A stretch of DNA of 64,000 nt. It comes from Candidatus Buchananbacteria bacterium (lineage in GTDB: Bacteria; Patescibacteriota; Patescibacteriia; 2-01-FULL-39-33; JBAYJR01). Under the pieces are notes generated by a model. It did not search any database. It was not told the origin of the DNA and saw only the letters and a list, made by a program, of their open reading frames with translations. Within the stretch, counting starts at the first letter, position 1, and the number at the start of each line of letters is the position of its first letter. Below, piece after piece: positions 1 through 64,000 of the stretch. The stretch lies in assembly GCA_041665005.1 (NCBI GenBank), contig JBAYJR010000008.1, positions 1,423 to 65,422 on the forward strand, in the 5' to 3' direction. A program made the position numbers and the translations under genes.

Positions 1-295
1 AAGCGGCTACTTTTAACCGTTGGCCGAGGTCCGCCCCGGCTAATTTATGAGATTTTAAAGCATGATCTAATAATTTATCGGCTTCCACCACCGCCGCGCG
101 ATAAATTAATTCATTGTCGGTTTCCAACATTTGTTCCACCTGTTGCCATTTTTGTTGGAAATTTTTTTGTTCGTCAGATAACGAACGTCGAAATAAAAAA
201 TTTTGGACTAAAGACGATTTAATAATTACCACTAAAACTAAAACAACCACCACACAACCGGCCACAAAAAAAATTGGAAAAAGCTGTAAATTCAT
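1..295 (-). CDS. Hypothetical membrane-anchored protein, 3' end truncated by the window start. This ORF is not in the supplied track.
   Basis: I translated the minus strand by hand. ATG at 295-293 opens a frame that stays open to position 1 and reads MNLQLFPIFFVAGCVVVVLVLVVIIKSS... (N-terminal TM helix) followed by a soluble region. It lies directly downstream of gatA on the same strand. The plus-strand track ORF 114..314 is probably spurious. Confidence 0.4.
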   Translation of the reverse strand, partial: MNLQLFPIFFVAGCVVVVLVLVVIIKSSLVQNFLFRRSLSDEQKNFQQKWQQVEQMLETDNELIYRAAVVEADKLLDHALKSHKLAGADLGQRLKVAA

Positions 296-369
296 CTTGA
301 TTTTTTTACTTTGATTACTTTAACAAATATTCCACTTTGATAAACCAACAACTTAGCTAATAATTTAAA

Positions 370-1830
370 TTAAAGTTGCGGTTTTTGTTTATGCCAATTA
401 GTGGCTTGCTGATACTGATGACCCACTCGCAGGACCATTTCTTCCTTAAAACGATCCCCTAATAACTGAATACCCACCGGCAAACCGTCGGCCAAACCAG
501 CCGGCACTACTAGGCCGCAAATACCGGCCAAACTGGCGGGAATGGTAAAGACATCTGATAAATACATTTTAATTGGATCATCAATATTTTCACCAATCTT
601 AAAAGCAGGAGTTGGCGCGACTGGGGTTAAAATAAAATCCACTTTAGTAAACGCTTGGGTAAAATCTTGTTTAACCAAAGTGCGCACTTTTTGCGCCTGT
701 AAATAATAAGCGTCATAATAACCAGCCGACAAAGCATAAGTACCAACCATCACCCGACGTTTGGCTTCGGCTCCCAAACCTTCGGCGCGACTTTTTAAAT
801 AAACTTCCAACAAATCATTAGCCAAAGCCGTGCTGTGACCATATTTAATACCATCATAACGCGCTAAATTTGAACTAACTTCTGAGGGACAAATAATATA
901 ATAAGCCGCCACGCCGTAAGCGGTGTGAGGCAAAGAAATTTCTTGGACTTTAACTCCCAGGCTTTCAAATTTTTTAATTGACTCTTCAACTACCGCCTTA
1001 ACTTTAGGGTCCAGACCTTCAATAAAATATTCCTTAGGTACTCCCATTACTAAACCTTTTAAATCTTTAATAATTTCCGCCGAATAATCCGGCACTGGTA
1101 AATTTGGTGTAGTAGAATCTTTATCATCGTGTCCGGCTAAATATTTCATAATCAAAGCCACGTCTTCCGCAGTTTTGCCAAATGGGCCAACCGTATCCAA
1201 AGAAGAAGTCATAGCTAAAACGCCAAAGCGCGAAACCCGACCGTAAGAAACTTTTAAACCTGTCGTGCCACAAAACGAGGCCGGTTCGCGAATAGAGCCA
1301 CCCGTATCCGTGCCTAAGGCGTAAATACATTCATCAGCCGCCATAGCGGCCGCAGAACCACCGGACGAACCACCTGGCACGCGAGCCAAATCCCAGGGAT
1401 TATGCGTCGGAAAATAAGCCGAATTTTCCGTAGAACCACCCATAGCAAATTCGTCCAAATTAGTTTTACCTAAAAAAACTCCACCCGCTGACCGTAAAGT
1501 TTTAACCACCGTTGCATCATAGGGCGGAACATATTGCTCTAAAATTTTAGACGCCGCCGTAGTACGCACTCCTTGAGTACAAAATAGATCTTTAATCGCC
1601 ACGGGAATACCGGCTAACGGCGACAAACTTTCGCCACGACCAATTTTTTGATCCACCGCTTGCGCCTGAGAAATTGCTAATTCTGGCGTTACTGTTAAAT
1701 AAGCCTTAACTTGCTCATCAACTTTTTCAATCCGGGCTAAACAATCGCGGGTTAATTCCTCCGCCGAAAAATCTTTATTGCGTAACCCTTGAAAAGTATC
1801 CACTAAGGTTAGTTCGTTTAGTTTGCTCAT
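370..1830 (-). CDS. gatA: Glutamyl-tRNA(Gln) amidotransferase subunit A
   Basis: 486 aa with the amidase signature region (GGSSGGSAAAMAA, GTDTGGSIREPA). It sits directly downstream of a GatC-like ORF with a 2-nt gap. Confidence 0.93.
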   Translation of the reverse strand: MSKLNELTLVDTFQGLRNKDFSAEELTRDCLARIEKVDEQVKAYLTVTPELAISQAQAVDQKIGRGESLSPLAGIPVAIKDLFCTQGVRTTAASKILEQYVPPYDATVVKTLRSAGGVFLGKTNLDEFAMGGSTENSAYFPTHNPWDLARVPGGSSGGSAAAMAADECIYALGTDTGGSIREPASFCGTTGLKVSYGRVSRFGVLAMTSSLDTVGPFGKTAEDVALIMKYLAGHDDKDSTTPNLPVPDYSAEIIKDLKGLVMGVPKEYFIEGLDPKVKAVVEESIKKFESLGVKVQEISLPHTAYGVAAYYIICPSEVSSNLARYDGIKYGHSTALANDLLEVYLKSRAEGLGAEAKRRVMVGTYALSAGYYDAYYLQAQKVRTLVKQDFTQAFTKVDFILTPVAPTPAFKIGENIDDPIKMYLSDVFTIPASLAGICGLVVPAGLADGLPVGIQLLGDRFKEEMVLRVGHQYQQATNWHKQKPQL

Positions 1831-1832
1831 AT

Positions 1833-2120
1833 TTATTCTTTAAAAACTGCTTTAACTTTAATTTGACCGGCTTCTGTGTCCGGCGCTTGGGCCAATAGCT
1901 CAGCCTGATGATTTAGTTCTACAACTTGATCGGCTTGCGTGATGTTTTCTAGGCCCGTCACCTGACTAGTGGGCAAAACCTGACTAGTATCCACCTGGGA
2001 TAACTGTGAAACATATTCTAAAATAGAAGAAAGTTGCTGCTGATATTTTTGTTCATCAGCGGCACTTAATTGTAACCGCGCTAACTGAGCGATGTGTTGG
2101 ACTTCTTGAATAGTAAGCAT
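1833..2120 (-). CDS. gatC: Asp/Glu-tRNA amidotransferase subunit C
   Basis: 95 aa. The N-terminus reads IAQLARLQLSAADEQKY, typical of GatC, and the gene is immediately upstream of gatA. Confidence 0.85.
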   Translation of the reverse strand: MLTIQEVQHIAQLARLQLSAADEQKYQQQLSSILEYVSQLSQVDTSQVLPTSQVTGLENITQADQVVELNHQAELLAQAPDTEAGQIKVKAVFKE

Positions 2121-2172
2121 AGTAATAAAAAATTTATTAAATACCCAAATATTTTAGCACTAAATCACTCTC

Positions 2173-2201
2173 TTGACAACTACTTAAAAAAGAGCTATAA
2201 A
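2173..2201 (+). promoter_or_regulatory. Sigma70-like promoter: TTGACA, 17-nt spacer, TATAAA
   Basis: Read directly from sequence. TTGACA is at 2173-2178 and TATAAA at 2196-2201, 22 nt upstream of the start codon of ORF 2224..2484. AGGAGG RBS at 2213-2218. Confidence 0.4.
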
Positions 2202-2223
2202 AACTGAAAGATAGGAGGAATCT

Positions 2224-2484
2224 ATGGCCAAAGAATTCTACGAAGACAGTTTTTATTTACTAAAGGCCAAAAATGACCGGGCCTACGCTGAACAAAAAAA
2301 ATTACTTAAACTCAATAAACTTTATATTTTTATTGAGCAAAAGAATAGGTGGCAATTTGCCGTCAGATGCAATGGCTTTACTCCACCCCAGGCGGTGGGG
2401 TGTACCAGGGAATTAATTGATACTAAGGCTAAACAACTTAGCCCTAGCCAACAGAAACTCTGGAAAAAATTAAAAAAGAAATAA
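2224..2484 (+). CDS. Small Lys-rich hypothetical protein (86 aa), apparently a monocistronic unit
   Basis: Perfect AGGAGG RBS 5-6 nt upstream, a consensus promoter upstream and a hairpin terminator downstream. No recognisable domain. Confidence 0.5.
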   Translation: MAKEFYEDSFYLLKAKNDRAYAEQKKLLKLNKLYIFIEQKNRWQFAVRCNGFTPPQAVGCTRELIDTKAKQLSPSQQKLWKKLKKK

Positions 2485-2488
2485 AACC

Positions 2489-2527
2489 AAAACCTCCAAA
2501 CAAAAGTTTGGAGGTTTTCTTATTTTT
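2489..2527. terminator. Bidirectional rho-independent terminator (small ORF on plus, ligA on minus)
   Basis: Hairpin aacctccaaac-aaaa-gtttggaggtt followed by a T-run on plus and preceded by an A-run (T-run on minus). It lies between two convergent genes. Confidence 0.6.
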
Positions 2528-2535
2528 TCTAACTA

Positions 2536-4596
<2,061 letters not shown>

Positions 4597-4721
4597 CTAG
4601 TTATTGCGAGCACAGCGAAACAATCCAAATTACTTCGCCGTCCCCCGCCGTTGCGGGGTCCTCCTCGCAATGACAAAAAGTGATTTATTATACCAAAATT
4701 ATAGCAAAAAAATCTCAAAAA

Positions 4722-4757
4722 CTCAATAAAAAAACCACCGATTAATTACGGTGGTTA
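4722..4757 (-). terminator. Rho-independent terminator downstream of the cupin gene
   Basis: Hairpin aaccaccg-attaattac-ggtggtt with a T8 run on the minus strand. Confidence 0.5.
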
Positions 4758-4790
4758 TAATAATTAACTACTAAATTCTAACTAACTTTC

Positions 4791-5225
4791 CTACCAATCC
4801 AACGACATTGGTTCAATAACATCATCCTTAGGGTTCGGAGCTGGAGTTAGAATACAAAAATAAACTAACTGCTCCATCATTCCTCCGGCCTTACGAAAAG
4901 CGTGAACTACACCCGGTGGAATTATTACACAATCACCTAGCGCCACCTTAGTTATCTTACCAGCCAAAAATACTTCCCCCGCACCCCTTATAATCACACA
5001 AATTTCTTCCGATTTCTGGTGGCGGTGTAAAGGACCTTTGGTCTCAATAGCCACCTCAGTTAAACTTAAATTTTTAGCACCATTTTTTGGACTGACCAAT
5101 TGGTGCACTACTCCGATTCTCTCTCGGAGTAAGCCTGGAGTTTGCGGATTTTGCTCAATTAATACCCAATTATGCTGGGCATTCAATTTTTCTGCTAATA
5201 AAACAATTCCTGTTTTTTTGCTCAT
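4791..5225 (-). CDS. Cupin-fold protein (cupin_2 / sugar-isomerase-like small barrel)
   Basis: 144 aa with a cupin-like motif (GDCVIIPPGVVHAF). Strong RBS AGGAGG upstream. It is the last gene of the pilus operon. Confidence 0.55.
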   Translation of the reverse strand: MSKKTGIVLLAEKLNAQHNWVLIEQNPQTPGLLRERIGVVHQLVSPKNGAKNLSLTEVAIETKGPLHRHQKSEEICVIIRGAGEVFLAGKITKVALGDCVIIPPGVVHAFRKAGGMMEQLVYFCILTPAPNPKDDVIEPMSLDW

Positions 5226-5307
5226 TGTAGCCTCCTATTTTTTCAAATTTAAAACCACCTTAACATAGTCAGGTGGTTTTGTAAAGACTAAAAACTAAAG
5301 GTAAAAC

Positions 5308-6057
5308 CTAAAAAACCAAACTAAAATACCAAGTTAAAATCGGCTGACCCCACAATAGCATCACCCAAGTAGCCATTACCAAAAAGGGGCCAAAAGCAAT
5401 TTGATCTTTGAGGGTTTTATCACGCATGGCCATTAACAGCAAAGAAACCACCGCCCCTACAATATAAGCAATCATTAAAGCTAACCATAAATAATGTAAC
5501 CCCAGCAACAAACCCATCAAGGCCCCTAAACGTAAATCACCATCACCAATCCACCGGCCGCGCGAAAAAAAGTATTGAACTCCAAAAAATAAAAAACCAA
5601 TTACTCCACCCAATAATAAATTCAACCAATTTTGCCCTTGCCATAAACCCAACAACATTGCCAAAATAATTGCTGGCAACGAAATTACGTCCGGAATTAT
5701 GCCATAACGCCAATCAAACACTAACAATAAATAAAGCACGCTAACAATAATTAAATACCACAAATAATTAGTTGTTAGACCATAAACCGCATAACCGGTT
5801 AAAAAATAAACTACCGTACCTAGTTCAACCAAAGGATAATAGGCCGAAATCTTTTGGTGGCAATGCCGACATTTGCCCCCTAAAAAAACGTAACTTAAAA
5901 CGGGCACTAAATCAGTAACCGACAAAACATGTTGACAGTTAGGGCACTTGGACCGGCCCTTAACCATACTTTCTTGTTTATACAAACGATAAACTAAGGC
6001 CGTAAAAAAACTGCCAAAAATTAAAGCAAAAATAATTATCAAAAAAACAATTGCCAT
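5308..6057 (-). CDS. pilD: Prepilin peptidase (A24 family leader peptidase / N-methyltransferase)
   Basis: 249 aa polytopic membrane protein. N-terminal CxxC...CxxC zinc motif (CPNCQH...CRHCHQ) followed by multiple TM helices. It is adjacent to the pilin gene. Confidence 0.85.
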   Translation of the reverse strand: MAIVFLIIIFALIFGSFFTALVYRLYKQESMVKGRSKCPNCQHVLSVTDLVPVLSYVFLGGKCRHCHQKISAYYPLVELGTVVYFLTGYAVYGLTTNYLWYLIIVSVLYLLLVFDWRYGIIPDVISLPAIILAMLLGLWQGQNWLNLLLGGVIGFLFFGVQYFFSRGRWIGDGDLRLGALMGLLLGLHYLWLALMIAYIVGAVVSLLLMAMRDKTLKDQIAFGPFLVMATWVMLLWGQPILTWYFSLVF

Positions 6058-6061
6058 AAAA

Positions 6062-8293
6062 TTATTTAATATTTAAATTTTTTGCTAACAATAAATATTG
6101 CTGGGCTAACACTGGCTTACCCATTTCATTATACAACAAACCAGCCCATTGATACCACTGGACTTGTTCTGGCTGTAATTTAATTAGATGCAAAACAATA
6201 CTTAAAGCTTCAGTTTTAGGGCCTATTTGATGGGTAATTTCTACTAAAATTTTAAGTATCTGCGGATCTAAGGATAAGTGATAAGCCTGCCAAAAACTAC
6301 TTTTAGCCAACGCTATTTTTTTTTGTTGAAAATAGACCTGCCCCAAATCCTGATAAGCCAAAGCTTGTTCCTGAGCAATTAACCGCCGATGCTCTTCATT
6401 AACTCGCCAATCAATTAATGGCGGATAAAGCGCCAAGGCTTGTTTAATTTGCTGTTCCGCTAAATCATATTTTTGCCAAAATAAATACAACTTGCCCCAT
6501 TCGGCCGGCAACCGTGCCATTTGTGGGCTAAGTTTTACCAAAGCCTTAAAGGTTTGTTCGGCAGCCAAAAAATAATCAGGTTTTAAATAATAACCCGCCA
6601 AGACTTGCCACTGAGCTAATTTTAATAAGGCTTCTGGCTCTAACCACAAATAATCAATTTGCTGTAAATTATTAAAACCTAAGTCAATCACCTGTTGTTT
6701 TTGCTCGGAAGTTAAATTAGGATTTAAAAAATTCTGCAACGACTGCGCTAATTGCCAACGATAATACCCTTCGCCACTATTTAAAGCAAAAACTCTCTCA
6801 TATGCCTTGATCATTTTTTGATAACCACCAACTCTTTCCCAAAATTTAGCTTGAGCGAAGTTTTGTTCCGCAGCTAATCTTTGATAATTAAAAAGCGTAA
6901 ACCAAACAAGCATTAAAGCTAAAACTACCACTAAAAAAATCTTAAACCAAACTGACAATTTTATTTGATAAATTTTTATTTGGGCTACTGGCGCAGCTAA
7001 TAAGGCGATAAACAACCAAAAATATAAACCACTAACCACAGTAGTAAAATTAAATTGATTAGCCAATAAATAACCGGCCAAAGCTAAAAATAAAAATTGA
7101 TTTAGCGGATCGATTGTAGTCTTTAAATTTAACCAAGCTAAAAAAACAATCAGGCCTAACACTGCTAGCCAAGCCAATAAACCCAAATAACCGCTGGTCA
7201 ACAATACATCCAAAGTTTCATTATGCGTTCGATCGGGAATAGTATTAATTTTTTCATGCAAAGCAATTTGCGGAATATAGGTGTCGGCCAAAACCAAACT
7301 TTGAGTTTCTTGACCATAACCCCAGGCCGGCAACTTTGGCAATTTACTAGCCGCCGCTTGCCAAAAAAGCCAACGCGAAGCCAAAGAACCATACTGCCAA
7401 TTAAATAAAGTTTGCCAACGAGTTTGTAAATTTTCTGTAAAACCCGGACGGGCCACGGTTTGTATTACTTGACCGCTATACTGCCAAACTAAAAAGCCAT
7501 AACCTAAACTTAACAAGATTAAACCGCTAACCAAAACCAACAACCAACGATAAAACTTTTTTTGGCTCAGCCAATAACCAACTAAGATAATAATTTGACC
7601 CAACAACCCCAGCCAAATAGTTCGCGAAAAAGTAAAAAATAATGCACTAAATTGCCCCACTAACAACAATCGCAACAACCAACGACTTGGCTTTAAACTT
7701 TGCCGCGTCTGATACCAAACTAAGGGCCAAGTTAGCAATAAAAATAAACCTAAAAAATTTGGTTGGCCAAAGGTGGAAAATACTCGCCAAGTAATACTGG
7801 GAGCTTCTGACCAAGCCACTACATCCAAGCCGGCTAACTGACACCAAGCGTAAATAATCACTAAAGCCACTGAACCAATAATGGCTTTAAGCCAATAACG
7901 TTTTTTATCAATCAAAAAAATTTGTAAAGCTAACCAAAAAAATAATAAATAATGCATTATTAGCCACAAACCCTGCTCCCGCCAATAAGAACCCCAAAAA
8001 CTTAAATGTGGACTAATCGAAAATATTGCAGCTAATACTTGAGTAAATAAAAAAATCGCTATTACTAACATCGCTTGCCCTTGCCAAACTAAATTTACTG
8101 AATCTAACCACAGGTTTTTTATCAACCAAACAATTAACAACAATTCAATCAACCAACAACCAATTACCGCTTTATCTAGTTCAAAAATATTCCAACCTCG
8201 CCAATTAAAATAAACTGGCACAATAAAAATAGTAACTGCTAAAATTGCCACTAAAACCGAGTTTAAAATCTTTACTAAATATTGCTTAGACAT
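6062..8293 (-). CDS. O-antigen-ligase (Wzy_C) family polytopic membrane protein with C-terminal TPR repeats. Putative pilin O-oligosaccharyltransferase (TfpO/PglL-like).
   Basis: 743 aa. About 12 TM helices in the N-terminal 450 aa with a Wzy_C-like core, then a C-terminal TPR-like repeat region (e.g. ...YLLLAKNLNIK). It lies immediately downstream of the pilin gene. Confidence 0.6.
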   Translation of the reverse strand: MSKQYLVKILNSVLVAILAVTIFIVPVYFNWRGWNIFELDKAVIGCWLIELLLIVWLIKNLWLDSVNLVWQGQAMLVIAIFLFTQVLAAIFSISPHLSFWGSYWREQGLWLIMHYLLFFWLALQIFLIDKKRYWLKAIIGSVALVIIYAWCQLAGLDVVAWSEAPSITWRVFSTFGQPNFLGLFLLLTWPLVWYQTRQSLKPSRWLLRLLLVGQFSALFFTFSRTIWLGLLGQIIILVGYWLSQKKFYRWLLVLVSGLILLSLGYGFLVWQYSGQVIQTVARPGFTENLQTRWQTLFNWQYGSLASRWLFWQAAASKLPKLPAWGYGQETQSLVLADTYIPQIALHEKINTIPDRTHNETLDVLLTSGYLGLLAWLAVLGLIVFLAWLNLKTTIDPLNQFLFLALAGYLLANQFNFTTVVSGLYFWLFIALLAAPVAQIKIYQIKLSVWFKIFLVVVLALMLVWFTLFNYQRLAAEQNFAQAKFWERVGGYQKMIKAYERVFALNSGEGYYRWQLAQSLQNFLNPNLTSEQKQQVIDLGFNNLQQIDYLWLEPEALLKLAQWQVLAGYYLKPDYFLAAEQTFKALVKLSPQMARLPAEWGKLYLFWQKYDLAEQQIKQALALYPPLIDWRVNEEHRRLIAQEQALAYQDLGQVYFQQKKIALAKSSFWQAYHLSLDPQILKILVEITHQIGPKTEALSIVLHLIKLQPEQVQWYQWAGLLYNEMGKPVLAQQYLLLAKNLNIK

Positions 8294-8331
8294 GTTCTTA
8301 TTATAACAAAAAATTAAAGAAAAAAAACAAA

Positions 8332-8379
8332 CCCCCCATCTTTTAAACGACTAGAGCTAATCGGCTAAAAGATGGGGGG
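8332..8379 (-). terminator. Strong rho-independent terminator after the pilin gene
   Basis: A perfect 14-bp inverted repeat (ccccccatctttta / taaaagatgggggg) separated by 20 nt, followed on the minus strand by a T-run. Confidence 0.65.
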
Positions 8380-8411
8380 TAAGCTTTTAAAGGATCCCCA
8401 AAAAACTTAAC

Positions 8412-8804
8412 TTATGGATTTGATAAACCCGATGGGGTAGCAGTATGGGTGCCGGCTGTAATATCACCAACCGCACTTTCTATCGAATAACCAATAGTAT
8501 AACTAGCGCCACTATCTCGTTGCGTATAAGTATACGTTGCGCCACCCGGACCGGGGTTAGTTGGTACTAAAGTCATATAAGTACCGATCGTACCACCAGA
8601 AGTCACCGTAGCTGGATAGCTGTTATTATCTGTATAATACAACTCTAAGGCAGTCTGAACTTGTTTAATATCAGACAAACGTCGAGCGTCCCGGGATTTT
8701 TGTCTAGCTGAATTTAAAGAAATTACCGCCAAAGTTGATAATAAACCAATAATAGCGATAACCACTAACAATTCAATCAAGGTAAAACCTTTTCGTTTAA
8801 TCAT
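8412..8804 (-). CDS. Type IV (major) pilin with a class III prepilin signal
   Basis: 130 aa. N-terminus MIKRKGFTLIELLVVIAIIGLLSTLAV shows the G|FTLIE cleavage/methylation motif and conserved E5. GGAGGTG RBS upstream, and a dedicated strong terminator. Confidence 0.85.
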   Translation of the reverse strand: MIKRKGFTLIELLVVIAIIGLLSTLAVISLNSARQKSRDARRLSDIKQVQTALELYYTDNNSYPATVTSGGTIGTYMTLVPTNPGPGGATYTYTQRDSGASYTIGYSIESAVGDITAGTHTATPSGLSNP

Positions 8805-8858
8805 GTCTTCACCTCCCCTCTCTTATATAGAATTAAATATTAAGTAAAAATACAAGCC

Positions 8859-9251
8859 CTATTTTAAACCAATAATCTTTTTAATCTTGGCAACCACTTC
8901 GGATGGCATAAAATGGGCTTTTATTAAATAATCTTTGGCCCCCATCGCTAAGCCCCGATCAACATCTCCTTTTTGCGAAAGATTAGTTAATAAGATAACC
9001 GGAATATCTTTAGTATCCTGACCTTTTTTTAAAGTTTCTAAAACCACAAAACCATTTATTTTTGGTAGAATTAAATCTAACAAAATAATATCTGGCACCT
9101 TTTTTTGCACCAATTCTAAGGCTTTTTCGCCATCCATAGCCAAGATTACTTCAAAATTCTCTAACTTAAACTTAGTGGCATACAGTTCTGCTAAAAAAGC
9201 ATCATCCTCAACCAATAAAATTTTAATTTTTTTGTCACTTTTGACTGTCAT
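8859..9251 (-). CDS. Single-domain CheY-like response regulator (PilH/PilG-like)
   Basis: 130 aa receiver domain (KILLVEDD...DIILLDLILPKINGF...K). It is embedded between pilB and the pilin gene. Confidence 0.8.
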   Translation of the reverse strand: MTVKSDKKIKILLVEDDAFLAELYATKFKLENFEVILAMDGEKALELVQKKVPDIILLDLILPKINGFVVLETLKKGQDTKDIPVILLTNLSQKGDVDRGLAMGAKDYLIKAHFMPSEVVAKIKKIIGLK

Positions 9252-9257
9252 AAATAA

Positions 9258-10502
9258 TTAACTAATATTTTTGATCACTTCTTCCAAGGTAGTTAGCCCC
9301 TGACTGGCTTTTATTATACCATCAACTGCTAAAAAGATAAACTCCGGATCTAATTTAGTCAAGCTCTCGGCCGTCAATTCGCCACCTTCAATGAGATAAT
9401 TTTTCAAGGGCTCATTTAATTCAAAAATTTCCGCCAAAACCATTCTACCCTTATAGCCTGTTTGGCTACAATGTGGGCAACCAGCGCCCCGATAAAAAAC
9501 CAAATTTTCGGGATCTATCAAACCTGTAGGAGTCGACTTAACTAACGCTTTGGCAATTTTAAGTAACCCAGGAGCCGGCGTGGTTTCTACTCGGCAATCG
9601 GGACAAATTTTACGCACTAACCTCTGACTAATAATTAAACCCAAAGCTTCGGTTAGCAAAAAAGTTGGTAAGCCCATTTCTAATAACCGCTTGACCGTGC
9701 TTAAAACATCTGAGGTGGCCAAAGAAGAAAAAACTTTTTTATTAAAGGTGGCTACCCAACCGGCTAATTCTACCGCCGTAACGCTATCCAAGGTATCTAA
9801 CAACAAAATATCAGGCTCTTGTTTTAAGGCAACCTGCAAGGCCTCATTTAAATTTGAATCGTGCAAAGAGCCTAAAGAAATTTGATTAACTCCCGACAAA
9901 TAGCGTTCAATCGGCTCTTCTAAAGTGGTAATATTTACCGCTTCACTGTTTAAAATATTTAACAACGTGTACAGGGTGGTGGTTTTGCCTGAATTAACTT
10001 TGCCCGTTACTAAAAACAGGCCACCGCGGGTTAATTTTTTTTCAATCTGACTAAGATGATAATCAGCAAAGCCCAGCTCCACTAAAGTTTGCGGTTGATC
10101 GTAAGCGCTAACTAAATGTAAAACTACTTTTTCGCCTTCAATCATCGGCAAAAAATAAACTAAAACGTTATAAATTTTTCCTTCATATTCAAGTTTATAA
10201 CTGGCTGCCTGGGGTTGCAAATCTTTGGCCGGCGGCAAACCGACTAATTGACGTAAAGCTTGTAGCAAAGAAACTAATACCGTCGCACTTAAAGTTAGCG
10301 AAGAATGCAAAATTCCATCCACGCGATAACGTATTCTTACCTCACCCGCGCTAGGTTCAATATGAATATCCGTCGCCCGACCGTCTAAAGCGTTTTTGAT
10401 AATCACCTCTAAAATCTTTTGTCCGGAAACCAAAGCTTCGATCGATTGATCAGCTTTAGTCAAAGCGGGAGTAACTGCTGTGAAATTATTTTTAACTGAC
10501 AT
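9258..10502 (-). CDS. pilB: Type IV pilus assembly ATPase (PilB/GspE family, short form lacking the N-terminal domain)
   Basis: 414 aa. Walker A GKVNSGKTTTL, Asp/His boxes, and a C-terminal tetracysteine motif (CPDC...CPHC) characteristic of GspE/PilB rather than PilT. Confidence 0.8.
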   Translation of the reverse strand: MSVKNNFTAVTPALTKADQSIEALVSGQKILEVIIKNALDGRATDIHIEPSAGEVRIRYRVDGILHSSLTLSATVLVSLLQALRQLVGLPPAKDLQPQAASYKLEYEGKIYNVLVYFLPMIEGEKVVLHLVSAYDQPQTLVELGFADYHLSQIEKKLTRGGLFLVTGKVNSGKTTTLYTLLNILNSEAVNITTLEEPIERYLSGVNQISLGSLHDSNLNEALQVALKQEPDILLLDTLDSVTAVELAGWVATFNKKVFSSLATSDVLSTVKRLLEMGLPTFLLTEALGLIISQRLVRKICPDCRVETTPAPGLLKIAKALVKSTPTGLIDPENLVFYRGAGCPHCSQTGYKGRMVLAEIFELNEPLKNYLIEGGELTAESLTKLDPEFIFLAVDGIIKASQGLTTLEEVIKNIS

Positions 10503-10504
10503 AA

Positions 10505-11584
10505 TTAAGGCACTAGATTACTTGACTGCCACACAAAATTAGCGGTAAAACTTTCTTGCTCAGTAACCGGGGTATTTAAGGTAAAAATTAAACCACTTAA
10601 ATTATCAATTTTTTGCCAAACCATTTCTTGACGCTTAACCACTGCCGCCGTAGTCGCTAAACCACTAACAGCAATCTGATTACCACTAACTTTTACTTCA
10701 CTAATTTTTACTCCAGGTAATAAGCCACTCCGCAAAGCTTGATAAACTTCTAACTGAACTAGGCTTTGTCGATTAGCTTGACCTGAAATATTATCTAAAA
10801 AATTTTGTTGCGCTGAATCATAGTTATTAATTACGCCTTCTAGACCACTCACCCGTTTTTCTAGGCCGCTAATTTTTTGTTCCAAAAGATTGTTACGCTG
10901 CAATAAATAATTATCAGTCGTACGTAAAATTAAATAAAAAGATAACACAATAATAATAATTAACAAATAAACCAGAGCGGGAAAAAACGACGCCCAGTCA
11001 AAAAAATCATTTGGCGCTGTCTTAGCTTTAATTTTTTCTGCCCCGGCTGTTAAACCAAGTTTAGGGGTAGGAGTAGAAATTAATTTCTCAGAATTCAGGC
11101 GATTAAAATATTGCCAAAAACCTGGCCGAACTACCGGCTTGTTTAAAGGTTTAATCACTGGTTTAGTGATATTGGCCGGCACCGAATTTTTAGCAACTGC
11201 TTTATAAGTAGCTGGCGGTGGCAAATTAGGTAATTTAACCGTGCTCGCCATTTTAGGCTTAAAACTAAACCACCGGCGCCAAAAACTTCGCCTAACCACA
11301 ACTACTGGCTTTTTAAACGGCGCTTTAGGCTGAGGCTTAACCGCCACTCGGATCTGTCTGATTTCCGGCAATGGCGGACGACTAATTGGTCGACTGGTTT
11401 TAACCACGGGGGGCTGAAAAAATAATCTCTGCCATAAAGACAGACTGGGCTGTTTAACGATAGAATTCTTGGCTTGAGGTGAAACGTACTTAATGTCTGC
11501 CGAGGGCTTTTGTTTTTGCAATTTTTTTTGCAACTTTTCCTCAGACCAACGCAGCTCGGGTGGCAATAAATTAACGTTGGGCAT
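10505..11584 (-). CDS. PilN/PilO-like inner-membrane pilus alignment protein with atypical architecture
   Basis: 359 aa. N-terminal PilN-like NLLPPELRW motif, then about 170 aa of Pro/Lys-rich linker, one TM helix (FFPALVYLLIIIIVLSFYLIL), a coiled coil and a periplasmic domain. Located between pilM and pilB. Confidence 0.45.
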   Translation of the reverse strand: MPNVNLLPPELRWSEEKLQKKLQKQKPSADIKYVSPQAKNSIVKQPSLSLWQRLFFQPPVVKTSRPISRPPLPEIRQIRVAVKPQPKAPFKKPVVVVRRSFWRRWFSFKPKMASTVKLPNLPPPATYKAVAKNSVPANITKPVIKPLNKPVVRPGFWQYFNRLNSEKLISTPTPKLGLTAGAEKIKAKTAPNDFFDWASFFPALVYLLIIIIVLSFYLILRTTDNYLLQRNNLLEQKISGLEKRVSGLEGVINNYDSAQQNFLDNISGQANRQSLVQLEVYQALRSGLLPGVKISEVKVSGNQIAVSGLATTAAVVKRQEMVWQKIDNLSGLIFTLNTPVTEQESFTANFVWQSSNLVP

Positions 11585-11615
11585 AATGTTTTATTTTGTT
11601 TTATTTTTTAATTTT

Positions 11616-12710
11616 TTAAATAATTTCTCGCATTGCTAAGCCAACGGCGATAGACATCCGTGAACCAACTACATCCAAAACCGGTTTTAATTCTTCCGGA
11701 TACATCACTCTCGCCCAAGGATCCCCCAAATATACCTTAGTGCCTAAAATATTTGCTAAAAATTGTGGTAATTCTGGCAATAGCGCCCCGCCACCAGTTA
11801 AAATTACTTTTTCTATTTTTTGACCGGGTTGCTGTTGAAACAAATTATACGTGTATTTGATTTCATTAATAATCGGATTGAGAGCGGTTTGAAAAATTTC
11901 CAATAAATATTGTTGCCCTTTAATTTGCGTTAAGTCTCTTTTGACTTGCTCCGCCTGCCAAACCGATAATTTTAATTTTTCGGCAATTATTTTAGTCGCT
12001 GCCCAACTGCCATGTTGCAAACTCCGATGCAACAAGGGTAAACCATTTTGTACTAAAATAATTGTAGAAGTAGAAGCACCTAAATCCACTAACATGATAG
12101 AGGCCTGATCGTTGCCAATTAAAGAACGAGTCAAAGCAAAATCTTCAGTTTCCAAACTTAATAAATTTAAATCTGCGGCCTTAAAAATATTAATAAAATT
12201 TTCTACCAACCTTTTAGCGGTACCGGTCAACAAAACTTTCAAGTAAGGTTGTTGTTTAGTTAAAATTTGTTTTACCGCACCGTTGCCGTTTTCAAAAAAT
12301 TTACTACTCTTGGCCGCTAAGGGTTCGGGCCTAGCTTCGGCCACCACCTTCCAATCAATAATTACTTGATCCAAAGGTAACGGAATTAATTTTTTAGCTT
12401 CACTAAAAACTGCCTCCTTTAATTCTTTCTTTTCTAACTTAGGCAAAGTAATAATTGAAGTATAAACATCAAAACTCGGCAAAGACGCCACTACTTGACG
12501 CGAAGTAGTTTTGGCTTGCACGCAAATCTCTTTTAAAACTTTAGCCACTTCTAGGGTAGCTGGCGTAAAACCAATTTGCGATAAATTAACCAAGTTTTCA
12601 GAAAAACCGTAGGTAATTAGCTTAGGGCGTTTTTTGTCATTAGCTAGCTCCACCACCTTTAAGCCGGCACTGCCCAAATCAACCCCCAAAAAACTTGAAT
12701 TTCTAGCCAT
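11616..12710 (-). CDS. pilM: Type IV pilus assembly protein PilM (actin-like ATPase)
   Basis: 364 aa. N-terminus FLGVDLGSAGLKVVEL matches the PilM/FtsA-like sugar-kinase fold. It is the first gene of the operon. Confidence 0.8.
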   Translation of the reverse strand: MARNSSFLGVDLGSAGLKVVELANDKKRPKLITYGFSENLVNLSQIGFTPATLEVAKVLKEICVQAKTTSRQVVASLPSFDVYTSIITLPKLEKKELKEAVFSEAKKLIPLPLDQVIIDWKVVAEARPEPLAAKSSKFFENGNGAVKQILTKQQPYLKVLLTGTAKRLVENFINIFKAADLNLLSLETEDFALTRSLIGNDQASIMLVDLGASTSTIILVQNGLPLLHRSLQHGSWAATKIIAEKLKLSVWQAEQVKRDLTQIKGQQYLLEIFQTALNPIINEIKYTYNLFQQQPGQKIEKVILTGGGALLPELPQFLANILGTKVYLGDPWARVMYPEELKPVLDVVGSRMSIAVGLAMREII

Positions 12711-12794
12711 AATTAATAATTGATAATTTTTGATTTTTATTTATAAACCCAATCTAACCAACTAAACGCTCCAAAAAACAACTCAACAACAACA

Positions 12795-12823
12795 TTGACC
12801 GCTCTTGGTTATTATTATATAAT
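12795..12823 (+). promoter_or_regulatory. Sigma70-like promoter: TTGACC, 17-nt spacer, TATAAT
   Basis: Read from sequence: TTGACC at 12795-12800 and TATAAT at 12818-12823, in the divergent intergenic region upstream of lemA. Confidence 0.4.
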
Positions 12824-12936
12824 AAAAAAGAGTTTTTGGCACTTTTGACTGCTAAAAATATTTCAAACCTTTATTATTATAACATATTTTAATAATCTAA
12901 TTCAACCCCTTTGGGGAATCTAAAATAAAAAACTTT

Positions 12937-13491
12937 ATGGCAATGTTTTATTGGTTTCTGTTTGTTGTAATCGGTTTAATCGCAATCTGGCTAATTGCCG
13001 TTTATAACGGTTTAATTAGAGCTAAAAATCAAACCCAAGAAGCCTTTTCCGATATTGACGTGCAGCTTAAACGTCGTTACGACTTAATTCCTAATTTAGT
13101 AAACACCGTCAAGGGTTACGCCACTCACGAACAGCAATTATTTACTAAAGTTACCGAGGCTCGCGCTCAAGCAATGTCCGCTAAAGGTTTAGCCGAAAAA
13201 ACTCAAGCGGAAAATACTTTGTCGCAAACTTTAAAATCTTTATTTGCCGTCAGTGAAAATTATCCTGATCTAAAAGCTAGCCAAAATTTTTTACAACTCC
13301 AAGATGAATTAACTGACACCGAAAACAAAATTCAAGCCTCCCGTCGCTTTTACAATGGCAATGTCCGAGACTTTAATATTAAACTTCAAGTTTTTCCGAC
13401 CAATCTAATTGCCTCCTCTCTTAACTTTAAGCCCTTTGAATTTTTTGGCGCGGCCGAAACTGAAAAAGAACCGGTCAAAGTACAATTCTAA
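12937..13491 (+). CDS. lemA: LemA family membrane protein
   Basis: 184 aa. N-terminal TM helix, then a LemA-like region (IAVYNGLIRAKNQ...). The classic pairing with a downstream HtpX-like protease is present. Confidence 0.8.
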   Translation: MAMFYWFLFVVIGLIAIWLIAVYNGLIRAKNQTQEAFSDIDVQLKRRYDLIPNLVNTVKGYATHEQQLFTKVTEARAQAMSAKGLAEKTQAENTLSQTLKSLFAVSENYPDLKASQNFLQLQDELTDTENKIQASRRFYNGNVRDFNIKLQVFPTNLIASSLNFKPFEFFGAAETEKEPVKVQF

Positions 13492-13599
13492 CTAAAAAAT
13501 TCACAATTTTTTCTTTTCAATTTTTATAGCCCTACTCTAGTAGTGATGACTTGAAACTGCCTTAAATTGAAAAATAAAAAAATTAAAAATACAATTTTT

Positions 13600-14493
13600 A
13601 TGTACAACCAAATCGCCGCTAACAAACGTCGTACGATTATTTTAATCAGCGTTTTTGTAATTTTAATTATGGCGATTGGTTATTTTTTTAGCCAATACTT
13701 TCAAGCAGGCTCTGGCTTTTTAGTTTTAGCGGTAGTTATTTCAATTGCGATGTCTTTAATTAGTTACTATTCTGGAGATAAAATTGCTTTGTGGACCGCT
13801 CATGCCAAACCAATAACCAAGGCGGATAATCCTTATGTCTATCGCCTGGTAGAAAATCTTTGCCTGACCGCTGGTTTACCGTTACCGAAAATTTATCTCA
13901 TCGCTGACCCCGCCATCAACGCTTTTGCCACCGGTCGTGACCCCCAGCATGCTTCCTTGGCTTTAACTCTAGGCGCCGTAGAAAAATTACAAAATGAAGA
14001 ACTAGAAGGAGTGATCGCCCACGAATTATCACACATTAAAAATTATGACATCAGATTAATGATGGTAGTCTTGGTTTTAGTGGGAATTATCGCCTTATTG
14101 TCTGATTGGTTTATTCGCGGTAGCCTGTTCAGCCGTGGTCAACGAAGCGACGAAAATAAACTAAATCCCATCATTGCTTTAATCGGGATTATTTTAATTA
14201 TACTTTCACCAATTATTGCTCAATTAATCAAATTAGCAATTTCTCGGCGCCGGGAATTCTTAGCGGACGCCGACGGAGTACTATTAACCCGCTACCCAGA
14301 AGGTTTAGCCGGAGCCCTAACTAAAATTGCTCAGGATAATTTACCCTTACAACAAGCCAACAATGCCACCGCTCATTTATATTTAGCCAATCCTTTTGGT
14401 GGCACTAAAAAATTATTTAGCCGACTCTTTGCCACTCACCCCCCGATTGAAGAAAGAATTAAAGCCTTAAAAAATATGGGGCAAGCCAAATAA
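13600..14493 (+). CDS. htpX: HtpX-like M48 zinc metalloprotease
   Basis: HExxH motif (HELSHIKNYD) with multiple TM helices. The track ORF starts at TTG 13567, but the ATG at 13600 (MYNQIAAN...) is the more likely start. Confidence 0.85.
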   Translation: MYNQIAANKRRTIILISVFVILIMAIGYFFSQYFQAGSGFLVLAVVISIAMSLISYYSGDKIALWTAHAKPITKADNPYVYRLVENLCLTAGLPLPKIYLIADPAINAFATGRDPQHASLALTLGAVEKLQNEELEGVIAHELSHIKNYDIRLMMVVLVLVGIIALLSDWFIRGSLFSRGQRSDENKLNPIIALIGIILIILSPIIAQLIKLAISRRREFLADADGVLLTRYPEGLAGALTKIAQDNLPLQQANNATAHLYLANPFGGTKKLFSRLFATHPPIEERIKALKNMGQAK

Positions 14494-14543
14494 ACTAAAT
14501 TTTATTCTCCGGTTAATCAACAATCTAACCTTTTAACATCTTT

Positions 14544-17030
14544 ATGTCTCATCATATTTTGCAACGTTTTACTAATAATTTTAAAAAAGCTTTAACCGAA
14601 GCAAAAATTTTAGCGACTGAATTAAGACAGCCAGAAATTAATCCCGAACATTTACTTTACGGCCTATTAATCCAGCGCGGTTCTTTAGGCGCCGAAATAT
14701 TAATCAAAGCTAAAGCGGATAAAGAAGAATTAAAAAAATTAATCAGCGAACTAGCCGGACCAAAAATTATTGAACCAGCCACCAAACTATCTGCCGACAG
14801 TCGCCAGGTGATAAAAAAAGCAGTATTGACTGCTTATGCCAGTCTTCATCCTTACGTTGGCAGTGAACATTTATTAGCCGGCTTAATCCAAAGCCGATCA
14901 GCCAACTTAATAACCGTTTTAAGACAATCAAAAATTGATTTGGATTTTTTGTCACAACAAGTTTTTGCTACTTTAAAAAGCACTTCCAAATTTCCCGATT
15001 TAACCGAATCTTTTACCGAAAACTTAGACGCTGAAAATTTAACTAAAGAAAAAGAAAACAAGGCTTTAGAATTTTTTGGCACTAATTTAACCAGCGAAAA
15101 AGCCCAACAAAAAATTGACCCGGTAATTGGTCGCGAAGAAGAAATTACCCGCCTGATTCAAATCTTATGCCGTCGCCACAAAAATAACCCCCTCCTCTTG
15201 GGCGACCCCGGAGTGGGTAAAACTGCCATCATTGAAGGCTTAGCAAAAAAAATTTTAAACCACGAAGTGCCCGACATTTTATTAAATAAAAAAATTTATA
15301 CTTTAGATTTGGGCTCCACCGTCGCCGGCACGATGTATCGTGGTGAATTTGAAAATCGGCTAAAACAAATTATTGCCGAGGCCAAAGCTGACCCTAATAT
15401 TATTATTTTTATCGACGAGATTCATACCCTAGTCGGCGCCGGTTCGGCTTCGGGTTCTTTAGACGCCGCCAACTTATTTAAACCCGCCTTGGCCCGCGGT
15501 GAAATTAGAGTAATCGGCGCTACCACCCTAGAAGAATCACGTAAATACATTGAGAATGACGCCGCCTTAGAACGTCGCTTTCAAACAATTATTGTTAACG
15601 AGCCTTCGGCGGCTAAAACCAAAGAAATTTTACAGGGTATTAAAAAATTTTATGAACAATTTCATCAAGTACAAATTATGCCTTCGGCGATTGAGGCAGC
15701 GGTTAAGTTGTCTGAACGCTATTTACCAGAAAAATTTTTACCCGATAAGGCAATTGATTTAATTGATGAAGCGGCGGCCAGTTTAAAATTAAAACAACCC
15801 AATAATCCAGCCCAAAAAGAATTACGCCGACTAGCCAAAAATTTAACTGAGCTAAAAATTAAAATTTCTAAAGCTTTATTAGCTGACGATTTTACTTTAG
15901 CTAAAACTTTAAAAACTGAACAAGCCGTTTTAGTCCACCAGCAAGTCACGCTTAGCAAAAACTCCGGCCGAGATTTAACTAAAAACCTAGGCCAAATAAC
16001 TGATCAAGATATTGCTATTTTAGTAGCCAAAATCACCAACATTCCTTTAACTAATTTACTAATTTCCACCAAAAAGAAATTTACTAACCTAGCGAAAGAA
16101 TTAAGTACGGAAATTATCGGTCAAACCGAAGCGATTACCGCGGTGGCTGAATTTATGCGCCGAGCGGAAGCCGGCCTAGCCTCCCACAACCGCCCCATTG
16201 CCTCTTTTCTATTTTTGGGGCCTTCGGGGGTCGGCAAAACCGAACTGGCCAAAGTAATGGCCAAAAAACTATTTGCCACCGCTGGCGGAAATTTATCTGA
16301 CCGCGAAGCTTTTGTGCGTATTGATATGTCGGAATATCACGAAAGTTTTAATATATCCAAATTAATCGGCGCCCCAGCCGGTTATGTTGGTTACAAAGAA
16401 AGCGGCAAACTAACCGAAAGCGTCAAACGCCGACCTTATTCCTTAGTTTTGTTTGATGAGATAGAAAAAGCCCATCCGGATGTCTTTAATTTGCTTTTAC
16501 AAATTTTAGAGGACGGTCATTTAACCGACGCCACGGGCAAAAAAATAAATTTTAAAAACACCATCATCGTGTTAACTTCCAACCTTGGCACGGCTCAGTT
16601 GCGCCAAAAAGATATTGGTTTTAATAGCAAAAAATCCAGTCTACTTAAAGAAGATTTTATGCAAGCCAAGGAACAAATTATAACAGAGCTAGAAAACACC
16701 TTGCGCCCAGAATTTTTAAATCGTTTAGACAAAATTATTGTCTTTAATCCTCTCTCTAATCTTGATTTGATTAAAATTGCCCAATTACAACTAGCCGAAC
16801 TAGCCCACAAACTAAATGAGCAAAAAATTAAACTAAAATATTCTCCAGAAATAGCTAAATTTATTGCCAAAAAATCTTTTTTAACCAACCAAGGCGCTCG
16901 GGCAATCCGTCAAAAAATTTCTGACCTAATTGCCAACCCTTTGGCTGAACGCTTATTAAACAACAAATATCCGGCTGGCCAAACCTTACAATTAACCCTA
17001 AAAAGTGGTAAAATACATTTAGCAAACTAA
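14544..17030 (+). CDS. clpC: ClpB/ClpC-family AAA+ chaperone ATPase
   Basis: 828 aa. Double Clp_N repeat, two AAA+ modules (GDPGVGKTA and [12 protein letters not shown] Walker A) and a short middle domain, which favours ClpC over ClpB. Confidence 0.85.
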
Positions 17031-17037
17031 CCACTTT

Positions 17038-17961
17038 ATGGCCTTATCTTTAGCCGAGGAACTGAAAAACAAACGCCAACTAACTAACGCTAAGTTTATT
17101 AAACAATTTAGCCAAGTTTTGAGCAACCAGCCGACTGGTTTAGTTAAATCACAAATACCAAAAACTTTTATCCCTACCACTAATTCTAACCTAAGCGAAA
17201 GTAAGGCCACACCAAGAACTAACCTAAAAAGTTTTAACCAAACAAATGCCAATCCTGATTATGTTTCTCGCCCTGCCATTCAATCGACCGCTAATTATCC
17301 TGCGGACTCCGGCGATAGTTTAGAAGCTGAAATACCAGAAAAAGAACCCGGCGCCATTAGACAAGCTGCCGATCGGGGCTTAGAACAACTTAAAGAAGAA
17401 GCCAAAAATAGATTAAAGCAAAAAGCCAAAAAAGAATTAGAAAAAAGATTTCCCGAACAATACCAAAAATATCAAGAATTTGCTAGAAATTTAAATAGTT
17501 TAAGAGGCACGGCCCAAGCTGGTCAAAATCTTAGCACTGCTACCGCCGAAGGTGTTACTGGCGGGGCGGCAGCGGGAACCGTAGCCGAAGGTGCGGTTGG
17601 TGGCGCCGCCGGAACAGTGGCTAGCGGTGGAGCTGCAGCTGGAGGAGCCGCAGCCGGTGGAACTGCAACCGCGGCGGCTGGTGGCACGGCTACTGCCGCT
17701 GGTGGCACGGCGGCCGCGGCTGGTAGCGTCTCAATTGGTTGGATTATCCTAATTATTGTAGTTGTTATTTTGGTTATAATTTTTATCTTTATGCTAATTA
17801 ATATCGCCGCTGACCAAACCAACAGCAAAGATAATAACATACAACTTATCCAACAAGGAGCGGCAGCACGCCAACAACTGCTTATTGAACAACAAGAGGC
17901 CTCGCAGGCAGCAATTGATGAAAAAAATTCGCGAGCTGGCGGCAGTGTAGACCAACAATAA
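17038..17961 (+). CDS. Hypothetical protein with a Gly/Ala-rich low-complexity tract and a C-terminal TM anchor
   Basis: 307 aa. A charged coiled-coil-like N-terminal half, about 70 aa of GGAAAGT-type repeats, then a TM helix (IGWIILIIVVVILVIIFIFMLI). The antisense track ORF 17523..17978 is a mirror artefact of the GC-rich repeat. Confidence 0.5.
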   Translation: MALSLAEELKNKRQLTNAKFIKQFSQVLSNQPTGLVKSQIPKTFIPTTNSNLSESKATPRTNLKSFNQTNANPDYVSRPAIQSTANYPADSGDSLEAEIPEKEPGAIRQAADRGLEQLKEEAKNRLKQKAKKELEKRFPEQYQKYQEFARNLNSLRGTAQAGQNLSTATAEGVTGGAAAGTVAEGAVGGAAGTVASGGAAAGGAAAGGTATAAAGGTATAAGGTAAAAGSVSIGWIILIIVVVILVIIFIFMLINIAADQTNSKDNNIQLIQQGAAARQQLLIEQQEASQAAIDEKNSRAGGSVDQQ

Positions 17962-17983
17962 ACCAATAATTTAACCAAATAAT

Positions 17984-19228
17984 ATGATAATTAGCTCTTG
18001 GCCTTGGAAAAAAATTTTAATGATCGCCGGTTTTTTAATTTTGGCGGTATTTTTAGCGGTCTTACTTTATTTAGTTTTTTTTCAACCCGCCACTACCCCT
18101 AACGAACCCCTTAACAACAATCTTAATCAAGATGAGTTGCCTAATACTAATTTAAATTTAAATGCCCAATCAAATACCAATAGTAGTGGCTTAACCCCAT
18201 CAGGAGAAATAACTCAACCACAAACCAATACTAATACCGCCCCCGCCCTGGTGGCTAATGGTGGCTTAACCGAAGTTAACCAATTAACCGAAAATTCCGT
18301 GATTAGTTTAACCAGCGAAAGTGCCAAGGTTATCTACTACCAAGCCACTGACGGCAAATTTTATACCTTAAACGCCAACGGTCAACCGCAGGCCCTAAGC
18401 GATAAAATTTTTTACTCCGTGCAAAAAGCCACTTGGTCACCGGACCGCAGTCAAGCTATTTTAGAATATCCCGATGGCAGCAAAATTGTTTATAATTTTC
18501 AAACTAAAAAACAAGTCACCCTACCTAAACATTGGCAAGATTTTTCTTGGTCACCTAGCGGGGGGCAAATTGCCGCCAAAAGCTTAGGCCTAGATTCGGA
18601 CAATCGCTACATTATTGTCAGTAATGCTGATGGTAGCCAAGCAAAAATTATTGAAAGCATTGGCAACAACGCCGATAATTTTATTATTAATTGGTCACCC
18701 AACCAACAAATTATTGCCTCTTACAGCAACGGCTTAGATTTTGATCGGCAAAAAATTTATTTCGTTGGTTTAAATCAAGAAAATTTTAAAGGTATGACCG
18801 TGCCGGGTCGTGGCTTGCAAACTAAGTGGTCTACGGCCGGCGATTTATTGCTTTATAGTGTTTACACTAGCACCAACGGTTACCGCCCGGAATTATGGGT
18901 GGCTTCTGGCTTACCCAACACTATGGGCGAGGCCAGGCGCAGTCTCAAAGTTAATACCTTTGCCGATAAATGCGCTTTTGCTGATAACCAAACTTTATAT
19001 TGTGCCGTGCCAACTGACCCCGTAGAAAATAGCGGTCTACTACCGGATTTACTTAAAAATATTCCCGATAAATTACAAAAAATTAATCTTGGTACCGGAC
19101 TAGTCACAGAAATAGCCACCCTACCAACCAATTACACCATCAACAAATTAATTGCCGCCTCAGATAATTCGGCTATCTATTTTACCGCCAGCAATCAAAT
19201 GGGTTTATTTTCAATAAAACTTAAATAA
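17984..19228 (+). CDS. Membrane-anchored or secreted beta-propeller (TolB/PD40-like) protein
   Basis: 414 aa. N-terminal TM/signal anchor, an S/T/N/P-rich linker, then repeats of WSPDxxxIA / WSPSGGQIA resembling PD40 blades. Confidence 0.5.
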   Translation: MIISSWPWKKILMIAGFLILAVFLAVLLYLVFFQPATTPNEPLNNNLNQDELPNTNLNLNAQSNTNSSGLTPSGEITQPQTNTNTAPALVANGGLTEVNQLTENSVISLTSESAKVIYYQATDGKFYTLNANGQPQALSDKIFYSVQKATWSPDRSQAILEYPDGSKIVYNFQTKKQVTLPKHWQDFSWSPSGGQIAAKSLGLDSDNRYIIVSNADGSQAKIIESIGNNADNFIINWSPNQQIIASYSNGLDFDRQKIYFVGLNQENFKGMTVPGRGLQTKWSTAGDLLLYSVYTSTNGYRPELWVASGLPNTMGEARRSLKVNTFADKCAFADNQTLYCAVPTDPVENSGLLPDLLKNIPDKLQKINLGTGLVTEIATLPTNYTINKLIAASDNSAIYFTASNQMGLFSIKLK

Positions 19229-19233
19229 AAAAT

Positions 19234-19989
19234 ATGCCATTCATTAAAAAAAATGCTTCCAAAAAATTTGACCGCCAATTTGTTCTGGCTTCCTTATTAA
19301 TTTTGGCCTTACTGGTCGCCACTTTAGTTTTTTTAAGAATTAGTCTAGGCGGCCTATTGACCGCTTTAAAAACTAACAGCACCGACATTACTTTGGGCGC
19401 TTTAGAAAAATTCCAAACTGGCGATTTATTAATCACCAAAGCCGACCCCTTTAGCCCCGAGGCTTCAGGTGAACCAATTATTAAAGACACTGACCAAACT
19501 CAAGGCCCGCGCAACGCCCCAATTACTTTAGTAGAATACACCGATTTTTTATGTCCTTATTGCGCCCAAATCCAACCGCTAATTAAACAAGCACAAGCAG
19601 CCTATCCCGGAAAAATTCGCTTAATTTTTAAAGACGCCCCCAACGAAAATTTACACCCCGGCAGTTGGCTAGCTCATCAAGCGGCCTGGTGCGCCCAGAA
19701 TCAAAACAAATTCTGGCCCTTTGCGGAGTTATTATGGGCACAAGTAAACTTTCAACCCACCGCTACGCAATTAACCGCTTTAGCAAAAATTTTAAAACTA
19801 AATCTGGCACAATTTAACACTTGTTTAAGCGAACAGGAAACTCTAAAATGGATTTGGCTTAATAATAAAGAAGCAGAAGCTTTAAATATTAGCAACACTC
19901 CCTTTTTTTATCTTAACCAAAAACCTTTAGGTAGTACCCTAACCTGGGAAAGTCTGAAACAAACCATTGATCAAGAATTAGCCAAATAA
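19234..19989 (+). CDS. DsbA-family thiol:disulfide oxidoreductase (thioredoxin fold)
   Basis: 251 aa. N-terminal TM anchor and a CxxC active site (FLCPYCAQI). Confidence 0.7.
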   Translation: MPFIKKNASKKFDRQFVLASLLILALLVATLVFLRISLGGLLTALKTNSTDITLGALEKFQTGDLLITKADPFSPEASGEPIIKDTDQTQGPRNAPITLVEYTDFLCPYCAQIQPLIKQAQAAYPGKIRLIFKDAPNENLHPGSWLAHQAAWCAQNQNKFWPFAELLWAQVNFQPTATQLTALAKILKLNLAQFNTCLSEQETLKWIWLNNKEAEALNISNTPFFYLNQKPLGSTLTWESLKQTIDQELAK

Positions 19990-19994
19990 TTTTT

Positions 19995-20993
19995 ATGCCG
20001 AAACTAAAAAACATCTACCTAGCCCTAATTGTTTTAGGCTTGATGTTTTTACCCCTAGCGCCGATGCTTGCCGAAACCACTGTTAAACTACAGGTGCCGC
20101 TATATGGTACTAACGAAATTAGTGGCGAAGCTAGTACCATTTTGCCCACCTACATCGGCTTGTGGTTTAATTTAGTAGTTGGCACCGCTGGAGTGCTGGC
20201 CGCCATTTATATTATGTGGGGCGCTTTTAAGTGGCTAACTGCCGCCGGTAATGCCGCTACCATTAAAGACGCTCAAGAAACTATTTACAGTGCGGTGGCC
20301 GGCTTAATTATCGCCTTATTGGCTTATTCTATTTTATATATTATTAATCCCAACTTAATCAAACTACAATTGCCCGGCTTGTCATCCACAACTTATTCTA
20401 CCGAACCAGCTACTCCCCCAACCACTCAATGCAAGCAAACTCTGCCAACTTCCAACCCCTGTTCCGAGCAATATATTAATTCTGTACTCAATAGCCATCC
20501 TGAAATAAAAAAGTTATGCTCTAACATGGATTCCGGTTATATGTCGCAAATTTGCAGAATAGAAAGTTCTGGTGGCGTACCTACCCTGGTTTCTGGTACT
20601 GATAAATGTAAAGATGGCACCAGTTTTTCTTATGGACTATTTCAAATAAACATTGCGGCTCAAGGTCAAAACATTCAAGCTATAACCAACTCAAGCGCTT
20701 GCACCAATCTAATTATTAATGACAGCACTGGCCAAAATGGCAAACCACTTCAATACTCCAATGGTCGCCAAACCTATGACAGCTATACTGCCTGTAAAGA
20801 CGCCAATCCTGGTAAATTTTGCTACGTTAGTAAATGGGATTGTCGCGCCTCATCTTCCACCTCGGTAGCAGAATGCAAAAAATTACTTTTTGACCCCGAA
20901 ACCAGCATTTTACTTGCTTGCAAAATTTATGGCCGAGAAGGTTATAATGCCTGGCCGGTTAGTAATAAAAAATTACAAGCTTGCACTAATTAA
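19995..20993 (+). CDS. T4SS-pilin-like (VirB2/TrbC-like) membrane protein fused to a C-terminal lysozyme-like (VirB1/SLT-like) Cys-containing domain
   Basis: 332 aa. Signal peptide plus two hydrophobic segments (IYIMWGAFKWLTAAGN...LIIALLAYSILYIINP). C-terminal ...ICRIESSGG...SFSYGLFQIN...GYNAWP resembles the ES...GLMQIN...YNAG transglycosylase motifs. Confidence 0.5.
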   Translation: MPKLKNIYLALIVLGLMFLPLAPMLAETTVKLQVPLYGTNEISGEASTILPTYIGLWFNLVVGTAGVLAAIYIMWGAFKWLTAAGNAATIKDAQETIYSAVAGLIIALLAYSILYIINPNLIKLQLPGLSSTTYSTEPATPPTTQCKQTLPTSNPCSEQYINSVLNSHPEIKKLCSNMDSGYMSQICRIESSGGVPTLVSGTDKCKDGTSFSYGLFQINIAAQGQNIQAITNSSACTNLIINDSTGQNGKPLQYSNGRQTYDSYTACKDANPGKFCYVSKWDCRASSSTSVAECKKLLFDPETSILLACKIYGREGYNAWPVSNKKLQACTN

Positions 20994-21001
20994 TTATCTT
21001 T

Positions 21002-21442
21002 ATGAAAAAAATCAAATTTATTCTTAGTCTAATACTTGTTCTACTGGTGGCCGGGCTACTACTTTGGCGCTTTATGCTGGAACCGAAAATTCCTAAATTA
21101 GTCATTAATACTAACCAAGGGGCAATAGAAATAAATTTGCCAAAGTCAGTTGGCCAAAAAATTAGCACCGAACCACAACGCGAAGATTATTCTCTCAAGC
21201 AAACTGACACTTACGAAATATTTGCTTACGCCTTTGGTGGTGATCAAAGTTTTTTAATTTCTCTGAAACAATATTCAGCTGTCGTCAGAACCGAAGCCGA
21301 AACTAGCTTTTTAAACTCTTTAGGAATTACTAAAAGCGCCGCTTGCAAATTGGCGGTCCTAGAGTCATTTACTGGTCTACCAGAACTAGCGGGCATTAAT
21401 TACGGCTTGAGTTTTTGTCCTGATTCCTTACCGTTAAATTAA
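21002..21442 (+). CDS. Small membrane-anchored hypothetical protein
   Basis: 146 aa with an N-terminal TM helix. It sits between the two pilin-like paralogs. Confidence 0.4.
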   Translation: MKKIKFILSLILVLLVAGLLLWRFMLEPKIPKLVINTNQGAIEINLPKSVGQKISTEPQREDYSLKQTDTYEIFAYAFGGDQSFLISLKQYSAVVRTEAETSFLNSLGITKSAACKLAVLESFTGLPELAGINYGLSFCPDSLPLN

Positions 21443-21455
21443 TTTTAAAATATTT

Positions 21456-22394
21456 ATGTCAAAAAAAATCTTCTTCGGTCTAACCCTACTACTCTTAACT
21501 TTTACTATTGCTACTCCCCTATTGGCCGTGGATAAAAGTGCCGCTTTACAAGTAGACCTTGGCTACGGCACCGTAGTGGCAAATTTAGAAACTTATATCG
21601 GCTGGTGGTATAAGTTAATTATGGGCACAGTGGGCGTGTTGGCCACGATTTATATTATGTGGGGTGGTTTTAAATGGCTAACCGCGGCGGGTAGTTCTTC
21701 ACAAATTTCCGACGCCCAAGAAACCATCAAAGCCGCCATCGCCGGGTTGTTGATCGCTTTATTTTCTTTTTCCATACTTTATATTATTAATCCTAATTTA
21801 CTTAATCTAAATACTGAAGGAATAGGAAGTAATGATACTACAACAAGTACCGCCGACAATACTCCCGGTTGTTGCATTAATGAATATGAATCTTTAAAAC
21901 ATTCCTGTTCATATATCATCAAAAGCAACTGTACCACCAGTGATACAGTTAAATTTTACTCTAATACAACCTGCGATAAAGCAAGCAATTATTGTGCATC
22001 TACAAATTCATCAGTATATTGTAGAAGTGACTTGGCTGGTTATAGTTTAATAAAAAAAGGAGACCAGGCGACAATAAATGCCGTAAACAGAAAAACTAAT
22101 TGCAGTTATCTAGAACGTCCAATGTATTCGTCTTATGACGGAAGTGAGGCAACCACTGCTGAATTTATAGCACTTGGTTACACCAGTTACCCACAAAAAT
22201 GTTTATACGAAAGCTGTACAAACACTATATCCTGCTCTGATAAAACCGACGGGACAGCCTGTGATTATCCTAATCAAGCCGGAACACAAAAATGTTTCCG
22301 AGGAGTCTGCAAAACTTGTGTCAATTCTGGAATTAGCTGCAGTAGCGCTTCTTGTTGTAATAGTTTAACCTGTACAAACAACCTCTGCAAATAA
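21456..22394 (+). CDS. T4SS-pilin-like paralog with a Cys-rich (knottin-like) C-terminal domain
   Basis: 312 aa. The N-terminal 120 aa are paralogous to the ORF at 19995, at both protein and DNA level (IYIMWGGFKWLTAAGS...DAQETI...SILYIINPNL). The C-terminal 190 aa contain more than 30 Cys. Confidence 0.5.
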   Translation: MSKKIFFGLTLLLLTFTIATPLLAVDKSAALQVDLGYGTVVANLETYIGWWYKLIMGTVGVLATIYIMWGGFKWLTAAGSSSQISDAQETIKAAIAGLLIALFSFSILYIINPNLLNLNTEGIGSNDTTTSTADNTPGCCINEYESLKHSCSYIIKSNCTTSDTVKFYSNTTCDKASNYCASTNSSVYCRSDLAGYSLIKKGDQATINAVNRKTNCSYLERPMYSSYDGSEATTAEFIALGYTSYPQKCLYESCTNTISCSDKTDGTACDYPNQAGTQKCFRGVCKTCVNSGISCSSASCCNSLTCTNNLCK

Positions 22395-22407
22395 TAAAAA
22401 AATATTT

Positions 22408-23772
22408 ATGCCCAAACCGCAAACAATTTACAGTTGCGAAAAATGCGACGCCCAATTTCCTAGATGGTTAGGGCGTTGTTCAGAGTGCGGCGCCTGGGGC
22501 ACACTTAAACAGCAATTGACGACTAAACGACCAACTACTTCCACCCAAAATTTGCCCACTGGGCAAATTTTGAATTTAGCCCAAGTTGACCAAACCCAAC
22601 TCGCTCGCCTAACTTCGGGCTTAGCGGAATTTGATAATTTAGTCGGCCCAACCGAACATCCCGGTTTGGTGCCCGGCTCTTTAATCTTACTATCCGGCGA
22701 CCCGGGTATTGGCAAATCTACTTTAGTTTTACAACTAACGGCGCACTTTGCCAGTCGGGGTCAAAATATTTTATATGTTTCAGGTGAAGAATCAGCCCAA
22801 CAAATTAAAACTCGCGCTAAACGGTTAAATTTAAAATTGGAACAACTAAATTTTCTAGGCGAAAGCGACATTGAAACTATTTGTGCTACCCTAAAACAAG
22901 TTAAACCGGTTTTGGCCATTATTGATTCTATCCAAACCATGTTTAGCGCCACCCTGCCTTCCGCGGCCGGCAGTCTTAATCAAGTCCGGGCTGTGGTTAG
23001 TCAATTATTAGAAACCAGCAAACTAAATAACACCGCCATTATTTTAATCGGTCATATTACCAAAGAGGGCCAAATTGCCGGACCCAAAACTTTGGAACAT
23101 TTAGTGGATGTAGTTTTATCTTTTGAAGGTGATCCAAATTTTCATTATCGTTTGCTACGAGTTAACAAAAATCGCTTTGGCCCAACCGGCGAATTGGCTG
23201 TTTGGGAAATGCAGGCCAATGGTTTAAAGCCCGTCGCCAATCCTTCAGAAATTTTTTTAACCAAACGAACCGAACCGTTAAGCGGTTCCATTATTACCGC
23301 CACTCAAGAAGGCGGCCGGGTGTTTATGTTAGAAATTCAAGCTTTGGTTACTAAAACCGCTTTTGGCTATCCGCAACGCAAAGTCGCCGGTTATGATCTA
23401 AATCGTTTGAACATGCTGGTGGCCGTTTTAATCAAACGCGCCGAAATTTGGTTGACTAACCGCGACTTACATTTAAACCTAGCCGGGGGCTTTAAAACCA
23501 AAGAGCCGGCTTTAGACCTAGCGGCCGCCTTGGCCATTGCCTCGGCCTACTACAATCATCCCATAAGCCCAGATTTGGTCGTTTTAGGCGAGGTTGGCTT
23601 GGGAGGTGAAATTAGACCAGTCCCCCATTTAGCCAGTCGCCTAAAGGAAATTAAACGGTTGGGTTTTAAGGCAGTAGTTTTACCCGATAATTCCGAAATC
23701 CCCGCTAATTATTCCTTAGATTTAATTTTAGTTAAAACTCTCAAAGAGGCCATTCAAAAAGTAATTCAATAA
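22408..23772 (+). CDS. radA: DNA repair protein RadA/Sms
   Basis: 454 aa. N-terminal C4 zinc ribbon (CEKCDAQ...CSECGAWG), Walker A GDPGIGKSTL, the KNRFG motif, and a C-terminal Lon-protease-like domain. Confidence 0.92.
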   Translation: MPKPQTIYSCEKCDAQFPRWLGRCSECGAWGTLKQQLTTKRPTTSTQNLPTGQILNLAQVDQTQLARLTSGLAEFDNLVGPTEHPGLVPGSLILLSGDPGIGKSTLVLQLTAHFASRGQNILYVSGEESAQQIKTRAKRLNLKLEQLNFLGESDIETICATLKQVKPVLAIIDSIQTMFSATLPSAAGSLNQVRAVVSQLLETSKLNNTAIILIGHITKEGQIAGPKTLEHLVDVVLSFEGDPNFHYRLLRVNKNRFGPTGELAVWEMQANGLKPVANPSEIFLTKRTEPLSGSIITATQEGGRVFMLEIQALVTKTAFGYPQRKVAGYDLNRLNMLVAVLIKRAEIWLTNRDLHLNLAGGFKTKEPALDLAAALAIASAYYNHPISPDLVVLGEVGLGGEIRPVPHLASRLKEIKRLGFKAVVLPDNSEIPANYSLDLILVKTLKEAIQKVIQ

Positions 23773-23849
23773 AAACAATTTAATATTTTCTTGCCATCTC
23801 AAACCTTGTCTACCAGCTTACTTGCTGATGTGCTTGCCCACTTATTAAA

Positions 23850-23892
23850 ATAAAAGACGCCTTAGATTTTACTCTAAGGCGTTTGTTGTTAT
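23850..23892. terminator. Bidirectional rho-independent terminator (radA on plus, DksA-like gene on minus)
   Basis: Hairpin gacgccttaga-tttta-ctctaaggcgt flanked by an A-run and a T-run. Confidence 0.6.
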
Positions 23893-23905
23893 GCATAATA
23901 ACAAT

Positions 23906-24370
23906 TTAACGACCTGCCGCGCGTTCTACCATTTCCTGATGACGAGCACACAAACGTGCGGTTGGCAAAGACTCCAATCGCTCTAAAGGTATTTCCACCT
24001 TTAACAAAGCCTTGGTGTCTAATTTATTAATGTTCAGGCCGTGCTGTCTGACACAACCGGAACAAATTCCGTAGGTGCGAGAGTTAAATCTCTCTAACGC
24101 ACCGACGATCGCGTTATAGTCTTTAGATGCGATATTCGCGATCATCACACTGTCCTCTTTGATCCTAGAAAGTGCGGCGTGGTCAGTAAAGTCTGCCCGT
24201 TCCTCGCTTTCATGGATGGGAGGCCTGGTTGAGTCTGCTTTACGTATAGCAGCTTGCTCCAGAGCATCTTTTAAATTTAAATATGCCGCTAATCTTTTTT
24301 TAGAGCTAGCTCGAATAATCAGATCCGGCACCAAATTCCTTTTTTCTTTACTACTTGTTGCTACTGCCAT
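23906..24370 (-). CDS. DksA/TraR-family C4-type zinc-finger protein (variant finger)
   Basis: C-terminal CSGC...IPLERLESLPTARLCARH resembles the DksA CxxC...RLEA.P.A.LC..C region. Start assigned to ATG 24370 (MAVATSS), which is preceded by an AGGGGG SD. The gene is visibly GC-richer than its neighbours. Confidence 0.55.
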   Translation of the reverse strand: MAVATSSKEKRNLVPDLIIRASSKKRLAAYLNLKDALEQAAIRKADSTRPPIHESEERADFTDHAALSRIKEDSVMIANIASKDYNAIVGALERFNSRTYGICSGCVRQHGLNINKLDTKALLKVEIPLERLESLPTARLCARHQEMVERAAGR

Positions 24371-24529
24371 TAAAACACCCCCTAACAACCTAATTTAATT
24401 TTAACTGCAAACTGCAAAAATCTGGCTATCTTTCCTCCTTTCTAACTTAGCCAGTCAAGTCAGGTTAAATTTTTAAAAAATCAAAACTGATTATCTTATT
24501 CTAATTAAAAACAAAAAATTTGTCAAGGC

Positions 24530-26605
24530 CTATTCCCAGTGGACAACTGCAGACTGTTTTAATTTAGCTAAAATTTCCGGATAACTATCCAAAGTCGGAT
24601 CTTGCTTAATTAGTTTAGCCGCCTGCTCACGCGCTAATTTAATTAATTCACCATCGGCCAAGGTGGCTAGTTTTAATTGCCAAAAACCCGATTGTTCAAT
24701 TCCGTAAATTTCTCCCGGACCCCGCAAAGCTAAATCTTTTTGTGCTAAGGCAAAACCGTCATTGCTTTCTACTACTGCTTGTAAGCGGGTTAAAGTTTCT
24801 CGGGCCGCCTCTTCGGTAAACAGCAGACAATAAGCCTGTTCCTCACCCCGACCCACCCTGCCTCGTAACTGATGCAGTTGCGCTAAACCAAACCGCTCGG
24901 CTCCTTCAATTACTATGACTGTGGCATTGGGTACATTAATTCCTACCTCAATTACCGAAGTAGCTACTAAAATATCTAACTGGCGATCGGCAAATTCTTG
25001 CATAACTTTGTTTTTTTGCTCAGCCTTCAACCGACCATGTACCAAACCCACTTTAAATTCCGCAAAAACTTCTTTTGTCAGTCGCTGATATTCCGTGGTG
25101 ACTGATTTTACCCCCAAAACATCCGATGGATCAATAATTGGGCAAATAACGTAAACTTGCCGTCCCGCCTGAATTTGTTGTTTGATAAAATCATAAGCCT
25201 GGACCCGTTTCGCTTCCGAAACTATTTTAGTAATAACCTTTTTTCTTTCTTGGGGTAATTGTTTAATTAACGAAATTTCTAAATCGGCATAAATTGCTAA
25301 AGCCAAACTACGCGGAATGGGCGTAGCTGATAACGACAAAAAATGCGGAATTTTGGCCGTTGATTTTTTAGCTTTTAAAATTTGTCGCTGGGCCACCCCA
25401 AAACGATGTTGCTCATCAACTATTGCTAAAGCCAATTGCTTAAACTTAACTTTAGTAGCCAACAAAGCTTGCGTGCCAATAACTAAATCTACCTGGCCTT
25501 TTTTAATCAAAGTTAACAAAGCGGCGCGAGTAATGGCGGGCACTTGATTAAATTTAACTGACTTGCTGGTCAATAAAGCAATCCTGACTGGTAACAATTT
25601 GGTCTGATCTTGATATAATTTACAAAATTCTAAAAAATGCTGATTAGCCAGAATTTCCGTCGGCGCCATAATCGCCGCTTGATAACCCGCGGCAAAACAA
25701 TTTAGCGCCGCCACCGCGGCCACTACGGTTTTGCCCGAACCCACTTCCCCCAACAACAAGCGACTGGTCGCTTGCGCGGTCTCTAAGTCCTGAATAATTT
25801 GCCAGGCCGCTTTTTTTTGATCGTCCGTCAAAGTAAACGGTAAATTATTAATAAAAGTCTGGACTAATTTTAAATTAAACGGCACCACTGCGGCTGAAAT
25901 TTTTTTTAATTGCTCCTTGCTGTATTGACCCTGTAGTTGCCAATAAAATAATTCGTCAAATTTTAATCGGCGGCGCGCGGCTTGCAAGTTAGCCCAGTTA
26001 TCTGGAAAATGAATTTGCGCCAAGGCCCAAGTCCGGGCCGCCAATTTTAATTCTTGTTTTATCGCTAATGGCAAAAAATCCGGCACCATTTTAGCTAATG
26101 GCCAAACTTGCCGTAATAAATAACGCAACTGTTTAACGGTCAAACTCTCAGTCACTGAATAGACCGGCACAATTCTGGCGGTGTGCGTTTGCTCGGTAGC
26201 TAATTTTTCATAAACCGGATTAACTAACTGCAAACTAAATAAATCGCCGGTTAATTTTCCGGACAAATAGACCATTTCTCCAGCTTGCAAATTTTTTGCA
26301 ATCCAGGGCTGGTTAAACCAAATTACTTTTAGCGAACCAGTTTCATCCGTGACCAAGCCTTCAATAATTATTTTATGTTGACGAAAACTCCGCCGAGATT
26401 GAATCAATTCCACTTTTGCTTTAATCGTAACCGTTTGGCCAACCGTTAAATTTTTGACTGTGGTAATTTGTGAAAAATCATCATAGCGAAAAGGAAAATA
26501 AAAAATAAGATCCTGCACGGTGCGGATCCCTAATTTATTTAATTTAGCCGTTAAGGCCTGGCCGATTCGGGGCAATTCGGCCATAGCGGAATCAAGTTTT
26601 AACAT
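24530..26605 (-). CDS. recG: ATP-dependent DNA helicase RecG
   Basis: 691 aa. N-terminal wedge domain (FPFRYDD), helicase motif I GEVGSGKT, and DEQHRFG. Confidence 0.92.
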   Translation of the reverse strand: MLKLDSAMAELPRIGQALTAKLNKLGIRTVQDLIFYFPFRYDDFSQITTVKNLTVGQTVTIKAKVELIQSRRSFRQHKIIIEGLVTDETGSLKVIWFNQPWIAKNLQAGEMVYLSGKLTGDLFSLQLVNPVYEKLATEQTHTARIVPVYSVTESLTVKQLRYLLRQVWPLAKMVPDFLPLAIKQELKLAARTWALAQIHFPDNWANLQAARRRLKFDELFYWQLQGQYSKEQLKKISAAVVPFNLKLVQTFINNLPFTLTDDQKKAAWQIIQDLETAQATSRLLLGEVGSGKTVVAAVAALNCFAAGYQAAIMAPTEILANQHFLEFCKLYQDQTKLLPVRIALLTSKSVKFNQVPAITRAALLTLIKKGQVDLVIGTQALLATKVKFKQLALAIVDEQHRFGVAQRQILKAKKSTAKIPHFLSLSATPIPRSLALAIYADLEISLIKQLPQERKKVITKIVSEAKRVQAYDFIKQQIQAGRQVYVICPIIDPSDVLGVKSVTTEYQRLTKEVFAEFKVGLVHGRLKAEQKNKVMQEFADRQLDILVATSVIEVGINVPNATVIVIEGAERFGLAQLHQLRGRVGRGEEQAYCLLFTEEAARETLTRLQAVVESNDGFALAQKDLALRGPGEIYGIEQSGFWQLKLATLADGELIKLAREQAAKLIKQDPTLDSYPEILAKLKQSAVVHWE

Positions 26606-26649
26606 AAAGCTTTTATCCTTTAATTATAATGACTAAATAGATTTTTTTC

Positions 26650-26680
26650 AAGAAAAAAAACAAACCCCCAAGGGTTTATT
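26650..26680 (-). terminator. Rho-independent terminator downstream of the tRNA
   Basis: Hairpin aaaccc-cc-aagggttt followed by T8 on the minus strand. Confidence 0.5.
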
Positions 26681-26683
26681 TTC

Positions 26684-26758
26684 TGGTGCGCTCGACAGGA
26701 ATCGAACCTGTATTGCAAGCTCCGCAAGCTTGTGTCCTATCCGTTGAACGACGAGCGC
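26684..26758 (-). tRNA. tRNA, probably tRNA-Arg. I read the anticodon loop as UUGCGGA, i.e. anticodon GCG. CCA is encoded.
   Basis: Hand-folded cloverleaf of 75 nt. Acceptor stem GCGCUCG/CGAGCGC, T-arm ACAGG-UUCGAUU-CCUGU, D-loop with GG, G37 and A73. The isotype call is uncertain. Confidence 0.75.
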
Positions 26759-26819
26759 CAATTGCTACTTAGGGCTCTATTATAGCCTAACTAAGCCCCA
26801 ATTGTCAATTGAGCTCTGT

Positions 26820-27332
26820 TTATAATTTCCACTTACGGGCTAAATAATCAGATAAAGGCTCATCCTGACGGCTTAAATTTTCTGGCAACTGTCGCAATAA
26901 TACCGCCCGCACTTCCACCGGATCATTATCCTGCAAGGGAATGGCCAAACGTGGGCGCAGGTAACTATCAAATTCAAAATGCAAATCTTTAACGGCTGGC
27001 GGTTCGTAAATAATAAAAAAATCTTTAATTTCTTTATACTCAAAAAACTTGTCAGCTAATTTAATTCCGTCTTCGTTAATTTCAAAATTTACAGTCAAGG
27101 GATCACGATTTTCATGTAAAGCAACAATCAAAGCAATTATAATTAGGCCCAAAGCAAACAAAAAATTAGCGGTCCAGACTGACCAGATAATTAATGCTAA
27201 GCTAATTAAACCAGCGGTTAAATACCAACCGCGGCCGCGATCGTATTGCACAAATTCCGGAAATTGCCAGCTAAAAAATACTTCACCGTGATCAGTGGCT
27301 TTTATTTTTTCTTCAACCATTGGCGTAGACAT
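26820..27332 (-). CDS. Hypothetical membrane protein (two TM helices)
   Basis: 170 aa with TM segments at about aa 35-75. No recognisable domain. Confidence 0.45.
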   Translation of the reverse strand: MSTPMVEEKIKATDHGEVFFSWQFPEFVQYDRGRGWYLTAGLISLALIIWSVWTANFLFALGLIIIALIVALHENRDPLTVNFEINEDGIKLADKFFEYKEIKDFFIIYEPPAVKDLHFEFDSYLRPRLAIPLQDNDPVEVRAVLLRQLPENLSRQDEPLSDYLARKWKL

Positions 27333-27442
27333 ATATTTAAGTTAAAGGTTATAAAATAACCATCTTTATTAGGTTAATTTTACTACTAGACATTATATCA
27401 CTTTTTTAAAGTTCTAAACAGAGCCCAAACTAAGGCCGACCA

Positions 27443-27482
27443 ACCAAAAACCGCCAGTATTTATTTTAGTTTACTGCGGTTT
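27443..27482 (-). terminator. Rho-independent terminator downstream of the LysE-like gene
   Basis: Imperfect hairpin aaccgc(c)agta...tactgcggtt with T5 on the minus strand. Confidence 0.4.
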
Positions 27483-27489
27483 ATCTAAG

Positions 27490-28107
27490 TTATTTTACAA
27501 AAAACCAAAAACTGGTAGCAATTGCCTTAACAGCAAAAAATATCAAAATTAAAGCAAAAATTTTAAAAACTATGGCTACTAAATCCCTTCTTAACAACCA
27601 CGGGCGTAATCTGGAAAAAATAAACGCTAATGATGCCGTGGCGACTAACCAACCAAATTCAAAAGTGGCTAAAAAAATAAATTGTCCACCCATTATATCG
27701 GCTCGCAAAGCAAAAGCCTTGGGAACACAAACTGTAATCCAAAATATCCAAAAAGCCCCACTTAAAATCGTTAAAATAAAAATTTTAAAAAAGGTAAATA
27801 TTTCTCGGTTCTCCCCCTCTACTCTATCTATTTTCCAAAGCTTGGTTGCCAACCAAATCAAAAAAATCGCTCCGGCAATTGAAACTATTTGAAAGTAAGC
27901 CGACGGAATATTTAAAGCAAAAACTAACAGTAAGATTAAAATAGCTACACTGGATTCAGCCAACAAGGCTCTAAAAATAACTCTAAAACTTTTTTTAAAT
28001 CCCCCCTTAAGCACTTCCGTAAAGACAGCAGTCAACATCGGTCCAGGCACCGCCCCGCCAATTAAACCCAAGAGAAATATTTCTACTATCTGACTAAATA
28101 TTTTCAT
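27490..28107 (-). CDS. LysE/RhtB-family amino-acid exporter
   Basis: 205 aa with six TM helices and an N-terminal LGLIGGAVPGPML motif typical of the LysE translocator family. Confidence 0.6.
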   Translation of the reverse strand: MKIFSQIVEIFLLGLIGGAVPGPMLTAVFTEVLKGGFKKSFRVIFRALLAESSVAILILLLVFALNIPSAYFQIVSIAGAIFLIWLATKLWKIDRVEGENREIFTFFKIFILTILSGAFWIFWITVCVPKAFALRADIMGGQFIFLATFEFGWLVATASLAFIFSRLRPWLLRRDLVAIVFKIFALILIFFAVKAIATSFWFFVK

Positions 28108-28129
28108 AGTTTAACCTCAACTAACAAGG

Positions 28130-28218
28130 CGGAGAGTACAGGATTCGAACCTGTGCGGCGTTTTTGAGACGCCCGCGGTTTAGCAAACCGCTGCCTTAAG
28201 CCGCTCGGCCAACTCTCC
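28130..28218 (-). tRNA. tRNA-Ser (anticodon GCU), type II with a long variable arm
   Basis: Hand-folded. Acceptor GGAGAGU, 3-bp D-stem GCC/GGC, anticodon stem GCGGU/ACCGC, loop UUGCUAA, a long variable arm, T-arm ACAGG-UUCGAAU-CCUGU and G73. Confidence 0.85.
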
Positions 28219-28226
28219 ATAAAATA

Positions 28227-28469
28227 TTAATTACCCAGTAACCACTTTAGACGCTCCCTGCCCTTGCCGCTTTTTAAAAACTTTTCCTCTTTTTGAGCGA
28301 AGTTTTTAGAAATAAAAGCTGCATAATAAACAAGCTGCCATGGTCCATTTTGCTTAGTGAACACGGAATTACCAGTCTTATGCTCAGAAATTCTTCTTTT
28401 TAAATCATTAGTAAAACCCTTATATAATTTACCGTTCTTTAAACTCTTTAATATATATACGTAATACAT
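28227..28469 (-). CDS. Small stand-alone GIY-YIG nuclease domain protein (copy 1)
   Basis: 80 aa. MYYVYILKS...GKLYKGFTNDLKRRISEH...GKGRERLKWLL shows the GIY...YIG motifs and the conserved Arg and Glu. Confidence 0.75.
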   Translation of the reverse strand: MYYVYILKSLKNGKLYKGFTNDLKRRISEHKTGNSVFTKQNGPWQLVYYAAFISKNFAQKEEKFLKSGKGRERLKWLLGN

Positions 28470-28483
28470 ATTAATTCACTCCC

Positions 28484-28535
28484 AGCCCGAGGCTGGTCGG
28501 CCTTGGGCCGAGGCCAACTCTCCCTAAAATTTTCA
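28484..28535. repeat. GC-rich hairpin element (copy 1) fused to a duplicated 5' end of tRNA-Ser(GCU)
   Basis: cccagcccgaggctggtcggccttgggc forms a 9-bp stem. It is followed by ggccaactctcc(c)taaaat, which duplicates the 5' end and upstream flank of the tRNA at 28203-28226. Confidence 0.55.
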
Positions 28536-28575
28536 CTATCTTATTCCTCTCTCTTCCGCTCATTACTACCCACTG

Positions 28576-28662
28576 CGGAGAGAGTGGGATTCGAACCCAC
28601 GGAACCAATTAAGGTTCGGCAGTTTAGTAAACTGCTGATTTAAACCGCTCATCCATCTCTCC
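28576..28662 (-). tRNA. Type II Ser-like tRNA whose anticodon loop I read as UUACUAA, i.e. anticodon ACU (unusual A34)
   Basis: Hand-folded, 87 nt. Acceptor GGAGAGA/UCUCUCC, G73, 3-bp D-stem GAU/AUC, anticodon stem GCAGU/ACUGC, a 5-bp-stem variable arm and T-arm GUGGG-UUCGAAU-CCCAC. Confidence 0.7.
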
Positions 28663-28769
28663 TGGTTATTCTTCAAACTTATCAAAACAACTAATGTAAT
28701 AACCACTATTGCATTTTAAACTACAAACATAGTGCCTAATTTTATCTTCCCGCCTTCGCTCGTTTTCTG

Positions 28770-28857
28770 CGGAGAGGGCGAGATTCGAACTCGCGAGACT
28801 CTTTTGAAGCCTAACGGTTTTCAAGACCGTCCCATTCAACCACTCTGGCACCTCTCC
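28770..28857 (-). tRNA. tRNA-Ser (anticodon UGA), type II
   Basis: Hand-folded. Acceptor GGAGAGG, D-stem CCA/UGG, anticodon stem ACGGU/ACCGU, loop CUUGAAA, a long variable arm, T-arm GCGAG-UUCGAAU-CUCGC and G73. Track ORF 28666..28851 overlaps it and is spurious. Confidence 0.85.
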
Positions 28858-28863
28858 AAATAA

Positions 28864-29115
28864 TTACTTCAAAGTATCAACTAACAAAAACTTAATTCTT
28901 TCTTTTCCTTTCCCACTTTTTAAAAATAATTCTTCAACTAAAGCATCTTTTTTACTAATAAACGTTTCATAATAAATAAGAACCCAAGGACTAAATGCTT
29001 TAGTCGACTTTACTTTTCCCCTATTATGATCAATTAGTCTTTGTTTTAAATCAGCAGTACTACCTTTATAGAGCTTATTTATTTTTTTACTTTTCAATAT
29101 ATAAACGTAATACAT
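28864..29115 (-). CDS. Small stand-alone GIY-YIG nuclease domain protein (copy 2)
   Basis: Paralog of 28227..28469 (MYYVYILKSKKINKLYKGSTADLKQRLIDH...GKGKERIKFLL). Start set at the internal ATG 29115, because the upstream part of the track ORF runs through the hairpin repeat. Confidence 0.7.
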   Translation of the reverse strand: MYYVYILKSKKINKLYKGSTADLKQRLIDHNRGKVKSTKAFSPWVLIYYETFISKKDALVEELFLKSGKGKERIKFLLVDTLK

Positions 29116-29137
29116 ATTATTATCTATGAGGTTTTTC

Positions 29138-29215
29138 GGCCCGAGGCCGACCAGCCTTGGGCTGGCAAGACCGTCCCATTCAACCACCCTGGCACCTCTC
29201 CAAATAATTACTTTT
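29138..29215. repeat. GC-rich hairpin element (copy 2) plus a duplicated 5' half of tRNA-Ser(UGA) with its upstream flank
   Basis: 29166-29201 matches the 5' end of the tRNA at 28822-28857 (36 nt, one mismatch), ending inside the anticodon loop. The following aaataattactt also matches the tRNA's upstream flank. The hairpin ggcccgaggccgaccagccttgggc precedes it. Confidence 0.7.
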
Positions 29216-29317
29216 AAATAACACCTAATGCCCTTATGAAGTTTTTCGGACCGAGGCTGACCAGCCTAAAAAAGACCTTAATACTATAATAAAAAACTTA
29301 ACCTTTGTCAATATTTT

Positions 29318-30016
29318 TTAACCCTTAGCCAAAACTAAACCAAACACTTTACCCACTCCCGCTTGTTTTAAAACTTTAGCGCATTCTTGCATAGTTGAAC
29401 CTGTCGTATAAACATCGTCAATTAACAAAATATCCCGACCAACCAGATCAACTGCCTTTACCAGAACAAAGGCCTTTGTGATATTACCAAAACGTGATCG
29501 ATGTTTTAATTGGGCTTGTGGTTTGGTATAACGTTGACGCTGTAAAACTTTTTGCACTTGTGATGGCTCAAAAAAATTAATGGCTAAATTATAGGCTTGG
29601 TTAAAGGTCCGCCATAAATAACGTTTAGGGTGCAGTGGCACCGGCACCACGATAAAATTTTTAAAACTAAAATCGTTGGCTAGTAATAACGGTTTAAACT
29701 TTTGACCTAACAAATCCGCTACTTCTTGAATAAAATTATACTTAAAACTGGCAATAATATTTTGCCAGATCGGTTGAGAATAATTGCCCAAAAACCACAA
29801 ACCATCTAAATAATTTATTGGCTTAGCCAAACACTGGTGATTAACTTTTTGCAACTGCTGGCAAGCCGGGCAATAAAATTTTAAAATTTGGGATAACAAA
29901 TTAAAACATTTGGCACACAGCCACTTCCCCTCTTGACCGCAGTTAACACAACTGGCCGGGAATAATATTTCCAGACACTCCTGCTTGATCTTAGCTAACC
30001 ATGATTTTACTGCCAT
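29318..30016 (-). CDS. comFC: ComF-family phosphoribosyltransferase (competence protein ComFC-like)
   Basis: 232 aa. N-terminal double zinc ribbon (CVNCGQ...CAKC...CPAC) and a PRTase motif ILLIDDVYTTGSTM. Confidence 0.8.
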   Translation of the reverse strand: MAVKSWLAKIKQECLEILFPASCVNCGQEGKWLCAKCFNLLSQILKFYCPACQQLQKVNHQCLAKPINYLDGLWFLGNYSQPIWQNIIASFKYNFIQEVADLLGQKFKPLLLANDFSFKNFIVVPVPLHPKRYLWRTFNQAYNLAINFFEPSQVQKVLQRQRYTKPQAQLKHRSRFGNITKAFVLVKAVDLVGRDILLIDDVYTTGSTMQECAKVLKQAGVGKVFGLVLAKG

Positions 30017-30579
30017 TTGGCTTCATCCACCAACCATTGTGAACCAACTTTTAGTAACCTAACCACAATAGCTTGATAATAAATTTTATCTGGACCATTA
30101 GCACTTGCTTGCTGACGCTGAGTATTAACCAAAACACTGGCGCTATCACTGGTGATATTTTTAACTTGACTACTTAAGGCCTTGGTAGTAACTCCGCTAT
30201 AAATTTGTGCACTAGTCTTAGCCAAAGTTTTAATTTGAGTATTCAAATAATCTTGCCAACTTTTAGTTGCCACCAACTTTAATTCTTGTAGATTACTAAA
30301 ATTATTTTGATTAGAATAACTACCAAACCGTTCCGCGAAATCACTGGCCAACCTAGTCACCGAAACAGTCGCTAATTCGGTTTCGGACATTTTTTTAGCT
30401 GGCCCTGGCGAGGCCTGATTGTTGCTATTAGTTGCTGAGTTTAAATTAGTTTGATTAGTATTAGCATAAAATTGCGGTCGGGTAATAAAATAGTAAACCA
30501 ACCACAAAACCGCTAGACCAATTAAGGCTACCACTAAAACAATTATTCCTTGCTGACGTTTAGTAAGATTTAATTCCAT
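30007..30579 (-). CDS. Membrane-anchored hypothetical protein
   Basis: 190 aa with an N-terminal TM helix and a Ser/Thr/Asn-rich periplasmic domain. It overlaps the comFC start by 10 nt. Confidence 0.4.
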   Translation of the reverse strand: MELNLTKRQQGIIVLVVALIGLAVLWLVYYFITRPQFYANTNQTNLNSATNSNNQASPGPAKKMSETELATVSVTRLASDFAERFGSYSNQNNFSNLQELKLVATKSWQDYLNTQIKTLAKTSAQIYSGVTTKALSSQVKNITSDSASVLVNTQRQQASANGPDKIYYQAIVVRLLKVGSQWLVDEAKWQ

Positions 30580-30600
30580 AAAATAATTTTAAGCTAAAAA

Positions 30601-32502
30601 TTAAAGATTTTTGGCTTCAGCCTGATTAATAGTTGCTTCGGCAAACTCTCTCTTGGCCGCTTCAATTTCTAATATTTGTCGCGGATCCGAGGTAATTAAC
30701 TGATCTTCGGTATAAGAGGCCACTACTTTAATCGCCGCGTGTTTATCACCGGCAAAAAATATTCCTTCACCCGGTGCACTTTCTAATAATAACAACTTTT
30801 CTCCCTGCGTTAGTAAAAAAGTTTTTTGCACCAAATCAATGGCCGCAGTAGATTGTCTAAGCAATAGCCGCAAAGAAGAATTAGTAATTACGGCCTGCCC
30901 CTCAGGTGATAATAAAAAATCATTAACATCCTGTGAAATAGTAGTCACCCCCAAATAGTAATGACGCGCCCGCTTAACTAAAGCATACAAAAATTTTGCA
31001 GAATCTTCATACATCATCAGCCACCAAGCCTCATCAATAATTAAAATACGTTTTTTTAATTCCGAACGAATCACATTCCAAATATAATAAATAATGGTAT
31101 AAATGGCCATGGGCCGTAATTCATCTTCTAAATCACGAATCGAAAAAACTACCAATTGACTACGCATTTCAACATTTGTTGGATGGTTTAATAAGCCAGA
31201 AAAAGTTCCTTCGGTATATTTTTTTAAACGTAAAGCCAAATCGGCTCCACCTTCCATCCCTTCTAAAATTTCTTGCAAATCCTGTAAAATTGGCATTTCC
31301 GGTTTAGTCTGCAAATCTGTTCCGGGGGTGATGTCTTTTTTGGCATAAGCTTCTAAAATCGCCCGATCCATAATTGAGTCTTCTTGGTGCGTAAATTGTC
31401 CCAACATTATTCGCAACAAACCTTTAATAGCAATGGAAGCGCTCAAAATAATATTAGCCGTTGTGCTTTCTTTTTCAACCGACAAGGGCAAATCAAACGG
31501 ATTAATTTTACTTTCCGAATTTAAGGAAACATTAATATAAGTACCGCCCACCGCCTCGCATAAATGCCGATATTCTCTTTCCGGATCAATAATGATTACA
31601 TCAGTGCCTAGCATTAGGCTACGCAAAACTTCTAGTTTAACTGCGTAAGATTTGCCCGCGCCCGAGGTAGCAAACACTACCATATTGGCATTGGGCAAAG
31701 AAAAACGATCAAATAAAATTAAACTATTATTGTGACGATTAATACCATACAAAACCCCATTATCAGAGGTCAGGTCAGCCGAAGCAAACGGAAAAAAAGA
31801 AGCGGCCGGCGAAGTATTCATATTAGCGGTAATTTGCAATTCATCATTTAACAACGGCAAAGTAGAATTAAAACCTTGTTCAGCTTGAAATAAAACTTTC
31901 TTAGAATAAACTTGGCGTGAACCAAAAATCGCTTCCACTCGATCAGTAATTTCCTCTAATTCTTCTTTACTAAAAGCATACAAGGTAACATAAATTGCCA
32001 CTTGAAAAAATCTTTCCACACCTTGAGTTAAATCATCCCGCAATTTTTCCATATCACGCAAGGCCGTTTCTCGCAACGGATCGCGAGGCGCACCTTTTTC
32101 GGCATCCGCTGATAACTGGGCCTCTAAATTACCTACTTTATTACGTAATTGTTTTAAAATAATCGCAGACTCCACTGGATAAAAATACATGGCAATATCC
32201 AAAGTAGAATCTAAGTTGATAATCGCATTAAACCAACCCATGCTAATATAACGCGGGTAAGTAATAACAAAAATTGTCCGTACAAAACGATCGTTTAGCC
32301 GTAAAAAATTAGCCGATACCTCAAATGCGGCCGGCGCAATTAAGTCCCGAATAGAAACTAAACCTTGTCGATAAATCTGTTCCTCTTCTAAGGTTACCTT
32401 GGCTTCTTCTAAGCTTTTGGGCGCTACCGCTTTAGCGCGGTCTAAAAAAGTACCGGCCTGATTATCCGCAATCTGATCTTTTATTTGTTTGGGGTCAAAC
32501 AT
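30601..32502 (-). CDS. VirB4/TrbE/CagE-family T4SS ATPase, C-terminal ATPase part
   Basis: 633 aa. Walker A FATSGAGKSYA and Walker B IIDEAWWLM (the DEAW motif typical of VirB4). Confidence 0.8.
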   Translation of the reverse strand: MFDPKQIKDQIADNQAGTFLDRAKAVAPKSLEEAKVTLEEEQIYRQGLVSIRDLIAPAAFEVSANFLRLNDRFVRTIFVITYPRYISMGWFNAIINLDSTLDIAMYFYPVESAIILKQLRNKVGNLEAQLSADAEKGAPRDPLRETALRDMEKLRDDLTQGVERFFQVAIYVTLYAFSKEELEEITDRVEAIFGSRQVYSKKVLFQAEQGFNSTLPLLNDELQITANMNTSPAASFFPFASADLTSDNGVLYGINRHNNSLILFDRFSLPNANMVVFATSGAGKSYAVKLEVLRSLMLGTDVIIIDPEREYRHLCEAVGGTYINVSLNSESKINPFDLPLSVEKESTTANIILSASIAIKGLLRIMLGQFTHQEDSIMDRAILEAYAKKDITPGTDLQTKPEMPILQDLQEILEGMEGGADLALRLKKYTEGTFSGLLNHPTNVEMRSQLVVFSIRDLEDELRPMAIYTIIYYIWNVIRSELKKRILIIDEAWWLMMYEDSAKFLYALVKRARHYYLGVTTISQDVNDFLLSPEGQAVITNSSLRLLLRQSTAAIDLVQKTFLLTQGEKLLLLESAPGEGIFFAGDKHAAIKVVASYTEDQLITSDPRQILEIEAAKREFAEATINQAEAKNL

Positions 32503-32511
32503 AAAAAATAA

Positions 32512-33216
32512 TTAGTCTACTCGCAATTCTTCGGGATTAGTCATTTTTTGTTTTTCGGCTAAATCCAAATTATAAGTATTATAAAATAATTCAATCAAAC
32601 TAACGGTGTCTAGTTGCGCCGCCCGCAAACCAATACCGGACAGCCCAGCCAAAACTTTTTCAATCCGCCGATCTAATTCGTGATAATAAGTGCGGAAACG
32701 TTGTTCTTCTAGGCGCAAAGCGGCGGTAGTAAAAAACAAAGAAGCAATCCTTTCCCAGAAACCGCGCCGTTTAAGCGCCTTAGAACTATAAGGCACGACC
32801 ACATAAAATCTTTTGGTCATAATTTGCCCCAATTTAATCAATTCCTTAATCGCTTGGCTATAATCAGCAATTTGCAATCTTAACAATTCATTGCTCTGTT
32901 GCCTTTCTTTTTTATTTAAATCAAGCAAATAGGCATCAATATTTAGTTGGCGCGACTGAATAACAATTTCCAAAGGAAAATCCAACATGTTTAAAAAACC
33001 AACATAATTGCCAATAATCGCCTGCTGTTCTTCTTCGGATTTTAAATCAAAATTAAGACTAGAAACCAACAACACGGCCCGCAAAGAGCCGTCCTTTAAA
33101 ATAACCGTATTTTCTTTAATTTCGGCAATTTCAACAAACCGTTGCGTCGTGGGCGTGGCCGCAGTGGCTTTATGAAATTTTAACGGCCGAGGGCCGGTAT
33201 TAATACTTTGCGCCAT
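32512..33216 (-). CDS. VirB4 N-terminal domain encoded as a separate ORF (split gene, or a frameshifted virB4)
   Basis: 234 aa. ...ENTVILKDGSLRAVLLVSSLNFDLKSEEEQQ... matches the conserved LKDGSL...D...EE block of the VirB4/TrbE N-domain. The stop lies 9 nt before the ATPase ORF's ATG, in a different frame. Confidence 0.55.
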   Translation of the reverse strand: MAQSINTGPRPLKFHKATAATPTTQRFVEIAEIKENTVILKDGSLRAVLLVSSLNFDLKSEEEQQAIIGNYVGFLNMLDFPLEIVIQSRQLNIDAYLLDLNKKERQQSNELLRLQIADYSQAIKELIKLGQIMTKRFYVVVPYSSKALKRRGFWERIASLFFTTAALRLEEQRFRTYYHELDRRIEKVLAGLSGIGLRAAQLDTVSLIELFYNTYNLDLAEKQKMTNPEELRVD

Positions 33217-33276
33217 AGTTATTCAATTATAGCAAATTTTACCTAATTTTTAAATTTTTACCAACCTAAAACTGAT

Positions 33277-33723
33277 TTATTTTTTAAGTTCCGAATTTTC
33301 CCCCGCATAATAGCCACCGGTATCTACAATTAAAGCCAATTCGGACAAACGAGAAACGCCAATCGCCTTTTTAAACATTGGCTGACTAGGGATTACTGGC
33401 ATTAAAGGTTGTTTTAGATAACTTTTTAGTTCCGCGGTGCTGTATTTTTTTCGCCAAATCCGTAATCGTGGTTTTTTAGAAGTTTCTACAAAATTGATTA
33501 AAAAATAATGAAAGGGTTGACCGTTGATTTTTAAAAACCCTAAAACCAAAACCAACAACCCTAAAACAATCGTCAAAAAAATAAAAAGGCCAATATCAGA
33601 AACTTTATATGCAATAAATTCTAAACCGCCGCCCACCACCAAAATAACAAACTGTCGGGTAGTAATCGGCCCAATAATTTTATCTTCTACTTCTAAAAAT
33701 TGTGGTACGGTAAATGCTTCCAT
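33277..33723 (-). CDS. VirB3/PrgI-like small membrane protein
   Basis: 148 aa. The N-terminus reads TVPQFLEVEDKIIGPITTRQFV and is followed by two TM helices. It lies immediately upstream of virB4, as PrgI/VirB3 do. Confidence 0.45.
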   Translation of the reverse strand: MEAFTVPQFLEVEDKIIGPITTRQFVILVVGGGLEFIAYKVSDIGLFIFLTIVLGLLVLVLGFLKINGQPFHYFLINFVETSKKPRLRIWRKKYSTAELKSYLKQPLMPVIPSQPMFKKAIGVSRLSELALIVDTGGYYAGENSELKK

Positions 33724-33766
33724 GTTTTTTACTAAATTATTTTACTAATCTGCTAACTCGCTTATC

Positions 33767-35098
33767 CTAATATTTTAGCTGCTTATTTAATTCCGCCAAA
33801 GCCTGAAATTCGGCTAAAGTTAAGGTCGGCTGATTGTTTTGCTGACGAAGGCTAATTGCCTCGCTTAATGCCTGACTAGCTAATAAGGCTTGCTGAATAA
33901 TTTGTAAATATAATTGATTTACCGGACTACTTTGCCAAGCCTTAATCCCTGCCACTTTTTTCGCAATCCCTTCGGTGGATAACAGTTCGATCTTACCACG
34001 AATTTTTTGGCGCGCTTGTTCCGGATCAGGGTTTAACCGCCGAAAATCAATCAAATCAAAGCCGGCTAATTCTTCCACTGGACCTACTAACTTTTTAGCA
34101 TATTTAATATCTTCAATCACCGGTTTTTGTGGCAATAAATCTGCGGACTTTTTAAAACCCGATGGCGCCTGTGGTTGGCCTGGTCTAGGATTAGCGTTAA
34201 CCGTTGCCATTCTTTTGGCCTGCATTAATTGATCGGTTTCGGCTACTTGATCGCTAGTCGCCAAAGTTTCCGAAGACTGCCGTAAACTTTCTAGGCTCCG
34301 ACGTTGACGATCAACAATAGTCAAAAGATTTTCGGCTTGTTCTTTGGTTAAACTTACCCCCCCGGCCGAAGCTTCATGCATTAAAAAGCCTCTAGTTTCT
34401 ACCCAATCACGAACACCGCGTAAATAAGTCATTAAAATATTAACCAACTTTTTTGTTAACTCCGGTGAAGTCAAGGTTAAACCGGCTAACTGAATTAACC
34501 GCTTGGCCTCTTGTTCTAAAATATTTGGTAAATTATCCCGTTGGCGAGCGCTATTCTGATTAGCTAATTTTTTTATTTCTTCCTCATCTTCCGGAAACAA
34601 ATGCCAATTAGAAACCGGCCGATCTAAATTTTCGGCGGATCTAACTATCCCCTGAGGCCGTGTAGGAAAAATTGTCGCCGGTAACTTGACTGGCTTAATT
34701 TCGGTTTTAGCTTCAACGCTAGTTGGCTGAACTATTATTTTGGATGTAATCAAAGGCGCCATTATCGGCTTAGTCGGTGTGGCCGGCGCTTTAACTTCAA
34801 TTTTAGATGCTGTTTTAATATAATTTAAATGCCCCAAAACCGGTTGAAAAATTTTATTTATTAAAATCGTTTTAATCTCTTTGGCTTGCTCAACGGTTAA
34901 GGTAAAATTGGCGGTTAAATAAGTTTCCAATTCTGCTAAAGCCACTTCCTGTTTGGCAATTTTTAAAACCAAATTAAAAGCATTGAGCTGATACTTATCT
35001 TTCAACTCTCTTAAAACCCGTTGGGCCGAAACATTAGCAATGGCTTGCCGCAAATTTGGCGCCAAACTATTAAATTTTGCCAAAACTTCTTCGGACAT
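33767..35098 (-). CDS. Hypothetical soluble protein (443 aa)
   Basis: Long ORF with no TM helices and no recognisable motif. Part of the T4SS-like operon. Confidence 0.4.
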   Translation of the reverse strand: MSEEVLAKFNSLAPNLRQAIANVSAQRVLRELKDKYQLNAFNLVLKIAKQEVALAELETYLTANFTLTVEQAKEIKTILINKIFQPVLGHLNYIKTASKIEVKAPATPTKPIMAPLITSKIIVQPTSVEAKTEIKPVKLPATIFPTRPQGIVRSAENLDRPVSNWHLFPEDEEEIKKLANQNSARQRDNLPNILEQEAKRLIQLAGLTLTSPELTKKLVNILMTYLRGVRDWVETRGFLMHEASAGGVSLTKEQAENLLTIVDRQRRSLESLRQSSETLATSDQVAETDQLMQAKRMATVNANPRPGQPQAPSGFKKSADLLPQKPVIEDIKYAKKLVGPVEELAGFDLIDFRRLNPDPEQARQKIRGKIELLSTEGIAKKVAGIKAWQSSPVNQLYLQIIQQALLASQALSEAISLRQQNNQPTLTLAEFQALAELNKQLKY

Positions 35099-35103
35099 AA
35101 TAA

Positions 35104-35598
35104 TTATTTTTTATCTTCTTCTTCCAAGGTCGCCTGCGCTAAAAAAGCCTTTTCTTCAGCCGAAATATCCGCCGGTAAATTATCTAAATTAAGGTTAGCC
35201 GAGGGTTTAGTTGAGGTTTGAACCGGTTTTACTGCGACTGGCTGATTAATTACGCTTGGCTGATTTGCTACCGCCGGTTTATTTGTTGTCTCTAAAACTG
35301 GTTCTGCTAAATATTCCTGGCGATTGGCCGTAATTTCCGGTAAAATTTCATACCAAACCTTATCATATAGCTCATCTTCAATTTCCAAGGCTGCTTCTTC
35401 CCCTGCTCCCAATTGTTCCACCAAAAAATCCACTACATCTTCCAGGGCTAGTTCCCCGCCTACCACCAACCAATATAAAGCCGACAGTTGTTTGGGTTCA
35501 GCTTTAAAAATTTCATACTTAGCCGGCAAAGAATTCAAAACTTCCTGCACCGCCGGACTTTGATAATAAGTTACTAATTTTTGTTCTTGATCTGCCAT
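35104..35598 (-). CDS. Hypothetical acidic protein (164 aa)
   Basis: ORF tightly packed between the VirB6-like gene and the 443-aa gene. Glu/Asp-rich. Confidence 0.4.
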   Translation of the reverse strand: MADQEQKLVTYYQSPAVQEVLNSLPAKYEIFKAEPKQLSALYWLVVGGELALEDVVDFLVEQLGAGEEAALEIEDELYDKVWYEILPEITANRQEYLAEPVLETTNKPAVANQPSVINQPVAVKPVQTSTKPSANLNLDNLPADISAEEKAFLAQATLEEEDKK

Positions 35599-35602
35599 AA
35601 AA

Positions 35603-38600
35603 TTACTTATAATATTTAATCAAACCCGAGAGTTCGTTCACGATGTCATCAATTTCTTCCTGACTACCAAACATCTTTTTCTGTTCAACTCCGGCCATAA
35701 AATTCTTCAATTCACTGCTAGCTCGGTCAAGTTTTTGTTTTTGACCAACATCTCCACTCTTTTTACTTACTTTATTTAAAGCTTTAATTCTGTTCTGTAG
35801 ACTATGCACAGTTTTATTTAAAACTTTGACATCTTTATCAAAATTTTTCATATTTAATGGCAAGCTAGACAAGCGACGAATACCCTCGGAAAAGGAAATT
35901 ATACTACGATCCAATTTAGGCAGAAAAGCTTGATTAATTTTGTCCTGCAGAATCGGATGCACCATTTGCCCCGCTACAGCCGCCGCCGTTTTAATCAACT
36001 TGGAATCACGATCTGTAACAGTTTCTCTTCTTTTTTGCTCTTCTTTGCCGGAATAATATTCATCAATCTTTTTTCTAAGGTCACCAAACAACATATAGGC
36101 GGCCCGATCATATTTTAAAACACTCGCCCCCGTATTGGCAATTTTCCTCACACCGCTCTTTTTATTTTCTTCTTCATAACGAATTCGTTCTAATGGCCGA
36201 TTAACCACGGTAAAACTATCGTCTATCGCCTTCTGATTATTTTTAGCTTCTTTAATGGCTTTTTCTTTAGTGTCTTTATTGTCTGAAAGAGTATCCCCTA
36301 AAGCGCTCGCTTGTTTATCAGTGGCCTTGCTAATATTTTCCAAATCCTTATAAACAACACTCTTCTCTTTTAAATAATCAGCAAAAGAATATTTTTCCTT
36401 TCGATCCGGCCTTAAAATATCTGTTTTAGCATCACCCTTAGAACTAGCCACCGACTCCATACTTACTCTTAATTCCTCAGCTAAATTTTTAATTTTTTCG
36501 TTTATCCCATAGGCCTGAATTTCCTCGCCTGGTTTTAATTTATCATAATTAAACTTAGCGGCCTGTTCTTTTAATACTTGCAATTCTTGCAAACGATCAT
36601 CCCAATTAGCCACTTTTAACTCTTTAACAAACATTTCTTCATTTTTTACTACCTCCGCATCCGCCGCAACATAATATTTTTCTTTATTGGCTCTAGTTTT
36701 TAAATCAGTGGACTCAATTTCTTCTCTACGCTTAACAACTTCATCACTCAACTTATTACCCGCTAAATCCTCAGCAGTTGAAATAAATTTAATACCAGTA
36801 TTTGGATCAAATCCCTCGATGTATTTTCTATCGGGGCTATCTAGCAAACCCTTAACATCACCTTTTGGAAGATTCATTGCTTCATAATCTATATTACTAC
36901 CACTATAGGCAACGGTAGCCATGTTAATTACCTTGTTCAAATCATCAATGGTATTTTTATTATTCAAATCAAAGCCTTCCTTGGCGAATAACTCCGGTTT
37001 AGCCAGCATATTTTTGACTGCCTCCATAATTTGCCGGCGACCAGCCGCACCTGCAAAACCCAAATTACCACCAGCTTTAATATAATCCGCAATACCCATA
37101 ATCTGTTGCGAAACATTAGCCCCCTTCATGCCCAAACTACTATTAGTAATCACAATATTAGACAAATCTTTTTCGGACATATTAGCCACTGTATTACGAA
37201 CAGAGTTTGCTCCAACTTCAGTGCCTACCAATTGTCCGTCCTCATTTTTGTAACCAGATACTCCCACTAAACCAGCATTTTTCCTGGTCGCCAATCTTTC
37301 CATATCATAAGCAAAGGTTTTAAAATCCGCTTCTGGAATATTAAATTGCTTTTGATATTTTTGTAAGCTTTCTCCTAATTCAGAGTCCCCTGCTTCGGCT
37401 AAAGAGGTAATTAAAGCCCGAGCCGTGCCAACATCTTTATTCTTTTTCAAAATTTCATGAGCGGCATTGGTGTTGGTAAAATCAAAACCGGATTTTTGTA
37501 AGCTATCGCGAGCCGCCATCTGTTCCTCTTGTCTAAATTTCTCAATGGCATCCGCTTTACCACCAAACTTTTGATTCATCTGAGCTTGAATTAACCGATT
37601 ATCGCGTTCAGTTTTCTTTTCATTAAAGCCCAACACCCCGCCAATTCGCGAATTAGCAAAACGATTATAAGAAGCCCGCGCCGCCGCCGGCACCCGAGTT
37701 TTTTCACCAAAATTTTTGGCAATTTTGGTACCTTTCTTTTGAATTTCCCCCATAGCTTTATTAGCTAATTGAGAACCAACTGTGCCAGCCTTACCAGCAG
37801 CAATTAAGGCGGCAATTAATAAACCAATAGTTAAAATTGAGACAAATATTTGCTCGGTTGAGGTGTTCAAAAAATCCCCCACACCTTCTCCTGTGCCCGA
37901 AACTATACCACCTACCACCTTAAACTTACTACTAATCTCGTCTTTTAAACTACCGGCCGTCACTGATCCCGTACTATCGGTTCCTGATGGACCAATCATA
38001 GCATTCAAAAAATTCATAGAGATAAACAAAAACAGGGCGATGGCTGGGCCAACCACTAAATATTTTGTGAAAGTTGACCACCACTGCCCTGAATAAGTTT
38101 GCAACGCCGGAAAAGCCGAGGCAAAATAAGCAAAAGGTGATAAAACAATTAAAAACCAAAAAGCGATTATTCTGGCTAAAAGTATAATAAAGAATATTAA
38201 GATAACTACACAAGCAATAACCGAGAATATGGCGGCAGTGGCGGCCTTAATAAAATCCTCAACACCATTGCCTAAAGCCACATTAGCTATGGCCATATAT
38301 CCTACATTAAAAAAAGCAAGAACGCCCACCTTTATTGCAATCGTATTGGTTAGTTGTTGTGCGTTACCAAGCAAAGTTAACATCACTACTTGTGAAGCAT
38401 CAATTAATAACCCCGTGAACATCTTAGAAAAATTTATCAAGATAGCCATTAACAAAACTTTGCCTAGCAACCTTTTGTAATTATAAGTTTCTACCCTTAA
38501 AATGGTGGCCACCGCAATCACTAATAAAAACACAATAAAAAAATTATTACACAAATCTCTAATAAAAACCCAACTTTGAACCACACCATCGGCATTAATA

Positions 38601-38896
38601 AAATTACTATATTCAGCCACAATGCGTAATAAAAATAAGAAAAAAGTCATCAATGTAGCAAACAGAACTCCTGTAGCTGCTAATATCTCCGTATAAGGAA
38701 ATAATACAGCCCCAAGTGCAACCTTTGTTATTCCAGCGGCAATCTGGCTACCTGTACCGGCTTCCTGTGTAGCTGGTGTTGTCCCAGCAGTCTGTGCCGA
38801 CGCTCCGGCCATTGGCAAAACTAGACAACTTAAAACCACCGCTCCCGCCACAAACGTTAAAACTTTCTTTTGATTATTTTTTAACCAGTGCTTCAT
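35603..38896 (-). CDS. VirB6/TrbL-like polytopic membrane protein with a large hydrophilic C-terminal domain
   Basis: 1097 aa. Signal peptide, then 6-8 TM helices in the first about 380 aa with conserved Trp residues, followed by about 700 aa that are charged and coiled-coil-rich. Confidence 0.55.
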   Translation of the reverse strand: MKHWLKNNQKKVLTFVAGAVVLSCLVLPMAGASAQTAGTTPATQEAGTGSQIAAGITKVALGAVLFPYTEILAATGVLFATLMTFFLFLLRIVAEYSNFINADGVVQSWVFIRDLCNNFFIVFLLVIAVATILRVETYNYKRLLGKVLLMAILINFSKMFTGLLIDASQVVMLTLLGNAQQLTNTIAIKVGVLAFFNVGYMAIANVALGNGVEDFIKAATAAIFSVIACVVILIFFIILLARIIAFWFLIVLSPFAYFASAFPALQTYSGQWWSTFTKYLVVGPAIALFLFISMNFLNAMIGPSGTDSTGSVTAGSLKDEISSKFKVVGGIVSGTGEGVGDFLNTSTEQIFVSILTIGLLIAALIAAGKAGTVGSQLANKAMGEIQKKGTKIAKNFGEKTRVPAAARASYNRFANSRIGGVLGFNEKKTERDNRLIQAQMNQKFGGKADAIEKFRQEEQMAARDSLQKSGFDFTNTNAAHEILKKNKDVGTARALITSLAEAGDSELGESLQKYQKQFNIPEADFKTFAYDMERLATRKNAGLVGVSGYKNEDGQLVGTEVGANSVRNTVANMSEKDLSNIVITNSSLGMKGANVSQQIMGIADYIKAGGNLGFAGAAGRRQIMEAVKNMLAKPELFAKEGFDLNNKNTIDDLNKVINMATVAYSGSNIDYEAMNLPKGDVKGLLDSPDRKYIEGFDPNTGIKFISTAEDLAGNKLSDEVVKRREEIESTDLKTRANKEKYYVAADAEVVKNEEMFVKELKVANWDDRLQELQVLKEQAAKFNYDKLKPGEEIQAYGINEKIKNLAEELRVSMESVASSKGDAKTDILRPDRKEKYSFADYLKEKSVVYKDLENISKATDKQASALGDTLSDNKDTKEKAIKEAKNNQKAIDDSFTVVNRPLERIRYEEENKKSGVRKIANTGASVLKYDRAAYMLFGDLRKKIDEYYSGKEEQKRRETVTDRDSKLIKTAAAVAGQMVHPILQDKINQAFLPKLDRSIISFSEGIRRLSSLPLNMKNFDKDVKVLNKTVHSLQNRIKALNKVSKKSGDVGQKQKLDRASSELKNFMAGVEQKKMFGSQEEIDDIVNELSGLIKYYK

Positions 38897-38906
38897 AAAA
38901 ATTTAA

Positions 38907-41900
38907 TTATTGACTAACCTTAACCGTGGGCCCTTTTTGCCAGGCATTAGTATCAGTACTGCAAGCATTTTGATAATAACCCCAAGCCGAGGTGCCAAAA
39001 GGAGCCAAAACTGCCGAACCAAGATTTAAATTACCGTTGCACCAGCCCCAATTATCTTTTACCTGAATAGCAATTGGCGCTGAACAAGTAGTACCGGAAC
39101 AAACGCCCGTGCCCAGGCTAACATTCTTTTTCATAGAATAATAATCATAGGTGTGATACAACACCACCGGCGTAGAGGAGCTAGAAGAATCGCGTAACGA
39201 CACACCGGAAACTGCTGTTTCGGTGCCATCGCCCCAATTAACTTTATAAGCAGTTAACGGCCATTGGTTGGCATCAATTGTAATATTAAATTCCAAACCC
39301 GCCGTTTGGGTGCCAACCCCCAAACTAACCACATCAGAAGTCTGCACGCCATTAACTTTTATCTTAGTCACCCGCGGCGCTAAGGCACAGTAATCGGCAT
39401 CTGGATCAGTCGCATCATAAGGTGGCCGAGTTAAATTTCGTTGATGAGTATCGGCACAAAGATTACCTTCATCAGGAACACTCCATAATTTTTTGTTGCT
39501 AATTTCATACTTTTTATCAGTCCAATTCCAACTCCATTCCGCATAAGCTTGGGCAAATAATCTTTTTAAAGAAATGGTAGCCGAATCAATAGTGGCGTAA
39601 GAGCCTTCAACAAAATTACTGGGATCAACGTTATATCCATTAATTGACCAATTACCCGCACGGTCAAAACCAACATTACCACAACCGCCATACTCGTTAT
39701 CGCAAGAATAAAATTCCCCCGCATGAGCCTTGCCACTATAAGTACTACTAGGATCGCCAGCGATATCTACCGGCAATAAAGACCAATCAGTCGGATTATA
39801 ATCCGGGCTAGGCGCTAAAATGCTGGCAAAAGGCGCATAATCATCGTTTTGCGAAAAATTCTGCACCGCGGTTTTATAACCACTGCCACTCGACACCCGT
39901 CCCAACCAGGCCTTGTTTTGACCATTAGGAGTTACCGTTTGAATAATATCCGTACAAAAACTAGCGGCCGTAACTGGCGGATCAGAAATAGTTTTGCTAT
40001 TAGTCTGACAACAATTATAACCAGACGCTTCCGTGCATTTTAGAGCTCTAACACATTCTCCGGAACCAGCCACAGTTAATAACTGTGAGCGATAAAATAA
40101 AATTTTACCAGTTAAGACCACCTCCGTCCCAGCTGCACAAGTAGCTGAAGTAAGATCAACATTATAAACATGGTTAGCATCTCCATCGCACAGAACATGT
40201 TGACCAGAACGGAAAGGTAAAGAACCGCTAGTTGCATCCTTGCTGATTACCGAATACCCATAATATTTCTGACCATTATTATCTGTATAAACTTCATCTT
40301 GATTATTATAAACAAAAGCCAAGCAAACATCAGAATCAGTGCTAATCTTTTGCACATCGGAGGCGTAACCAAAATAAGGCTCATAACCATCAACTGACAA
40401 ATAATAATATTTTGTAGCATCACTATTATCATAAGCTTGATACCAAGCAGTGGTGCCATATTTACTAGCCACTCCACTACAATTATTAGGATTATCGCCA
40501 CCTTCGTTCCAAGAAGCGGTAGCAATTATTCCTTCAAAACGTTTTTGCAAAAGTGTACCGGCCGCGCAGTAATACAACGGCGAACGACCGGAGTAACCAC
40601 CGTAGCTACCAGTTAACTCCCCTTTAGGCAAGTCAATTGGCCACCACTGTAAACAAATTTTGGTATTTTTACTGTCATATTGCAAGCAATAACCTTTTTG
40701 TCCGCGATAAGTAACATTAGTAGCAGTATTGGTATAATCACAACTTAAAGCTGAATCTTCAGGGTATAACCGACAATCGGTGGCCAAGATAGATTTACCA
40801 TTTATCTTTAAGGCGGGCTTCAAACGTAAATTAGCAAAATAACTTGAACCAGAACCCTCAGCAACCACCCCGGTGCTAACCGCGGGGTTAAAATTAGAAA
40901 GTTCTAGTCTTAATTGAGTGGTATTAGCAGAAGTTTTAATTCTAACGGTAAATGGCGTCCAGTCTTTTCTGGCCATCAAATAATAAACACTGTAAGCGCC
41001 ACGACTATTCATTCCAAAAGTATTAGTCGCACCATCATTAAATGTTTGGTCCAACAACCAAACCTGTTCACTGCTTGGTGAAATCCGCGGATTAGTGGTG
41101 GCGTCTTGATTTAAATAAACCTTAGTACCATTATTCTTTAATTCCCACACCTGAACCACCGCTTGAGCTGTGGCGGGATTTAAATTTAAAGTATTAATAT
41201 AACCAGACACCACGTATTCGCTGTCAGGAAACACGTCAATTAATTCTGACTCTACAATTACCGCTTCACCCTTTTCATAATCACCATAATTAACCTTTAG
41301 TACCGGCTTATTATTGGGTGAGGTAATGCCTTCGGTAATTAAATCTGAAGGATTGGTGATGGCCTTAAAATATTTAGTATTCCAAGAACCCAGCGTGCTG
41401 GCATTACACCAATTTTGTTTATACTCTTTGGGGGCTATATGATCATCGCAAACCCAAGAGTCGTAACAAATCTGACTAGCTTTATTAGAACAAGTATCAG
41501 AACTTAACGGCAACCAACCACGAGGCTGACCGTCGTCTTGCAGGTCCGTAAAATCACCATTTGGCACTTCGGTACTTTCACCTACTTGAGTCATTTGCGC
41601 AAACGGGAAATCGCCCGTAAATTTAGATTGATAACCAACCTTGGTATAGCCACTTAGATTGGCCACTAAACCCGGCTGGGTAGGATTATAATTTAATTCA
41701 GCCACTTCTTGATTTAAAACTTGCGAACAATTACCTTTTTCGTCCACCGCTTTGCATAAGCCCAAATCTAAACAAACATCTTTGTTGCGATTGGCCGTGC
41801 CAATATTACTGGTGCCATCGTTACTGGCAATGGAAGTTTTACAATATAACCAAGTATTACACACCCGATCCGGTGTAACTTTTAAAATAGTATTGCTATC

Positions 41901-44900
41901 GCAACGATTCCAAATATCCACTTGGCAGTTAGTGCCGGCCGTGCCATTACCATTGTTATCGGGATTAACCGGACTGACGTCGGAATCATAACCATTTTTT
42001 AAATAATCACTACTATGACTGATGGCGTAGCTATCGCGATTATTAAACAGCACGCAACCTAGGCCCGGATTAACCACACCGTTACAAGACTTAGCATCTA
42101 AATTATCCGCCAGAGTGTAGTAAGGATTATTTTCTACCAACCTTATTTCGGCTATCGCAAAACTGCTTTGTGTTGCTTTAATACCCAAAGTTAGTGCTGT
42201 TGCCTGACCAGTATAAACTCGACCACTAAAACTAACAAAATCACTCGGGTTAACCTGATCATTACCTACTACTAAATTGTAAGAATTATAAGCCGGAACC
42301 GCAACTAAAGAACCATCGGGAGAAGATAATTGATTAGCAACCGAACTGGTCACAAAAGTTTCAAATCTACCGCCTTCCCCAGCCAAAACCAATTTTACTT
42401 TAGCGGACAAAGTATATAAAGTATTAGCTTTAACTTTTAAACCACTGCCAGTAATCACATAAGTATTGCCAGAATTTAAAGCTAATTTACCAGCGCTATC
42501 ACTATAAGAAATTTCCGCCCCCGCTGCGGTTTTCCAACCACTAATATAATCTTGCCCCGCGGCCGTATATTTTTGACTAAAATCAGCGTTAAATACTAAA
42601 TTGGAACCATTAATTCCCGCTGGCTCAATTAATTCAGTGCAAGAATTTTGACTGGCCGGACATAACCCCGCGTAGCCGCCGGGTGAGGCAATAGTCGTTA
42701 AATCCACTGGTTGAGTCACTGGCGATTCAGAATAACCAACCGTATAAAGTGGCGAGGCGGAATAATTTGGACAGGGAATTAACACTTCACTACCCGCCGA
42801 ATTTTTACTGCGCACATACCAAGCCGGAGTAGTTAAACCGGCCTTAGTGATATATTCACAAGCCCGACCATTCACCGGGCCAGTGGTGGTGGCGGTATTT
42901 AACGGATTGCGGAAAAAGTAAGTATTATCATTGGCGGTAAATTTATCGCAACGGAAATAAGGATCTGAACAAAATACTTGCGTAGGACTATTCAAATCTA
43001 AAATTTTATAAGTGGTGCTATAAGTATTGACAACTGGGGCCGTCCAATCGGTTTGGTAATCTTTTTGCCCCACCGCCTGGCAACCCACCGCTTCGGCCGT
43101 GCAATATTTTTTACTGTCATTAACCCAATAAGAGATTGTATCCGCCGGCGCATGATAAATATAGGCCGAATCATTCCCGTTAGACAAATTTAAAGTTTGC
43201 GCTTCGGGCGAATTGGTGTTGGCGGTATCAATCAAGGCTTCACAACCCGCGGCATCAGCCGGACATAATTCACTAAACTGCCGGAAATACCAATTAACCT
43301 TATCAACATCTTGATATTGTTGACACCCCGCCATATAACCGGTAACGCAACGGGAAGGCGTACCTTCTGTTCCCCCGCAAGCGGCGCCCACCTGATCATC
43401 CAAAATATTATCGCAAGCCACCGGCACGTTCCAAGAATTTTTTATTAAATAAGTATTGCTACGAATCAACTTGATTAAAATATTATCTAAATACCAACCA
43501 GCGCTGGTAATTTTTAAAGCGGTGGTTAAATCACCAGTCACCGTCGCTGGCAAGGTGAAATTATTTTTATAAACTCCCCACTGCGTAGTTGATAAAGTAC
43601 TGCCAGTACCACTGATAGGATAAATTTGATAATCAATACCGGATAATTGCAAAGTCGGCTTAACATTGGCGTTGTAGGCTTTGGCAATAAAACTGATTTC
43701 ATATTCTTGACCGGATTGTAATACAAAATTACCCGAAGTAACATTACTAGCAATTATTTTTAAACTATGTCCACCAGCATAACTGGCTTCGGAGCTAACA
43801 TTAAAGCTACCAGTTGCTCCCGACCAAACCGGATTATTTTCAAAAGTATCTAAAAATATTTGTTTAGTATTATTGCCACTATTGCCTAAATATTGACGGC
43901 AACCGGCTAAATTAGCAGCACACTGATTACCTTCATTAGGCACCGCATAATACAAACACTCACTGCCATTCCACCAACCGGCCACACCTACCCAAGTACC
44001 GGCGGCATTTACACCACTACAATCTTGCTCGGCCGTGTTACCATTTTGCGGGTTTTGATTGTAATTATTGGTAGTGCGGCGATAAGGATGACAGTTTTCT
44101 GAAGAAGTAACCGTTAATGATAATTTACGTTTGTAATTAGCTCCACGCGTATCAAAAAATTCTCGGCAATCGCTGTCGGTAGCCGGGTCACAACTGTCCG
44201 TTGAATAAGTGGCTATTTCGTTACAAGCCGTCACGCTGGGTGAGCTGTAAGTTAAATGTGTGCACGGCGGATAACTGGTAATACCACTAGCCTTATCAGC
44301 CACGGCGGTATCGCTTTTTCTTAATTGATAAGTTTTTAATTGATAACCAGTAGTATCCGAACCTTCCCAAGTATAATAAGTACCCTCTGTAGCGGCGTTA
44401 GGTTGTTGACATAATTTTAACTTAGAATAATATTCTTTGCCTTCGCCGCCCCTAGCTTGTTCATCAACATTAGTAAATTCTTCACAACCAGCCGCTTCGG
44501 CCGTACAAGTTTTACCGTTATTAATTAAATATTGATTGCTTGGCGCGCTAAAAGTTGTCCCTTGTTCCACATAGTTAGCATAGCCCACACAACTTGCCGG
44601 GCATTGATCAGTACTATGCGTAATAGCCGAAACATCTGGATCACCATTAACCGGCTTATATAATTGACAGCCAATATCTTGCTCGGTGCAGGCGGTGGCA
44701 TAATTTACGCATTGCGCATTATCGTTGCTCTTTTTTAAACTGCCATCAGTATTATAATCATCACAATAATAATAAGCAGGCGGTTTGGTTAAATATAATA
44801 AATTTTTAGTGCCATAATCGGTAACCGCGCTAACCGCTGTTTCGTTACTATTTACTTCTTCCAAAAATATTTGATCTAAATAAATTTTGGCCGTGGCGCT

Positions 44901-47495
44901 GCCGTTGCAATTACTAAAATTAAAATTAATTGTACCTGGATCCGCCCAAGAATTTATTTTAATAGTTTCAGTAGTAAATTTTTGCCAATCAGTAGTAATA
45001 TTTAAAGTCGCTTCGTTATTATATTCTTTAAAAGTCTGGTGGGTTTTATTTTGACCTACTTCATTGTTATATAAAGGAGAAGCACTATCGCCAAAAGATA
45101 AATTTGCATACCAATGACTAGTAGCGTCTTCCGCCTTACCCCAAAAAGACAAACGATAATAATGATTAGGTTTTAAATAAGGCTTAACCAGTTGACTGGT
45201 TAATTGCTGACAACTAGCATCGCCGGTAGGTACCGAACGATTAACCAACGCTAAAACTTTACTGCCAAAAATACCAGTATCTCCTTGGGGTATATCAGCT
45301 GTATTGATTACATCGGCAAAAACCGAACCATTAAAAATTTCCCAAGCCTTGGGGTTATTAATATTTACCGTTGAGCCTTCGGTTTGTGCCCAAACGACCG
45401 AATTAACCCCCTCTTCAAAACTATTGTTAGCAATTAAATTAGTGCCTAAACTAGGTTTTAAACGAATAAATTTAGAACAACCCGCTTGGGCACTGGTACA
45501 AGCTTGCGCATCATTATCTAAATAATAAATTGCATTATAACTTTGACCACCAGACACGGAAATATTGGCTTGCCACAGGCCATTAGCTTGCCACACGCTA
45601 TAAGGTCGGCAACCGGCTACGCCATTAGTACCATAACCGTCACCAACCGCACAAGACCAAGACACAGAATTTTTTAAATAAGAAACTGTTTGGCCATTTG
45701 AATTTTGAAAAGTTTGACAACTGTTATAGACCGGGCTACAACTACTATTTTTACCAAAATCATAAGTCCGACGTTCTTCGGTGCAATAACCATAAAATTT
45801 ACAAGAGCCATCTTCATTTTCCACAATGCAACTCTGCTCATCCGCGCAATAATCTTCGCGCGATAAAGATAAAGAAGAGGGCGTGTCGCCGTTATCATCA
45901 TAATCGCCATCGGCGTTAGCATCCGTGCCACTGTTGACCGAGCTACTAGAAACTTTTGGCCCCGGACCTTCTTTACGGCAATAGGCTTCTGGCGCTTTTA
46001 ACACCCAATTGGGGTCCACCAAGCCTTTGAGTGGCAATAAATCCGCATTACCATAATATTTACTGGCCGGATCATTAACTCCTACTACTTGTTCTAAACT
46101 AAAATTTTGGCCGGCAAAATCCCGAATGTATTGGGCCGCTACTTCCCAGCCCACCGGTAAAATTCGATATTTACGTAAAATTAAAAAACTACGATAAGGA
46201 TAACCATTTTTATAATCTGGCTCTTTGCCGGCGGTGCCCTGCGTGGCTTCAAAACCAAAGGCCTTTTTACCGTCCAGCCAACCTTCAGCCATGGCCTGCT
46301 TAACCGTCAAACCCTTTTCAATACCAAACCGGAATTTTTCATCAATGACGCAATCAGTTGGCCCGGGATTAGAAGAATCCGGACAAGCCGTTAATTTATT
46401 CAAAATGTCATAAGGCCCGCCAACAATCGGCGAGACATCACGCAGACTAGCAAAGCGAGTTTTGGCGGCTGCTTGACCACTGCTAGCAGAACCAGATTCG
46501 TAATTATAAACTGTAGACGAAGAATCGCTGTCGTCATTATTCCAATATAAACCGTTAATTAAATTTTGTAAGACCTGACCAATCAAAGTATTGGTAAAAA
46601 CCGCAATCGCATCGGCCACCGGTTCCCCCACCCAACTTTTTTCTCGCACCGTAGCATCAGTAATCATCCCCTTAAAAAAGAATTCCGCCACCGCTGCCCC
46701 AGGAGTTTTAATTTTGTCATCTTTAGTTTTAATATCCTTAAAACCTAAATTTTGTATTTTTTCTAAAATTGCCAACTGTTCAATCTTATCCTGAGTTTTA
46801 AACATTACTTCTTTTAAATCCAAATACAAACTCAGGTCATTTTCTGATTTTAAAACCGTGGCTAATTTTGGTAAATATTGTTCGTCTTTAATCGCATCAT
46901 CCCAATTACTAATCATTTTTGATATTTTGCAACGACTGGAATAAGTAGTCGGCTTGGTCAAACCTAAGCCCACCATAATATTTATTTGAGTTTTTAAACT
47001 AGGGGCGCAAATATCCAAACTAAACAAGGTGGTGCCATTTTGTTTAATGGTAAATTTACCGGCCGTAAATTCACCGCCGCCGCTATTCCAGGCCACGCTT
47101 AATTTGTCTAAAAAAGTTCCCGCTAAATTATCCGCCGCATCCGTTAAATAACTAGTCCAACCCTTGGTCACAAATAATGGCTCTTGACCTTCCCCACCCG
47201 AAGCAATCCAAGTGGCGGTGTCGTAAGCAATTTGATTTAAAAAATTACCCAAAGCAGTCTTAAAAGCAATCTTAGCCGCTTTGGTTAAACTGTCTTTGAG
47301 AGTTTGTTTCGTGGCGGCGGTAGTTCTTGGTATATCCGAAACAACTTTAATTGGAACACCAGGCACCACGTTAGTCGCAGATTCAGGAACTAGCCCTGCC
47401 CCTTGCGCCAAAACTAACAACGGTGAAACTAACAAAACTAGACTAAAAAAGATTAAGGCTGATTTTTGAAAAATATTTTTAGTTTTTACCGGCAT
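38907..47495 (-). CDS. Giant secreted Cys-rich surface protein (2862 aa) with several CBM4_9-like beta-sandwich modules and a C-terminal PKD-like domain. Putative adhesin.
   Basis: N-terminal signal/anchor (ALIFFSLVLLVSPLLVLA). Repeated N.SFE...W...G...Y.LSFW.KA CBM-like blocks. C-terminal VNWGDGTE...VLYHTY PKD signature. Very high Cys, Trp, Tyr, Asn, Ser, Thr and Gly content. Confidence 0.75.
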   Translation of the reverse strand: MPVKTKNIFQKSALIFFSLVLLVSPLLVLAQGAGLVPESATNVVPGVPIKVVSDIPRTTAATKQTLKDSLTKAAKIAFKTALGNFLNQIAYDTATWIASGGEGQEPLFVTKGWTSYLTDAADNLAGTFLDKLSVAWNSGGGEFTAGKFTIKQNGTTLFSLDICAPSLKTQINIMVGLGLTKPTTYSSRCKISKMISNWDDAIKDEQYLPKLATVLKSENDLSLYLDLKEVMFKTQDKIEQLAILEKIQNLGFKDIKTKDDKIKTPGAAVAEFFFKGMITDATVREKSWVGEPVADAIAVFTNTLIGQVLQNLINGLYWNNDDSDSSSTVYNYESGSASSGQAAAKTRFASLRDVSPIVGGPYDILNKLTACPDSSNPGPTDCVIDEKFRFGIEKGLTVKQAMAEGWLDGKKAFGFEATQGTAGKEPDYKNGYPYRSFLILRKYRILPVGWEVAAQYIRDFAGQNFSLEQVVGVNDPASKYYGNADLLPLKGLVDPNWVLKAPEAYCRKEGPGPKVSSSSVNSGTDANADGDYDDNGDTPSSLSLSREDYCADEQSCIVENEDGSCKFYGYCTEERRTYDFGKNSSCSPVYNSCQTFQNSNGQTVSYLKNSVSWSCAVGDGYGTNGVAGCRPYSVWQANGLWQANISVSGGQSYNAIYYLDNDAQACTSAQAGCSKFIRLKPSLGTNLIANNSFEEGVNSVVWAQTEGSTVNINNPKAWEIFNGSVFADVINTADIPQGDTGIFGSKVLALVNRSVPTGDASCQQLTSQLVKPYLKPNHYYRLSFWGKAEDATSHWYANLSFGDSASPLYNNEVGQNKTHQTFKEYNNEATLNITTDWQKFTTETIKINSWADPGTINFNFSNCNGSATAKIYLDQIFLEEVNSNETAVSAVTDYGTKNLLYLTKPPAYYYCDDYNTDGSLKKSNDNAQCVNYATACTEQDIGCQLYKPVNGDPDVSAITHSTDQCPASCVGYANYVEQGTTFSAPSNQYLINNGKTCTAEAAGCEEFTNVDEQARGGEGKEYYSKLKLCQQPNAATEGTYYTWEGSDTTGYQLKTYQLRKSDTAVADKASGITSYPPCTHLTYSSPSVTACNEIATYSTDSCDPATDSDCREFFDTRGANYKRKLSLTVTSSENCHPYRRTTNNYNQNPQNGNTAEQDCSGVNAAGTWVGVAGWWNGSECLYYAVPNEGNQCAANLAGCRQYLGNSGNNTKQIFLDTFENNPVWSGATGSFNVSSEASYAGGHSLKIIASNVTSGNFVLQSGQEYEISFIAKAYNANVKPTLQLSGIDYQIYPISGTGSTLSTTQWGVYKNNFTLPATVTGDLTTALKITSAGWYLDNILIKLIRSNTYLIKNSWNVPVACDNILDDQVGAACGGTEGTPSRCVTGYMAGCQQYQDVDKVNWYFRQFSELCPADAAGCEALIDTANTNSPEAQTLNLSNGNDSAYIYHAPADTISYWVNDSKKYCTAEAVGCQAVGQKDYQTDWTAPVVNTYSTTYKILDLNSPTQVFCSDPYFRCDKFTANDNTYFFRNPLNTATTTGPVNGRACEYITKAGLTTPAWYVRSKNSAGSEVLIPCPNYSASPLYTVGYSESPVTQPVDLTTIASPGGYAGLCPASQNSCTELIEPAGINGSNLVFNADFSQKYTAAGQDYISGWKTAAGAEISYSDSAGKLALNSGNTYVITGSGLKVKANTLYTLSAKVKLVLAGEGGRFETFVTSSVANQLSSPDGSLVAVPAYNSYNLVVGNDQVNPSDFVSFSGRVYTGQATALTLGIKATQSSFAIAEIRLVENNPYYTLADNLDAKSCNGVVNPGLGCVLFNNRDSYAISHSSDYLKNGYDSDVSPVNPDNNGNGTAGTNCQVDIWNRCDSNTILKVTPDRVCNTWLYCKTSIASNDGTSNIGTANRNKDVCLDLGLCKAVDEKGNCSQVLNQEVAELNYNPTQPGLVANLSGYTKVGYQSKFTGDFPFAQMTQVGESTEVPNGDFTDLQDDGQPRGWLPLSSDTCSNKASQICYDSWVCDDHIAPKEYKQNWCNASTLGSWNTKYFKAITNPSDLITEGITSPNNKPVLKVNYGDYEKGEAVIVESELIDVFPDSEYVVSGYINTLNLNPATAQAVVQVWELKNNGTKVYLNQDATTNPRISPSSEQVWLLDQTFNDGATNTFGMNSRGAYSVYYLMARKDWTPFTVRIKTSANTTQLRLELSNFNPAVSTGVVAEGSGSSYFANLRLKPALKINGKSILATDCRLYPEDSALSCDYTNTATNVTYRGQKGYCLQYDSKNTKICLQWWPIDLPKGELTGSYGGYSGRSPLYYCAAGTLLQKRFEGIIATASWNEGGDNPNNCSGVASKYGTTAWYQAYDNSDATKYYYLSVDGYEPYFGYASDVQKISTDSDVCLAFVYNNQDEVYTDNNGQKYYGYSVISKDATSGSLPFRSGQHVLCDGDANHVYNVDLTSATCAAGTEVVLTGKILFYRSQLLTVAGSGECVRALKCTEASGYNCCQTNSKTISDPPVTAASFCTDIIQTVTPNGQNKAWLGRVSSGSGYKTAVQNFSQNDDYAPFASILAPSPDYNPTDWSLLPVDIAGDPSSTYSGKAHAGEFYSCDNEYGGCGNVGFDRAGNWSINGYNVDPSNFVEGSYATIDSATISLKRLFAQAYAEWSWNWTDKKYEISNKKLWSVPDEGNLCADTHQRNLTRPPYDATDPDADYCALAPRVTKIKVNGVQTSDVVSLGVGTQTAGLEFNITIDANQWPLTAYKVNWGDGTETAVSGVSLRDSSSSSTPVVLYHTYDYYSMKKNVSLGTGVCSGTTCSAPIAIQVKDNWGWCNGNLNLGSAVLAPFGTSAWGYYQNACSTDTNAWQKGPTVKVSQ

Positions 47496-47509
47496 GTTAA
47501 TAAAATAAA

Positions 47510-48328
47510 TTATTTGACCGTATTAGTATTCGTTTGTTGCTCCGTTAATTTCTGTATAAATACCTGTTTTAACTGCTCGTCCGTATATTTACTTAATAAA
47601 TCCGCACTCGCTCCTTTTTCAATCAACAAGGCCCTAATTTGCGAACCCGTTAAGCTTTGTAGTTGGCTAACACTATTGATATTCAAACCGCTATTGGTAT
47701 TAGCGACTGGAACAGTACTGGTATTATTATCTACTTCCCCTAAATTGCTAGGCACTTGCCCCGTGGCAATAGCGCTGGCCATTTGCTGATAAATAGCCAA
47801 AATTTCTGTATCACTTAAAGCATCAACCTGATCTTGCGACACCCCATTTTGTACTAAAAACTGACGAATAGCTTGCGGGTCACTGGCCGAAGGCAAACTG
47901 ACGTTAGACTGACTAGCTGAACCGGTAGCCGCCGTTGCCTCGCCGTTACTAACTTGTGGAATACAGGTTTGACCTTCAGGACAATTTGGATTATGACCGG
48001 ACAAAATCTCTTGTTTATCATTAAAGCCGTCGGAATCCGAATCAGCTAAATAGGGGCTAGTACTATAAACCCTTAATTCTTCATAATCAGTCAAACCATC
48101 GTTATCGGTGTCCTGCTTTTTTAATTGTTCATCAGAAATTGCCGCCACTTGATTTAAATTTTCGGTGGCAGAATTTTTATTAACCGTAGAGCCAACACTG
48201 CTGGCCGTTAAGTTAGCCTTGGTTTGCCAAAAACCAAACACCAAAGTAAAAACACCAAGCACCAAAATGCTATAGGTGATTCTTTTTTCCATCTTTGGGT
48301 TAGCGGGCATAATTAGCCAAATCGTCAA
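47510..48328 (-). CDS. Membrane-anchored protein with TSP3-type (DxDxDG) calcium-binding repeats
   Basis: 272 aa. TM anchor, then DTDNDGLTDYEE and DSDSDGFNDKQE motifs. It is the first gene of the operon. Confidence 0.55.
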   Translation of the reverse strand: MTIWLIMPANPKMEKRITYSILVLGVFTLVFGFWQTKANLTASSVGSTVNKNSATENLNQVAAISDEQLKKQDTDNDGLTDYEELRVYSTSPYLADSDSDGFNDKQEILSGHNPNCPEGQTCIPQVSNGEATAATGSASQSNVSLPSASDPQAIRQFLVQNGVSQDQVDALSDTEILAIYQQMASAIATGQVPSNLGEVDNNTSTVPVANTNSGLNINSVSQLQSLTGSQIRALLIEKGASADLLSKYTDEQLKQVFIQKLTEQQTNTNTVK

Positions 48329-48388
48329 ACTTTAAGACTTTATCCACTATTTTAATTATACTACTTTTTTAATTTTTTTTCCAAGTCG

Positions 48389-48417
48389 AATTGCTTATAT
48401 TATAACACAAATTAGCT
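48389..48417 (-). promoter_or_regulatory. Candidate extended -10 promoter (TGTGTTATAAT) for the TSP3/giant-protein/T4SS operon
   Basis: Minus-strand tgtgttataat sits about 60 nt upstream of the TSP3 gene start. The -35 is weak. Confidence 0.3.
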
Positions 48418-48481
48418 TTAGCAAACAAGTTAATTAATGATTATCAAGCCAAGAATCTATACTCCTCCTCGCAATAACAAA

Positions 48482-49393
48482 TTAATTTGTCTGTTTAAAC
48501 AATTCCAACCAATCCGCCACCGCCAGATCTTGGGGTCGAACCGTTGGCGCTAAACCGGCGGCTGTCAACCAGGCTTTAGTTTGAGTTGAGTCTATTTTCC
48601 AACCCGCCGCTAAGTTGTTATGCAATTGCTTGCGCCTAGCCGAAAAACCAACCTTAACTAAATGAAAAAATTTTTTTTCATCAACCTGCGGACTAGCCCT
48701 TTTTACTTTTAATCTAACAATTGCACTATCTACTTTTGGTTCCGGCCAAAAGCAACTAGCCTTGACATAATCAATTATTTCCGGCTCCGCGTAAAATTGC
48801 GTCGCTACTGATAAAATACTCATCCCCTCGCCGGCACTACTACGCGGTTTGGCACACAACCGTTGCGCCACTTCTTTTTGCACTAACAACACCATTAGTT
48901 GAGGCTTGGGCTGATAGGCTAAAAATTTTTCAATCACCGCCGAAGTAATATGATAAGGTAAATTAGCCACAATTTTATAGGGTTGCCCCAAGGGCAATTC
49001 TAGCTTTTGCGTAATTTCTTCATTTTTCAAACGTAAAATATCTTGCGAACAAATAAGTAATCGCTCCTTATTGCTAAGTTCGGCTGATTGCTGCAAATAT
49101 TTTGCCAACCGAACATCGGCTTCGACCGCTAAAACTTTTTTCGTTCCCGCCAGCAAATGACCGGTCAGAAAACCCCAACCCGAACCAATTTCTAAAACAT
49201 AATCTTCGGCCGTCAGCTCCGCCGCTGTAATAATCTTTTCATAAATATTTTCGGCAATCAAAAAATTTTGCGACAAACCCTTGTTGGGTCGCGCCTGATA
49301 AATTTTACTAAGATATTTAGCTTGAGCAATTAAAGACACAAATTTTTTATTTATAACAAAGAATAAAGTAAGGCCATAACCGCCGCCAGACAA
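48482..49393 (-). CDS. rsmA: 16S rRNA (adenine1518/1519-N6)-dimethyltransferase
   Basis: 303 aa. KsgA motifs: GQNFLIAENI... and a SAM-binding EIGSGWGFLT. Confidence 0.9.
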   Translation of the reverse strand: MSGGGYGLTLFFVINKKFVSLIAQAKYLSKIYQARPNKGLSQNFLIAENIYEKIITAAELTAEDYVLEIGSGWGFLTGHLLAGTKKVLAVEADVRLAKYLQQSAELSNKERLLICSQDILRLKNEEITQKLELPLGQPYKIVANLPYHITSAVIEKFLAYQPKPQLMVLLVQKEVAQRLCAKPRSSAGEGMSILSVATQFYAEPEIIDYVKASCFWPEPKVDSAIVRLKVKRASPQVDEKKFFHLVKVGFSARRKQLHNNLAAGWKIDSTQTKAWLTAAGLAPTVRPQDLAVADWLELFKQTN

Positions 49394-50511
49394 AAAATCA
49401 TACTAAAGCCCCCATCAAAAATTGAAATTAAAGCAATGGCTAAAACTGCCACCATAATTTTGCCTAAGACCAAGGAAGCTTCATAAAAAACCACCCCGTG
49501 CATTACACTACCCTGCCGGGAACGTTCATAAATAACTGACACTAACGGAATTGACAAAGAAGCTTTAGAAATTCTAGATAACGCATCCACCAAGAATACC
49601 CCAATGGAAGTGTTGACCGCAATCCGCAACAGCCAGGAAGCCGAACAAAACATCGTGCTAAGTCGCAACACCGAATATTTATCTTTTTTATCTGTGGCCC
49701 GACCAACATAAAAAACCAATAAGGTGGCCACTAAAGTAGATAAGGCTGCTAAGCTACCCACTGACAAATAATCTTTAAAAATAATCACAATAAATACCGG
49801 CCAAATAATCAAGGCGATTAATTCTTCACCATAACCCAAACAAGCTATTAGTTGTCGCCGATTGGCTGGCTTAAACATGGCTTTGTAAGTATCTAAGTAG
49901 GGAAATTTACGAGGAATAAATTTTTCCGGCGTCATTAAGGTTGGAATGTTGGATAAAATAATTAAAAATGACACCACTACAAACAACACTTTAAAACCAG
50001 CCATTTTAATAATCAAACCGCCCATCAAGGGGCCTAAAATATAAACCAACGAATCTAATACCATTAAATTAGAAATTTCGCGACCCTGTTCGTCTTGCAC
50101 GCTATGGTGTGCAAAATTAGCATGATAAGCCGGCCAAAACAAAAATTTTTGGACGACTAGTGCCGGCACCGCTAGAAATAACAAACAAGGATATTGCCCG
50201 GCCCCAAATAAACACAGATAATATAATACTAAAAAAACTGAACCATAAAACATAGTGTGCTCAAAGCCCCGCTGTTGCGCGATATGTGCACCAACCGGTA
50301 CCGTAAAAAAATACAACACATAAACCGCCAACCAAAAAAATAAAATCTGCCTTAAGGAATACCCTAAAGAATAAAGATAGATGGGTTCAAAAATCATAAC
50401 CGCCGAGATGGCAAAATCTAAAATAGCCACCATGGCATACATTTCTCGCACCTCGGAAGTTAGTTTACTGGCTAAATAAGGACGAAACATCCCCGTAAAC
50501 GAATTTTGCAT
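49351..50511 (-). CDS. MFS-type transporter
   Basis: 386 aa with about 12 TM helices. It overlaps the rsmA start by 43 nt. Confidence 0.65.
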   Translation of the reverse strand: MQNSFTGMFRPYLASKLTSEVREMYAMVAILDFAISAVMIFEPIYLYSLGYSLRQILFFWLAVYVLYFFTVPVGAHIAQQRGFEHTMFYGSVFLVLYYLCLFGAGQYPCLLFLAVPALVVQKFLFWPAYHANFAHHSVQDEQGREISNLMVLDSLVYILGPLMGGLIIKMAGFKVLFVVVSFLIILSNIPTLMTPEKFIPRKFPYLDTYKAMFKPANRRQLIACLGYGEELIALIIWPVFIVIIFKDYLSVGSLAALSTLVATLLVFYVGRATDKKDKYSVLRLSTMFCSASWLLRIAVNTSIGVFLVDALSRISKASLSIPLVSVIYERSRQGSVMHGVVFYEASLVLGKIMVAVLAIALISIFDGGFSMIFCLAAVMALLYSLL

Positions 50512-50578
50512 AATAAATAATTTAAAATTGAAAAGTCAAAAAAATTAAAGTAAAATTAAAAATTATTAATTTTAATAT

Positions 50579-51193
50579 TTAAATTTTAATTTTAACTACT
50601 CCCTGTCTTAAAATAATAATTAGACTTTTTTTAATTTCCGCTACCGTCGAAGGTTGGTTCCGCCGAGACAGTTTACCGCCATCAATAATTAAATCTGGCT
50701 GGTGGGGCTGATTTTTAAATTGCCCTAAAACCTCTTTGGTATTATAGCATGGTACTTGACCCGAGAGATTGGCCGAGGTTGAAACCAAAGGCTTTTTTAG
50801 AATCCAAGCAAGGCGCTGAGGCAGGCCAAAATTGGGCACCCTAAGCCCTACCTTACCCCGTCTGGCTGTAGCTAATTTCAACCCGGTCTGTTTTACCGGT
50901 AGTACTAAATTAAGCGCCCCGGGCCAGTATTTTTGCGCTAAGCGCAATGCTAGCGGGCTAAATTTAGCATACCGTTTAGCCATCGCTAAATTAGCACAAA
51001 TATTGGGTAACGGCTTAGTTTCTCGTCGTTGCTTAATTAAAAATATTTTTTTAATCCCTTTAGCGTTAGTCGCGTCGCAACCCAAACCATAAACTGTGTC
51101 CGTAGGATAAACAATCGTGCCACCACTATGCAACAAATCAATTATTTTTTTAAGTTGCACCTTAGTAATCTTGTTCTCTTTAATTATCTCCAT
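50579..51193 (-). CDS. tsaC: L-threonylcarbamoyladenylate synthase (YrdC/Sua5 family)
   Basis: 204 aa. GGTIVYPTDTVYGLGCDA is the YrdC signature. Confidence 0.85.
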   Translation of the reverse strand: MEIIKENKITKVQLKKIIDLLHSGGTIVYPTDTVYGLGCDATNAKGIKKIFLIKQRRETKPLPNICANLAMAKRYAKFSPLALRLAQKYWPGALNLVLPVKQTGLKLATARRGKVGLRVPNFGLPQRLAWILKKPLVSTSANLSGQVPCYNTKEVLGQFKNQPHQPDLIIDGGKLSRRNQPSTVAEIKKSLIIILRQGVVKIKI

Positions 51194-51265
51194 TTTGCCT
51201 CTTGCTTTTTAAATTTTAAATTGACTCGTGTCACCGGTTTGGCTAAAAATTATTTTTTAAAAAAA

Positions 51266-51775
51266 TTAAGCTTCAATCTTGCTAATAATCTCCCGATATT
51301 CTTTTAGAGTTGCCTTGCCTAAATAGGCCACTCCCATCGCTTCGTAGCGAGGTTGTTTGTAGGCGGAGGTGGAATAAATAGTAATCCCCTTACCCTGTAA
51401 AGCTTCCGCAATCTCAAATCCCTCATCACCGCTGTCGCCGGAAAGATTATGATCTAAAAACAAAACTTTGGGCAGATGTTTATCAACCGCCGCTAAAGCT
51501 TCCTCTACATTATGACATTCGGCAAATACCACTCCTGATTCGTCCCGAAAAGCTCGGGCCAGAGAAGCTAAATAATCGCCCTTATCATCAATAAACAAAG
51601 CCTTGCTTAATTTATTGCGATAATCGGTAGACGTCCGTTCTTCAATGGTGCCCGGCTCTTTTTCAGAAGGAGCTATCCCTGATCCACGCCAATCATCCTC
51701 CTCCTTTTTTTGGTCTATGGTAATTTGTTCTGGTGTTTTTTCAAAAAATTTTTTGCCAAACATATTTCCAAACAT
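51266..51775 (-). CDS. Orphan receiver (REC-like) domain protein with an N-terminal extension
   Basis: 169 aa. ALFIDDKGD...VLFLDHNLSGDSGDEGFEI fits the receiver-domain acidic pocket and phospho-Asp pattern. Confidence 0.45.
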   Translation of the reverse strand: MFGNMFGKKFFEKTPEQITIDQKKEEDDWRGSGIAPSEKEPGTIEERTSTDYRNKLSKALFIDDKGDYLASLARAFRDESGVVFAECHNVEEALAAVDKHLPKVLFLDHNLSGDSGDEGFEIAEALQGKGITIYSTSAYKQPRYEAMGVAYLGKATLKEYREIISKIEA

Positions 51776-51818
51776 ATTTTTTTAGTTACCCCGTTAGGGA
51801 TTAATAATTAATTAACTT

Positions 51819-52823
51819 TTAATTTTTTTTTAACCACTGATAAGCCAAATACCAAAATCTGTTAACCACTGAATCATAACAACCAGGATAAGTGCTAAAT
51901 TTTTGACCGGGAGCAAAACCTTGTTTAAAACGGGTAATCCCCGCCCAAGATTTTTTAGTTTCCGAAACTCCCCAAAAATCATAAAATTTCTGGCCGGCTG
52001 CTTGCGCCTCTAAAATGGCTTGCCACTGCAATAAATAAGGTGCCATTAAATTTTTATCAGCATCCGCCGAAGCCCCATGCAAATAATAAGCCCAATTGCC
52101 ACTTTGCACGACTAAATTAACTGCAATAATTCTACCCTGAAAATCAGCTAAATACAACTTGACTTGGCCCCGTGAAGCAAACTGCTTAATCATGGCTTGA
52201 TAATATTTTTGCGAATGCGAAGAAATTTGTTGTCTAGTTGAAGTTTGTTTTATCAATTCCCAAAAGGCGGTAAAATCTAATTCCGTAATCTGGCTGGCTA
52301 CTCTAACTTGCACACCATGCTTTGACGCTACCGAAATATTGTAGCGCGTTTTACTTTTCATTTGCGCTAATAATTCGCTGGCCGGCTTAGTCAAATCTAA
52401 AATTAAAGTTTGTTTAGGTTGCACTTGACCGGAAGCGACTAGTTGTCGATCAACCGCGGGTAACTGATAAGTCGGTTCTAACCGAACAAAAACCGCTTGA
52501 TTATTTTTAGCTAGTTTTGTAACTTCAACCAAAAAAAAGTTTAGTACTGCAGTTTGTTGTGACTGGTTTAAATTATTTTTTAGTACTGGCCCGCGCGGAC
52601 AGTAAAGATAACTAAAACCCGCCGGCAAGCTTTCTTTAATTATTTGAGCCACTAATAAAATTGCTTCGCCGTCCATTACGGCCAGGCGCCAAACGGTTTG
52701 TTTTAGGGACTGTTTAAATTCACCCCATGGCCAAGCCTGCAACAAGCCACCATCTAAGGCTTGCTGACTAACAAACTTGTCCCAAAGATTGCCCTCTTGA
52801 TTAGTAAAATATTTGACTAACAT
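51819..52823 (-). CDS. FemAB-family peptidoglycan peptide-bridge aminoacyltransferase
   Basis: 334 aa with a FemAB-like double GNAT-fold sequence pattern (WPWGEFKQ...FDFWG). Confidence 0.65.
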   Translation of the reverse strand: MLVKYFTNQEGNLWDKFVSQQALDGGLLQAWPWGEFKQSLKQTVWRLAVMDGEAILLVAQIIKESLPAGFSYLYCPRGPVLKNNLNQSQQTAVLNFFLVEVTKLAKNNQAVFVRLEPTYQLPAVDRQLVASGQVQPKQTLILDLTKPASELLAQMKSKTRYNISVASKHGVQVRVASQITELDFTAFWELIKQTSTRQQISSHSQKYYQAMIKQFASRGQVKLYLADFQGRIIAVNLVVQSGNWAYYLHGASADADKNLMAPYLLQWQAILEAQAAGQKFYDFWGVSETKKSWAGITRFKQGFAPGQKFSTYPGCYDSVVNRFWYLAYQWLKKN

Positions 52824-52900
52824 AGTTTCATTATAAAGAAATAAACTATAAAATAAAAGGCCATCAAGCTAGCGCCTAGTTTATTTTAAAAATTAAAAGA

Positions 52901-52933
52901 CCCGAGCAAAATAAATTTGCTCGGGGGGTTTTT
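52901..52933. terminator. Intrinsic terminator/attenuator hairpin about 80 nt upstream of femAB
   Basis: Hairpin cccgagcaaa-ataaa-tttgctcggg flanked by T-runs on both strands. Confidence 0.5.
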
Positions 52934-53180
52934 GTAGGGGATGCATCTCATCCCCCAGTCGCGGCTATTTGGCCGCGAATTTCGCCTTCCTTAGAAGGCG
53001 ATAATTGCTGGATAACAATGTTGGAAATGTGGACTAGGCCGGCGACCTTTCCTTCATTGCATATCCTCCTTGTTTTTGAAGGTATTTAAAGATTACAGCA
53101 AAACTTTAAAATAGTCAATGGGGGTTATCCACAGGATTGATAAATAAAGCAAGCAATTAAACAGGTGCAGAAATAACAAC
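52934..53180 (-). other. Candidate structured leader or small RNA between two terminators. It contains a 7-codon uORF with a perfect SD and a DnaA-box-like TTATCCACA.
   Basis: The minus strand reads aaggagg-N7-ATGAAGGAAAGGTCGCCGGCCTAG, then three GC hairpins and a terminator. The 9-mer ttatccaca is at 53126-53134. Confidence 0.3.
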
Positions 53181-53210
53181 AAAAAATTCGCCCCGTAGCA
53201 ACGAGGCGAA
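53181..53210 (-). terminator. Rho-independent terminator of gene 53229..53783
   Basis: Hairpin ttcgcc-ccgtagcaacga-ggcgaa followed by T6 on the minus strand. Confidence 0.6.
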
Positions 53211-53228
53211 TTTTAACAACTTATTAAA

Positions 53229-53783
53229 TTATATTTTTTTCTTTTCTAATTTTGATTTTGTGCAGACTTCCCCTTTCACATTTAAATAAGATTTTTTATT
53301 GCCAAAATTGGCAATTTCCACTTCTTGCGATATTTTCCCAGTATTGTCTACTTCCATATTTACTTCCTTACCCAAAGCCAGGGCTACCAACTTTAACTTA
53401 TCAAAATTACTCATACCCATAATACCATCTTCCCAATTTTTTAATTTGAAAACGACCTTACCTTCCTCTGCAGACAATAGTTCTCTTAAATTATCTTCTG
53501 AGGCTAATTCCAGCAACACCTCTTTAGTTATATCATCAATTTTAAAAACATCATACGTCTGTTTTGCTTTTAAAGCGCCTAAGGCTTTAGTAGCGCCATC
53601 TTCATTGCCGGCTAATTTTAGTAACCGATATCTTTCGTAATCTACTTTTAATCTTGGATCACTATTAATAATCTCCGCTACATCCTTTGAGCGGTCAATA
53701 TATTCTTGCTGTTCCTCTTTAGGTAAAGCCGAAAAGTTTTTTTGGGCCTCTTCGGTAGAAAAATCGCGTTCACCTTTCATCAT
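53229..53783 (-). CDS. Hypothetical protein (184 aa)
   Basis: ORF with its own terminator. Charged and soluble, with no recognisable motif. Confidence 0.45.
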   Translation of the reverse strand: MMKGERDFSTEEAQKNFSALPKEEQQEYIDRSKDVAEIINSDPRLKVDYERYRLLKLAGNEDGATKALGALKAKQTYDVFKIDDITKEVLLELASEDNLRELLSAEEGKVVFKLKNWEDGIMGMSNFDKLKLVALALGKEVNMEVDNTGKISQEVEIANFGNKKSYLNVKGEVCTKSKLEKKKI

Positions 53784-53860
53784 AATTTTAAAATTAAATT
53801 ATTTAAAAGTTTAGTTTATCAGTCTAAAATTAGTATAGCACAAATTAAACAAAAAGTCAA

Positions 53861-56800
53861 CTAAATTACGATATTTACTAATCTATTTTTGATATAAATA
53901 AACTTTTTGATTGGTTGATTATCTAACCATTTTTGTATTTTATCCGAGGCCAACACTTTAGCCTTAACCTCTTCCTCAGAACTTTCGGCTGGTAAGGTAA
54001 TTTTATCGCGCACCTTGCCGTTAATTTGTATTACTACTTCAATTTCAGTCTCTAAAATTAATTTTGGATCAAACTTGGGCCAGGGTTCTAGACTAATGGA
54101 TTTTTTATGACCAAGTTTTTCCCATAACTCTTCCGCTAAATGCGGGGCAAATGGCGATAGGATGATTAAAAACTTTTCCCAAACTTCTTGATCGAGGTCA
54201 TCTGCCTGATTTTGCAAAGCATTAACTAAAATCATCATTTGTGAAATGGCCGTATTAAATCTAAAATTTTCAATGTCTTCGCCAACCTTTTTAATAGTTT
54301 GATGTAAAATTTTTTCTAGATCTGGATTGCTCTCCTTACCAATCCTATCTGACAAATTATAAATTTTTTCCAAAAACCGGCGCACGCCAATAATACTTTT
54401 AGTATTCCAGGGTTTAGCATCTTCAAACGGCCCCATAAACATTTCATACAACCGAAAAGTGTCGGCGCCGTATTCTTTTAACACTTCATCAGGATTAACC
54501 ACGTTGCCCCGCGACTTAGACATCTTTTCATTGTTTTCTCCCAAAATCATGCCTTGATTTTTTAACTTCATAAACGGCTCGGGCGTAGAAACAAAACCCG
54601 CATCAAACAAAACCTTATGCCAAAAACGCGCATAAAGTAAGTGCAACACGGCATGTTCCGCCCCACCGACATAAACATCTACCGGATTCCAATAATTTAT
54701 TTTTGCTAAATCCCATTCGTATTTTTTACTTTGAACTTTGAACTTTAAACTTTGAACTATTGCGTATGCGAGGTAATACCAACACGAACCCGCCCACTGC
54801 GGCATTGTATTAGTTTCGCGTTTAGCCTTGCCGCCACAACGCGGACATTTAGTATTCACCCACTCCGGCACATTAACTAGCGGCGACTCCCCGGTACCCG
54901 AAGGTTCATATTTTTCCACTGCCGGCAACTTAATGGGTAATTCTTCTTCCGGAACTGGTACCCAACCCAAATTTAAGGCTGACACAGAGGGAAATTCTTC
55001 TAAAATTTCTGGCAACTCTGTCGTTCCCCAACGCGAACTAAAATGTTTTTTGTCTTTAAAAACTACTACTTTGCCGTGTAATTCTAAAAAATCCTGTTGC
55101 ATCGTCACTGGTATATAAGGATCATCTTGAGAAAAATATAAGGTTGTTTTGGCCACCAAGTTATTTAATTGCGCGAAATCAACCTTAGCCCCGCCAAAAA
55201 GCTTAATGGTATTAATTTCATTATCCGTAAAATCATATTGCTTCACGTGTTGCCAATCGGAACTGTGGCCAACTGGTGCCACTAAAATTAATTTTTTAAC
55301 TGGTAATTTATTCTTTAAAATAAATTGCATGGCGGCCGGAGCGCCCAAAGAATGACCCACCACGAATAATTCATCGTCAGTAGTCAAACCTAATTTGCTC
55401 AACGGCTTTAGCCAATCATTTAATGCTAATTTTTCAGCTTTAGGTAAATCAGGAATAAGCACCTCGTATCCCCGATTTTCCATTTCTCGTTTAAAATAGG
55501 GAAACCAATTTTCTTGGGTATTGCCACCAAGGCCATGAATTAATAAAATTTTTGGCTTGCGCTTAGCACAAGTCTCGCAATAAACTAACGGAATCGGTTC
55601 GCCCCAATAACGTTGCCGCGAAAAAATCCAATCGCGGAGTTTATAGTTCACTTGTCGCTTGCCAATTAATTCTTGTTCCAACCAATCCGCCATTTTTTCG
55701 CGTGCCTCGGCCGAAGTCAAGCCAGTAAATTTTTCAGAATTAGTCAACACGCCGTCTTCCGTATAAGCTTCTTTAATATTATTAGTCATCTCTTCTAAAA
55801 ATATTGCTCTTTTTAAATCATTTTTACCTTGACGGCGTTCTTTAACTGCCGTTATCCGATAACAATCAGCTAACCATTGTGCCTGAGGCACCGGATATTT
55901 TATATTATTTATTTCTACCACTTGATCGCCTAGGTCATGATCAAAGGTACCTATTTCTAAAATAATTTTGCCTTTTTGATAAATAGAAACCTTAAACTTC
56001 TCATTTTCTTTATCTTCAATCTTTTGATAGCCATTATTTTCCACTACTTCTTTAGCGGCCAAAAAATCTTTAACCAAAACCCCACAATCAACATCAGCTG
56101 GTAAATCAAAAAACTTACCATAATAGCCAGCCACCCCAAAAGTACCGTTAAACCAAACTTTAATGTTTTTTGCCTGCAATAATTGGTTGACTTCTTGAAC
56201 CACCTCTAACATTTCGGATATTTGTTGACTTTGATTCACCTCACCCAAAACTGGCACGATAGTTGGCGTAATTCCAATCTTATGTTTTTTTGCAAATTCA
56301 AAATCCCGTTCATCATGCGCTGGCACGGCCATCACGGCGCCGGTGCCATAATGCCCTAGTACAAAATCACCAACGTAAATGGGAATTTCTTGTTTAGTAA
56401 ACGGATTAATCGCTTTAACGCCTTGTAATTCTACACCGGTTTTTTCTTTATTTAATTCGGTGCGCTCTAAATCCGACTTACTTTGCGAATCCTGAATATA
56501 TTTTTGTACCTCTTCAATATTTTTGATTTTTAAATTTTGCTCTTTGATTTCGAGGAGCGAAGCGACGAGCGGATGTTCCGGCGCGATGACACAAAAAGTC
56601 ATCCCAAATACCGTATCAATTCTGGTGGTATAAACGGATAATTTTTGATTAGTAATAGTTAGTGGTAAATCAAACTGTACGCCTTCCGAACGACCAATCC
56701 AATTGCGTTGTAAAATTTTAATTGACTCTGGCCAATCTAATAACGCCAAATCTTTTTCTAACCTGTCAGCATAATCCGTAATTTTTAAAATCCATTGCCG

Positions 56801-57379
56801 AATTGATTTTTTAACCACCGCCGTGCCACACCGATCACACTTGCCATCCTTGACCTCTTCATTGGCTAAACCCGTTTTGCATGATGGGCAAAAATTAATC
56901 GGCGCCTGACTTTCGTAAGCTAAACCACGGTTAAACAATTGTAAAAAAATCCATTGGGTCCATTTATAATACGCCGGGTCCGTAGTATTCACTTCGCGCG
57001 ACCAATCATAAGAAAAACCCAAGGCTTTAATTTGGCGCCGAATGTTATCAATATTTTTTTGCGTAGTCACCGCCGGATGCGTGCCAGTTTTAATGGCATA
57101 ATTTTCGGCTGGCAAACCAAAGGCATCCCAACCCATGGGGTGCAGTACTAATTTGCCTTGGGCACGTTGGTAACGAGAGTAAATATCCGTAGCGGTATAA
57201 CCTTCAGGATGCCCCACATGCAAACCTTCACCCGACGGATAAGGAAACATATCCAACACATAGACGCGCTGATCTTTGGGAATTTTTTTATCTTCTTTGA
57301 CCGCAAACAATTTTTCTTGCTCCCAAATTTTCTGCCACTTAGCCTCAATTTCTTGATGATTATATTTTTGTTCCGCCAT
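53861..57379 (-). CDS. leuS: Leucyl-tRNA synthetase with two large in-frame insertions, including an RBBP9/YdeN-type serine hydrolase domain
   Basis: 1172 aa. HIGH (HVGHPEGY) and KMSKS (KMSKSRGN) motifs, a CP1 editing domain, and a C-terminal anticodon-binding region. There are about 310 extra residues compared with typical bacterial LeuS. Confidence 0.93.
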   Translation of the reverse strand: MAEQKYNHQEIEAKWQKIWEQEKLFAVKEDKKIPKDQRVYVLDMFPYPSGEGLHVGHPEGYTATDIYSRYQRAQGKLVLHPMGWDAFGLPAENYAIKTGTHPAVTTQKNIDNIRRQIKALGFSYDWSREVNTTDPAYYKWTQWIFLQLFNRGLAYESQAPINFCPSCKTGLANEEVKDGKCDRCGTAVVKKSIRQWILKITDYADRLEKDLALLDWPESIKILQRNWIGRSEGVQFDLPLTITNQKLSVYTTRIDTVFGMTFCVIAPEHPLVASLLEIKEQNLKIKNIEEVQKYIQDSQSKSDLERTELNKEKTGVELQGVKAINPFTKQEIPIYVGDFVLGHYGTGAVMAVPAHDERDFEFAKKHKIGITPTIVPVLGEVNQSQQISEMLEVVQEVNQLLQAKNIKVWFNGTFGVAGYYGKFFDLPADVDCGVLVKDFLAAKEVVENNGYQKIEDKENEKFKVSIYQKGKIILEIGTFDHDLGDQVVEINNIKYPVPQAQWLADCYRITAVKERRQGKNDLKRAIFLEEMTNNIKEAYTEDGVLTNSEKFTGLTSAEAREKMADWLEQELIGKRQVNYKLRDWIFSRQRYWGEPIPLVYCETCAKRKPKILLIHGLGGNTQENWFPYFKREMENRGYEVLIPDLPKAEKLALNDWLKPLSKLGLTTDDELFVVGHSLGAPAAMQFILKNKLPVKKLILVAPVGHSSDWQHVKQYDFTDNEINTIKLFGGAKVDFAQLNNLVAKTTLYFSQDDPYIPVTMQQDFLELHGKVVVFKDKKHFSSRWGTTELPEILEEFPSVSALNLGWVPVPEEELPIKLPAVEKYEPSGTGESPLVNVPEWVNTKCPRCGGKAKRETNTMPQWAGSCWYYLAYAIVQSLKFKVQSKKYEWDLAKINYWNPVDVYVGGAEHAVLHLLYARFWHKVLFDAGFVSTPEPFMKLKNQGMILGENNEKMSKSRGNVVNPDEVLKEYGADTFRLYEMFMGPFEDAKPWNTKSIIGVRRFLEKIYNLSDRIGKESNPDLEKILHQTIKKVGEDIENFRFNTAISQMMILVNALQNQADDLDQEVWEKFLIILSPFAPHLAEELWEKLGHKKSISLEPWPKFDPKLILETEIEVVIQINGKVRDKITLPAESSEEEVKAKVLASDKIQKWLDNQPIKKFIYIKNRLVNIVI

Positions 57380-57508
57380 ACTTTATAACTTTATACTTTT
57401 TTACTTTAAACTATATAAACTAACTGACTTTGCCTTTACTTTATCATATTTCCCCCAAGAAAAAAAGGCCTTACCTTAAGACCTTTAAAAAACCCGCGAC
57501 ACTAAAAT

Positions 57509-60331
57509 TTATAAAACCTTTTTAAGATACTGAGCGGTATAGCTTTTTTTAGACTTAACTACTTGTTCCGGCGTGCCTTCGGCCACTACATAACCACCAC
57601 GTTCGCCGCCTTCCGGGCCCAAATCAATTACCCAATCACAAGATTTAATAACATCCAATTGATGCTCAATAATTAAAATTGAATTGCCTTTATCTACTAA
57701 GCGACTTAAGACCTGTAATAAACGTTTAATATCTTCAAAATGTAAACCCGTAGTGGGCTCATCCAAAATATATAAAGTGCGACCAGTAGCGCGACGTGCT
57801 AATTCCGTTGCTAATTTGACCCGCTGGGCCTCCCCACCCGAAAGCGTGGTGGCCGCTTGACCTAATTGTAGATAACCCAAACCAACTTCGGCTAAAATAT
57901 TTAATTTATCAACAATTTGTGATTGGTCTTTAAAAAAATCTTTGGCTTCGGTCACGGACATTTCTAAAACATCGGCAATATTTTTACCTTGATAATGAAT
58001 TTCTAAAGCTTGCTGATTGTACCTACGACCGTGGCATTCTTCGCAGGCGACATAAACGTCTGGCAAAAATTGCATCCCAATTCGGACCTGGCCTTCACCG
58101 GCACAAGCCTCGCAACGACCACCACCTTTAACATTAAAACTAAAATGACCTTGCGAAAAACCTCGCACTTTAGCCTCGGGCAAAGTGGTAAACAAATCAC
58201 GGATATGCGTAAAGACGCCGGTATAAGTGGCCGGATTAGACCTGGGCGTACGGCCAATCGGCGATTGATCAATAATAATTACTTTGTCTAAATTTTCTAA
58301 ACCTTTAATTTCTTGATGTTGCCCCGGCAAATCTTTAGCCCGATAAAATTTTTGCGCTAAAGCTTTGGCTAAAATTTCAATAATTAAGGTGGACTTACCA
58401 GAACCCGAAACACCGGTTACCCCCACCAACATCCCTAAAGGAATCTTAACATCAACATTTTTTAAATTAAATTCTTTGGCTCCTTTGATAAAAATTGCTT
58501 TGCCATTACCCTTATGGCGCTTAGCTGGCGAATCAATTTTTTTCGCGCCGGACAAATATTGGCCGGTTGAAGATTTTTTATTCTTTTTTACCTGGGCCGG
58601 CGTACCTTGGGCAATAATTTCTCCCCCAAACCGTCCGGCGCCGGGGCCAATATCAATTAGATAATCAGCCGCTTCCATCATGGCCTCGTCATGTTCAACC
58701 ACAATTACCGAATTACCTAAGTCTTTTAATTTTTTTAAAGTATCAATTAATTTATCATTGTCTCGTGAATGTAGACCAATTGACGGTTCATCTAAAATAT
58801 AAACCACTCCTTCTAAGCCCGAACCAATTTGGGTGGCCAGCCTGACTCGTTGTGCTTCCCCGCCCGATAAAGTGCCAGCCGTCCGATCTAAGGTTAAATA
58901 ATACAAGCCTACCCGATCCAAATAATTTAAACGTTTGATAATTTCTTTAAGTAGTTGTCGGGTAATTTTTTCGGTCGCGCCACCCGCCTTTTCCATTTGC
59001 TTAGTTAATTTGGTAAAAAATTCCAAACTCGCTTGTACAGATTGCGCTGTGAGCACCGCAATATTTAAATTTTCAACCGTTACCGCCAAGGCTAGTTTGC
59101 TTAAACGTTTGCCACCGCAACTTGGACAAGTAAAGGTGCGCATGCAAGCCTCAATTTCTTTTTGTAAATATTCGGATTTAGTTTCGGCATATTTGGTGGT
59201 GAGATTTTTAATTACGCCTTCAAAAATTAAATTTTCTCCATCTATTAAATACTTTTTATCACCTGTTCCTTGTAAAATAATCTCTAAAGACTTTTTGCCT
59301 AATTCTGTCACCGGCACTTCTAAAGAAAAATTATTTTCTTTGGCGACGGCGATTAATAATTTCCATAAGCTGGTTTGCGAAGAAAAATTTCGTGCCCAGG
59401 GCTTAATCGCACCTTCGGCTAAAGTTAAACGTTTGTTAGGGATAACTAAATCTGAATCTACTTCTAATTTAGTGCCCAAACCACTACAAACTGCACAAGC
59501 CCCCGAGGGTGAATTAAAAGAAAAAGTCCGTGGCTCAATTTCTGGTAAATCTAAATGACAGTTATCGCAATGTAAATATTGATTAAAATTATATTCCTGA
59601 TTTGGTTCAACCAATACCTTAACAAAGCCTTTGGTAAAATCCAAAGCCACATTAATTAAATTTTTTAACATTGGATCTTGCCCGGAATTTTTAGTCAAAA
59701 CATAACTTCCCAACACTACTTCCAAATTATGACTTTTTTGTTTATCAATTACATTTTCCGCAAGCTCCTCCGCTTGATAAAAAATGCCATCCAAACGTAA
59801 TTGTTGATAGCCCACCTTGGCTAGTTGTTTTATTTCGGTCAAATGTTCCCCTTTCTGATTGCGCACAATGGGCGCTAAAATTTTTAGACTACTACCTAAA
59901 GGCAGGTCGGCAATCCGCATTAAAATTTGCTCCGCGGTTTGTCGTTCTAATTTTTGGTTACACTCTGGACAATGCGCCGTGCCGATCTTGGCATAAAGCA
60001 GTCGCAAATAATCATAAATTTCGGTAATCGTGCCAACTGTTGAGCGTGGATTATGAGAAACTGAGCGTTGATCAATAGCAATGGTTGGCGACAAACCTTC
60101 AATCTGATCAACGTCTGGCTTATCTAATAAATCTAAAAACTGTCTGGCATAAGCTGACAGACTTTCGGCATAACGCCGCTGACCTTCGGCATAAATAGTA
60201 TCAAACGCTAAAGACGATTTACCGGAACCAGAAATCCCGGTAATTACCACCAGTTTATTTTTAGGAATTTCCAAACTAATATTTTTTAAATTGTGTACTC
60301 TGGCACCGTGTATTTTTATACTATCTGGCAT
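57509..60331 (-). CDS. uvrA: Excinuclease ABC subunit A
   Basis: 940 aa. Two ABC ATPase modules ([11 protein letters not shown] and [11 protein letters not shown]) and zinc-finger Cys clusters. The whole protein is collinear with UvrA. Confidence 0.95.
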
Positions 60332-60406
60332 AAATTAAAAATTGAATTCAAATTTTTTTTATTAAACCTTCAAGTTATCCACAGGGGTTAAACAATAATC
60401 TTTTCC

Positions 60407-60435
60407 AGTATACTACAACTTTGCTTAGGGGTCAA
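60407..60435 (-). promoter_or_regulatory. uvrA promoter: TTGACC, 17-nt spacer, TATACT
   Basis: On the minus strand the -35 is at plus coordinates 60430-60435 and the -10 at 60407-60412. A DnaA-box-like 9-mer ttatccaca (60378-60386) lies in the 5' UTR. Confidence 0.5.
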
Positions 60436-60455
60436 GCGCGAAGCGTGCTCTCCTA

Positions 60456-60493
60456 AAAACAAAAAGGGGTGGTTTTTTTATTAAAATCACCCC
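60456..60493 (-). terminator. Terminator of the HD-domain gene
   Basis: ggggtg / cacccc stem with a 16-nt loop, followed by TTTTTGTTTTT on the minus strand. Confidence 0.45.
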
Positions 60494-60496
60494 AAT

Positions 60497-61165
60497 TCAC
60501 GAAATAATGCCGGCGGGTGTTTTGGCAAATTCCCGCCATAAAATTTCGGCCTTATACGGATAGACCCATCCAACCCCGCTGATCAACGGCTGATAAAATT
60601 TTTGCGATTCCAAAATTTTACGCTGACGCTTGGGTTCTGGCAAAAAACACACGGTCCGCATGTTATCCAAATTATCTACCAATTTAGTAAGATGGACATA
60701 CAAACCGCCTTGAATAATTTGTTGATGATAGGCTTCCTGTCGCTTAAAGTCGCAGGGTTGACCAAATTCATCAATAAACCTTGGGTCCCCTGGTCGCGGC
60801 TTAGAAACCACCATCACAATAGTCGAAACTCTTAACCCCAAATTATCCGTAATTTCCTGATAACTGGAGGACTGACCGGTTTTCTCGCTTACCCTTTTTT
60901 CGTCCTCAGTCTCAATTACATCATGCAATAGATAGGCCTGCAATAAAAAAGCTTTTCTAAGATTCAATTCATAATGCAAGGTCTTGAGGCCACGTAATAA
61001 GTGACAGCAATAATCTTCACCAGACAACCGATACTGGCCTTCATGAGCTGCTAAGGCTTTCTGCCAAGCCCACTCTAAACCGATAATCTCTGACCGACGA
61101 TAACAACCACTGACCCGGCTAACTAACAACTGAAATTCTGACAACACCAACGGGTTGATTGCCAT
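60497..61165 (-). CDS. Small alarmone hydrolase: RelA/SpoT-type HD-domain (p)ppGpp hydrolase
   Basis: 222 aa. AAHEGQYRLSGEDY...LLHDVIETED matches the HD motifs of the SpoT hydrolase domain. Confidence 0.65.
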   Translation of the reverse strand: MAINPLVLSEFQLLVSRVSGCYRRSEIIGLEWAWQKALAAHEGQYRLSGEDYCCHLLRGLKTLHYELNLRKAFLLQAYLLHDVIETEDEKRVSEKTGQSSSYQEITDNLGLRVSTIVMVVSKPRPGDPRFIDEFGQPCDFKRQEAYHQQIIQGGLYVHLTKLVDNLDNMRTVCFLPEPKRQRKILESQKFYQPLISGVGWVYPYKAEILWREFAKTPAGIIS

Positions 61166-61279
61166 GTTTTATCCCTCCTTTTGGTTAAATTCCTAACATC
61201 ATAACAGCAAAAATTTTTGCTGTCAATTAACCAAAAAACACTGCCGATTTGCTGGCCAGTGTTTTAATTATTAACTATT

Positions 61280-61903
61280 TTATTTTCTTTTTACCGCTTT
61301 TTTAATCAGTTTAATAAGCTCGGGAAATTTGGCTATTTTAAAATGTCCGTTTTTGCTTTCGTAAAAAATAAACTTAGCCTGGCTTAGCTTATTTTGATAT
61401 TTTTTAGCCTGTACCATTGGCACTACCGGATCATCTTTAGAAAATAACAAATAAAGATTTTTAGAACTTTTTTCCAACCTTGATAAATCTGCTGATAATT
61501 TAAACCCCCCCACCAAATCGTCACTTGGCAAGGTGTTATCAAATGGCGGACAAATTAAATAGGTGGCTAAAATTTTTTTGGGAAATTTATTTTCAGACAA
61601 ATACTTAGCCAAAAAAATTCCCCCCAACGACCCCCCAATTAAAACTAAGTTATTTCGCAACAAAGGAAAATATCGTTCAAAATAAATTTTCCACTCAACA
61701 TACTTTGCATCATCAGCTTTGGGCATTCGGGGCTGAATGACTTCAAAATTTTGACCCAGTTTTTTCTTTAAATAATCATCGGACCAACGCACTTTTTCCT
61801 CAATAGATATCTTTCGGTTTTTTAAAAAACTTAAATAATCACGTTTATTTTTAAAGGTGGTACCGCCAGAGATATAAACTACCTGGGTTTTGGTTTTTGG
61901 CAT
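61280..61903 (-). CDS. Alpha/beta-hydrolase-fold serine hydrolase (GxSxG), possibly RBBP9/YdeN-like
   Basis: 207 aa. GGSLGG nucleophile elbow and a C-terminal ...SKDDPVVP...GHF block. Confidence 0.55.
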   Translation of the reverse strand: MPKTKTQVVYISGGTTFKNKRDYLSFLKNRKISIEEKVRWSDDYLKKKLGQNFEVIQPRMPKADDAKYVEWKIYFERYFPLLRNNLVLIGGSLGGIFLAKYLSENKFPKKILATYLICPPFDNTLPSDDLVGGFKLSADLSRLEKSSKNLYLLFSKDDPVVPMVQAKKYQNKLSQAKFIFYESKNGHFKIAKFPELIKLIKKAVKRK

Positions 61904-61943
61904 ACTTCACTACATTACTTAATTACTTTTTGCTGAATTTTTA

Positions 61944-62831
61944 TTATACTAAATTATACTTCTTAATATTCTCGTCAGCAATTTGCTGTAATTTAGCAAT
62001 CACCTGCTGCCCCGCTTCATCTTTAAAAAGATGAGCAAAGCGTTTTTGCGGTTTCAAATATTCCGTCACTGGCACCGGTTTAATTTTTTGGACTTTAGTA
62101 AACTGACCGTTAATAATTTCTAGCAACGGATATAAACCGGATTGCACGGCTAATTTAGACAATTCTACCGTCAAAGCTGGATCATAGCCCCAACCTGGCA
62201 CGCAAGGCGTTAAAATTTGTAAATACTTAGGGCCAACTATTTCTAAAGATTTTTTAGCTTTCGCTTGAATATCTAACGGGTAAGCTGAGGTGGCTGTGGC
62301 AATATACGGCACGCGATGAGCCAAGGCCAAACCAATCATATCTTTTTTAATTAAATTATTACCTTCTGAATTTTTACCGGGTGGCGTAGTAGTAGTAAAC
62401 GCGCCCAACGGTGTGGCTCCTGAACTTTGATAACCAGTGTTCATATAGGCCTCATTGTCATAACAAACATACAAAATATTTTCTTGCCGTTCCCATAAAG
62501 CCGAAATAAAACCCAGACCAATATCATAAGTGGCACCATCTCCACCAACAGCTACCACTTGAACCTTTGTTAAACCTTTTTGCTTAAGCGCCGCCAAAAC
62601 ACCCGAAGCCACTGGCGCCGCATTTTCAAATAAAGAATGTAGCCAAGGAATTTTGTAAGCCGACAAGGGATATTGCGTGGTAGTTACCTCCGAACAACCG
62701 GTGGCGTTAGTCATGATCGTATTAGGACCTAACGCAGTTAGTAAGTGTCTAATCGCGATGGCTTCACCGCAACCCGCGCAAGCCGAATGACCAGGATTAT
62801 ATAAATGAGGAAAAGTTGATTGGTATTTCAT
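61944..62831 (-). CDS. porB: 2-oxoacid:ferredoxin oxidoreductase beta subunit (TPP-binding)
   Basis: 295 aa. TPP-binding GDG motif (VGGDGATYDIGL) and Cys ligands near the N-terminus. Confidence 0.85.
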   Translation of the reverse strand: MKYQSTFPHLYNPGHSACAGCGEAIAIRHLLTALGPNTIMTNATGCSEVTTTQYPLSAYKIPWLHSLFENAAPVASGVLAALKQKGLTKVQVVAVGGDGATYDIGLGFISALWERQENILYVCYDNEAYMNTGYQSSGATPLGAFTTTTPPGKNSEGNNLIKKDMIGLALAHRVPYIATATSAYPLDIQAKAKKSLEIVGPKYLQILTPCVPGWGYDPALTVELSKLAVQSGLYPLLEIINGQFTKVQKIKPVPVTEYLKPQKRFAHLFKDEAGQQVIAKLQQIADENIKKYNLV

Positions 62832-62890
62832 AGATAAAATTAAAATTCAAAAATCAAAATGTAAAATAAAAATTTAAAATTATACTACCT

Positions 62891-64000
62891 TTATCCAACA
62901 AAAGTTACGGCCGTGGTTGTGGCCTTTGGTGCCAATTTAATAATTTTTTTAATGGTTTCTTTAGTCACATCACGACCACCTAAACCGACGACAAAACTAC
63001 TAATCGGCGCTTTAAGTTTTTGCCCGGCATGAGCCTTAAGGTCAGTGGCTAAAATTCCTTGACCACCCAAAGAAATATCTTTTTCCACAACGGCAATAAT
63101 TTTAGCCTTAGCTAAAGCTTTAATAATTAATTCTGTAGGAAAGGGGCGATAAGTGATAATTTTTAAAATTCCCACTTTAACTCCTTTGGCCCGTAATTCA
63201 TCCACCACCTCACGCATCGTGCCGATTACTGAACCAAAAGACACTAACACAATTTGCGCATCGGCTAATTTATAACCATCAATCAAAGTATTACCCGCGC
63301 GACCAAAAACTTTTTTAAACTCCCGGCCAACTTGTAAGGTATTTTTTTGTGACTTAATTAAATCCTCATGCAATTCCTGTCGAATCTCAAAATAATCAGC
63401 CGGGCCAACTAGCGGCCCAAAAGTCTGCGGTTTTTGGGGATTCAAAAACTCAACCGGTCGGTAGGCGGGCAAAAATCTTTTAATTTTAGCGGCCTCGGGA
63501 ATATCCACTTCTTCCGTCAAATGAGTCAGCACAAAACCATCTAAATTAACTATCACCGGCAATTGGGTGCTTTCCGCTACTTTAAAAGCTTGCACGTGCA
63601 AATCACAAGCCTCCTGATTATTTTCCGCATACCAAAATTGCCAACCGGCGTCGCGAACTGTTAAAGAATCCTGTTGATCATTCCAAATGTTAATCGGCGC
63701 CGAAACCGAACGATTAGCACAAGTCATTACCACCGGCAACCGCATCCCAGCAATATTAAACAAAACTTCGGTCATCAATAACAAGCCCTGTGAAGAAGTG
63801 GCGGTGTAAGTGCGCACTCCGGTAGCCGCTGCCCCTAAAACAATTGAGGCCGCCGAAAATTCTGACTCGGCTCTAATATATTCCGCCGTTAACTTTCCGG
63901 CGGATTTTAATTTGGCTAATTCCTCCACCACGTGAGTTTGCGGGGTAATCGGATAAGCCGAAATTACCTGGGGCTGACAATTCGCCACCGTTTGCGCCAC
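62891..64000 (-). CDS. porA: 2-oxoacid:ferredoxin oxidoreductase alpha subunit, N-terminus truncated by the window end
   Basis: 369 aa visible. Collinear with the PFOR/KOR alpha subunit. The frame runs off the 3' edge of the window. Confidence 0.85.
   Translation of the reverse strand: MAQTVANCQPQVISAYPITPQTHVVEELAKLKSAGKLTAEYIRAESEFSAASIVLGAAATGVRTYTATSSQGLLLMTEVLFNIAGMRLPVVMTCANRSVSAPINIWNDQQDSLTVRDAGWQFWYAENNQEACDLHVQAFKVAESTQLPVIVNLDGFVLTHLTEEVDIPEAAKIKRFLPAYRPVEFLNPQKPQTFGPLVGPADYFEIRQELHEDLIKSQKNTLQVGREFKKVFGRAGNTLIDGYKLADAQIVLVSFGSVIGTMREVVDELRAKGVKVGILKIITYRPFPTELIIKALAKAKIIAVVEKDISLGGQGILATDLKAHAGQKLKAPISSFVVGLGGRDVTKETIKKIIKLAPKATTTAVTFVG

What the first reader, a model, noticed from the sequence alone, without database searches (positions are those of the whole stretch)
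38907..47495. A 2862-aa secreted protein built from several CBM4_9-like carbohydrate-binding modules and a terminal PKD-like domain. Likely a glycan-binding host-attachment adhesin.
At least four segments have the N(G/L)xFE...W...G...Y.(L/I)SFW.KA pattern of CBM_4_9 / galactose-binding-like beta-sandwiches. They start at NLIANNSFEEG..., NLVFNADFSQ..., DTFENNPVWSG... and PNGDFTDLQDDG.... The C-terminus has VNWGDGTE...VLYHTY, a PKD-domain signature. The protein has an N-terminal signal anchor and extreme Cys content, so it is probably disulfide-stabilised. It is co-operonic with the VirB6-like channel protein, 10 nt apart.
Basis: partly seen in the sequence, partly recalled or inferred. Interest (0 to 1): 0.7.

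Follow-up and report, generated by a model that had tools for sequence, protein, structure and literature searches.

The report
Giant surface protein of Patescibacteria T4SS
This 2,862-residue exported protein is the conserved second gene of the chromosomal type IV secretion-like operon in one large class of ultrasmall, host-dependent bacteria; it is probably the machine's outward-reaching adhesive arm, and a published survey of these systems did not list it.

Summary
The ORF is real: 38907-47495, minus strand, 2,862 aa, identical to a hypothetical protein of a Candidatus Buchananbacteria MAG. It belongs to a family of about 1,240 clusters at 50% identity. All named members are Patescibacteria, and at least 229 species-representative genomes carry it.

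The architecture is fixed. A Sec signal peptide and a ~470-aa N-domain with no known relatives come first. Five Cys-rich modules (M1-M5) then alternate with four beta-sandwich domains (S1-S4). A hypervariable stretch, a Trp-rich domain and a C-terminal Ig-like domain follow.

Sixty of 84 cysteines are at least 90% conserved, and 51 of these lie in the M modules.

The gene sits 14 nt after a TSP3-repeat membrane protein gene and 10 nt before the VirB6-like gene. This arrangement holds in 62/65 and 44/50 independent genomes.

"Adhesin" is plausible but untested, and about two thirds of the protein is neither CBM-like nor PKD-like. I rate it a new variant of a known kind, interest about 0.6.

The parts
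47406..47495 (-). Sec-type signal peptide (aa 1-30; MPVKTKNIFQK + hydrophobic core + VLA|QG)
   Evidence: Single hydrophobic segment at aa 8-30. The same tripartite pattern with A-x-A|Q/E-type sites appears in most of the homologue N-termini listed. Cleavage was not tested.
45987..47405 (-). N-domain (aa 31-503): conserved and predicted mostly alpha-helical, with 4 invariant Cys and motifs AYDTATWxASGGxGQxP, YPYRSxxILRKYRIxPVGWE and LVDPNWVLKAP. No known relatives.
   Evidence: Present at the N-terminus of the proteins in the 150 best of 1,238 clusters at 50% identity. Invariant columns. No Pfam, NCBIfam, PHROGs or PDB hit. AF2 model poor, pLDDT 47.
45447..45986 (-). Cys-rich module M1 (aa 504-683), 11 of 11 Cys conserved
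   Evidence: M1-M2 hhalign probability 85.7%.
44826..45446 (-). Beta-sandwich S1 (aa 684-890), CBM_4_9-like, poorly conserved
   Evidence: hhalign S1-S2 97.8%, E 7e-13. No direct Pfam hit in the window. Six of 10 orthologous segments hit CBM_4_9, one at 35.8 bits.
43881..44825 (-). Cys-rich module M2 (aa 891-1205), 16 of 18 Cys conserved; several C-x6-C hairpin motifs
   Evidence: M2-M3 hhalign probability 85%.
43452..43880 (-). Beta-sandwich S2 (aa 1206-1348): Pfam CBM_4_9 above the gathering score
   Evidence: 28.7-30.6 bits against cutoff 25.9, E 5e-7 to 2e-6.
42621..43451 (-). Cys-rich module M3 (aa 1349-1625), 12 of 14 Cys conserved
42096..42620 (-). Segment S3 (aa 1626-1800): weakly CBM_4_9-like, N-terminal half only
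   Evidence: 18.4 bits, E 0.003, below cutoff. S1-S3 hhalign 60%. One of 10 orthologues gives a weak hit.
41583..42095 (-). Cys-rich module M4 (aa 1801-1971), 7 of 9 Cys conserved
40791..41582 (-). Beta-sandwich S4 (aa 1972-2235) with a lineage-specific insert (aa ~2000-2035)
   Evidence: hhalign S1-S4 93.6%, E 2e-7. No direct Pfam hit. Five of 10 orthologues give weak CBM_4_9 or CBM_4_9_1 hits, none above cutoff.
40551..40790 (-). Cys-rich module M5 (aa 2236-2315), 5 of 5 Cys conserved; the most conserved block (CRLYP...GYCLxxD...CxxWxP)
39966..40550 (-). Hypervariable region V (aa 2316-2510)
   Evidence: Covered by only 7-9% of homologues in BLAST across most of its length (aa 2351-2500). 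Column identity 0.09.
39396..39965 (-). C1 domain (aa 2511-2700), Trp-rich conserved motifs (LFAQSYGxWxW, NPxxWD)
   Evidence: Present in all 119 homologues. AF2 confidence is mixed but pTM is 0.73 for C1+C2. No Pfam or PDB match.
38910..39395 (-). C2 domain (aa 2701-2862): Ig-like beta-sandwich with a PKD-like fold and the motif Y.V.WGDG...H.Y...DNWGW
47510..48310 (-). Upstream partner gene: single-TM protein with bacterial TSP3 (Ca-binding) repeats. Its stop is 14 nt before the giant gene. The likely start is ATG 48310; the ORF list starts at TTG 48328.
   Evidence: PF18884 E 2.6e-7. TM segment at aa 10-29. Upstream of the giant gene in 62 of 65 informative loci and in L001-L003.
48355..48384 (-). 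Promoter-like site (TTGGAA-18-TATAAT) in the 153-nt gap after ksgA; candidate operon start
   Evidence: consensus match only. Sequence.
35603..38896 (-). Downstream VirB6/TrbL-like polytopic membrane protein (1,097 aa; hydrophobic segments within aa 1-375, then a ~700-aa hydrophilic tail), 10 nt after the giant gene
   Evidence: PF04610 19.5 bits, below cutoff 25.9. Hydrophobic segments. Downstream of the giant gene in 44 of 50 informative loci. The positional orthologue in L001 hits TrbL_3 weakly; those in L002 and L003 have no Pfam hit on record.
29318..35598 (-). Rest of the T4SS-like cluster: 164-aa and 443-aa unknowns, PrgI/VirB3-like (33277-33723), 234-aa TraC/TrsD-like position (32512-33216), VirB4-like ATPase (30601-32502), 190-aa TM protein, ComF-like PRTase (29318-30016)
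   Evidence: for Pfam. Gene gaps of 4, 5, 43, 60, 9, 21 and -10 nt. Same order in L001-L003.

Best explanation
The gene encodes a Sec-exported extracellular protein of about 2,830 aa. It is a dedicated, conserved component of the chromosomal, relaxase-less T4SS-like machine of ABY1-type Patescibacteria (Buchanan-, Falkow- and Uhrbacteria and relatives).

Shown: it has a fixed modular plan. A conserved N-domain with no known relatives is followed by five Cys-rich modules with near-invariant cysteines. These alternate with four fast-evolving jelly-roll beta-sandwich domains of the CBM_4_9 type. A hypervariable stretch and a conserved C-terminal unit ending in a PKD-like Ig domain complete it. 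The gene is translationally packed between a TSP3-repeat membrane protein gene and the VirB6-like channel gene, and this arrangement holds across species.

Inferred: the conserved N-domain docks the protein at the membrane complex (VirB6-like loops and/or the TSP3-repeat protein), because the protein has no anchor of its own. The Cys modules form a disulfide-braced, roughly 50-nm stalk through the wall and S-layer. The variable beta-sandwich domains and the C-terminal tip bind surface polymers, probably glycans, of the host cell. This would hold the two envelopes together so that the T4SS-like channel can move macromolecules. Functionally it would replace the PrgB-type adhesins or VirB2/VirB5 pili of other T4SSs.
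For: Real gene and large family: 100% match to an NCBI Buchananbacteria protein and at least 669 homologues at ~30% identity over up to 80-99% of the length. The N-domain defines 1,238 clusters at 50% identity. At least 229 species-representative genomes carry it.

Fixed collinear architecture: (module order recovered in 54-62 of 62 full-length loci).

Export: signal peptide in most homologue N-termini listed. Cys is the most conserved residue type (0.76). Sixty of 84 Cys are at least 90% conserved, and the cytoplasmic or membrane cluster partners have only 0-3 Cys each. C-x6-C occurs 11 times against 2.4 +/- 1.5 by chance.

Binding-type domains: CBM_4_9 in S2 above cutoff, with S1 and S4 linked by profiles and family-level hits. 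PKD-like fold at the C-terminus. The beta-sandwich domains and region V are the least conserved parts, as expected for host-specificity determinants.

T4SS coupling: gaps of 14 and 10 nt. TSP3 gene upstream in 62/65 loci and VirB6-like gene downstream in 44/50. The full cluster order is conserved on chromosomal contigs up to 1.27 Mb. No match on plasmids or phages.

Literature: Patescibacteria T4SSs are MPF_FATA-like, mostly lack relaxases, and 'no adhesins, such as PrgB, were detected'; ABY1 loci co-localise with comF, recG and radA, as in this window (PMC12102498). The T4SS is essential for epibiotic growth in a saccharibacterium (PMC10633639).
Against: There are no functional data for any family member. 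CBM_4_9-type and PKD-type folds are generic and also mediate protein-protein contacts. The conserved columns in S1-S4 are core scaffold positions, not an identifiable sugar-binding site.

No cell-surface anchor was found: no LPXTG and no C-terminal TM segment. Retention at the T4SS is therefore pure inference.

The N-domain could not be modelled (pLDDT 47), so docking or an enzymatic role is untested. S3 is only weakly CBM-like, and the PKD call has no HMM support. Disulfide formation in these mostly anaerobic organisms is assumed; no oxidoreductase was looked for.

In 6 of 50 loci no VirB6-like hit followed the gene. This may reflect divergence or a real difference.
Confidence: 0.5

Rival explanations
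1. It is a cell-envelope scaffold or conduit rather than a host adhesin. The CBM-like domains bind the bacterium's own peptidoglycan or wall polymers, and the rigid Cys-braced protein fixes the T4SS channel across the wall and S-layer or lines it. This would stand in for the missing VirB8/VirB9/VirB10-type parts.
For: Tight, conserved coupling to the VirB6-like gene. VirB8, VirB9 and VirB10 homologues are rare or absent in Patescibacteria (PMC12102498). The fixed domain order and near-invariant Cys scaffold look structural. There is no anchor motif, so wall binding could supply retention.
Against: Domains that bind a self wall should be conserved, yet S1-S4 and region V are the fastest-evolving parts (column identity 0.09-0.27 against 0.31-0.45 in the M modules). 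That pattern fits variable external targets better. There is no homology to any T4SS channel component.
Confidence: 0.2
2. It is a secreted lytic or degradative factor. The unannotated N-domain would be a divergent catalytic domain, for example a VirB1-like muramidase or a polysaccharide-degrading enzyme. The CBM-like and PKD-like modules would target it to substrate, as in glycoside hydrolases and collagenases.
Against: No catalytic-domain hit in Pfam, NCBIfam, PHROGs or PDB sequences for any segment. None of the 119 listed homologues has a precomputed enzymatic Pfam domain; only PF02018, PF13385 and PF00629 occur. A 2,800-aa invariant scaffold is atypical for a CAZyme.
Confidence: 0.12
3. 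It is a general surface or S-layer-type protein with no functional link to the T4SS. The neighbourhood would simply be inherited synteny in a streamlined genome where housekeeping genes (ksgA, leuS) are also conserved neighbours.
For: ksgA, MFS, FemAB and LeuRS genes are also syntenic with the cluster. Conserved order alone therefore does not prove co-function in these small genomes.
Against: The gene lies inside a same-strand run with gaps of 14 and 10 nt. The only promoter-like gap (153 nt) is upstream of the TSP3 gene. The arrangement persists at 32-42% protein identity across at least 44 species-level genomes.
Confidence: 0.1

Closest known systems
PrgB-type aggregation-substance adhesins of Gram-positive conjugative T4SSs (MPF_FATA, e.g. 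pCF10)
   Same: Large Sec-exported surface protein encoded within a monoderm-type T4SS gene cluster. Presumed role in holding donor and target envelopes together.
   Different: No sequence or domain homology. No LPXTG sortase anchor. About twice the size. Chromosomal and relaxase-less context. The published HMM survey found no PrgB-like adhesin in Patescibacteria (PMC12102498).
CBM_4_9 (PF02018) carbohydrate-binding modules of glycoside hydrolases
   Same: S2 passes the Pfam gathering score. S1 and S4 are profile-related. Jelly-roll beta-sandwich signature (F-E ... W ... G.S ... Y.lSF.AK ... W ... D).
   Different: No catalytic domain is attached. The domains alternate with Cys-rich modules of unknown fold. 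Sugar binding is untested. S3 is sub-threshold.
PKD domains (e.g. 4xed_A archaeal M14-like peptidase PKD; 2c4x PKD-CBM44; ColH PKD-like 4u7k; PrtV PKD1 4l9d)
   Different: No hit to Pfam PKD models in this protein or in 51 relatives at E<=1. Foldseek is not significant. It carries extra Cys pairs and a long insert before the last strand.
Patescibacteria T4SS of Saccharimonadia (Southlakia epibionticum SEML1_0006-0019) with VirB2-like pilin arrays
   Same: Same kind of chromosomal, relaxase-less, monoderm-type T4SS with VirB3, VirB4, VirB6 and TrsD-like parts, proposed to act at the host interface.
   Different: In that system the extracellular element is an array of small VirB2-like pilins. 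In this cluster no candidate pilin was noticed (no VirB2-specific search was run), and the giant protein plus the TSP3-repeat protein occupy the head of the operon.

Membership tests
Pfam CBM_4_9 (PF02018) | Domain scores at or above the gathering score (25.9 bits): segment S2, aa 1206-1348 | tested here: met
   28.7 bits (E 1.9e-6) as an isolated segment and 30.6 bits within a 500-aa piece.
Pfam CBM_4_9 (PF02018) | Same test for S1, aa 684-890 | tested here: inconclusive
   No direct hit in the window protein. hhalign to S2 gives 97.8%, E 7e-13. Six of 10 orthologous segments hit CBM_4_9, one above cutoff at 35.8 bits.
Pfam CBM_4_9 (PF02018) | Same test for S3, aa 1626-1800 | tested here: not met
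   18.4 bits, below 25.9, covering only profile positions 1-74. hhalign to S1 gives 60%. One of 10 orthologues gives a weak hit.
Pfam CBM_4_9 (PF02018) | Same test for S4, aa 1972-2235 | tested here: inconclusive
   No direct hit. hhalign to S1 gives 93.6%, E 2e-7. Five of 10 orthologues give CBM_4_9 or CBM_4_9_1 hits of 14-21 bits, none above cutoff.
Pfam CBM_4_9 (PF02018) | Actually binds carbohydrate | not testable with these tools
   Needs glycan arrays or pull-downs. The conserved columns are fold-core residues.
PKD domain (PF00801 / PF18911) | Match to a Pfam PKD model | tested here: not met
   Zero hits at E<=10 for aa 2701-2862. Zero PKD hits at E<=1 in 51 family C-termini. No PKD chain recovered by profile search of PDB sequences.
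PKD domain (PF00801 / PF18911) | PKD-type Ig-like beta-sandwich fold | tested here: met
Gram-positive T4SS surface adhesins (PrgB type) | LPXTG sortase signal or another covalent wall anchor | tested here: not met
   No LPxTG, NPxTG or LAxTG motif and no C-terminal hydrophobic segment.
Gram-positive T4SS surface adhesins (PrgB type) | Sequence homology to PrgB or its adhesin domains | tested here: not met
   No such Pfam or PDB match. The published survey found no PrgB homologue in Patescibacteria (PMC12102498).
Gram-positive T4SS surface adhesins (PrgB type) | Encoded inside the T4SS gene cluster and exported by Sec | tested here: met
   Gaps of 14 and 10 nt to neighbours. Cluster contains VirB6-, PrgI/VirB3- and VirB4-like genes. 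Signal peptide present.
Patescibacteria (ABY1-type) chromosomal T4SS-like locus | MPF_FATA-like VirB4 with PrgI/VirB3, TrsD/TraC-like and VirB6-like genes, no relaxase nearby, comF/recG adjacent, chromosomal | tested here: met
   Pfam hits. comF at 29318-30016 and recG at 24530-26605. Same order next to leuS and ksgA on contigs up to 1.27 Mb. Matches the description in PMC12102498. No relaxase-type ORF appeared among the ORFs scanned, but not every ORF of the window was scanned.
Disulfide-stabilised extracellular protein | Conserved cysteines consistent with pairing, in an exported protein | tested here: inconclusive
   Sixty of 84 Cys are at least 90% conserved. Conserved counts per region are N 4, M1 11, M2 16, M3 12, M4 7, M5 5, C1 2 and C2 3. 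C-x6-C spacing is enriched. Actual pairing, redox state and metal binding were not tested.

The most novel reading that the evidence does not exclude
In ABY1-type Patescibacteria the extracellular organelle of the T4SS would be neither a VirB2 pilus nor a sortase-anchored adhesin. It would be a single giant, disulfide-braced protein docked on the VirB6-like channel together with a Ca-binding TSP3-repeat membrane protein. This stalk would both select the host, through its fast-evolving beta-sandwich and hypervariable regions, and guide host macromolecules such as nucleic acids into the epibiont. The adjacent ComF and RecG would fit that role. It would be a previously undescribed type of T4SS surface appendage.
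Probability: 0.15. Interest if true: 0.85.

Novelty: new variant of a known kind. Interest (0 to 1): 0.6.

Why it matters
The Patescibacteria T4SS is essential for epibiotic growth in the one species where it was tested. Its function is described as completely unknown (PMC10633639, PMC11665869). The phylum-wide survey found no adhesin associated with it (PMC12102498).

A giant, conserved, exported protein at the head of the operon in a whole class gives a concrete candidate for the part that touches the host. It also gives defined variable domains (S1-S4, V, C1-C2) that could be expressed and used to fish for host receptors or to predict host range. That is useful for a lineage with almost no cultured members.

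About 1,800 of its residues (N-domain, M1-M5, V, C1) have no detectable relatives in Pfam or the PDB, so it is also a source of unexplored folds. Finally, HMM-based T4SS surveys miss it, and a full-length Pfam scan returns nothing. Similar components may therefore have been overlooked in other Patescibacteria classes.

Tried and rejected
- Whole-protein Pfam scan: 0 hits at E<=10. This was a false negative that splitting the protein resolved.
- Aligning window fragments to full-length homologues: fragment ends were scattered across similar Cys modules, and the input was too large for the structure tool. I replaced this with sub-sequence alignments.
- Foldseek of the C-terminal model against the PDB: nothing at E<=1e-3. 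The AFDB library was unavailable.
- Profile and sequence searches of PDB sequences with N+M1, the C-terminus and the whole protein: nothing significant.
- NCBIfam and PHROGs: no hits for any piece.
- DGR-type or other internal DNA repeats in the gene: none. I rejected hypermutation targeting.
- LPXTG or another anchor: none.
- Mobile-element origin: no tblastn match in plasmid or phage collections, and the context is chromosomal. I rejected a conjugative-plasmid origin.
- Spurious ORF: rejected, given at least 669 collinear homologues.
- Literature searches for a prior description of this protein found none in the held library. Subscription-only papers are not covered.
Full report
OBSERVATION

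The window carries an uninterrupted ATG-started ORF at 38907..47495 on the minus strand. It encodes 2,862 aa.

The protein is identical to 'hypothetical protein WCW02_03815' of a Candidatus Buchananbacteria MAG. The stop codon lies 10 nt before the start of the next gene, and the gene upstream ends 14 nt before this one.

Cys makes up 2.94% of residues, against 0.91% in the other 44 ORFs of the window. That is about threefold enrichment. Three smaller ORFs are richer, so 'extreme' is overstated.

The only hydrophobic segment is aa 8-30. Together with the Lys-rich start and VLA|QG, and the same layout in most of the homologue N-termini listed, it reads as a cleavable Sec signal peptide rather than an anchor. 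No SignalP-type tool was available.

FAMILY AND ARCHITECTURE

A word-indexed search found at least 669 homologues of 2,300-3,900 aa. They are about 30% identical and collinear over up to 80-99% of the query. All named ones are Patescibacteria: Buchanan- and Falkowbacteria, 'Parcubacteria'.

An exhaustive HMMER search with aa 31-690 found 1,238 clusters at 50% identity, 690 of them at E<=1e-30. In the 150 best hits this region is always at the N-terminus, mostly of giant proteins.

A scan of one genome per GTDB species found at least 229 genomes with the N-domain. This is a lower bound because the scan relies on exact peptide patterns.

BLAST coverage and a 41-sequence MAFFT alignment show conservation across aa ~60-2300 and 2500-2850. 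The less conserved stretches are at ~700-850, 1650-1750, 2000-2200 and especially 2320-2500.

From this I define the parts as follows:
- signal peptide, aa 1-30
- N-domain, aa 31-503
- Cys-rich modules M1-M5
- beta-sandwich segments S1-S4, alternating with the M modules
- hypervariable region V
- domains C1 and C2

HMMs for M1-M5 recover the same order, with tightly distributed inter-module lengths, in 54-62 of 62 full-length genes from independent genomes. This is a fixed design, not a repeat-number-variable adhesin.

THE CBM CLAIM

A full-length Pfam scan gives nothing even at E<=10. Overlapping 500-aa pieces and exact segments do give hits. S2 matches CBM_4_9 at 28.7-30.6 bits (cutoff 25.9), and S3 at 15-18 bits.

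Profile-profile comparison of family sub-alignments links S1 to S2 (97.8%, E 7e-13) and S1 to S4 (93.6%, E 2e-7). S3 is linked only weakly (60%).

On orthologous segments from ten other genomes each, CBM_4_9 or CBM_4_9_1 is hit in 6/10 for S1 (one at 35.8 bits), 5/10 for S4 (all sub-threshold) and 1/10 for S3. About 70 of the 119 listed homologues carry precomputed PF02018. Isolated ones carry Laminin_G_3 or MAM, which are other jelly-roll families.

So two positions are solidly CBM_4_9-like, one is probably so, and one is doubtful.

THE PKD CLAIM

No Pfam PKD model matches aa 2701-2862 at E<=10. None matches in any of 51 family C-termini at E<=1. A family profile finds no PKD chain among PDB sequences.

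An AlphaFold2 model of aa 2505-2862, built with a 51-sequence alignment, has pTM 0.73 and pLDDT above 90 across the last domain, which is all-beta. Foldseek finds only non-significant generic Ig-like matches.

The fold call is therefore supported, but family membership by sequence is not.

THE REST OF THE PROTEIN

The N-domain, M1-M5, V and C1 total about 1,850 residues. They have no match in Pfam, NCBIfam, PHROGs or PDB sequences.

The N-domain model was unusable (pLDDT 47). It suggests mostly helices and nothing more.

M1, M2 and M3 share a repeated unit (hhalign ~85%). It is built around a C-[TPSA]-x-x-x-x-G-C-x-x-[FY] hairpin. C-x6-C occurs 11 times, against 2.4 +/- 1.5 in shuffles.

Cys is the most conserved residue type (mean 0.76, next is Trp at 0.51). 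Sixty of 84 Cys are at least 90% conserved, 51 of these lie in M1-M5, and none lie in S1-S4. The other proteins of the cluster have 0-3 Cys each.

This fits an extracellular, disulfide-braced scaffold. Pairing itself was not tested, and metal binding is not excluded.

CONTEXT

The gene is the second in a same-strand run of ten genes:
- TSP3-repeat single-TM protein
- the giant protein
- VirB6/TrbL-like polytopic protein with a long hydrophilic tail
- two unknowns
- PrgI/VirB3-like protein
- a protein in the TraC/TrsD-like position
- VirB4-like ATPase
- a small TM protein
- ComF-like PRTase

The gaps between successive genes are 14, 10, 4, 5, 43, 60, 9, 21 and -10 nt. A promoter-like site lies in the 153-nt gap upstream of the TSP3 gene.

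The same order, next to ksgA and leuS, is found on chromosomal contigs up to 1.27 Mb for homologues only 27-31% identical. Across species-representative genomes, the TSP3 gene is upstream in 62 of 65 informative loci and the VirB6-like gene downstream in 44 of 50. There is no match in plasmid or phage collections, and no DGR-type repeat.

The locus matches the published description of ABY1-class Patescibacteria T4SS loci: MPF_FATA-like, relaxase-less, chromosomal, and co-located with comF and recG. That survey states that no PrgB-like adhesin was detected, and it does not list this protein among T4SS components (PMC12102498). Reviews and the Saccharibacteria Tn-seq study describe the T4SS as essential but of unknown function. 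I found no paper in the held library that describes this family.

INTERPRETATION

Shown:
- It is a real, exported, very large protein with a fixed modular plan.
- It is genetically locked to the T4SS-like operon of one Patescibacteria class.
- It carries CBM_4_9-type and PKD-type beta-sandwich domains.
- Its invariant cysteines are concentrated in modules with no known relatives.
- Its least conserved parts are the beta-sandwich domains and one hypervariable stretch.

Inferred (confidence about 0.5): it is the extracellular adhesive arm of the machine. The N-domain would dock at the membrane complex, the Cys modules would form a rigid stalk, and the variable domains and C-terminal tip would bind host-surface polymers. 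Functionally this parallels PrgB-type adhesins or VirB2/VirB5 pili without homology to either.

Rivals:
- A self-wall scaffold or conduit (0.2). The rapid evolution of the putative binding domains counts against it.
- A targeted lytic enzyme with an unrecognised catalytic N-domain (0.12). No catalytic signature in this protein or in 119 homologues counts against it.
- A T4SS-unrelated surface protein kept nearby by genome streamlining (0.1). The operon structure counts against it.

VERDICT

The 'CBM + PKD adhesin' label is reasonable for about a third of the protein, but it misses the conserved novel two thirds and the strength of the T4SS linkage.

I file it as a new variant of a known kind, a T4SS-associated surface adhesin or appendage, with interest about 0.6. 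The most novel reading not excluded is a single-protein T4SS stalk that replaces a pilus and guides import of host macromolecules. I give that a probability of about 0.15.

Noticed in passing
window 28575-28662 (-): ARAGORN calls a tRNA-Ser with anticodon ACT, sitting between tRNA-Ser(GCT) at 28128-28218 and tRNA-Ser(TGA) at 28769-28857. An A34 tRNA-Ser is unusual for bacteria. It could be a real decoding oddity of this lineage or a miscall.
   Followed up: no
window 28822-28884 and 29166-29228: A 63-nt direct repeat, 90% identical. The first copy overlaps the 5' half of tRNA-Ser(TGA), and the second lies just downstream of the comF-like gene. This may be a partial tRNA duplication or the scar of an integration event.
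   Followed up: no
window 53861-57379 (-): The leucyl-tRNA synthetase is 1,172 aa and carries an inserted alpha/beta-hydrolase (Ser_hydrolase PF06821, aa 611-794) between its catalytic and anticodon-binding parts. The syntenic LeuRS genes in L001-L003 are 803-815 aa with no such Pfam hit.
   Followed up: partly
window 47510-48310 (-): A single-TM protein with bacterial TSP3 (Ca-binding) repeats and a C-terminal run of short helical repeats. It is a near-obligate upstream partner of the giant gene (62 of 65 loci). Its true start is probably ATG 48310, not the TTG 48328 in the ORF list.
   Followed up: partly
window 35603-38896 (-): The VirB6/TrbL-like protein is of the 'extended' type. Its hydrophobic segments are confined to aa 1-375, followed by a Lys/Glu-rich hydrophilic tail of about 700 aa with no Pfam or NCBIfam match.
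   Followed up: partly
window 8412-12710 (-): A type IV pilus gene set: a pilin with an N-methylation motif, a response regulator, a PilB/PilT-type ATPase, an unannotated 359-aa ORF and PilM. The genome segment therefore encodes both T4P and the T4SS-like system.
   Followed up: no
window 19995-20993 and 21456-22394 (+): Two paralogous ORFs share a 219-nt stretch at 72% identity (D1). They are the most Cys-rich ORFs in the window, at 3.6% and 6.4%. They were not annotated.
   Followed up: no
loci L006, L009, L011, L012, L015 and others: Many species-representative MAGs that encode this Patescibacteria-type giant protein are titled 'uncultured Gammaproteobacteria bacterium', and one 'Tangfeifania sp.'. 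Given the gene content, these record titles look like placeholder or erroneous taxonomy.
   Followed up: no
window 32512-33216 (-): This 234-aa ORF has no Pfam hit at E<=0.1. Its positional orthologues in L001-L003 carry PF26593 (TraC-like). It probably corresponds to the TrsD-like component reported as the commonest Patescibacteria T4SS part.
   Followed up: partly

Follow-up and report, generated by a model that had tools for sequence, protein, structure and literature searches.

A predicted serine hydrolase of the YdeN/RBBP9 family embedded in the zinc-knuckle loop of a Patescibacterial leucyl-tRNA synthetase

Few enzymes are as well conserved as the aminoacyl-tRNA synthetases, and, to our knowledge, bacterial members rarely gain new catalytic domains. 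The CP1 domain of LeuRS, IleRS and ValRS is a hydrolytic domain inserted in the Rossmann fold, where it clears wrong aminoacyl products. The putative hydrolase described here is likewise carried within LeuRS, in a stretch of 64,000 nucleotides from Candidatus Buchananbacteria (hereafter the window), and this functional analogy underlies the best explanation that we can offer for it. However, CP1 has an unrelated fold and chemistry with no Ser-Asp-His triad and is universal and ancient, whereas the hydrolase insert is restricted to a lineage, has a patchy distribution and can change loops. The NCBIfam model NF040702 ('isoleucine--tRNA ligase, N-acetyltransferase domain-containing') also joins a class Ia synthetase to an extra enzyme domain; compared by its model name alone, it differs in the synthetase and in having a GNAT instead of an alpha/beta hydrolase, and it matched the window protein weakly and partially, through the shared synthetase core.

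The hydrolase family itself is represented by Bacillus subtilis YdeN (1UXO) and human RBBP9 (2QS9, 7OEX), which share with the insert the Pfam family PF06821, the fold (TM 0.73-0.84), the GHSxG/Asp/His triad and a length of about 190 aa, but are free-standing proteins, whereas the window hydrolase is an internal synthetase domain. In addition, behind their LVAP strand (around DW, aa 705-717) the aligned LeuRS-associated modules have 8-11 residues without a counterpart in YdeN and RBBP9. We know of no function for YdeN, the nearest structure, and of no family member other than RBBP9 with a defined chemistry. Valacyclovir is the valine ester of a nucleoside analogue. Its activation by RBBP9 is the subject of a work listed among the references of PMC7730578 (Shenoy 2020). 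RBBP9 is a serine aminopeptidase that requires a free alpha-amine, and its seryl acyl-enzyme forms with single free-amine amino acids (Leu/Ile, Met, Phe, Tyr, Trp) (PMC8866121).

Small enzymes that disarm synthetase-poisoning aminoacyl-adenylate mimics are known from microcin C immunity, namely MccF (an S66 serine peptidase), MccE (GNAT) and MccH (HIT), of which the serine hydrolase MccF removes the aminoacyl part of the mimic; LeuRS has a natural inhibitor in TM84, from agrocin 84 (PMC8323819). These immunity enzymes differ from the insert in having other folds, free-standing genes and AspRS as the target, and no sequence or fold similarity was found with Pfam and Foldseek, the S66 LD-carboxypeptidase (MccF-type) family and its structures being absent among the matches of the insert. 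The parallel is purely one of function.

The leuS gene of the window (Table 1) is one uninterrupted frame encoding a single polypeptide, and every peptide quoted in an earlier reading made from the letters alone (the sequence-only reading) was present in it. The product matched TIGR00396 (leuS_bact) at 1040 bits (cut-off 548) and Thermus thermophilus LeuRS (Tth LeuRS) at E 3.6e-206, with both the HIGH and the KMSKS signatures present, as expected of a bacterial LeuRS. The CP1 editing site was also intact, the Thr-rich peptide and the GTG...AHD block (GTGAVMAVPAHD at aa 345) both aligning to the T. thermophilus motifs. When the host motifs were examined in 30 hydrolase-bearing LeuRS, the Thr-rich peptide was kept in 28, the GTG..AHD block in 29 and HIGH in 29. 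The idea that the hydrolase replaces a degenerate editing site was rejected on account of these intact CP1 motifs in the window and in 28-29/30 relatives.

Table 1 Features of the leuS locus, of its inserted domains and of the insertion sites used in related LeuRS.
Feature	Coordinates	Strand	Basis
leuS ORF, 1172 aa, bacterial-type LeuRS with two inserted domains	53861..57379	-	TIGR00396, Tth LeuRS match
HIGH signature, HVGH, aa 54-57	57209..57220	-	
CP1 editing-site Thr-rich peptide TTRIDT, aa 251-256, intact	56612..56629	-	aligned to T. thermophilus motif
ins1, aa 373-531, site B, C-terminal part of CP1 editing domain; LnuA/ANT(2'')/MenT-like nucleotidyltransferase fold	55787..56263	-	
Zn2 knuckle first half, Cys601-x-x-Cys604, directly upstream of insert	55568..55579	-	aligns to Tth C439/C442
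Inserted YdeN/RBBP9-family serine hydrolase module, aa 606-804, site A	54968..55564	-	Tth LeuRS alignment, PF06821
Nucleophile elbow G-H-S-L-G, aa 675-679	55343..55357	-	read from sequence
Catalytic Ser677 codon	55349..55351	-	read from sequence
Catalytic Asp753 codon, in SQDDPYIP	55121..55123	-	read from sequence
Catalytic His779 codon, in KKHF	55043..55045	-	read from sequence
Zn2 knuckle second half, Cys845-P-R-Cys848	54836..54847	-	aligns to Tth C484/C487
KMSKS signature, aa 952-956	54512..54526	-	
Free-standing PF06821 paralogue, 207 aa, GGSLG nucleophile elbow; outside fusion	61280..61903	-	
Site A: after first CxxC of Zn2 knuckle			
Site B: C-terminal part of CP1			
Site C: just before Thr-rich editing peptide			
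Rarer hydrolase site: near residue 560			

The borders of the insert were set by alignment to T. thermophilus LeuRS (1h3n), in which window residues 532-605 correspond to Tth 370-443 and residues 805-962 to Tth 443-594. Because the Tth match resumes where it stopped, residues 606-804 (199 aa) are extra and no host residue has been deleted; T. thermophilus LeuRS has zero residues at the site-A insertion point. The sequence-only reading had put the insert at 54962..55564, within two codons of the aligned borders, and had located it inside the zinc knuckle, in agreement with the alignment, which places it between the two CxxC halves of the second knuckle (Zn2). In 27/30 hydrolase-bearing LeuRS, RQRYWG was followed by CxxC. 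The GC content of the insert (0.36-0.40) was like that of the remainder of leuS. An absence of intein signatures had also been noted, and Pfam matched no Hint or intein family; the junctions (CA/KRKPK and ALNL/GW, slashes marking the borders) are not those of intein splicing. Mobile-element scars at the borders were considered and rejected, the direct and inverted repeats being short and at chance level, with no intein motifs.

The assignment of the insert to an in-frame RBBP9/YdeN-type hydrolase with a complete triad was supported alike by profile HMMs, by a profile search of PDB sequences and by the predicted fold. The Ser_hydrolase family PF06821, proposed as a check on this assignment, matched residues 611-794 of the whole protein at 51.9 bits and the excised insert at 57.0 bits (E 2.9e-15), in both cases against a Pfam gathering cut-off of 22, while the profile search of PDB sequences recovered YdeN at E 2.8e-36 and RBBP9 at E 3.5e-26. 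The AlphaFold2 model of the insert (pLDDT 95.1, pTM 0.92) had a compact, lid-less alpha/beta-hydrolase fold nearest to those of YdeN and RBBP9. Foldseek comparison of this model gave 1uxo, 7oex and 2qs9 as leading matches (YdeN 1uxo: E 2e-14, TM 0.79/0.84), and the best nine PDB matches were all YdeN, RBBP9 or YdeN-like (E 2e-14 to 4e-9). Ser677, Asp753 and His779 align to the GHSxG, DDP and GHF blocks of YdeN and RBBP9, and their positions were invariant in alignment A1. Across 51 embedded modules (those of LeuRS hosts plus seven small fusions), the Ser was present in 100%, the Asp in 98% and the His in 98%, and the triad together with the HG oxyanion motif was retained in 92-100% of embedded copies, which share just 25-45% identity with the window module. 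The LeuRS insert thus appears to be a complete and apparently active serine hydrolase of the YdeN/RBBP9 type, and the window gene is a functional-looking bacterial LeuRS that displays an independently folding serine hydrolase on its Zn2-knuckle loop. No matches to the CP1, AlaX, YbaK/INS, Dtd or Pth families were obtained for the insert with Pfam, NCBIfam or Foldseek, only alpha/beta-hydrolase families; if it deacylates, the module would therefore be a new kind of editing domain.

The window insertion is one instance of a recurrent, combinatorial insertion of domains into the LeuRS of Patescibacteria (CPR). Dozens of independently assembled Patescibacterial LeuRS host the hydrolase module at three or four loops (Table 1), some of them with two copies. 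These LeuRS hosts were recovered by an exhaustive representative search, a word-index search with the insert only having given just three free-standing proteins; the genome scan for loci used the full LeuRS as the query. Among the best 150 of 1860 module homologues, the large hosts were all LeuRS, and the remaining long matches were small proteins in which the module is fused to NUDIX, Ham1, adenylate kinase or an IMPase-family domain. In a rough neighbour-joining tree, nearly all site-A, site-B and site-C modules fell in one block together with about 15 short proteins. The site-A junction (...HCExC[AK]x / KKxKvLLIHG ... / xxGxVPVPExxLP) recurs in over 20 distinct proteins, which come from assemblies of NCBI, JGI, ENA and Logan, and in 11 GTDB species genomes, one of the cases (P0020) lying on an 881-kb contig. 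Comparison of two LeuRS that are about 86% identical over the aligned N-terminal part (P0005 and P0016) revealed the precise presence and absence of the site-A module, HCEKC/GVVPVPEKDLP against HCEKC/RKKDK...PWPL/GVISVSEKDLP.

Other modules occupy the same LeuRS loops, including NUDIX (about 55 cases at site B), Ham1, an LnuA-like nucleotidyltransferase and a weakly ASCH-like module of 130 aa, as well as nuclease- or transposase-type domains (GIY-YIG, PDDEXK_3 and IS200-like Y1). The insert architectures are combinatorial, the combination in the window being unique among 196 LeuRS, and the hydrolase module is patchy across the LeuRS tree. Fusions of the hydrolase to NUDIX, Ham1 or adenylate kinase also occur without LeuRS. 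The arrangement of the hydrolase in LeuRS is both inherited and selected. A description of inserted domains in CPR LeuRS was not found in the literature searched. In NCBI, insert-bearing LeuRS genes are named 'alpha/beta fold hydrolase' or 'non-canonical purine NTP pyrophosphatase', the former being the name given to the entry identical to the window protein (P0004, Candidatus Buchananbacteria); such names mean that automated surveys may score these genomes as lacking LeuRS. At one locus (L035) the LeuRS only seemed to be split: tblastn had run LeuRS and an adjacent MetRS into one match, and the gene is not interrupted.

The window holds a second, free-standing hydrolase gene at 61280..61903, which the sequence-only reading had offered as a donor or relative of the insert. 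Its product matched PF06821 at 30.2 bits and was 24% identical to the insert; in the module tree it lay outside the main embedded block, beside two divergent embedded modules. By its sequence it is a distant paralogue of the insert; the identity and the position outside the main block of LeuRS-embedded modules led us to reject it as a recent donor. The closest free-standing homologue, P0001 (45% identity), is one of the short proteins sharing the main tree block, and its gene precedes an insert-free leuS (841 aa) in the same orientation, at a distance of 40 bp. This gene pair looks like a split version of the hydrolase-LeuRS pairing. None of the more distant free homologues P0002, P0273 and P0003 adjoined leuS, their neighbourhoods being unrelated, so that the gene-neighbour evidence rests on the one case of P0001; likewise, no free hydrolase was found within 3 kb of leuS in 80 GTDB loci.

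We considered that the module may be a live hydrolase tethered to LeuRS, with a substrate connected with what LeuRS handles, a reading held tentatively and given somewhat less than an even chance. The chemistry of RBBP9 suggests that the likeliest reaction would release an alpha-aminoacyl or small acyl group, by hydrolysis, from its ester, amide or anhydride link to a nucleoside or nucleotide. Candidate substrates would be a mis-made aminoacyl-adenylate or aminoacyl-tRNA after its release, or LeuRS inhibitors that mimic the adenylate, and LeuRS would gain a third hydrolytic site beside CP1. That the substrates are nucleotide-linked is indicated by the NUDIX, Ham1/ITPase and LnuA/MenT-like companion inserts in relatives, and by the fusion of close hydrolase relatives to NUDIX, Ham1 and adenylate kinase outside LeuRS. 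Coupling to LeuRS is supported by the restriction of large hosts to LeuRS (best 150 of 1860), by the multiple sites and double copies, and by the position of P0001 beside leuS. The integrity of the domain and its triad, the intact host enzyme, the shared tree block and the precise P0005/P0016 difference also favour the tethered hydrolase, and MccF offers a precedent for a serine hydrolase acting on adenylate mimics. RBBP9-like specificity is not to be assumed for the insert, because in the profile alignment the alpha-amine anchors of RBBP9 (PMC8866121) are replaced (Ser76 by Leu, Tyr99 by Thr/Val) and the region of Glu108 falls in a gapped stretch that is not reliably alignable. Against a tethered hydrolase of this kind, the intact CP1 editing site leaves no obvious gap for a new deacylase, and the patchy distribution of the module on the LeuRS tree, the nuclease- and transposase-type domains in the same loops and the single case of adjacency to leuS also count against it.

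An accessory hydrolase, tethered to LeuRS and acting on aminoacyl- or nucleotide-linked small molecules, is, we infer, the most likely role, closely followed by a hitch-hiking housekeeping enzyme. The latter, a quite plausible alternative, would be an active hydrolase with a job unrelated to leucylation (e.g., general esterase activity or nucleotide 'house-cleaning'), to which LeuRS offers no more than a few surface loops that tolerate insertion and, in very small genomes, an essential carrier gene that is always expressed; the modules would pass between lineages by homologous recombination in the strongly conserved LeuRS sequence on either side. It accommodates well the very different modules found in the same loops, of which the nuclease and transposase domains fit permissive loops rather than a LeuRS-specific function, together with the combinatorial architectures, the patchiness, the clean presence and absence between P0005 and P0016, the unrelated neighbourhoods of free-standing family members and the fusions that occur without LeuRS. 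However, a module lodging at random should turn up in host proteins of many kinds, whereas LeuRS was the sole large host among the best 150 of 1860 homologues, the same hydrolase clade recurs at three or four LeuRS sites and in double copies, and its nearest free-standing copy adjoins leuS.

Eukaryotic synthetases often acquire non-catalytic appended domains, and RBBP9 was, as its name indicates, originally described as a binding protein, so the module might regulate LeuRS, act as a structural spacer or offer a surface on which, for example, a partner or a host-cell protein docks; the retention of triad and oxyanion motif at such low identity is, however, hard to explain without selection on catalysis, and we consider a non-catalytic role improbable. 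An artefactual or removable insert, whether a chimeric assembly with a hydrolase gene joined into leuS, an element excised by splicing such as an intein, or a gene translated on its own, is scarcely credible: a single contig is the one source of the identical protein, but the same junction recurs across the four assembly sources, which answers the chimera that the sequence-only reading had named as its possible undoing, the frame is continuous, the composition matches the rest of leuS, the flanking repeats do not exceed chance, and neither a Hint/intein family nor a His-Asn/Cys junction was present. The tethered hydrolase can also be taken further, with Patescibacterial LeuRS as a modular platform and the hydrolase as a third site forming a new class of cis-acting proofreading or self-immunity domain, an extension that we regard as rather unlikely. 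In such a scheme, Ser677 would take the aminoacyl group from a released non-cognate aminoacyl-adenylate or aminoacyl-tRNA, or from toxins mimicking leucyl-adenylate, and the hydrolase would share with the co-inserted NUDIX, Ham1 and MenT/LnuA-like nucleotidyltransferase modules the processing of nucleotide-linked by-products or of the tRNA 3' end.

A whole radiation of small-genome bacteria repeatedly embeds complete small enzymes (serine hydrolase, NUDIX, ITPase, nucleotidyltransferase) in LeuRS, in varying combinations at a handful of set loops, and their catalytic residues are preserved. Action of the hydrolase on aminoacyl-adenylates, mischarged tRNA or adenylate-mimic antibiotics would make it a proofreading or built-in immunity domain of a new type; were it only a lodger, LeuRS would still offer a natural map of insertion-tolerant loops and an example of reduced genomes packing functions together.

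The window LeuRS carries a second enzyme-like insert, ins1, which the sequence-only reading did not mention. In the alignment it falls between Tth residues 360 and 370. PF10706 matched 10/10 ins1 members weakly (best E 1.7e-5), the window copy scoring 19.8 bits, below the cut-off of 21, and the ins1 profile matched LnuA (4wh5) at E 0.027. Foldseek comparison of its AlphaFold2 model (pLDDT 94.1) gave ANT(2'')-Ia, TM1012, MenT1 and LnuA as leading matches.

An intact LeuRS in the window displays an intact serine hydrolase on one of its surface loops, here called site A (see table). Alignment to T. thermophilus LeuRS (Tth, 1h3n; E 3.6e-206) placed residues 532-605, ending in PLVYCETCA, on Tth 370-443, and residues 805-962, starting with GWVPVPEEELP, on Tth 443-594; the flanks are contiguous on Tth, so the intervening segment is a pure insertion with nothing deleted. 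The insertion, in the Zn2 domain of bacterial LeuRS (PMC9424281), is preceded by Cys601/Cys604 (Tth Cys439/442) and followed by Cys845/Cys848 (Tth Cys484/487). The sequence-only reading had located a hydrolase in the zinc-knuckle region, and the alignment bore out both this location, between the CxxC halves of Zn2, and the proposed coordinates. The continuous frame it described was also found, as one uninterrupted ORF, and the absence of intein signatures held: the insert matched no intein family in Pfam, and its junction residues are unlike those of inteins. The GC content of the insert resembles that of its flanks, and no meaningful repeats were found flanking it.

Features of the window LeuRS and of the loops that host inserted modules (residue numbers of the window protein)
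Feature	Coordinates	Strand	Residues	Basis or description
leuS ORF	53861..57379	-	1172 aa	uninterrupted
Serine hydrolase insert, site A	54968..55564	-	606-804 (199 aa)	alignment to Tth LeuRS
Nucleotidyltransferase-fold insert, site B	55787..56263	-	373-531 (159 aa)	C-terminal part of CP1 (editing domain); PF10706, fold
Site A				directly after first CxxC, as in window; junction '...HCExC[AK]x / KKxKvLLIHG ... EILxxI.. / xxGxVPVPExxLP' (/, insert border)
Site B				between '...AHDERDxEFAKKYxLPI' and '...NSGxFNGL'
Site C				between 'NWIGRSEG...' and editing peptide 'TTRxDT'
Rarer fourth site			near 560	

By its HMM match, predicted fold and putative triad, the insert belongs to the Ser_hydrolase family (PF06821), as the sequence-only reading had proposed. 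Pfam placed the family at residues 611-794; the cut-off is 22 bits, and the score was 51.9 bits when the full sequence was used and 57.0 bits (E 2.9e-15) for the segment by itself. Searched against PDB sequences, a profile of 24 modules matched B. subtilis YdeN (E 2.8e-36) and human RBBP9 (E 3.5e-26). The AlphaFold2 model of the insert was confident (mean pLDDT 95.1, pTM 0.92), and its nearest solved structures were YdeN (1uxo; E 2e-14, TM 0.79/0.84), RBBP9 (7oex, 2qs9, 9fcr) and the YdeN-like 3bdv, with generic esterases ranking after them. The predicted triad consists of Ser677 (GHSLG), Asp753 (SQDDP) and His779 (KKHF), all with verified codons. Across 51 embedded modules (44 in LeuRS and seven in small fusions), which are 25-45% identical to the window's module, Ser was retained in 100%, Asp and His in 98%, and the HG oxyanion motif in 92-98%. 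The LeuRS-associated modules in the alignment differ from YdeN and RBBP9 by an extra 8-11 residues past the LVAP strand (around 'DW', residues 705-717).

The host synthetase scored 1040 bits against the bacterial LeuRS equivalog model TIGR00396 (cut-off 548) and has the HIGH (as HVGH) and KMSKS motifs, the Thr-rich CP1 peptide TTRIDT and the GTG...AHD editing block. The leucine-specific domain is missing, with Tth residues ~595-636 left unmatched in the alignment; residues ~940-960 (54512..54650 region) read '...QGMILGENNEKMSKS'. An identical protein (P0004), from a Candidatus Buchananbacteria MAG, has entries in NCBI, JGI and ENA. The other genes of the window have the appearance of an ordinary Patescibacteria chromosome (GatA-type amidase, LigA, ClpB, RecG, UvrA, PFOR subunits). 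Database pipelines have already registered the inserted hydrolase, and NCBI misnames some LeuRS after their inserts: P0004 appears as 'alpha/beta fold hydrolase', and its relatives P0009 and P0023 under that name or as 'non-canonical purine NTP pyrophosphatase', while JGI calls one homologue 'leucyl-tRNA synthetase/predicted alpha/beta hydrolase family esterase'. Because of such names, automated surveys could score these genomes as lacking LeuRS.

When the whole protein was searched against NCBI, JGI, ENA and Logan assemblies, PF06821 and/or NUDIX annotations appeared on many Patescibacterial LeuRS, from contigs of up to 881 kb; Ham1, IS200-type Y1 and GIY-YIG domains were each carried by one LeuRS. 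With the insert as query, 1.84 billion representatives were searched exhaustively and yielded 1860 homologues, the majority free-standing proteins of 170-200 aa. Among the best 150 of these, all large hosts were LeuRS, whole or fragmentary; there were also seven fusion proteins of smaller size, four of them joining the hydrolase to a NUDIX, Ham1, adenylate kinase or IMPase-family domain. Of 80 LeuRS loci taken from species genomes in GTDB, 11 contain the embedded hydrolase (Falkowbacteria, Buchananbacteria and Paceibacterota are among the titles); the sample is skewed to relatives of the query and is no census. An apparent 4.7-kb 'split' LeuRS at one locus (L035 3001..7696) was an artefact, tblastn having run together a neighbouring MetRS gene (3001..4437), a TatD-like gene and a LeuRS of normal form with 802 aa (5288..7696); L038 and L041 gave a similar match pattern.

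Mapping of flanks onto the window protein placed the hydrolase module in several loops. In a census of extra segments of at least 60 aa in 200 LeuRS, about 55 NUDIX modules occupied site B, and the hydrolase was found 23 times at site A, four times at site B, three times at site C and once near residue 560; the Berkelbacteria protein P0046 bears it at site C, and P0005, P0009, P0015 and P0124 carry two hydrolase modules each. Site C also accommodates Ham1 (P0023, 1554 aa), IS200-type Y1 (P0035) and PDDEXK_3 (L013), and a GIY-YIG domain lies near residue 312 in P0118. In seven LeuRS (P0049, P0052, P0065, P0072, P0075, P0095, P0102), site A holds a conserved 130-aa module of unassigned family with weak ASCH-like matches only (PF04266 in two of seven, E 0.03; PDB 1xne, E 0.09). 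Patescibacterial LeuRS have three or four insertion hot spots, at about residues 245, 372, 560 and 605, filled by many module combinations.

The second insert of the window protein matches the aminoglycoside-2''-adenylyltransferase family weakly, yet every one of 10 homologues shows the match (best E 1.7e-5); with 19.8 bits, the copy in the window falls slightly below the cut-off of 21. Its fold was predicted confidently (pLDDT 94.1), the G..G...DxD motif is retained (GTFGVAGYYG...DVDCG), and Foldseek gave ANT(2'')-Ia, TM1012, the MenT1 toxin and LnuA as nearest structures. MenT toxins are nucleotidyltransferases acting on tRNA acceptor ends. Elsewhere this module occurs at site C (P0011, P0017, P0028, P0096) or at site B without a hydrolase. 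Its combination at site B with a hydrolase at site A is unique to the window among 196 full-length LeuRS, in which NUDIX at B with hydrolase at A is the commonest hydrolase-bearing form.

In a rough neighbour-joining tree of the modules, one block took in almost every embedded copy from sites A, B and C, along with about 15 short proteins; most free-standing proteins lay outside it, as did the free-standing paralogue in the window (61280..61903, -, GGSLG elbow). The paralogue adjoins a 222-aa HD_4 protein (60497..61165, RelA/SpoT-type HD hydrolase family), a further pairing of PF06821 with a nucleotide-hydrolase type of neighbour (60497..61903, -). The closest free-standing homologue, P0001 (197 aa, 45% identity), shares its strand with an insert-free leuS of 841 aa and is encoded 40 bp upstream of it (L001 1721..4880); this single case looks like a split form of the fusion, and leuS was not near three more distant free-standing homologues whose neighbourhoods were inspected. 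In the LeuRS core tree, insert-bearing and compact (~800 aa) enzymes were interleaved within the Patescibacteria part, and none of the spirochaete- and Elusimicrobia-type sequences bore an insert. Over their aligned N-terminal 648 residues, P0005 and P0016 share 86% identity, and their C-terminal parts are similarly close. They differ in the site-A hydrolase, which is cleanly present in P0005 and cleanly absent from P0016, where 'HCEKC-GVVPVPEKDLP' is intact. Their sequences suggest a recent gain or loss, possibly via recombination in the highly conserved flanks (RQRYWGEPIP...HCExC, VPVPExxLP), which we infer would permit module transfer between leuS alleles by homologous recombination. The two P0005 copies, at sites A and B, are only ~40% identical, which excludes a recent internal duplication.

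The pairing of LeuRS with this hydrolase is recurrent and selected. An assembly artefact, an intein or a separate gene is excluded for practical purposes, since the same junction recurs in many independent assemblies. Retention of the triad at 25-45% identity indicates selection for catalysis and makes a purely structural role of the domain improbable. Replacement of a lost editing site is ruled out by the intact CP1 motifs, present in the window protein and in 28-29 of 30 full-length hydrolase-bearing LeuRS. The main rival to a hydrolase coupled to LeuRS chemistry is that small housekeeping or selfish genes of tiny genomes simply ride on LeuRS as a permissive carrier that is always expressed, a serious possibility that we place somewhat short of an even chance: nuclease- and transposase-type inserts share the same loops, the distribution is combinatorial and patchy, and gain or loss is clean. 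However, the large host is almost exclusively LeuRS, the hydrolase occupies several of its sites, sometimes in double copy, and a free-standing copy adjoins leuS.

We consider it close to evenly probable that the hydrolase is active on a substrate related to LeuRS chemistry. To our knowledge, RBBP9 is the sole family member with defined chemistry. In valacyclovir, valine is esterified to a nucleoside analogue. Activation of this compound by RBBP9 is cited in PMC7730578 (Shenoy 2020). RBBP9 depends on a free alpha-amine and reacts with single amino acids (Leu/Ile, Met, Phe, Tyr, Trp) to give a seryl acyl-enzyme (PMC8866121). Candidate substrates would be alpha-aminoacyl-X compounds tied to a nucleoside, such as aminoacyl-AMP, aminoacyl-tRNA or leucyl-adenylate mimics (e.g. 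TM84). MccF is a serine hydrolase able to disarm aminoacyl-adenylate mimics (PMC8323819); the insert is unrelated to it, and a shared role would be one of analogy alone. NUDIX, Ham1 and nucleotidyltransferase modules as companions in LeuRS, and NUDIX, Ham1 and adenylate kinase as fusion partners outside it, point to nucleotide-linked substrates. Against a substrate linked to LeuRS chemistry count the intact CP1, the fact that we know of no function for YdeN, and the RBBP9 amine-anchoring residues, which are not conserved in the insert and leave an RBBP9-type aminopeptidase assignment unsupported. The insert is also unrelated to known editing and deacylase families, and a role like theirs would again be one of analogy.

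What emerges is a synthetase whose accessory insert belongs to an already known hydrolase family, which should surprise synthetase specialists; no description of inserted enzyme domains in CPR LeuRS was found in full-text searches of a literature that covers few subscription journals.

Elsewhere in the window, two adjacent giant ORFs (2862 and 1097 aa; 35603..47495, -) had no Pfam match at E<=1e-5, and a TraG/VirB4-like P-loop ATPase is encoded at 30601..32502. A cluster of four tRNA genes (26687..28857, -) includes three of 87-89 nt, a length that hints at tRNAs of Leu, Ser or Tyr type with a long variable arm.
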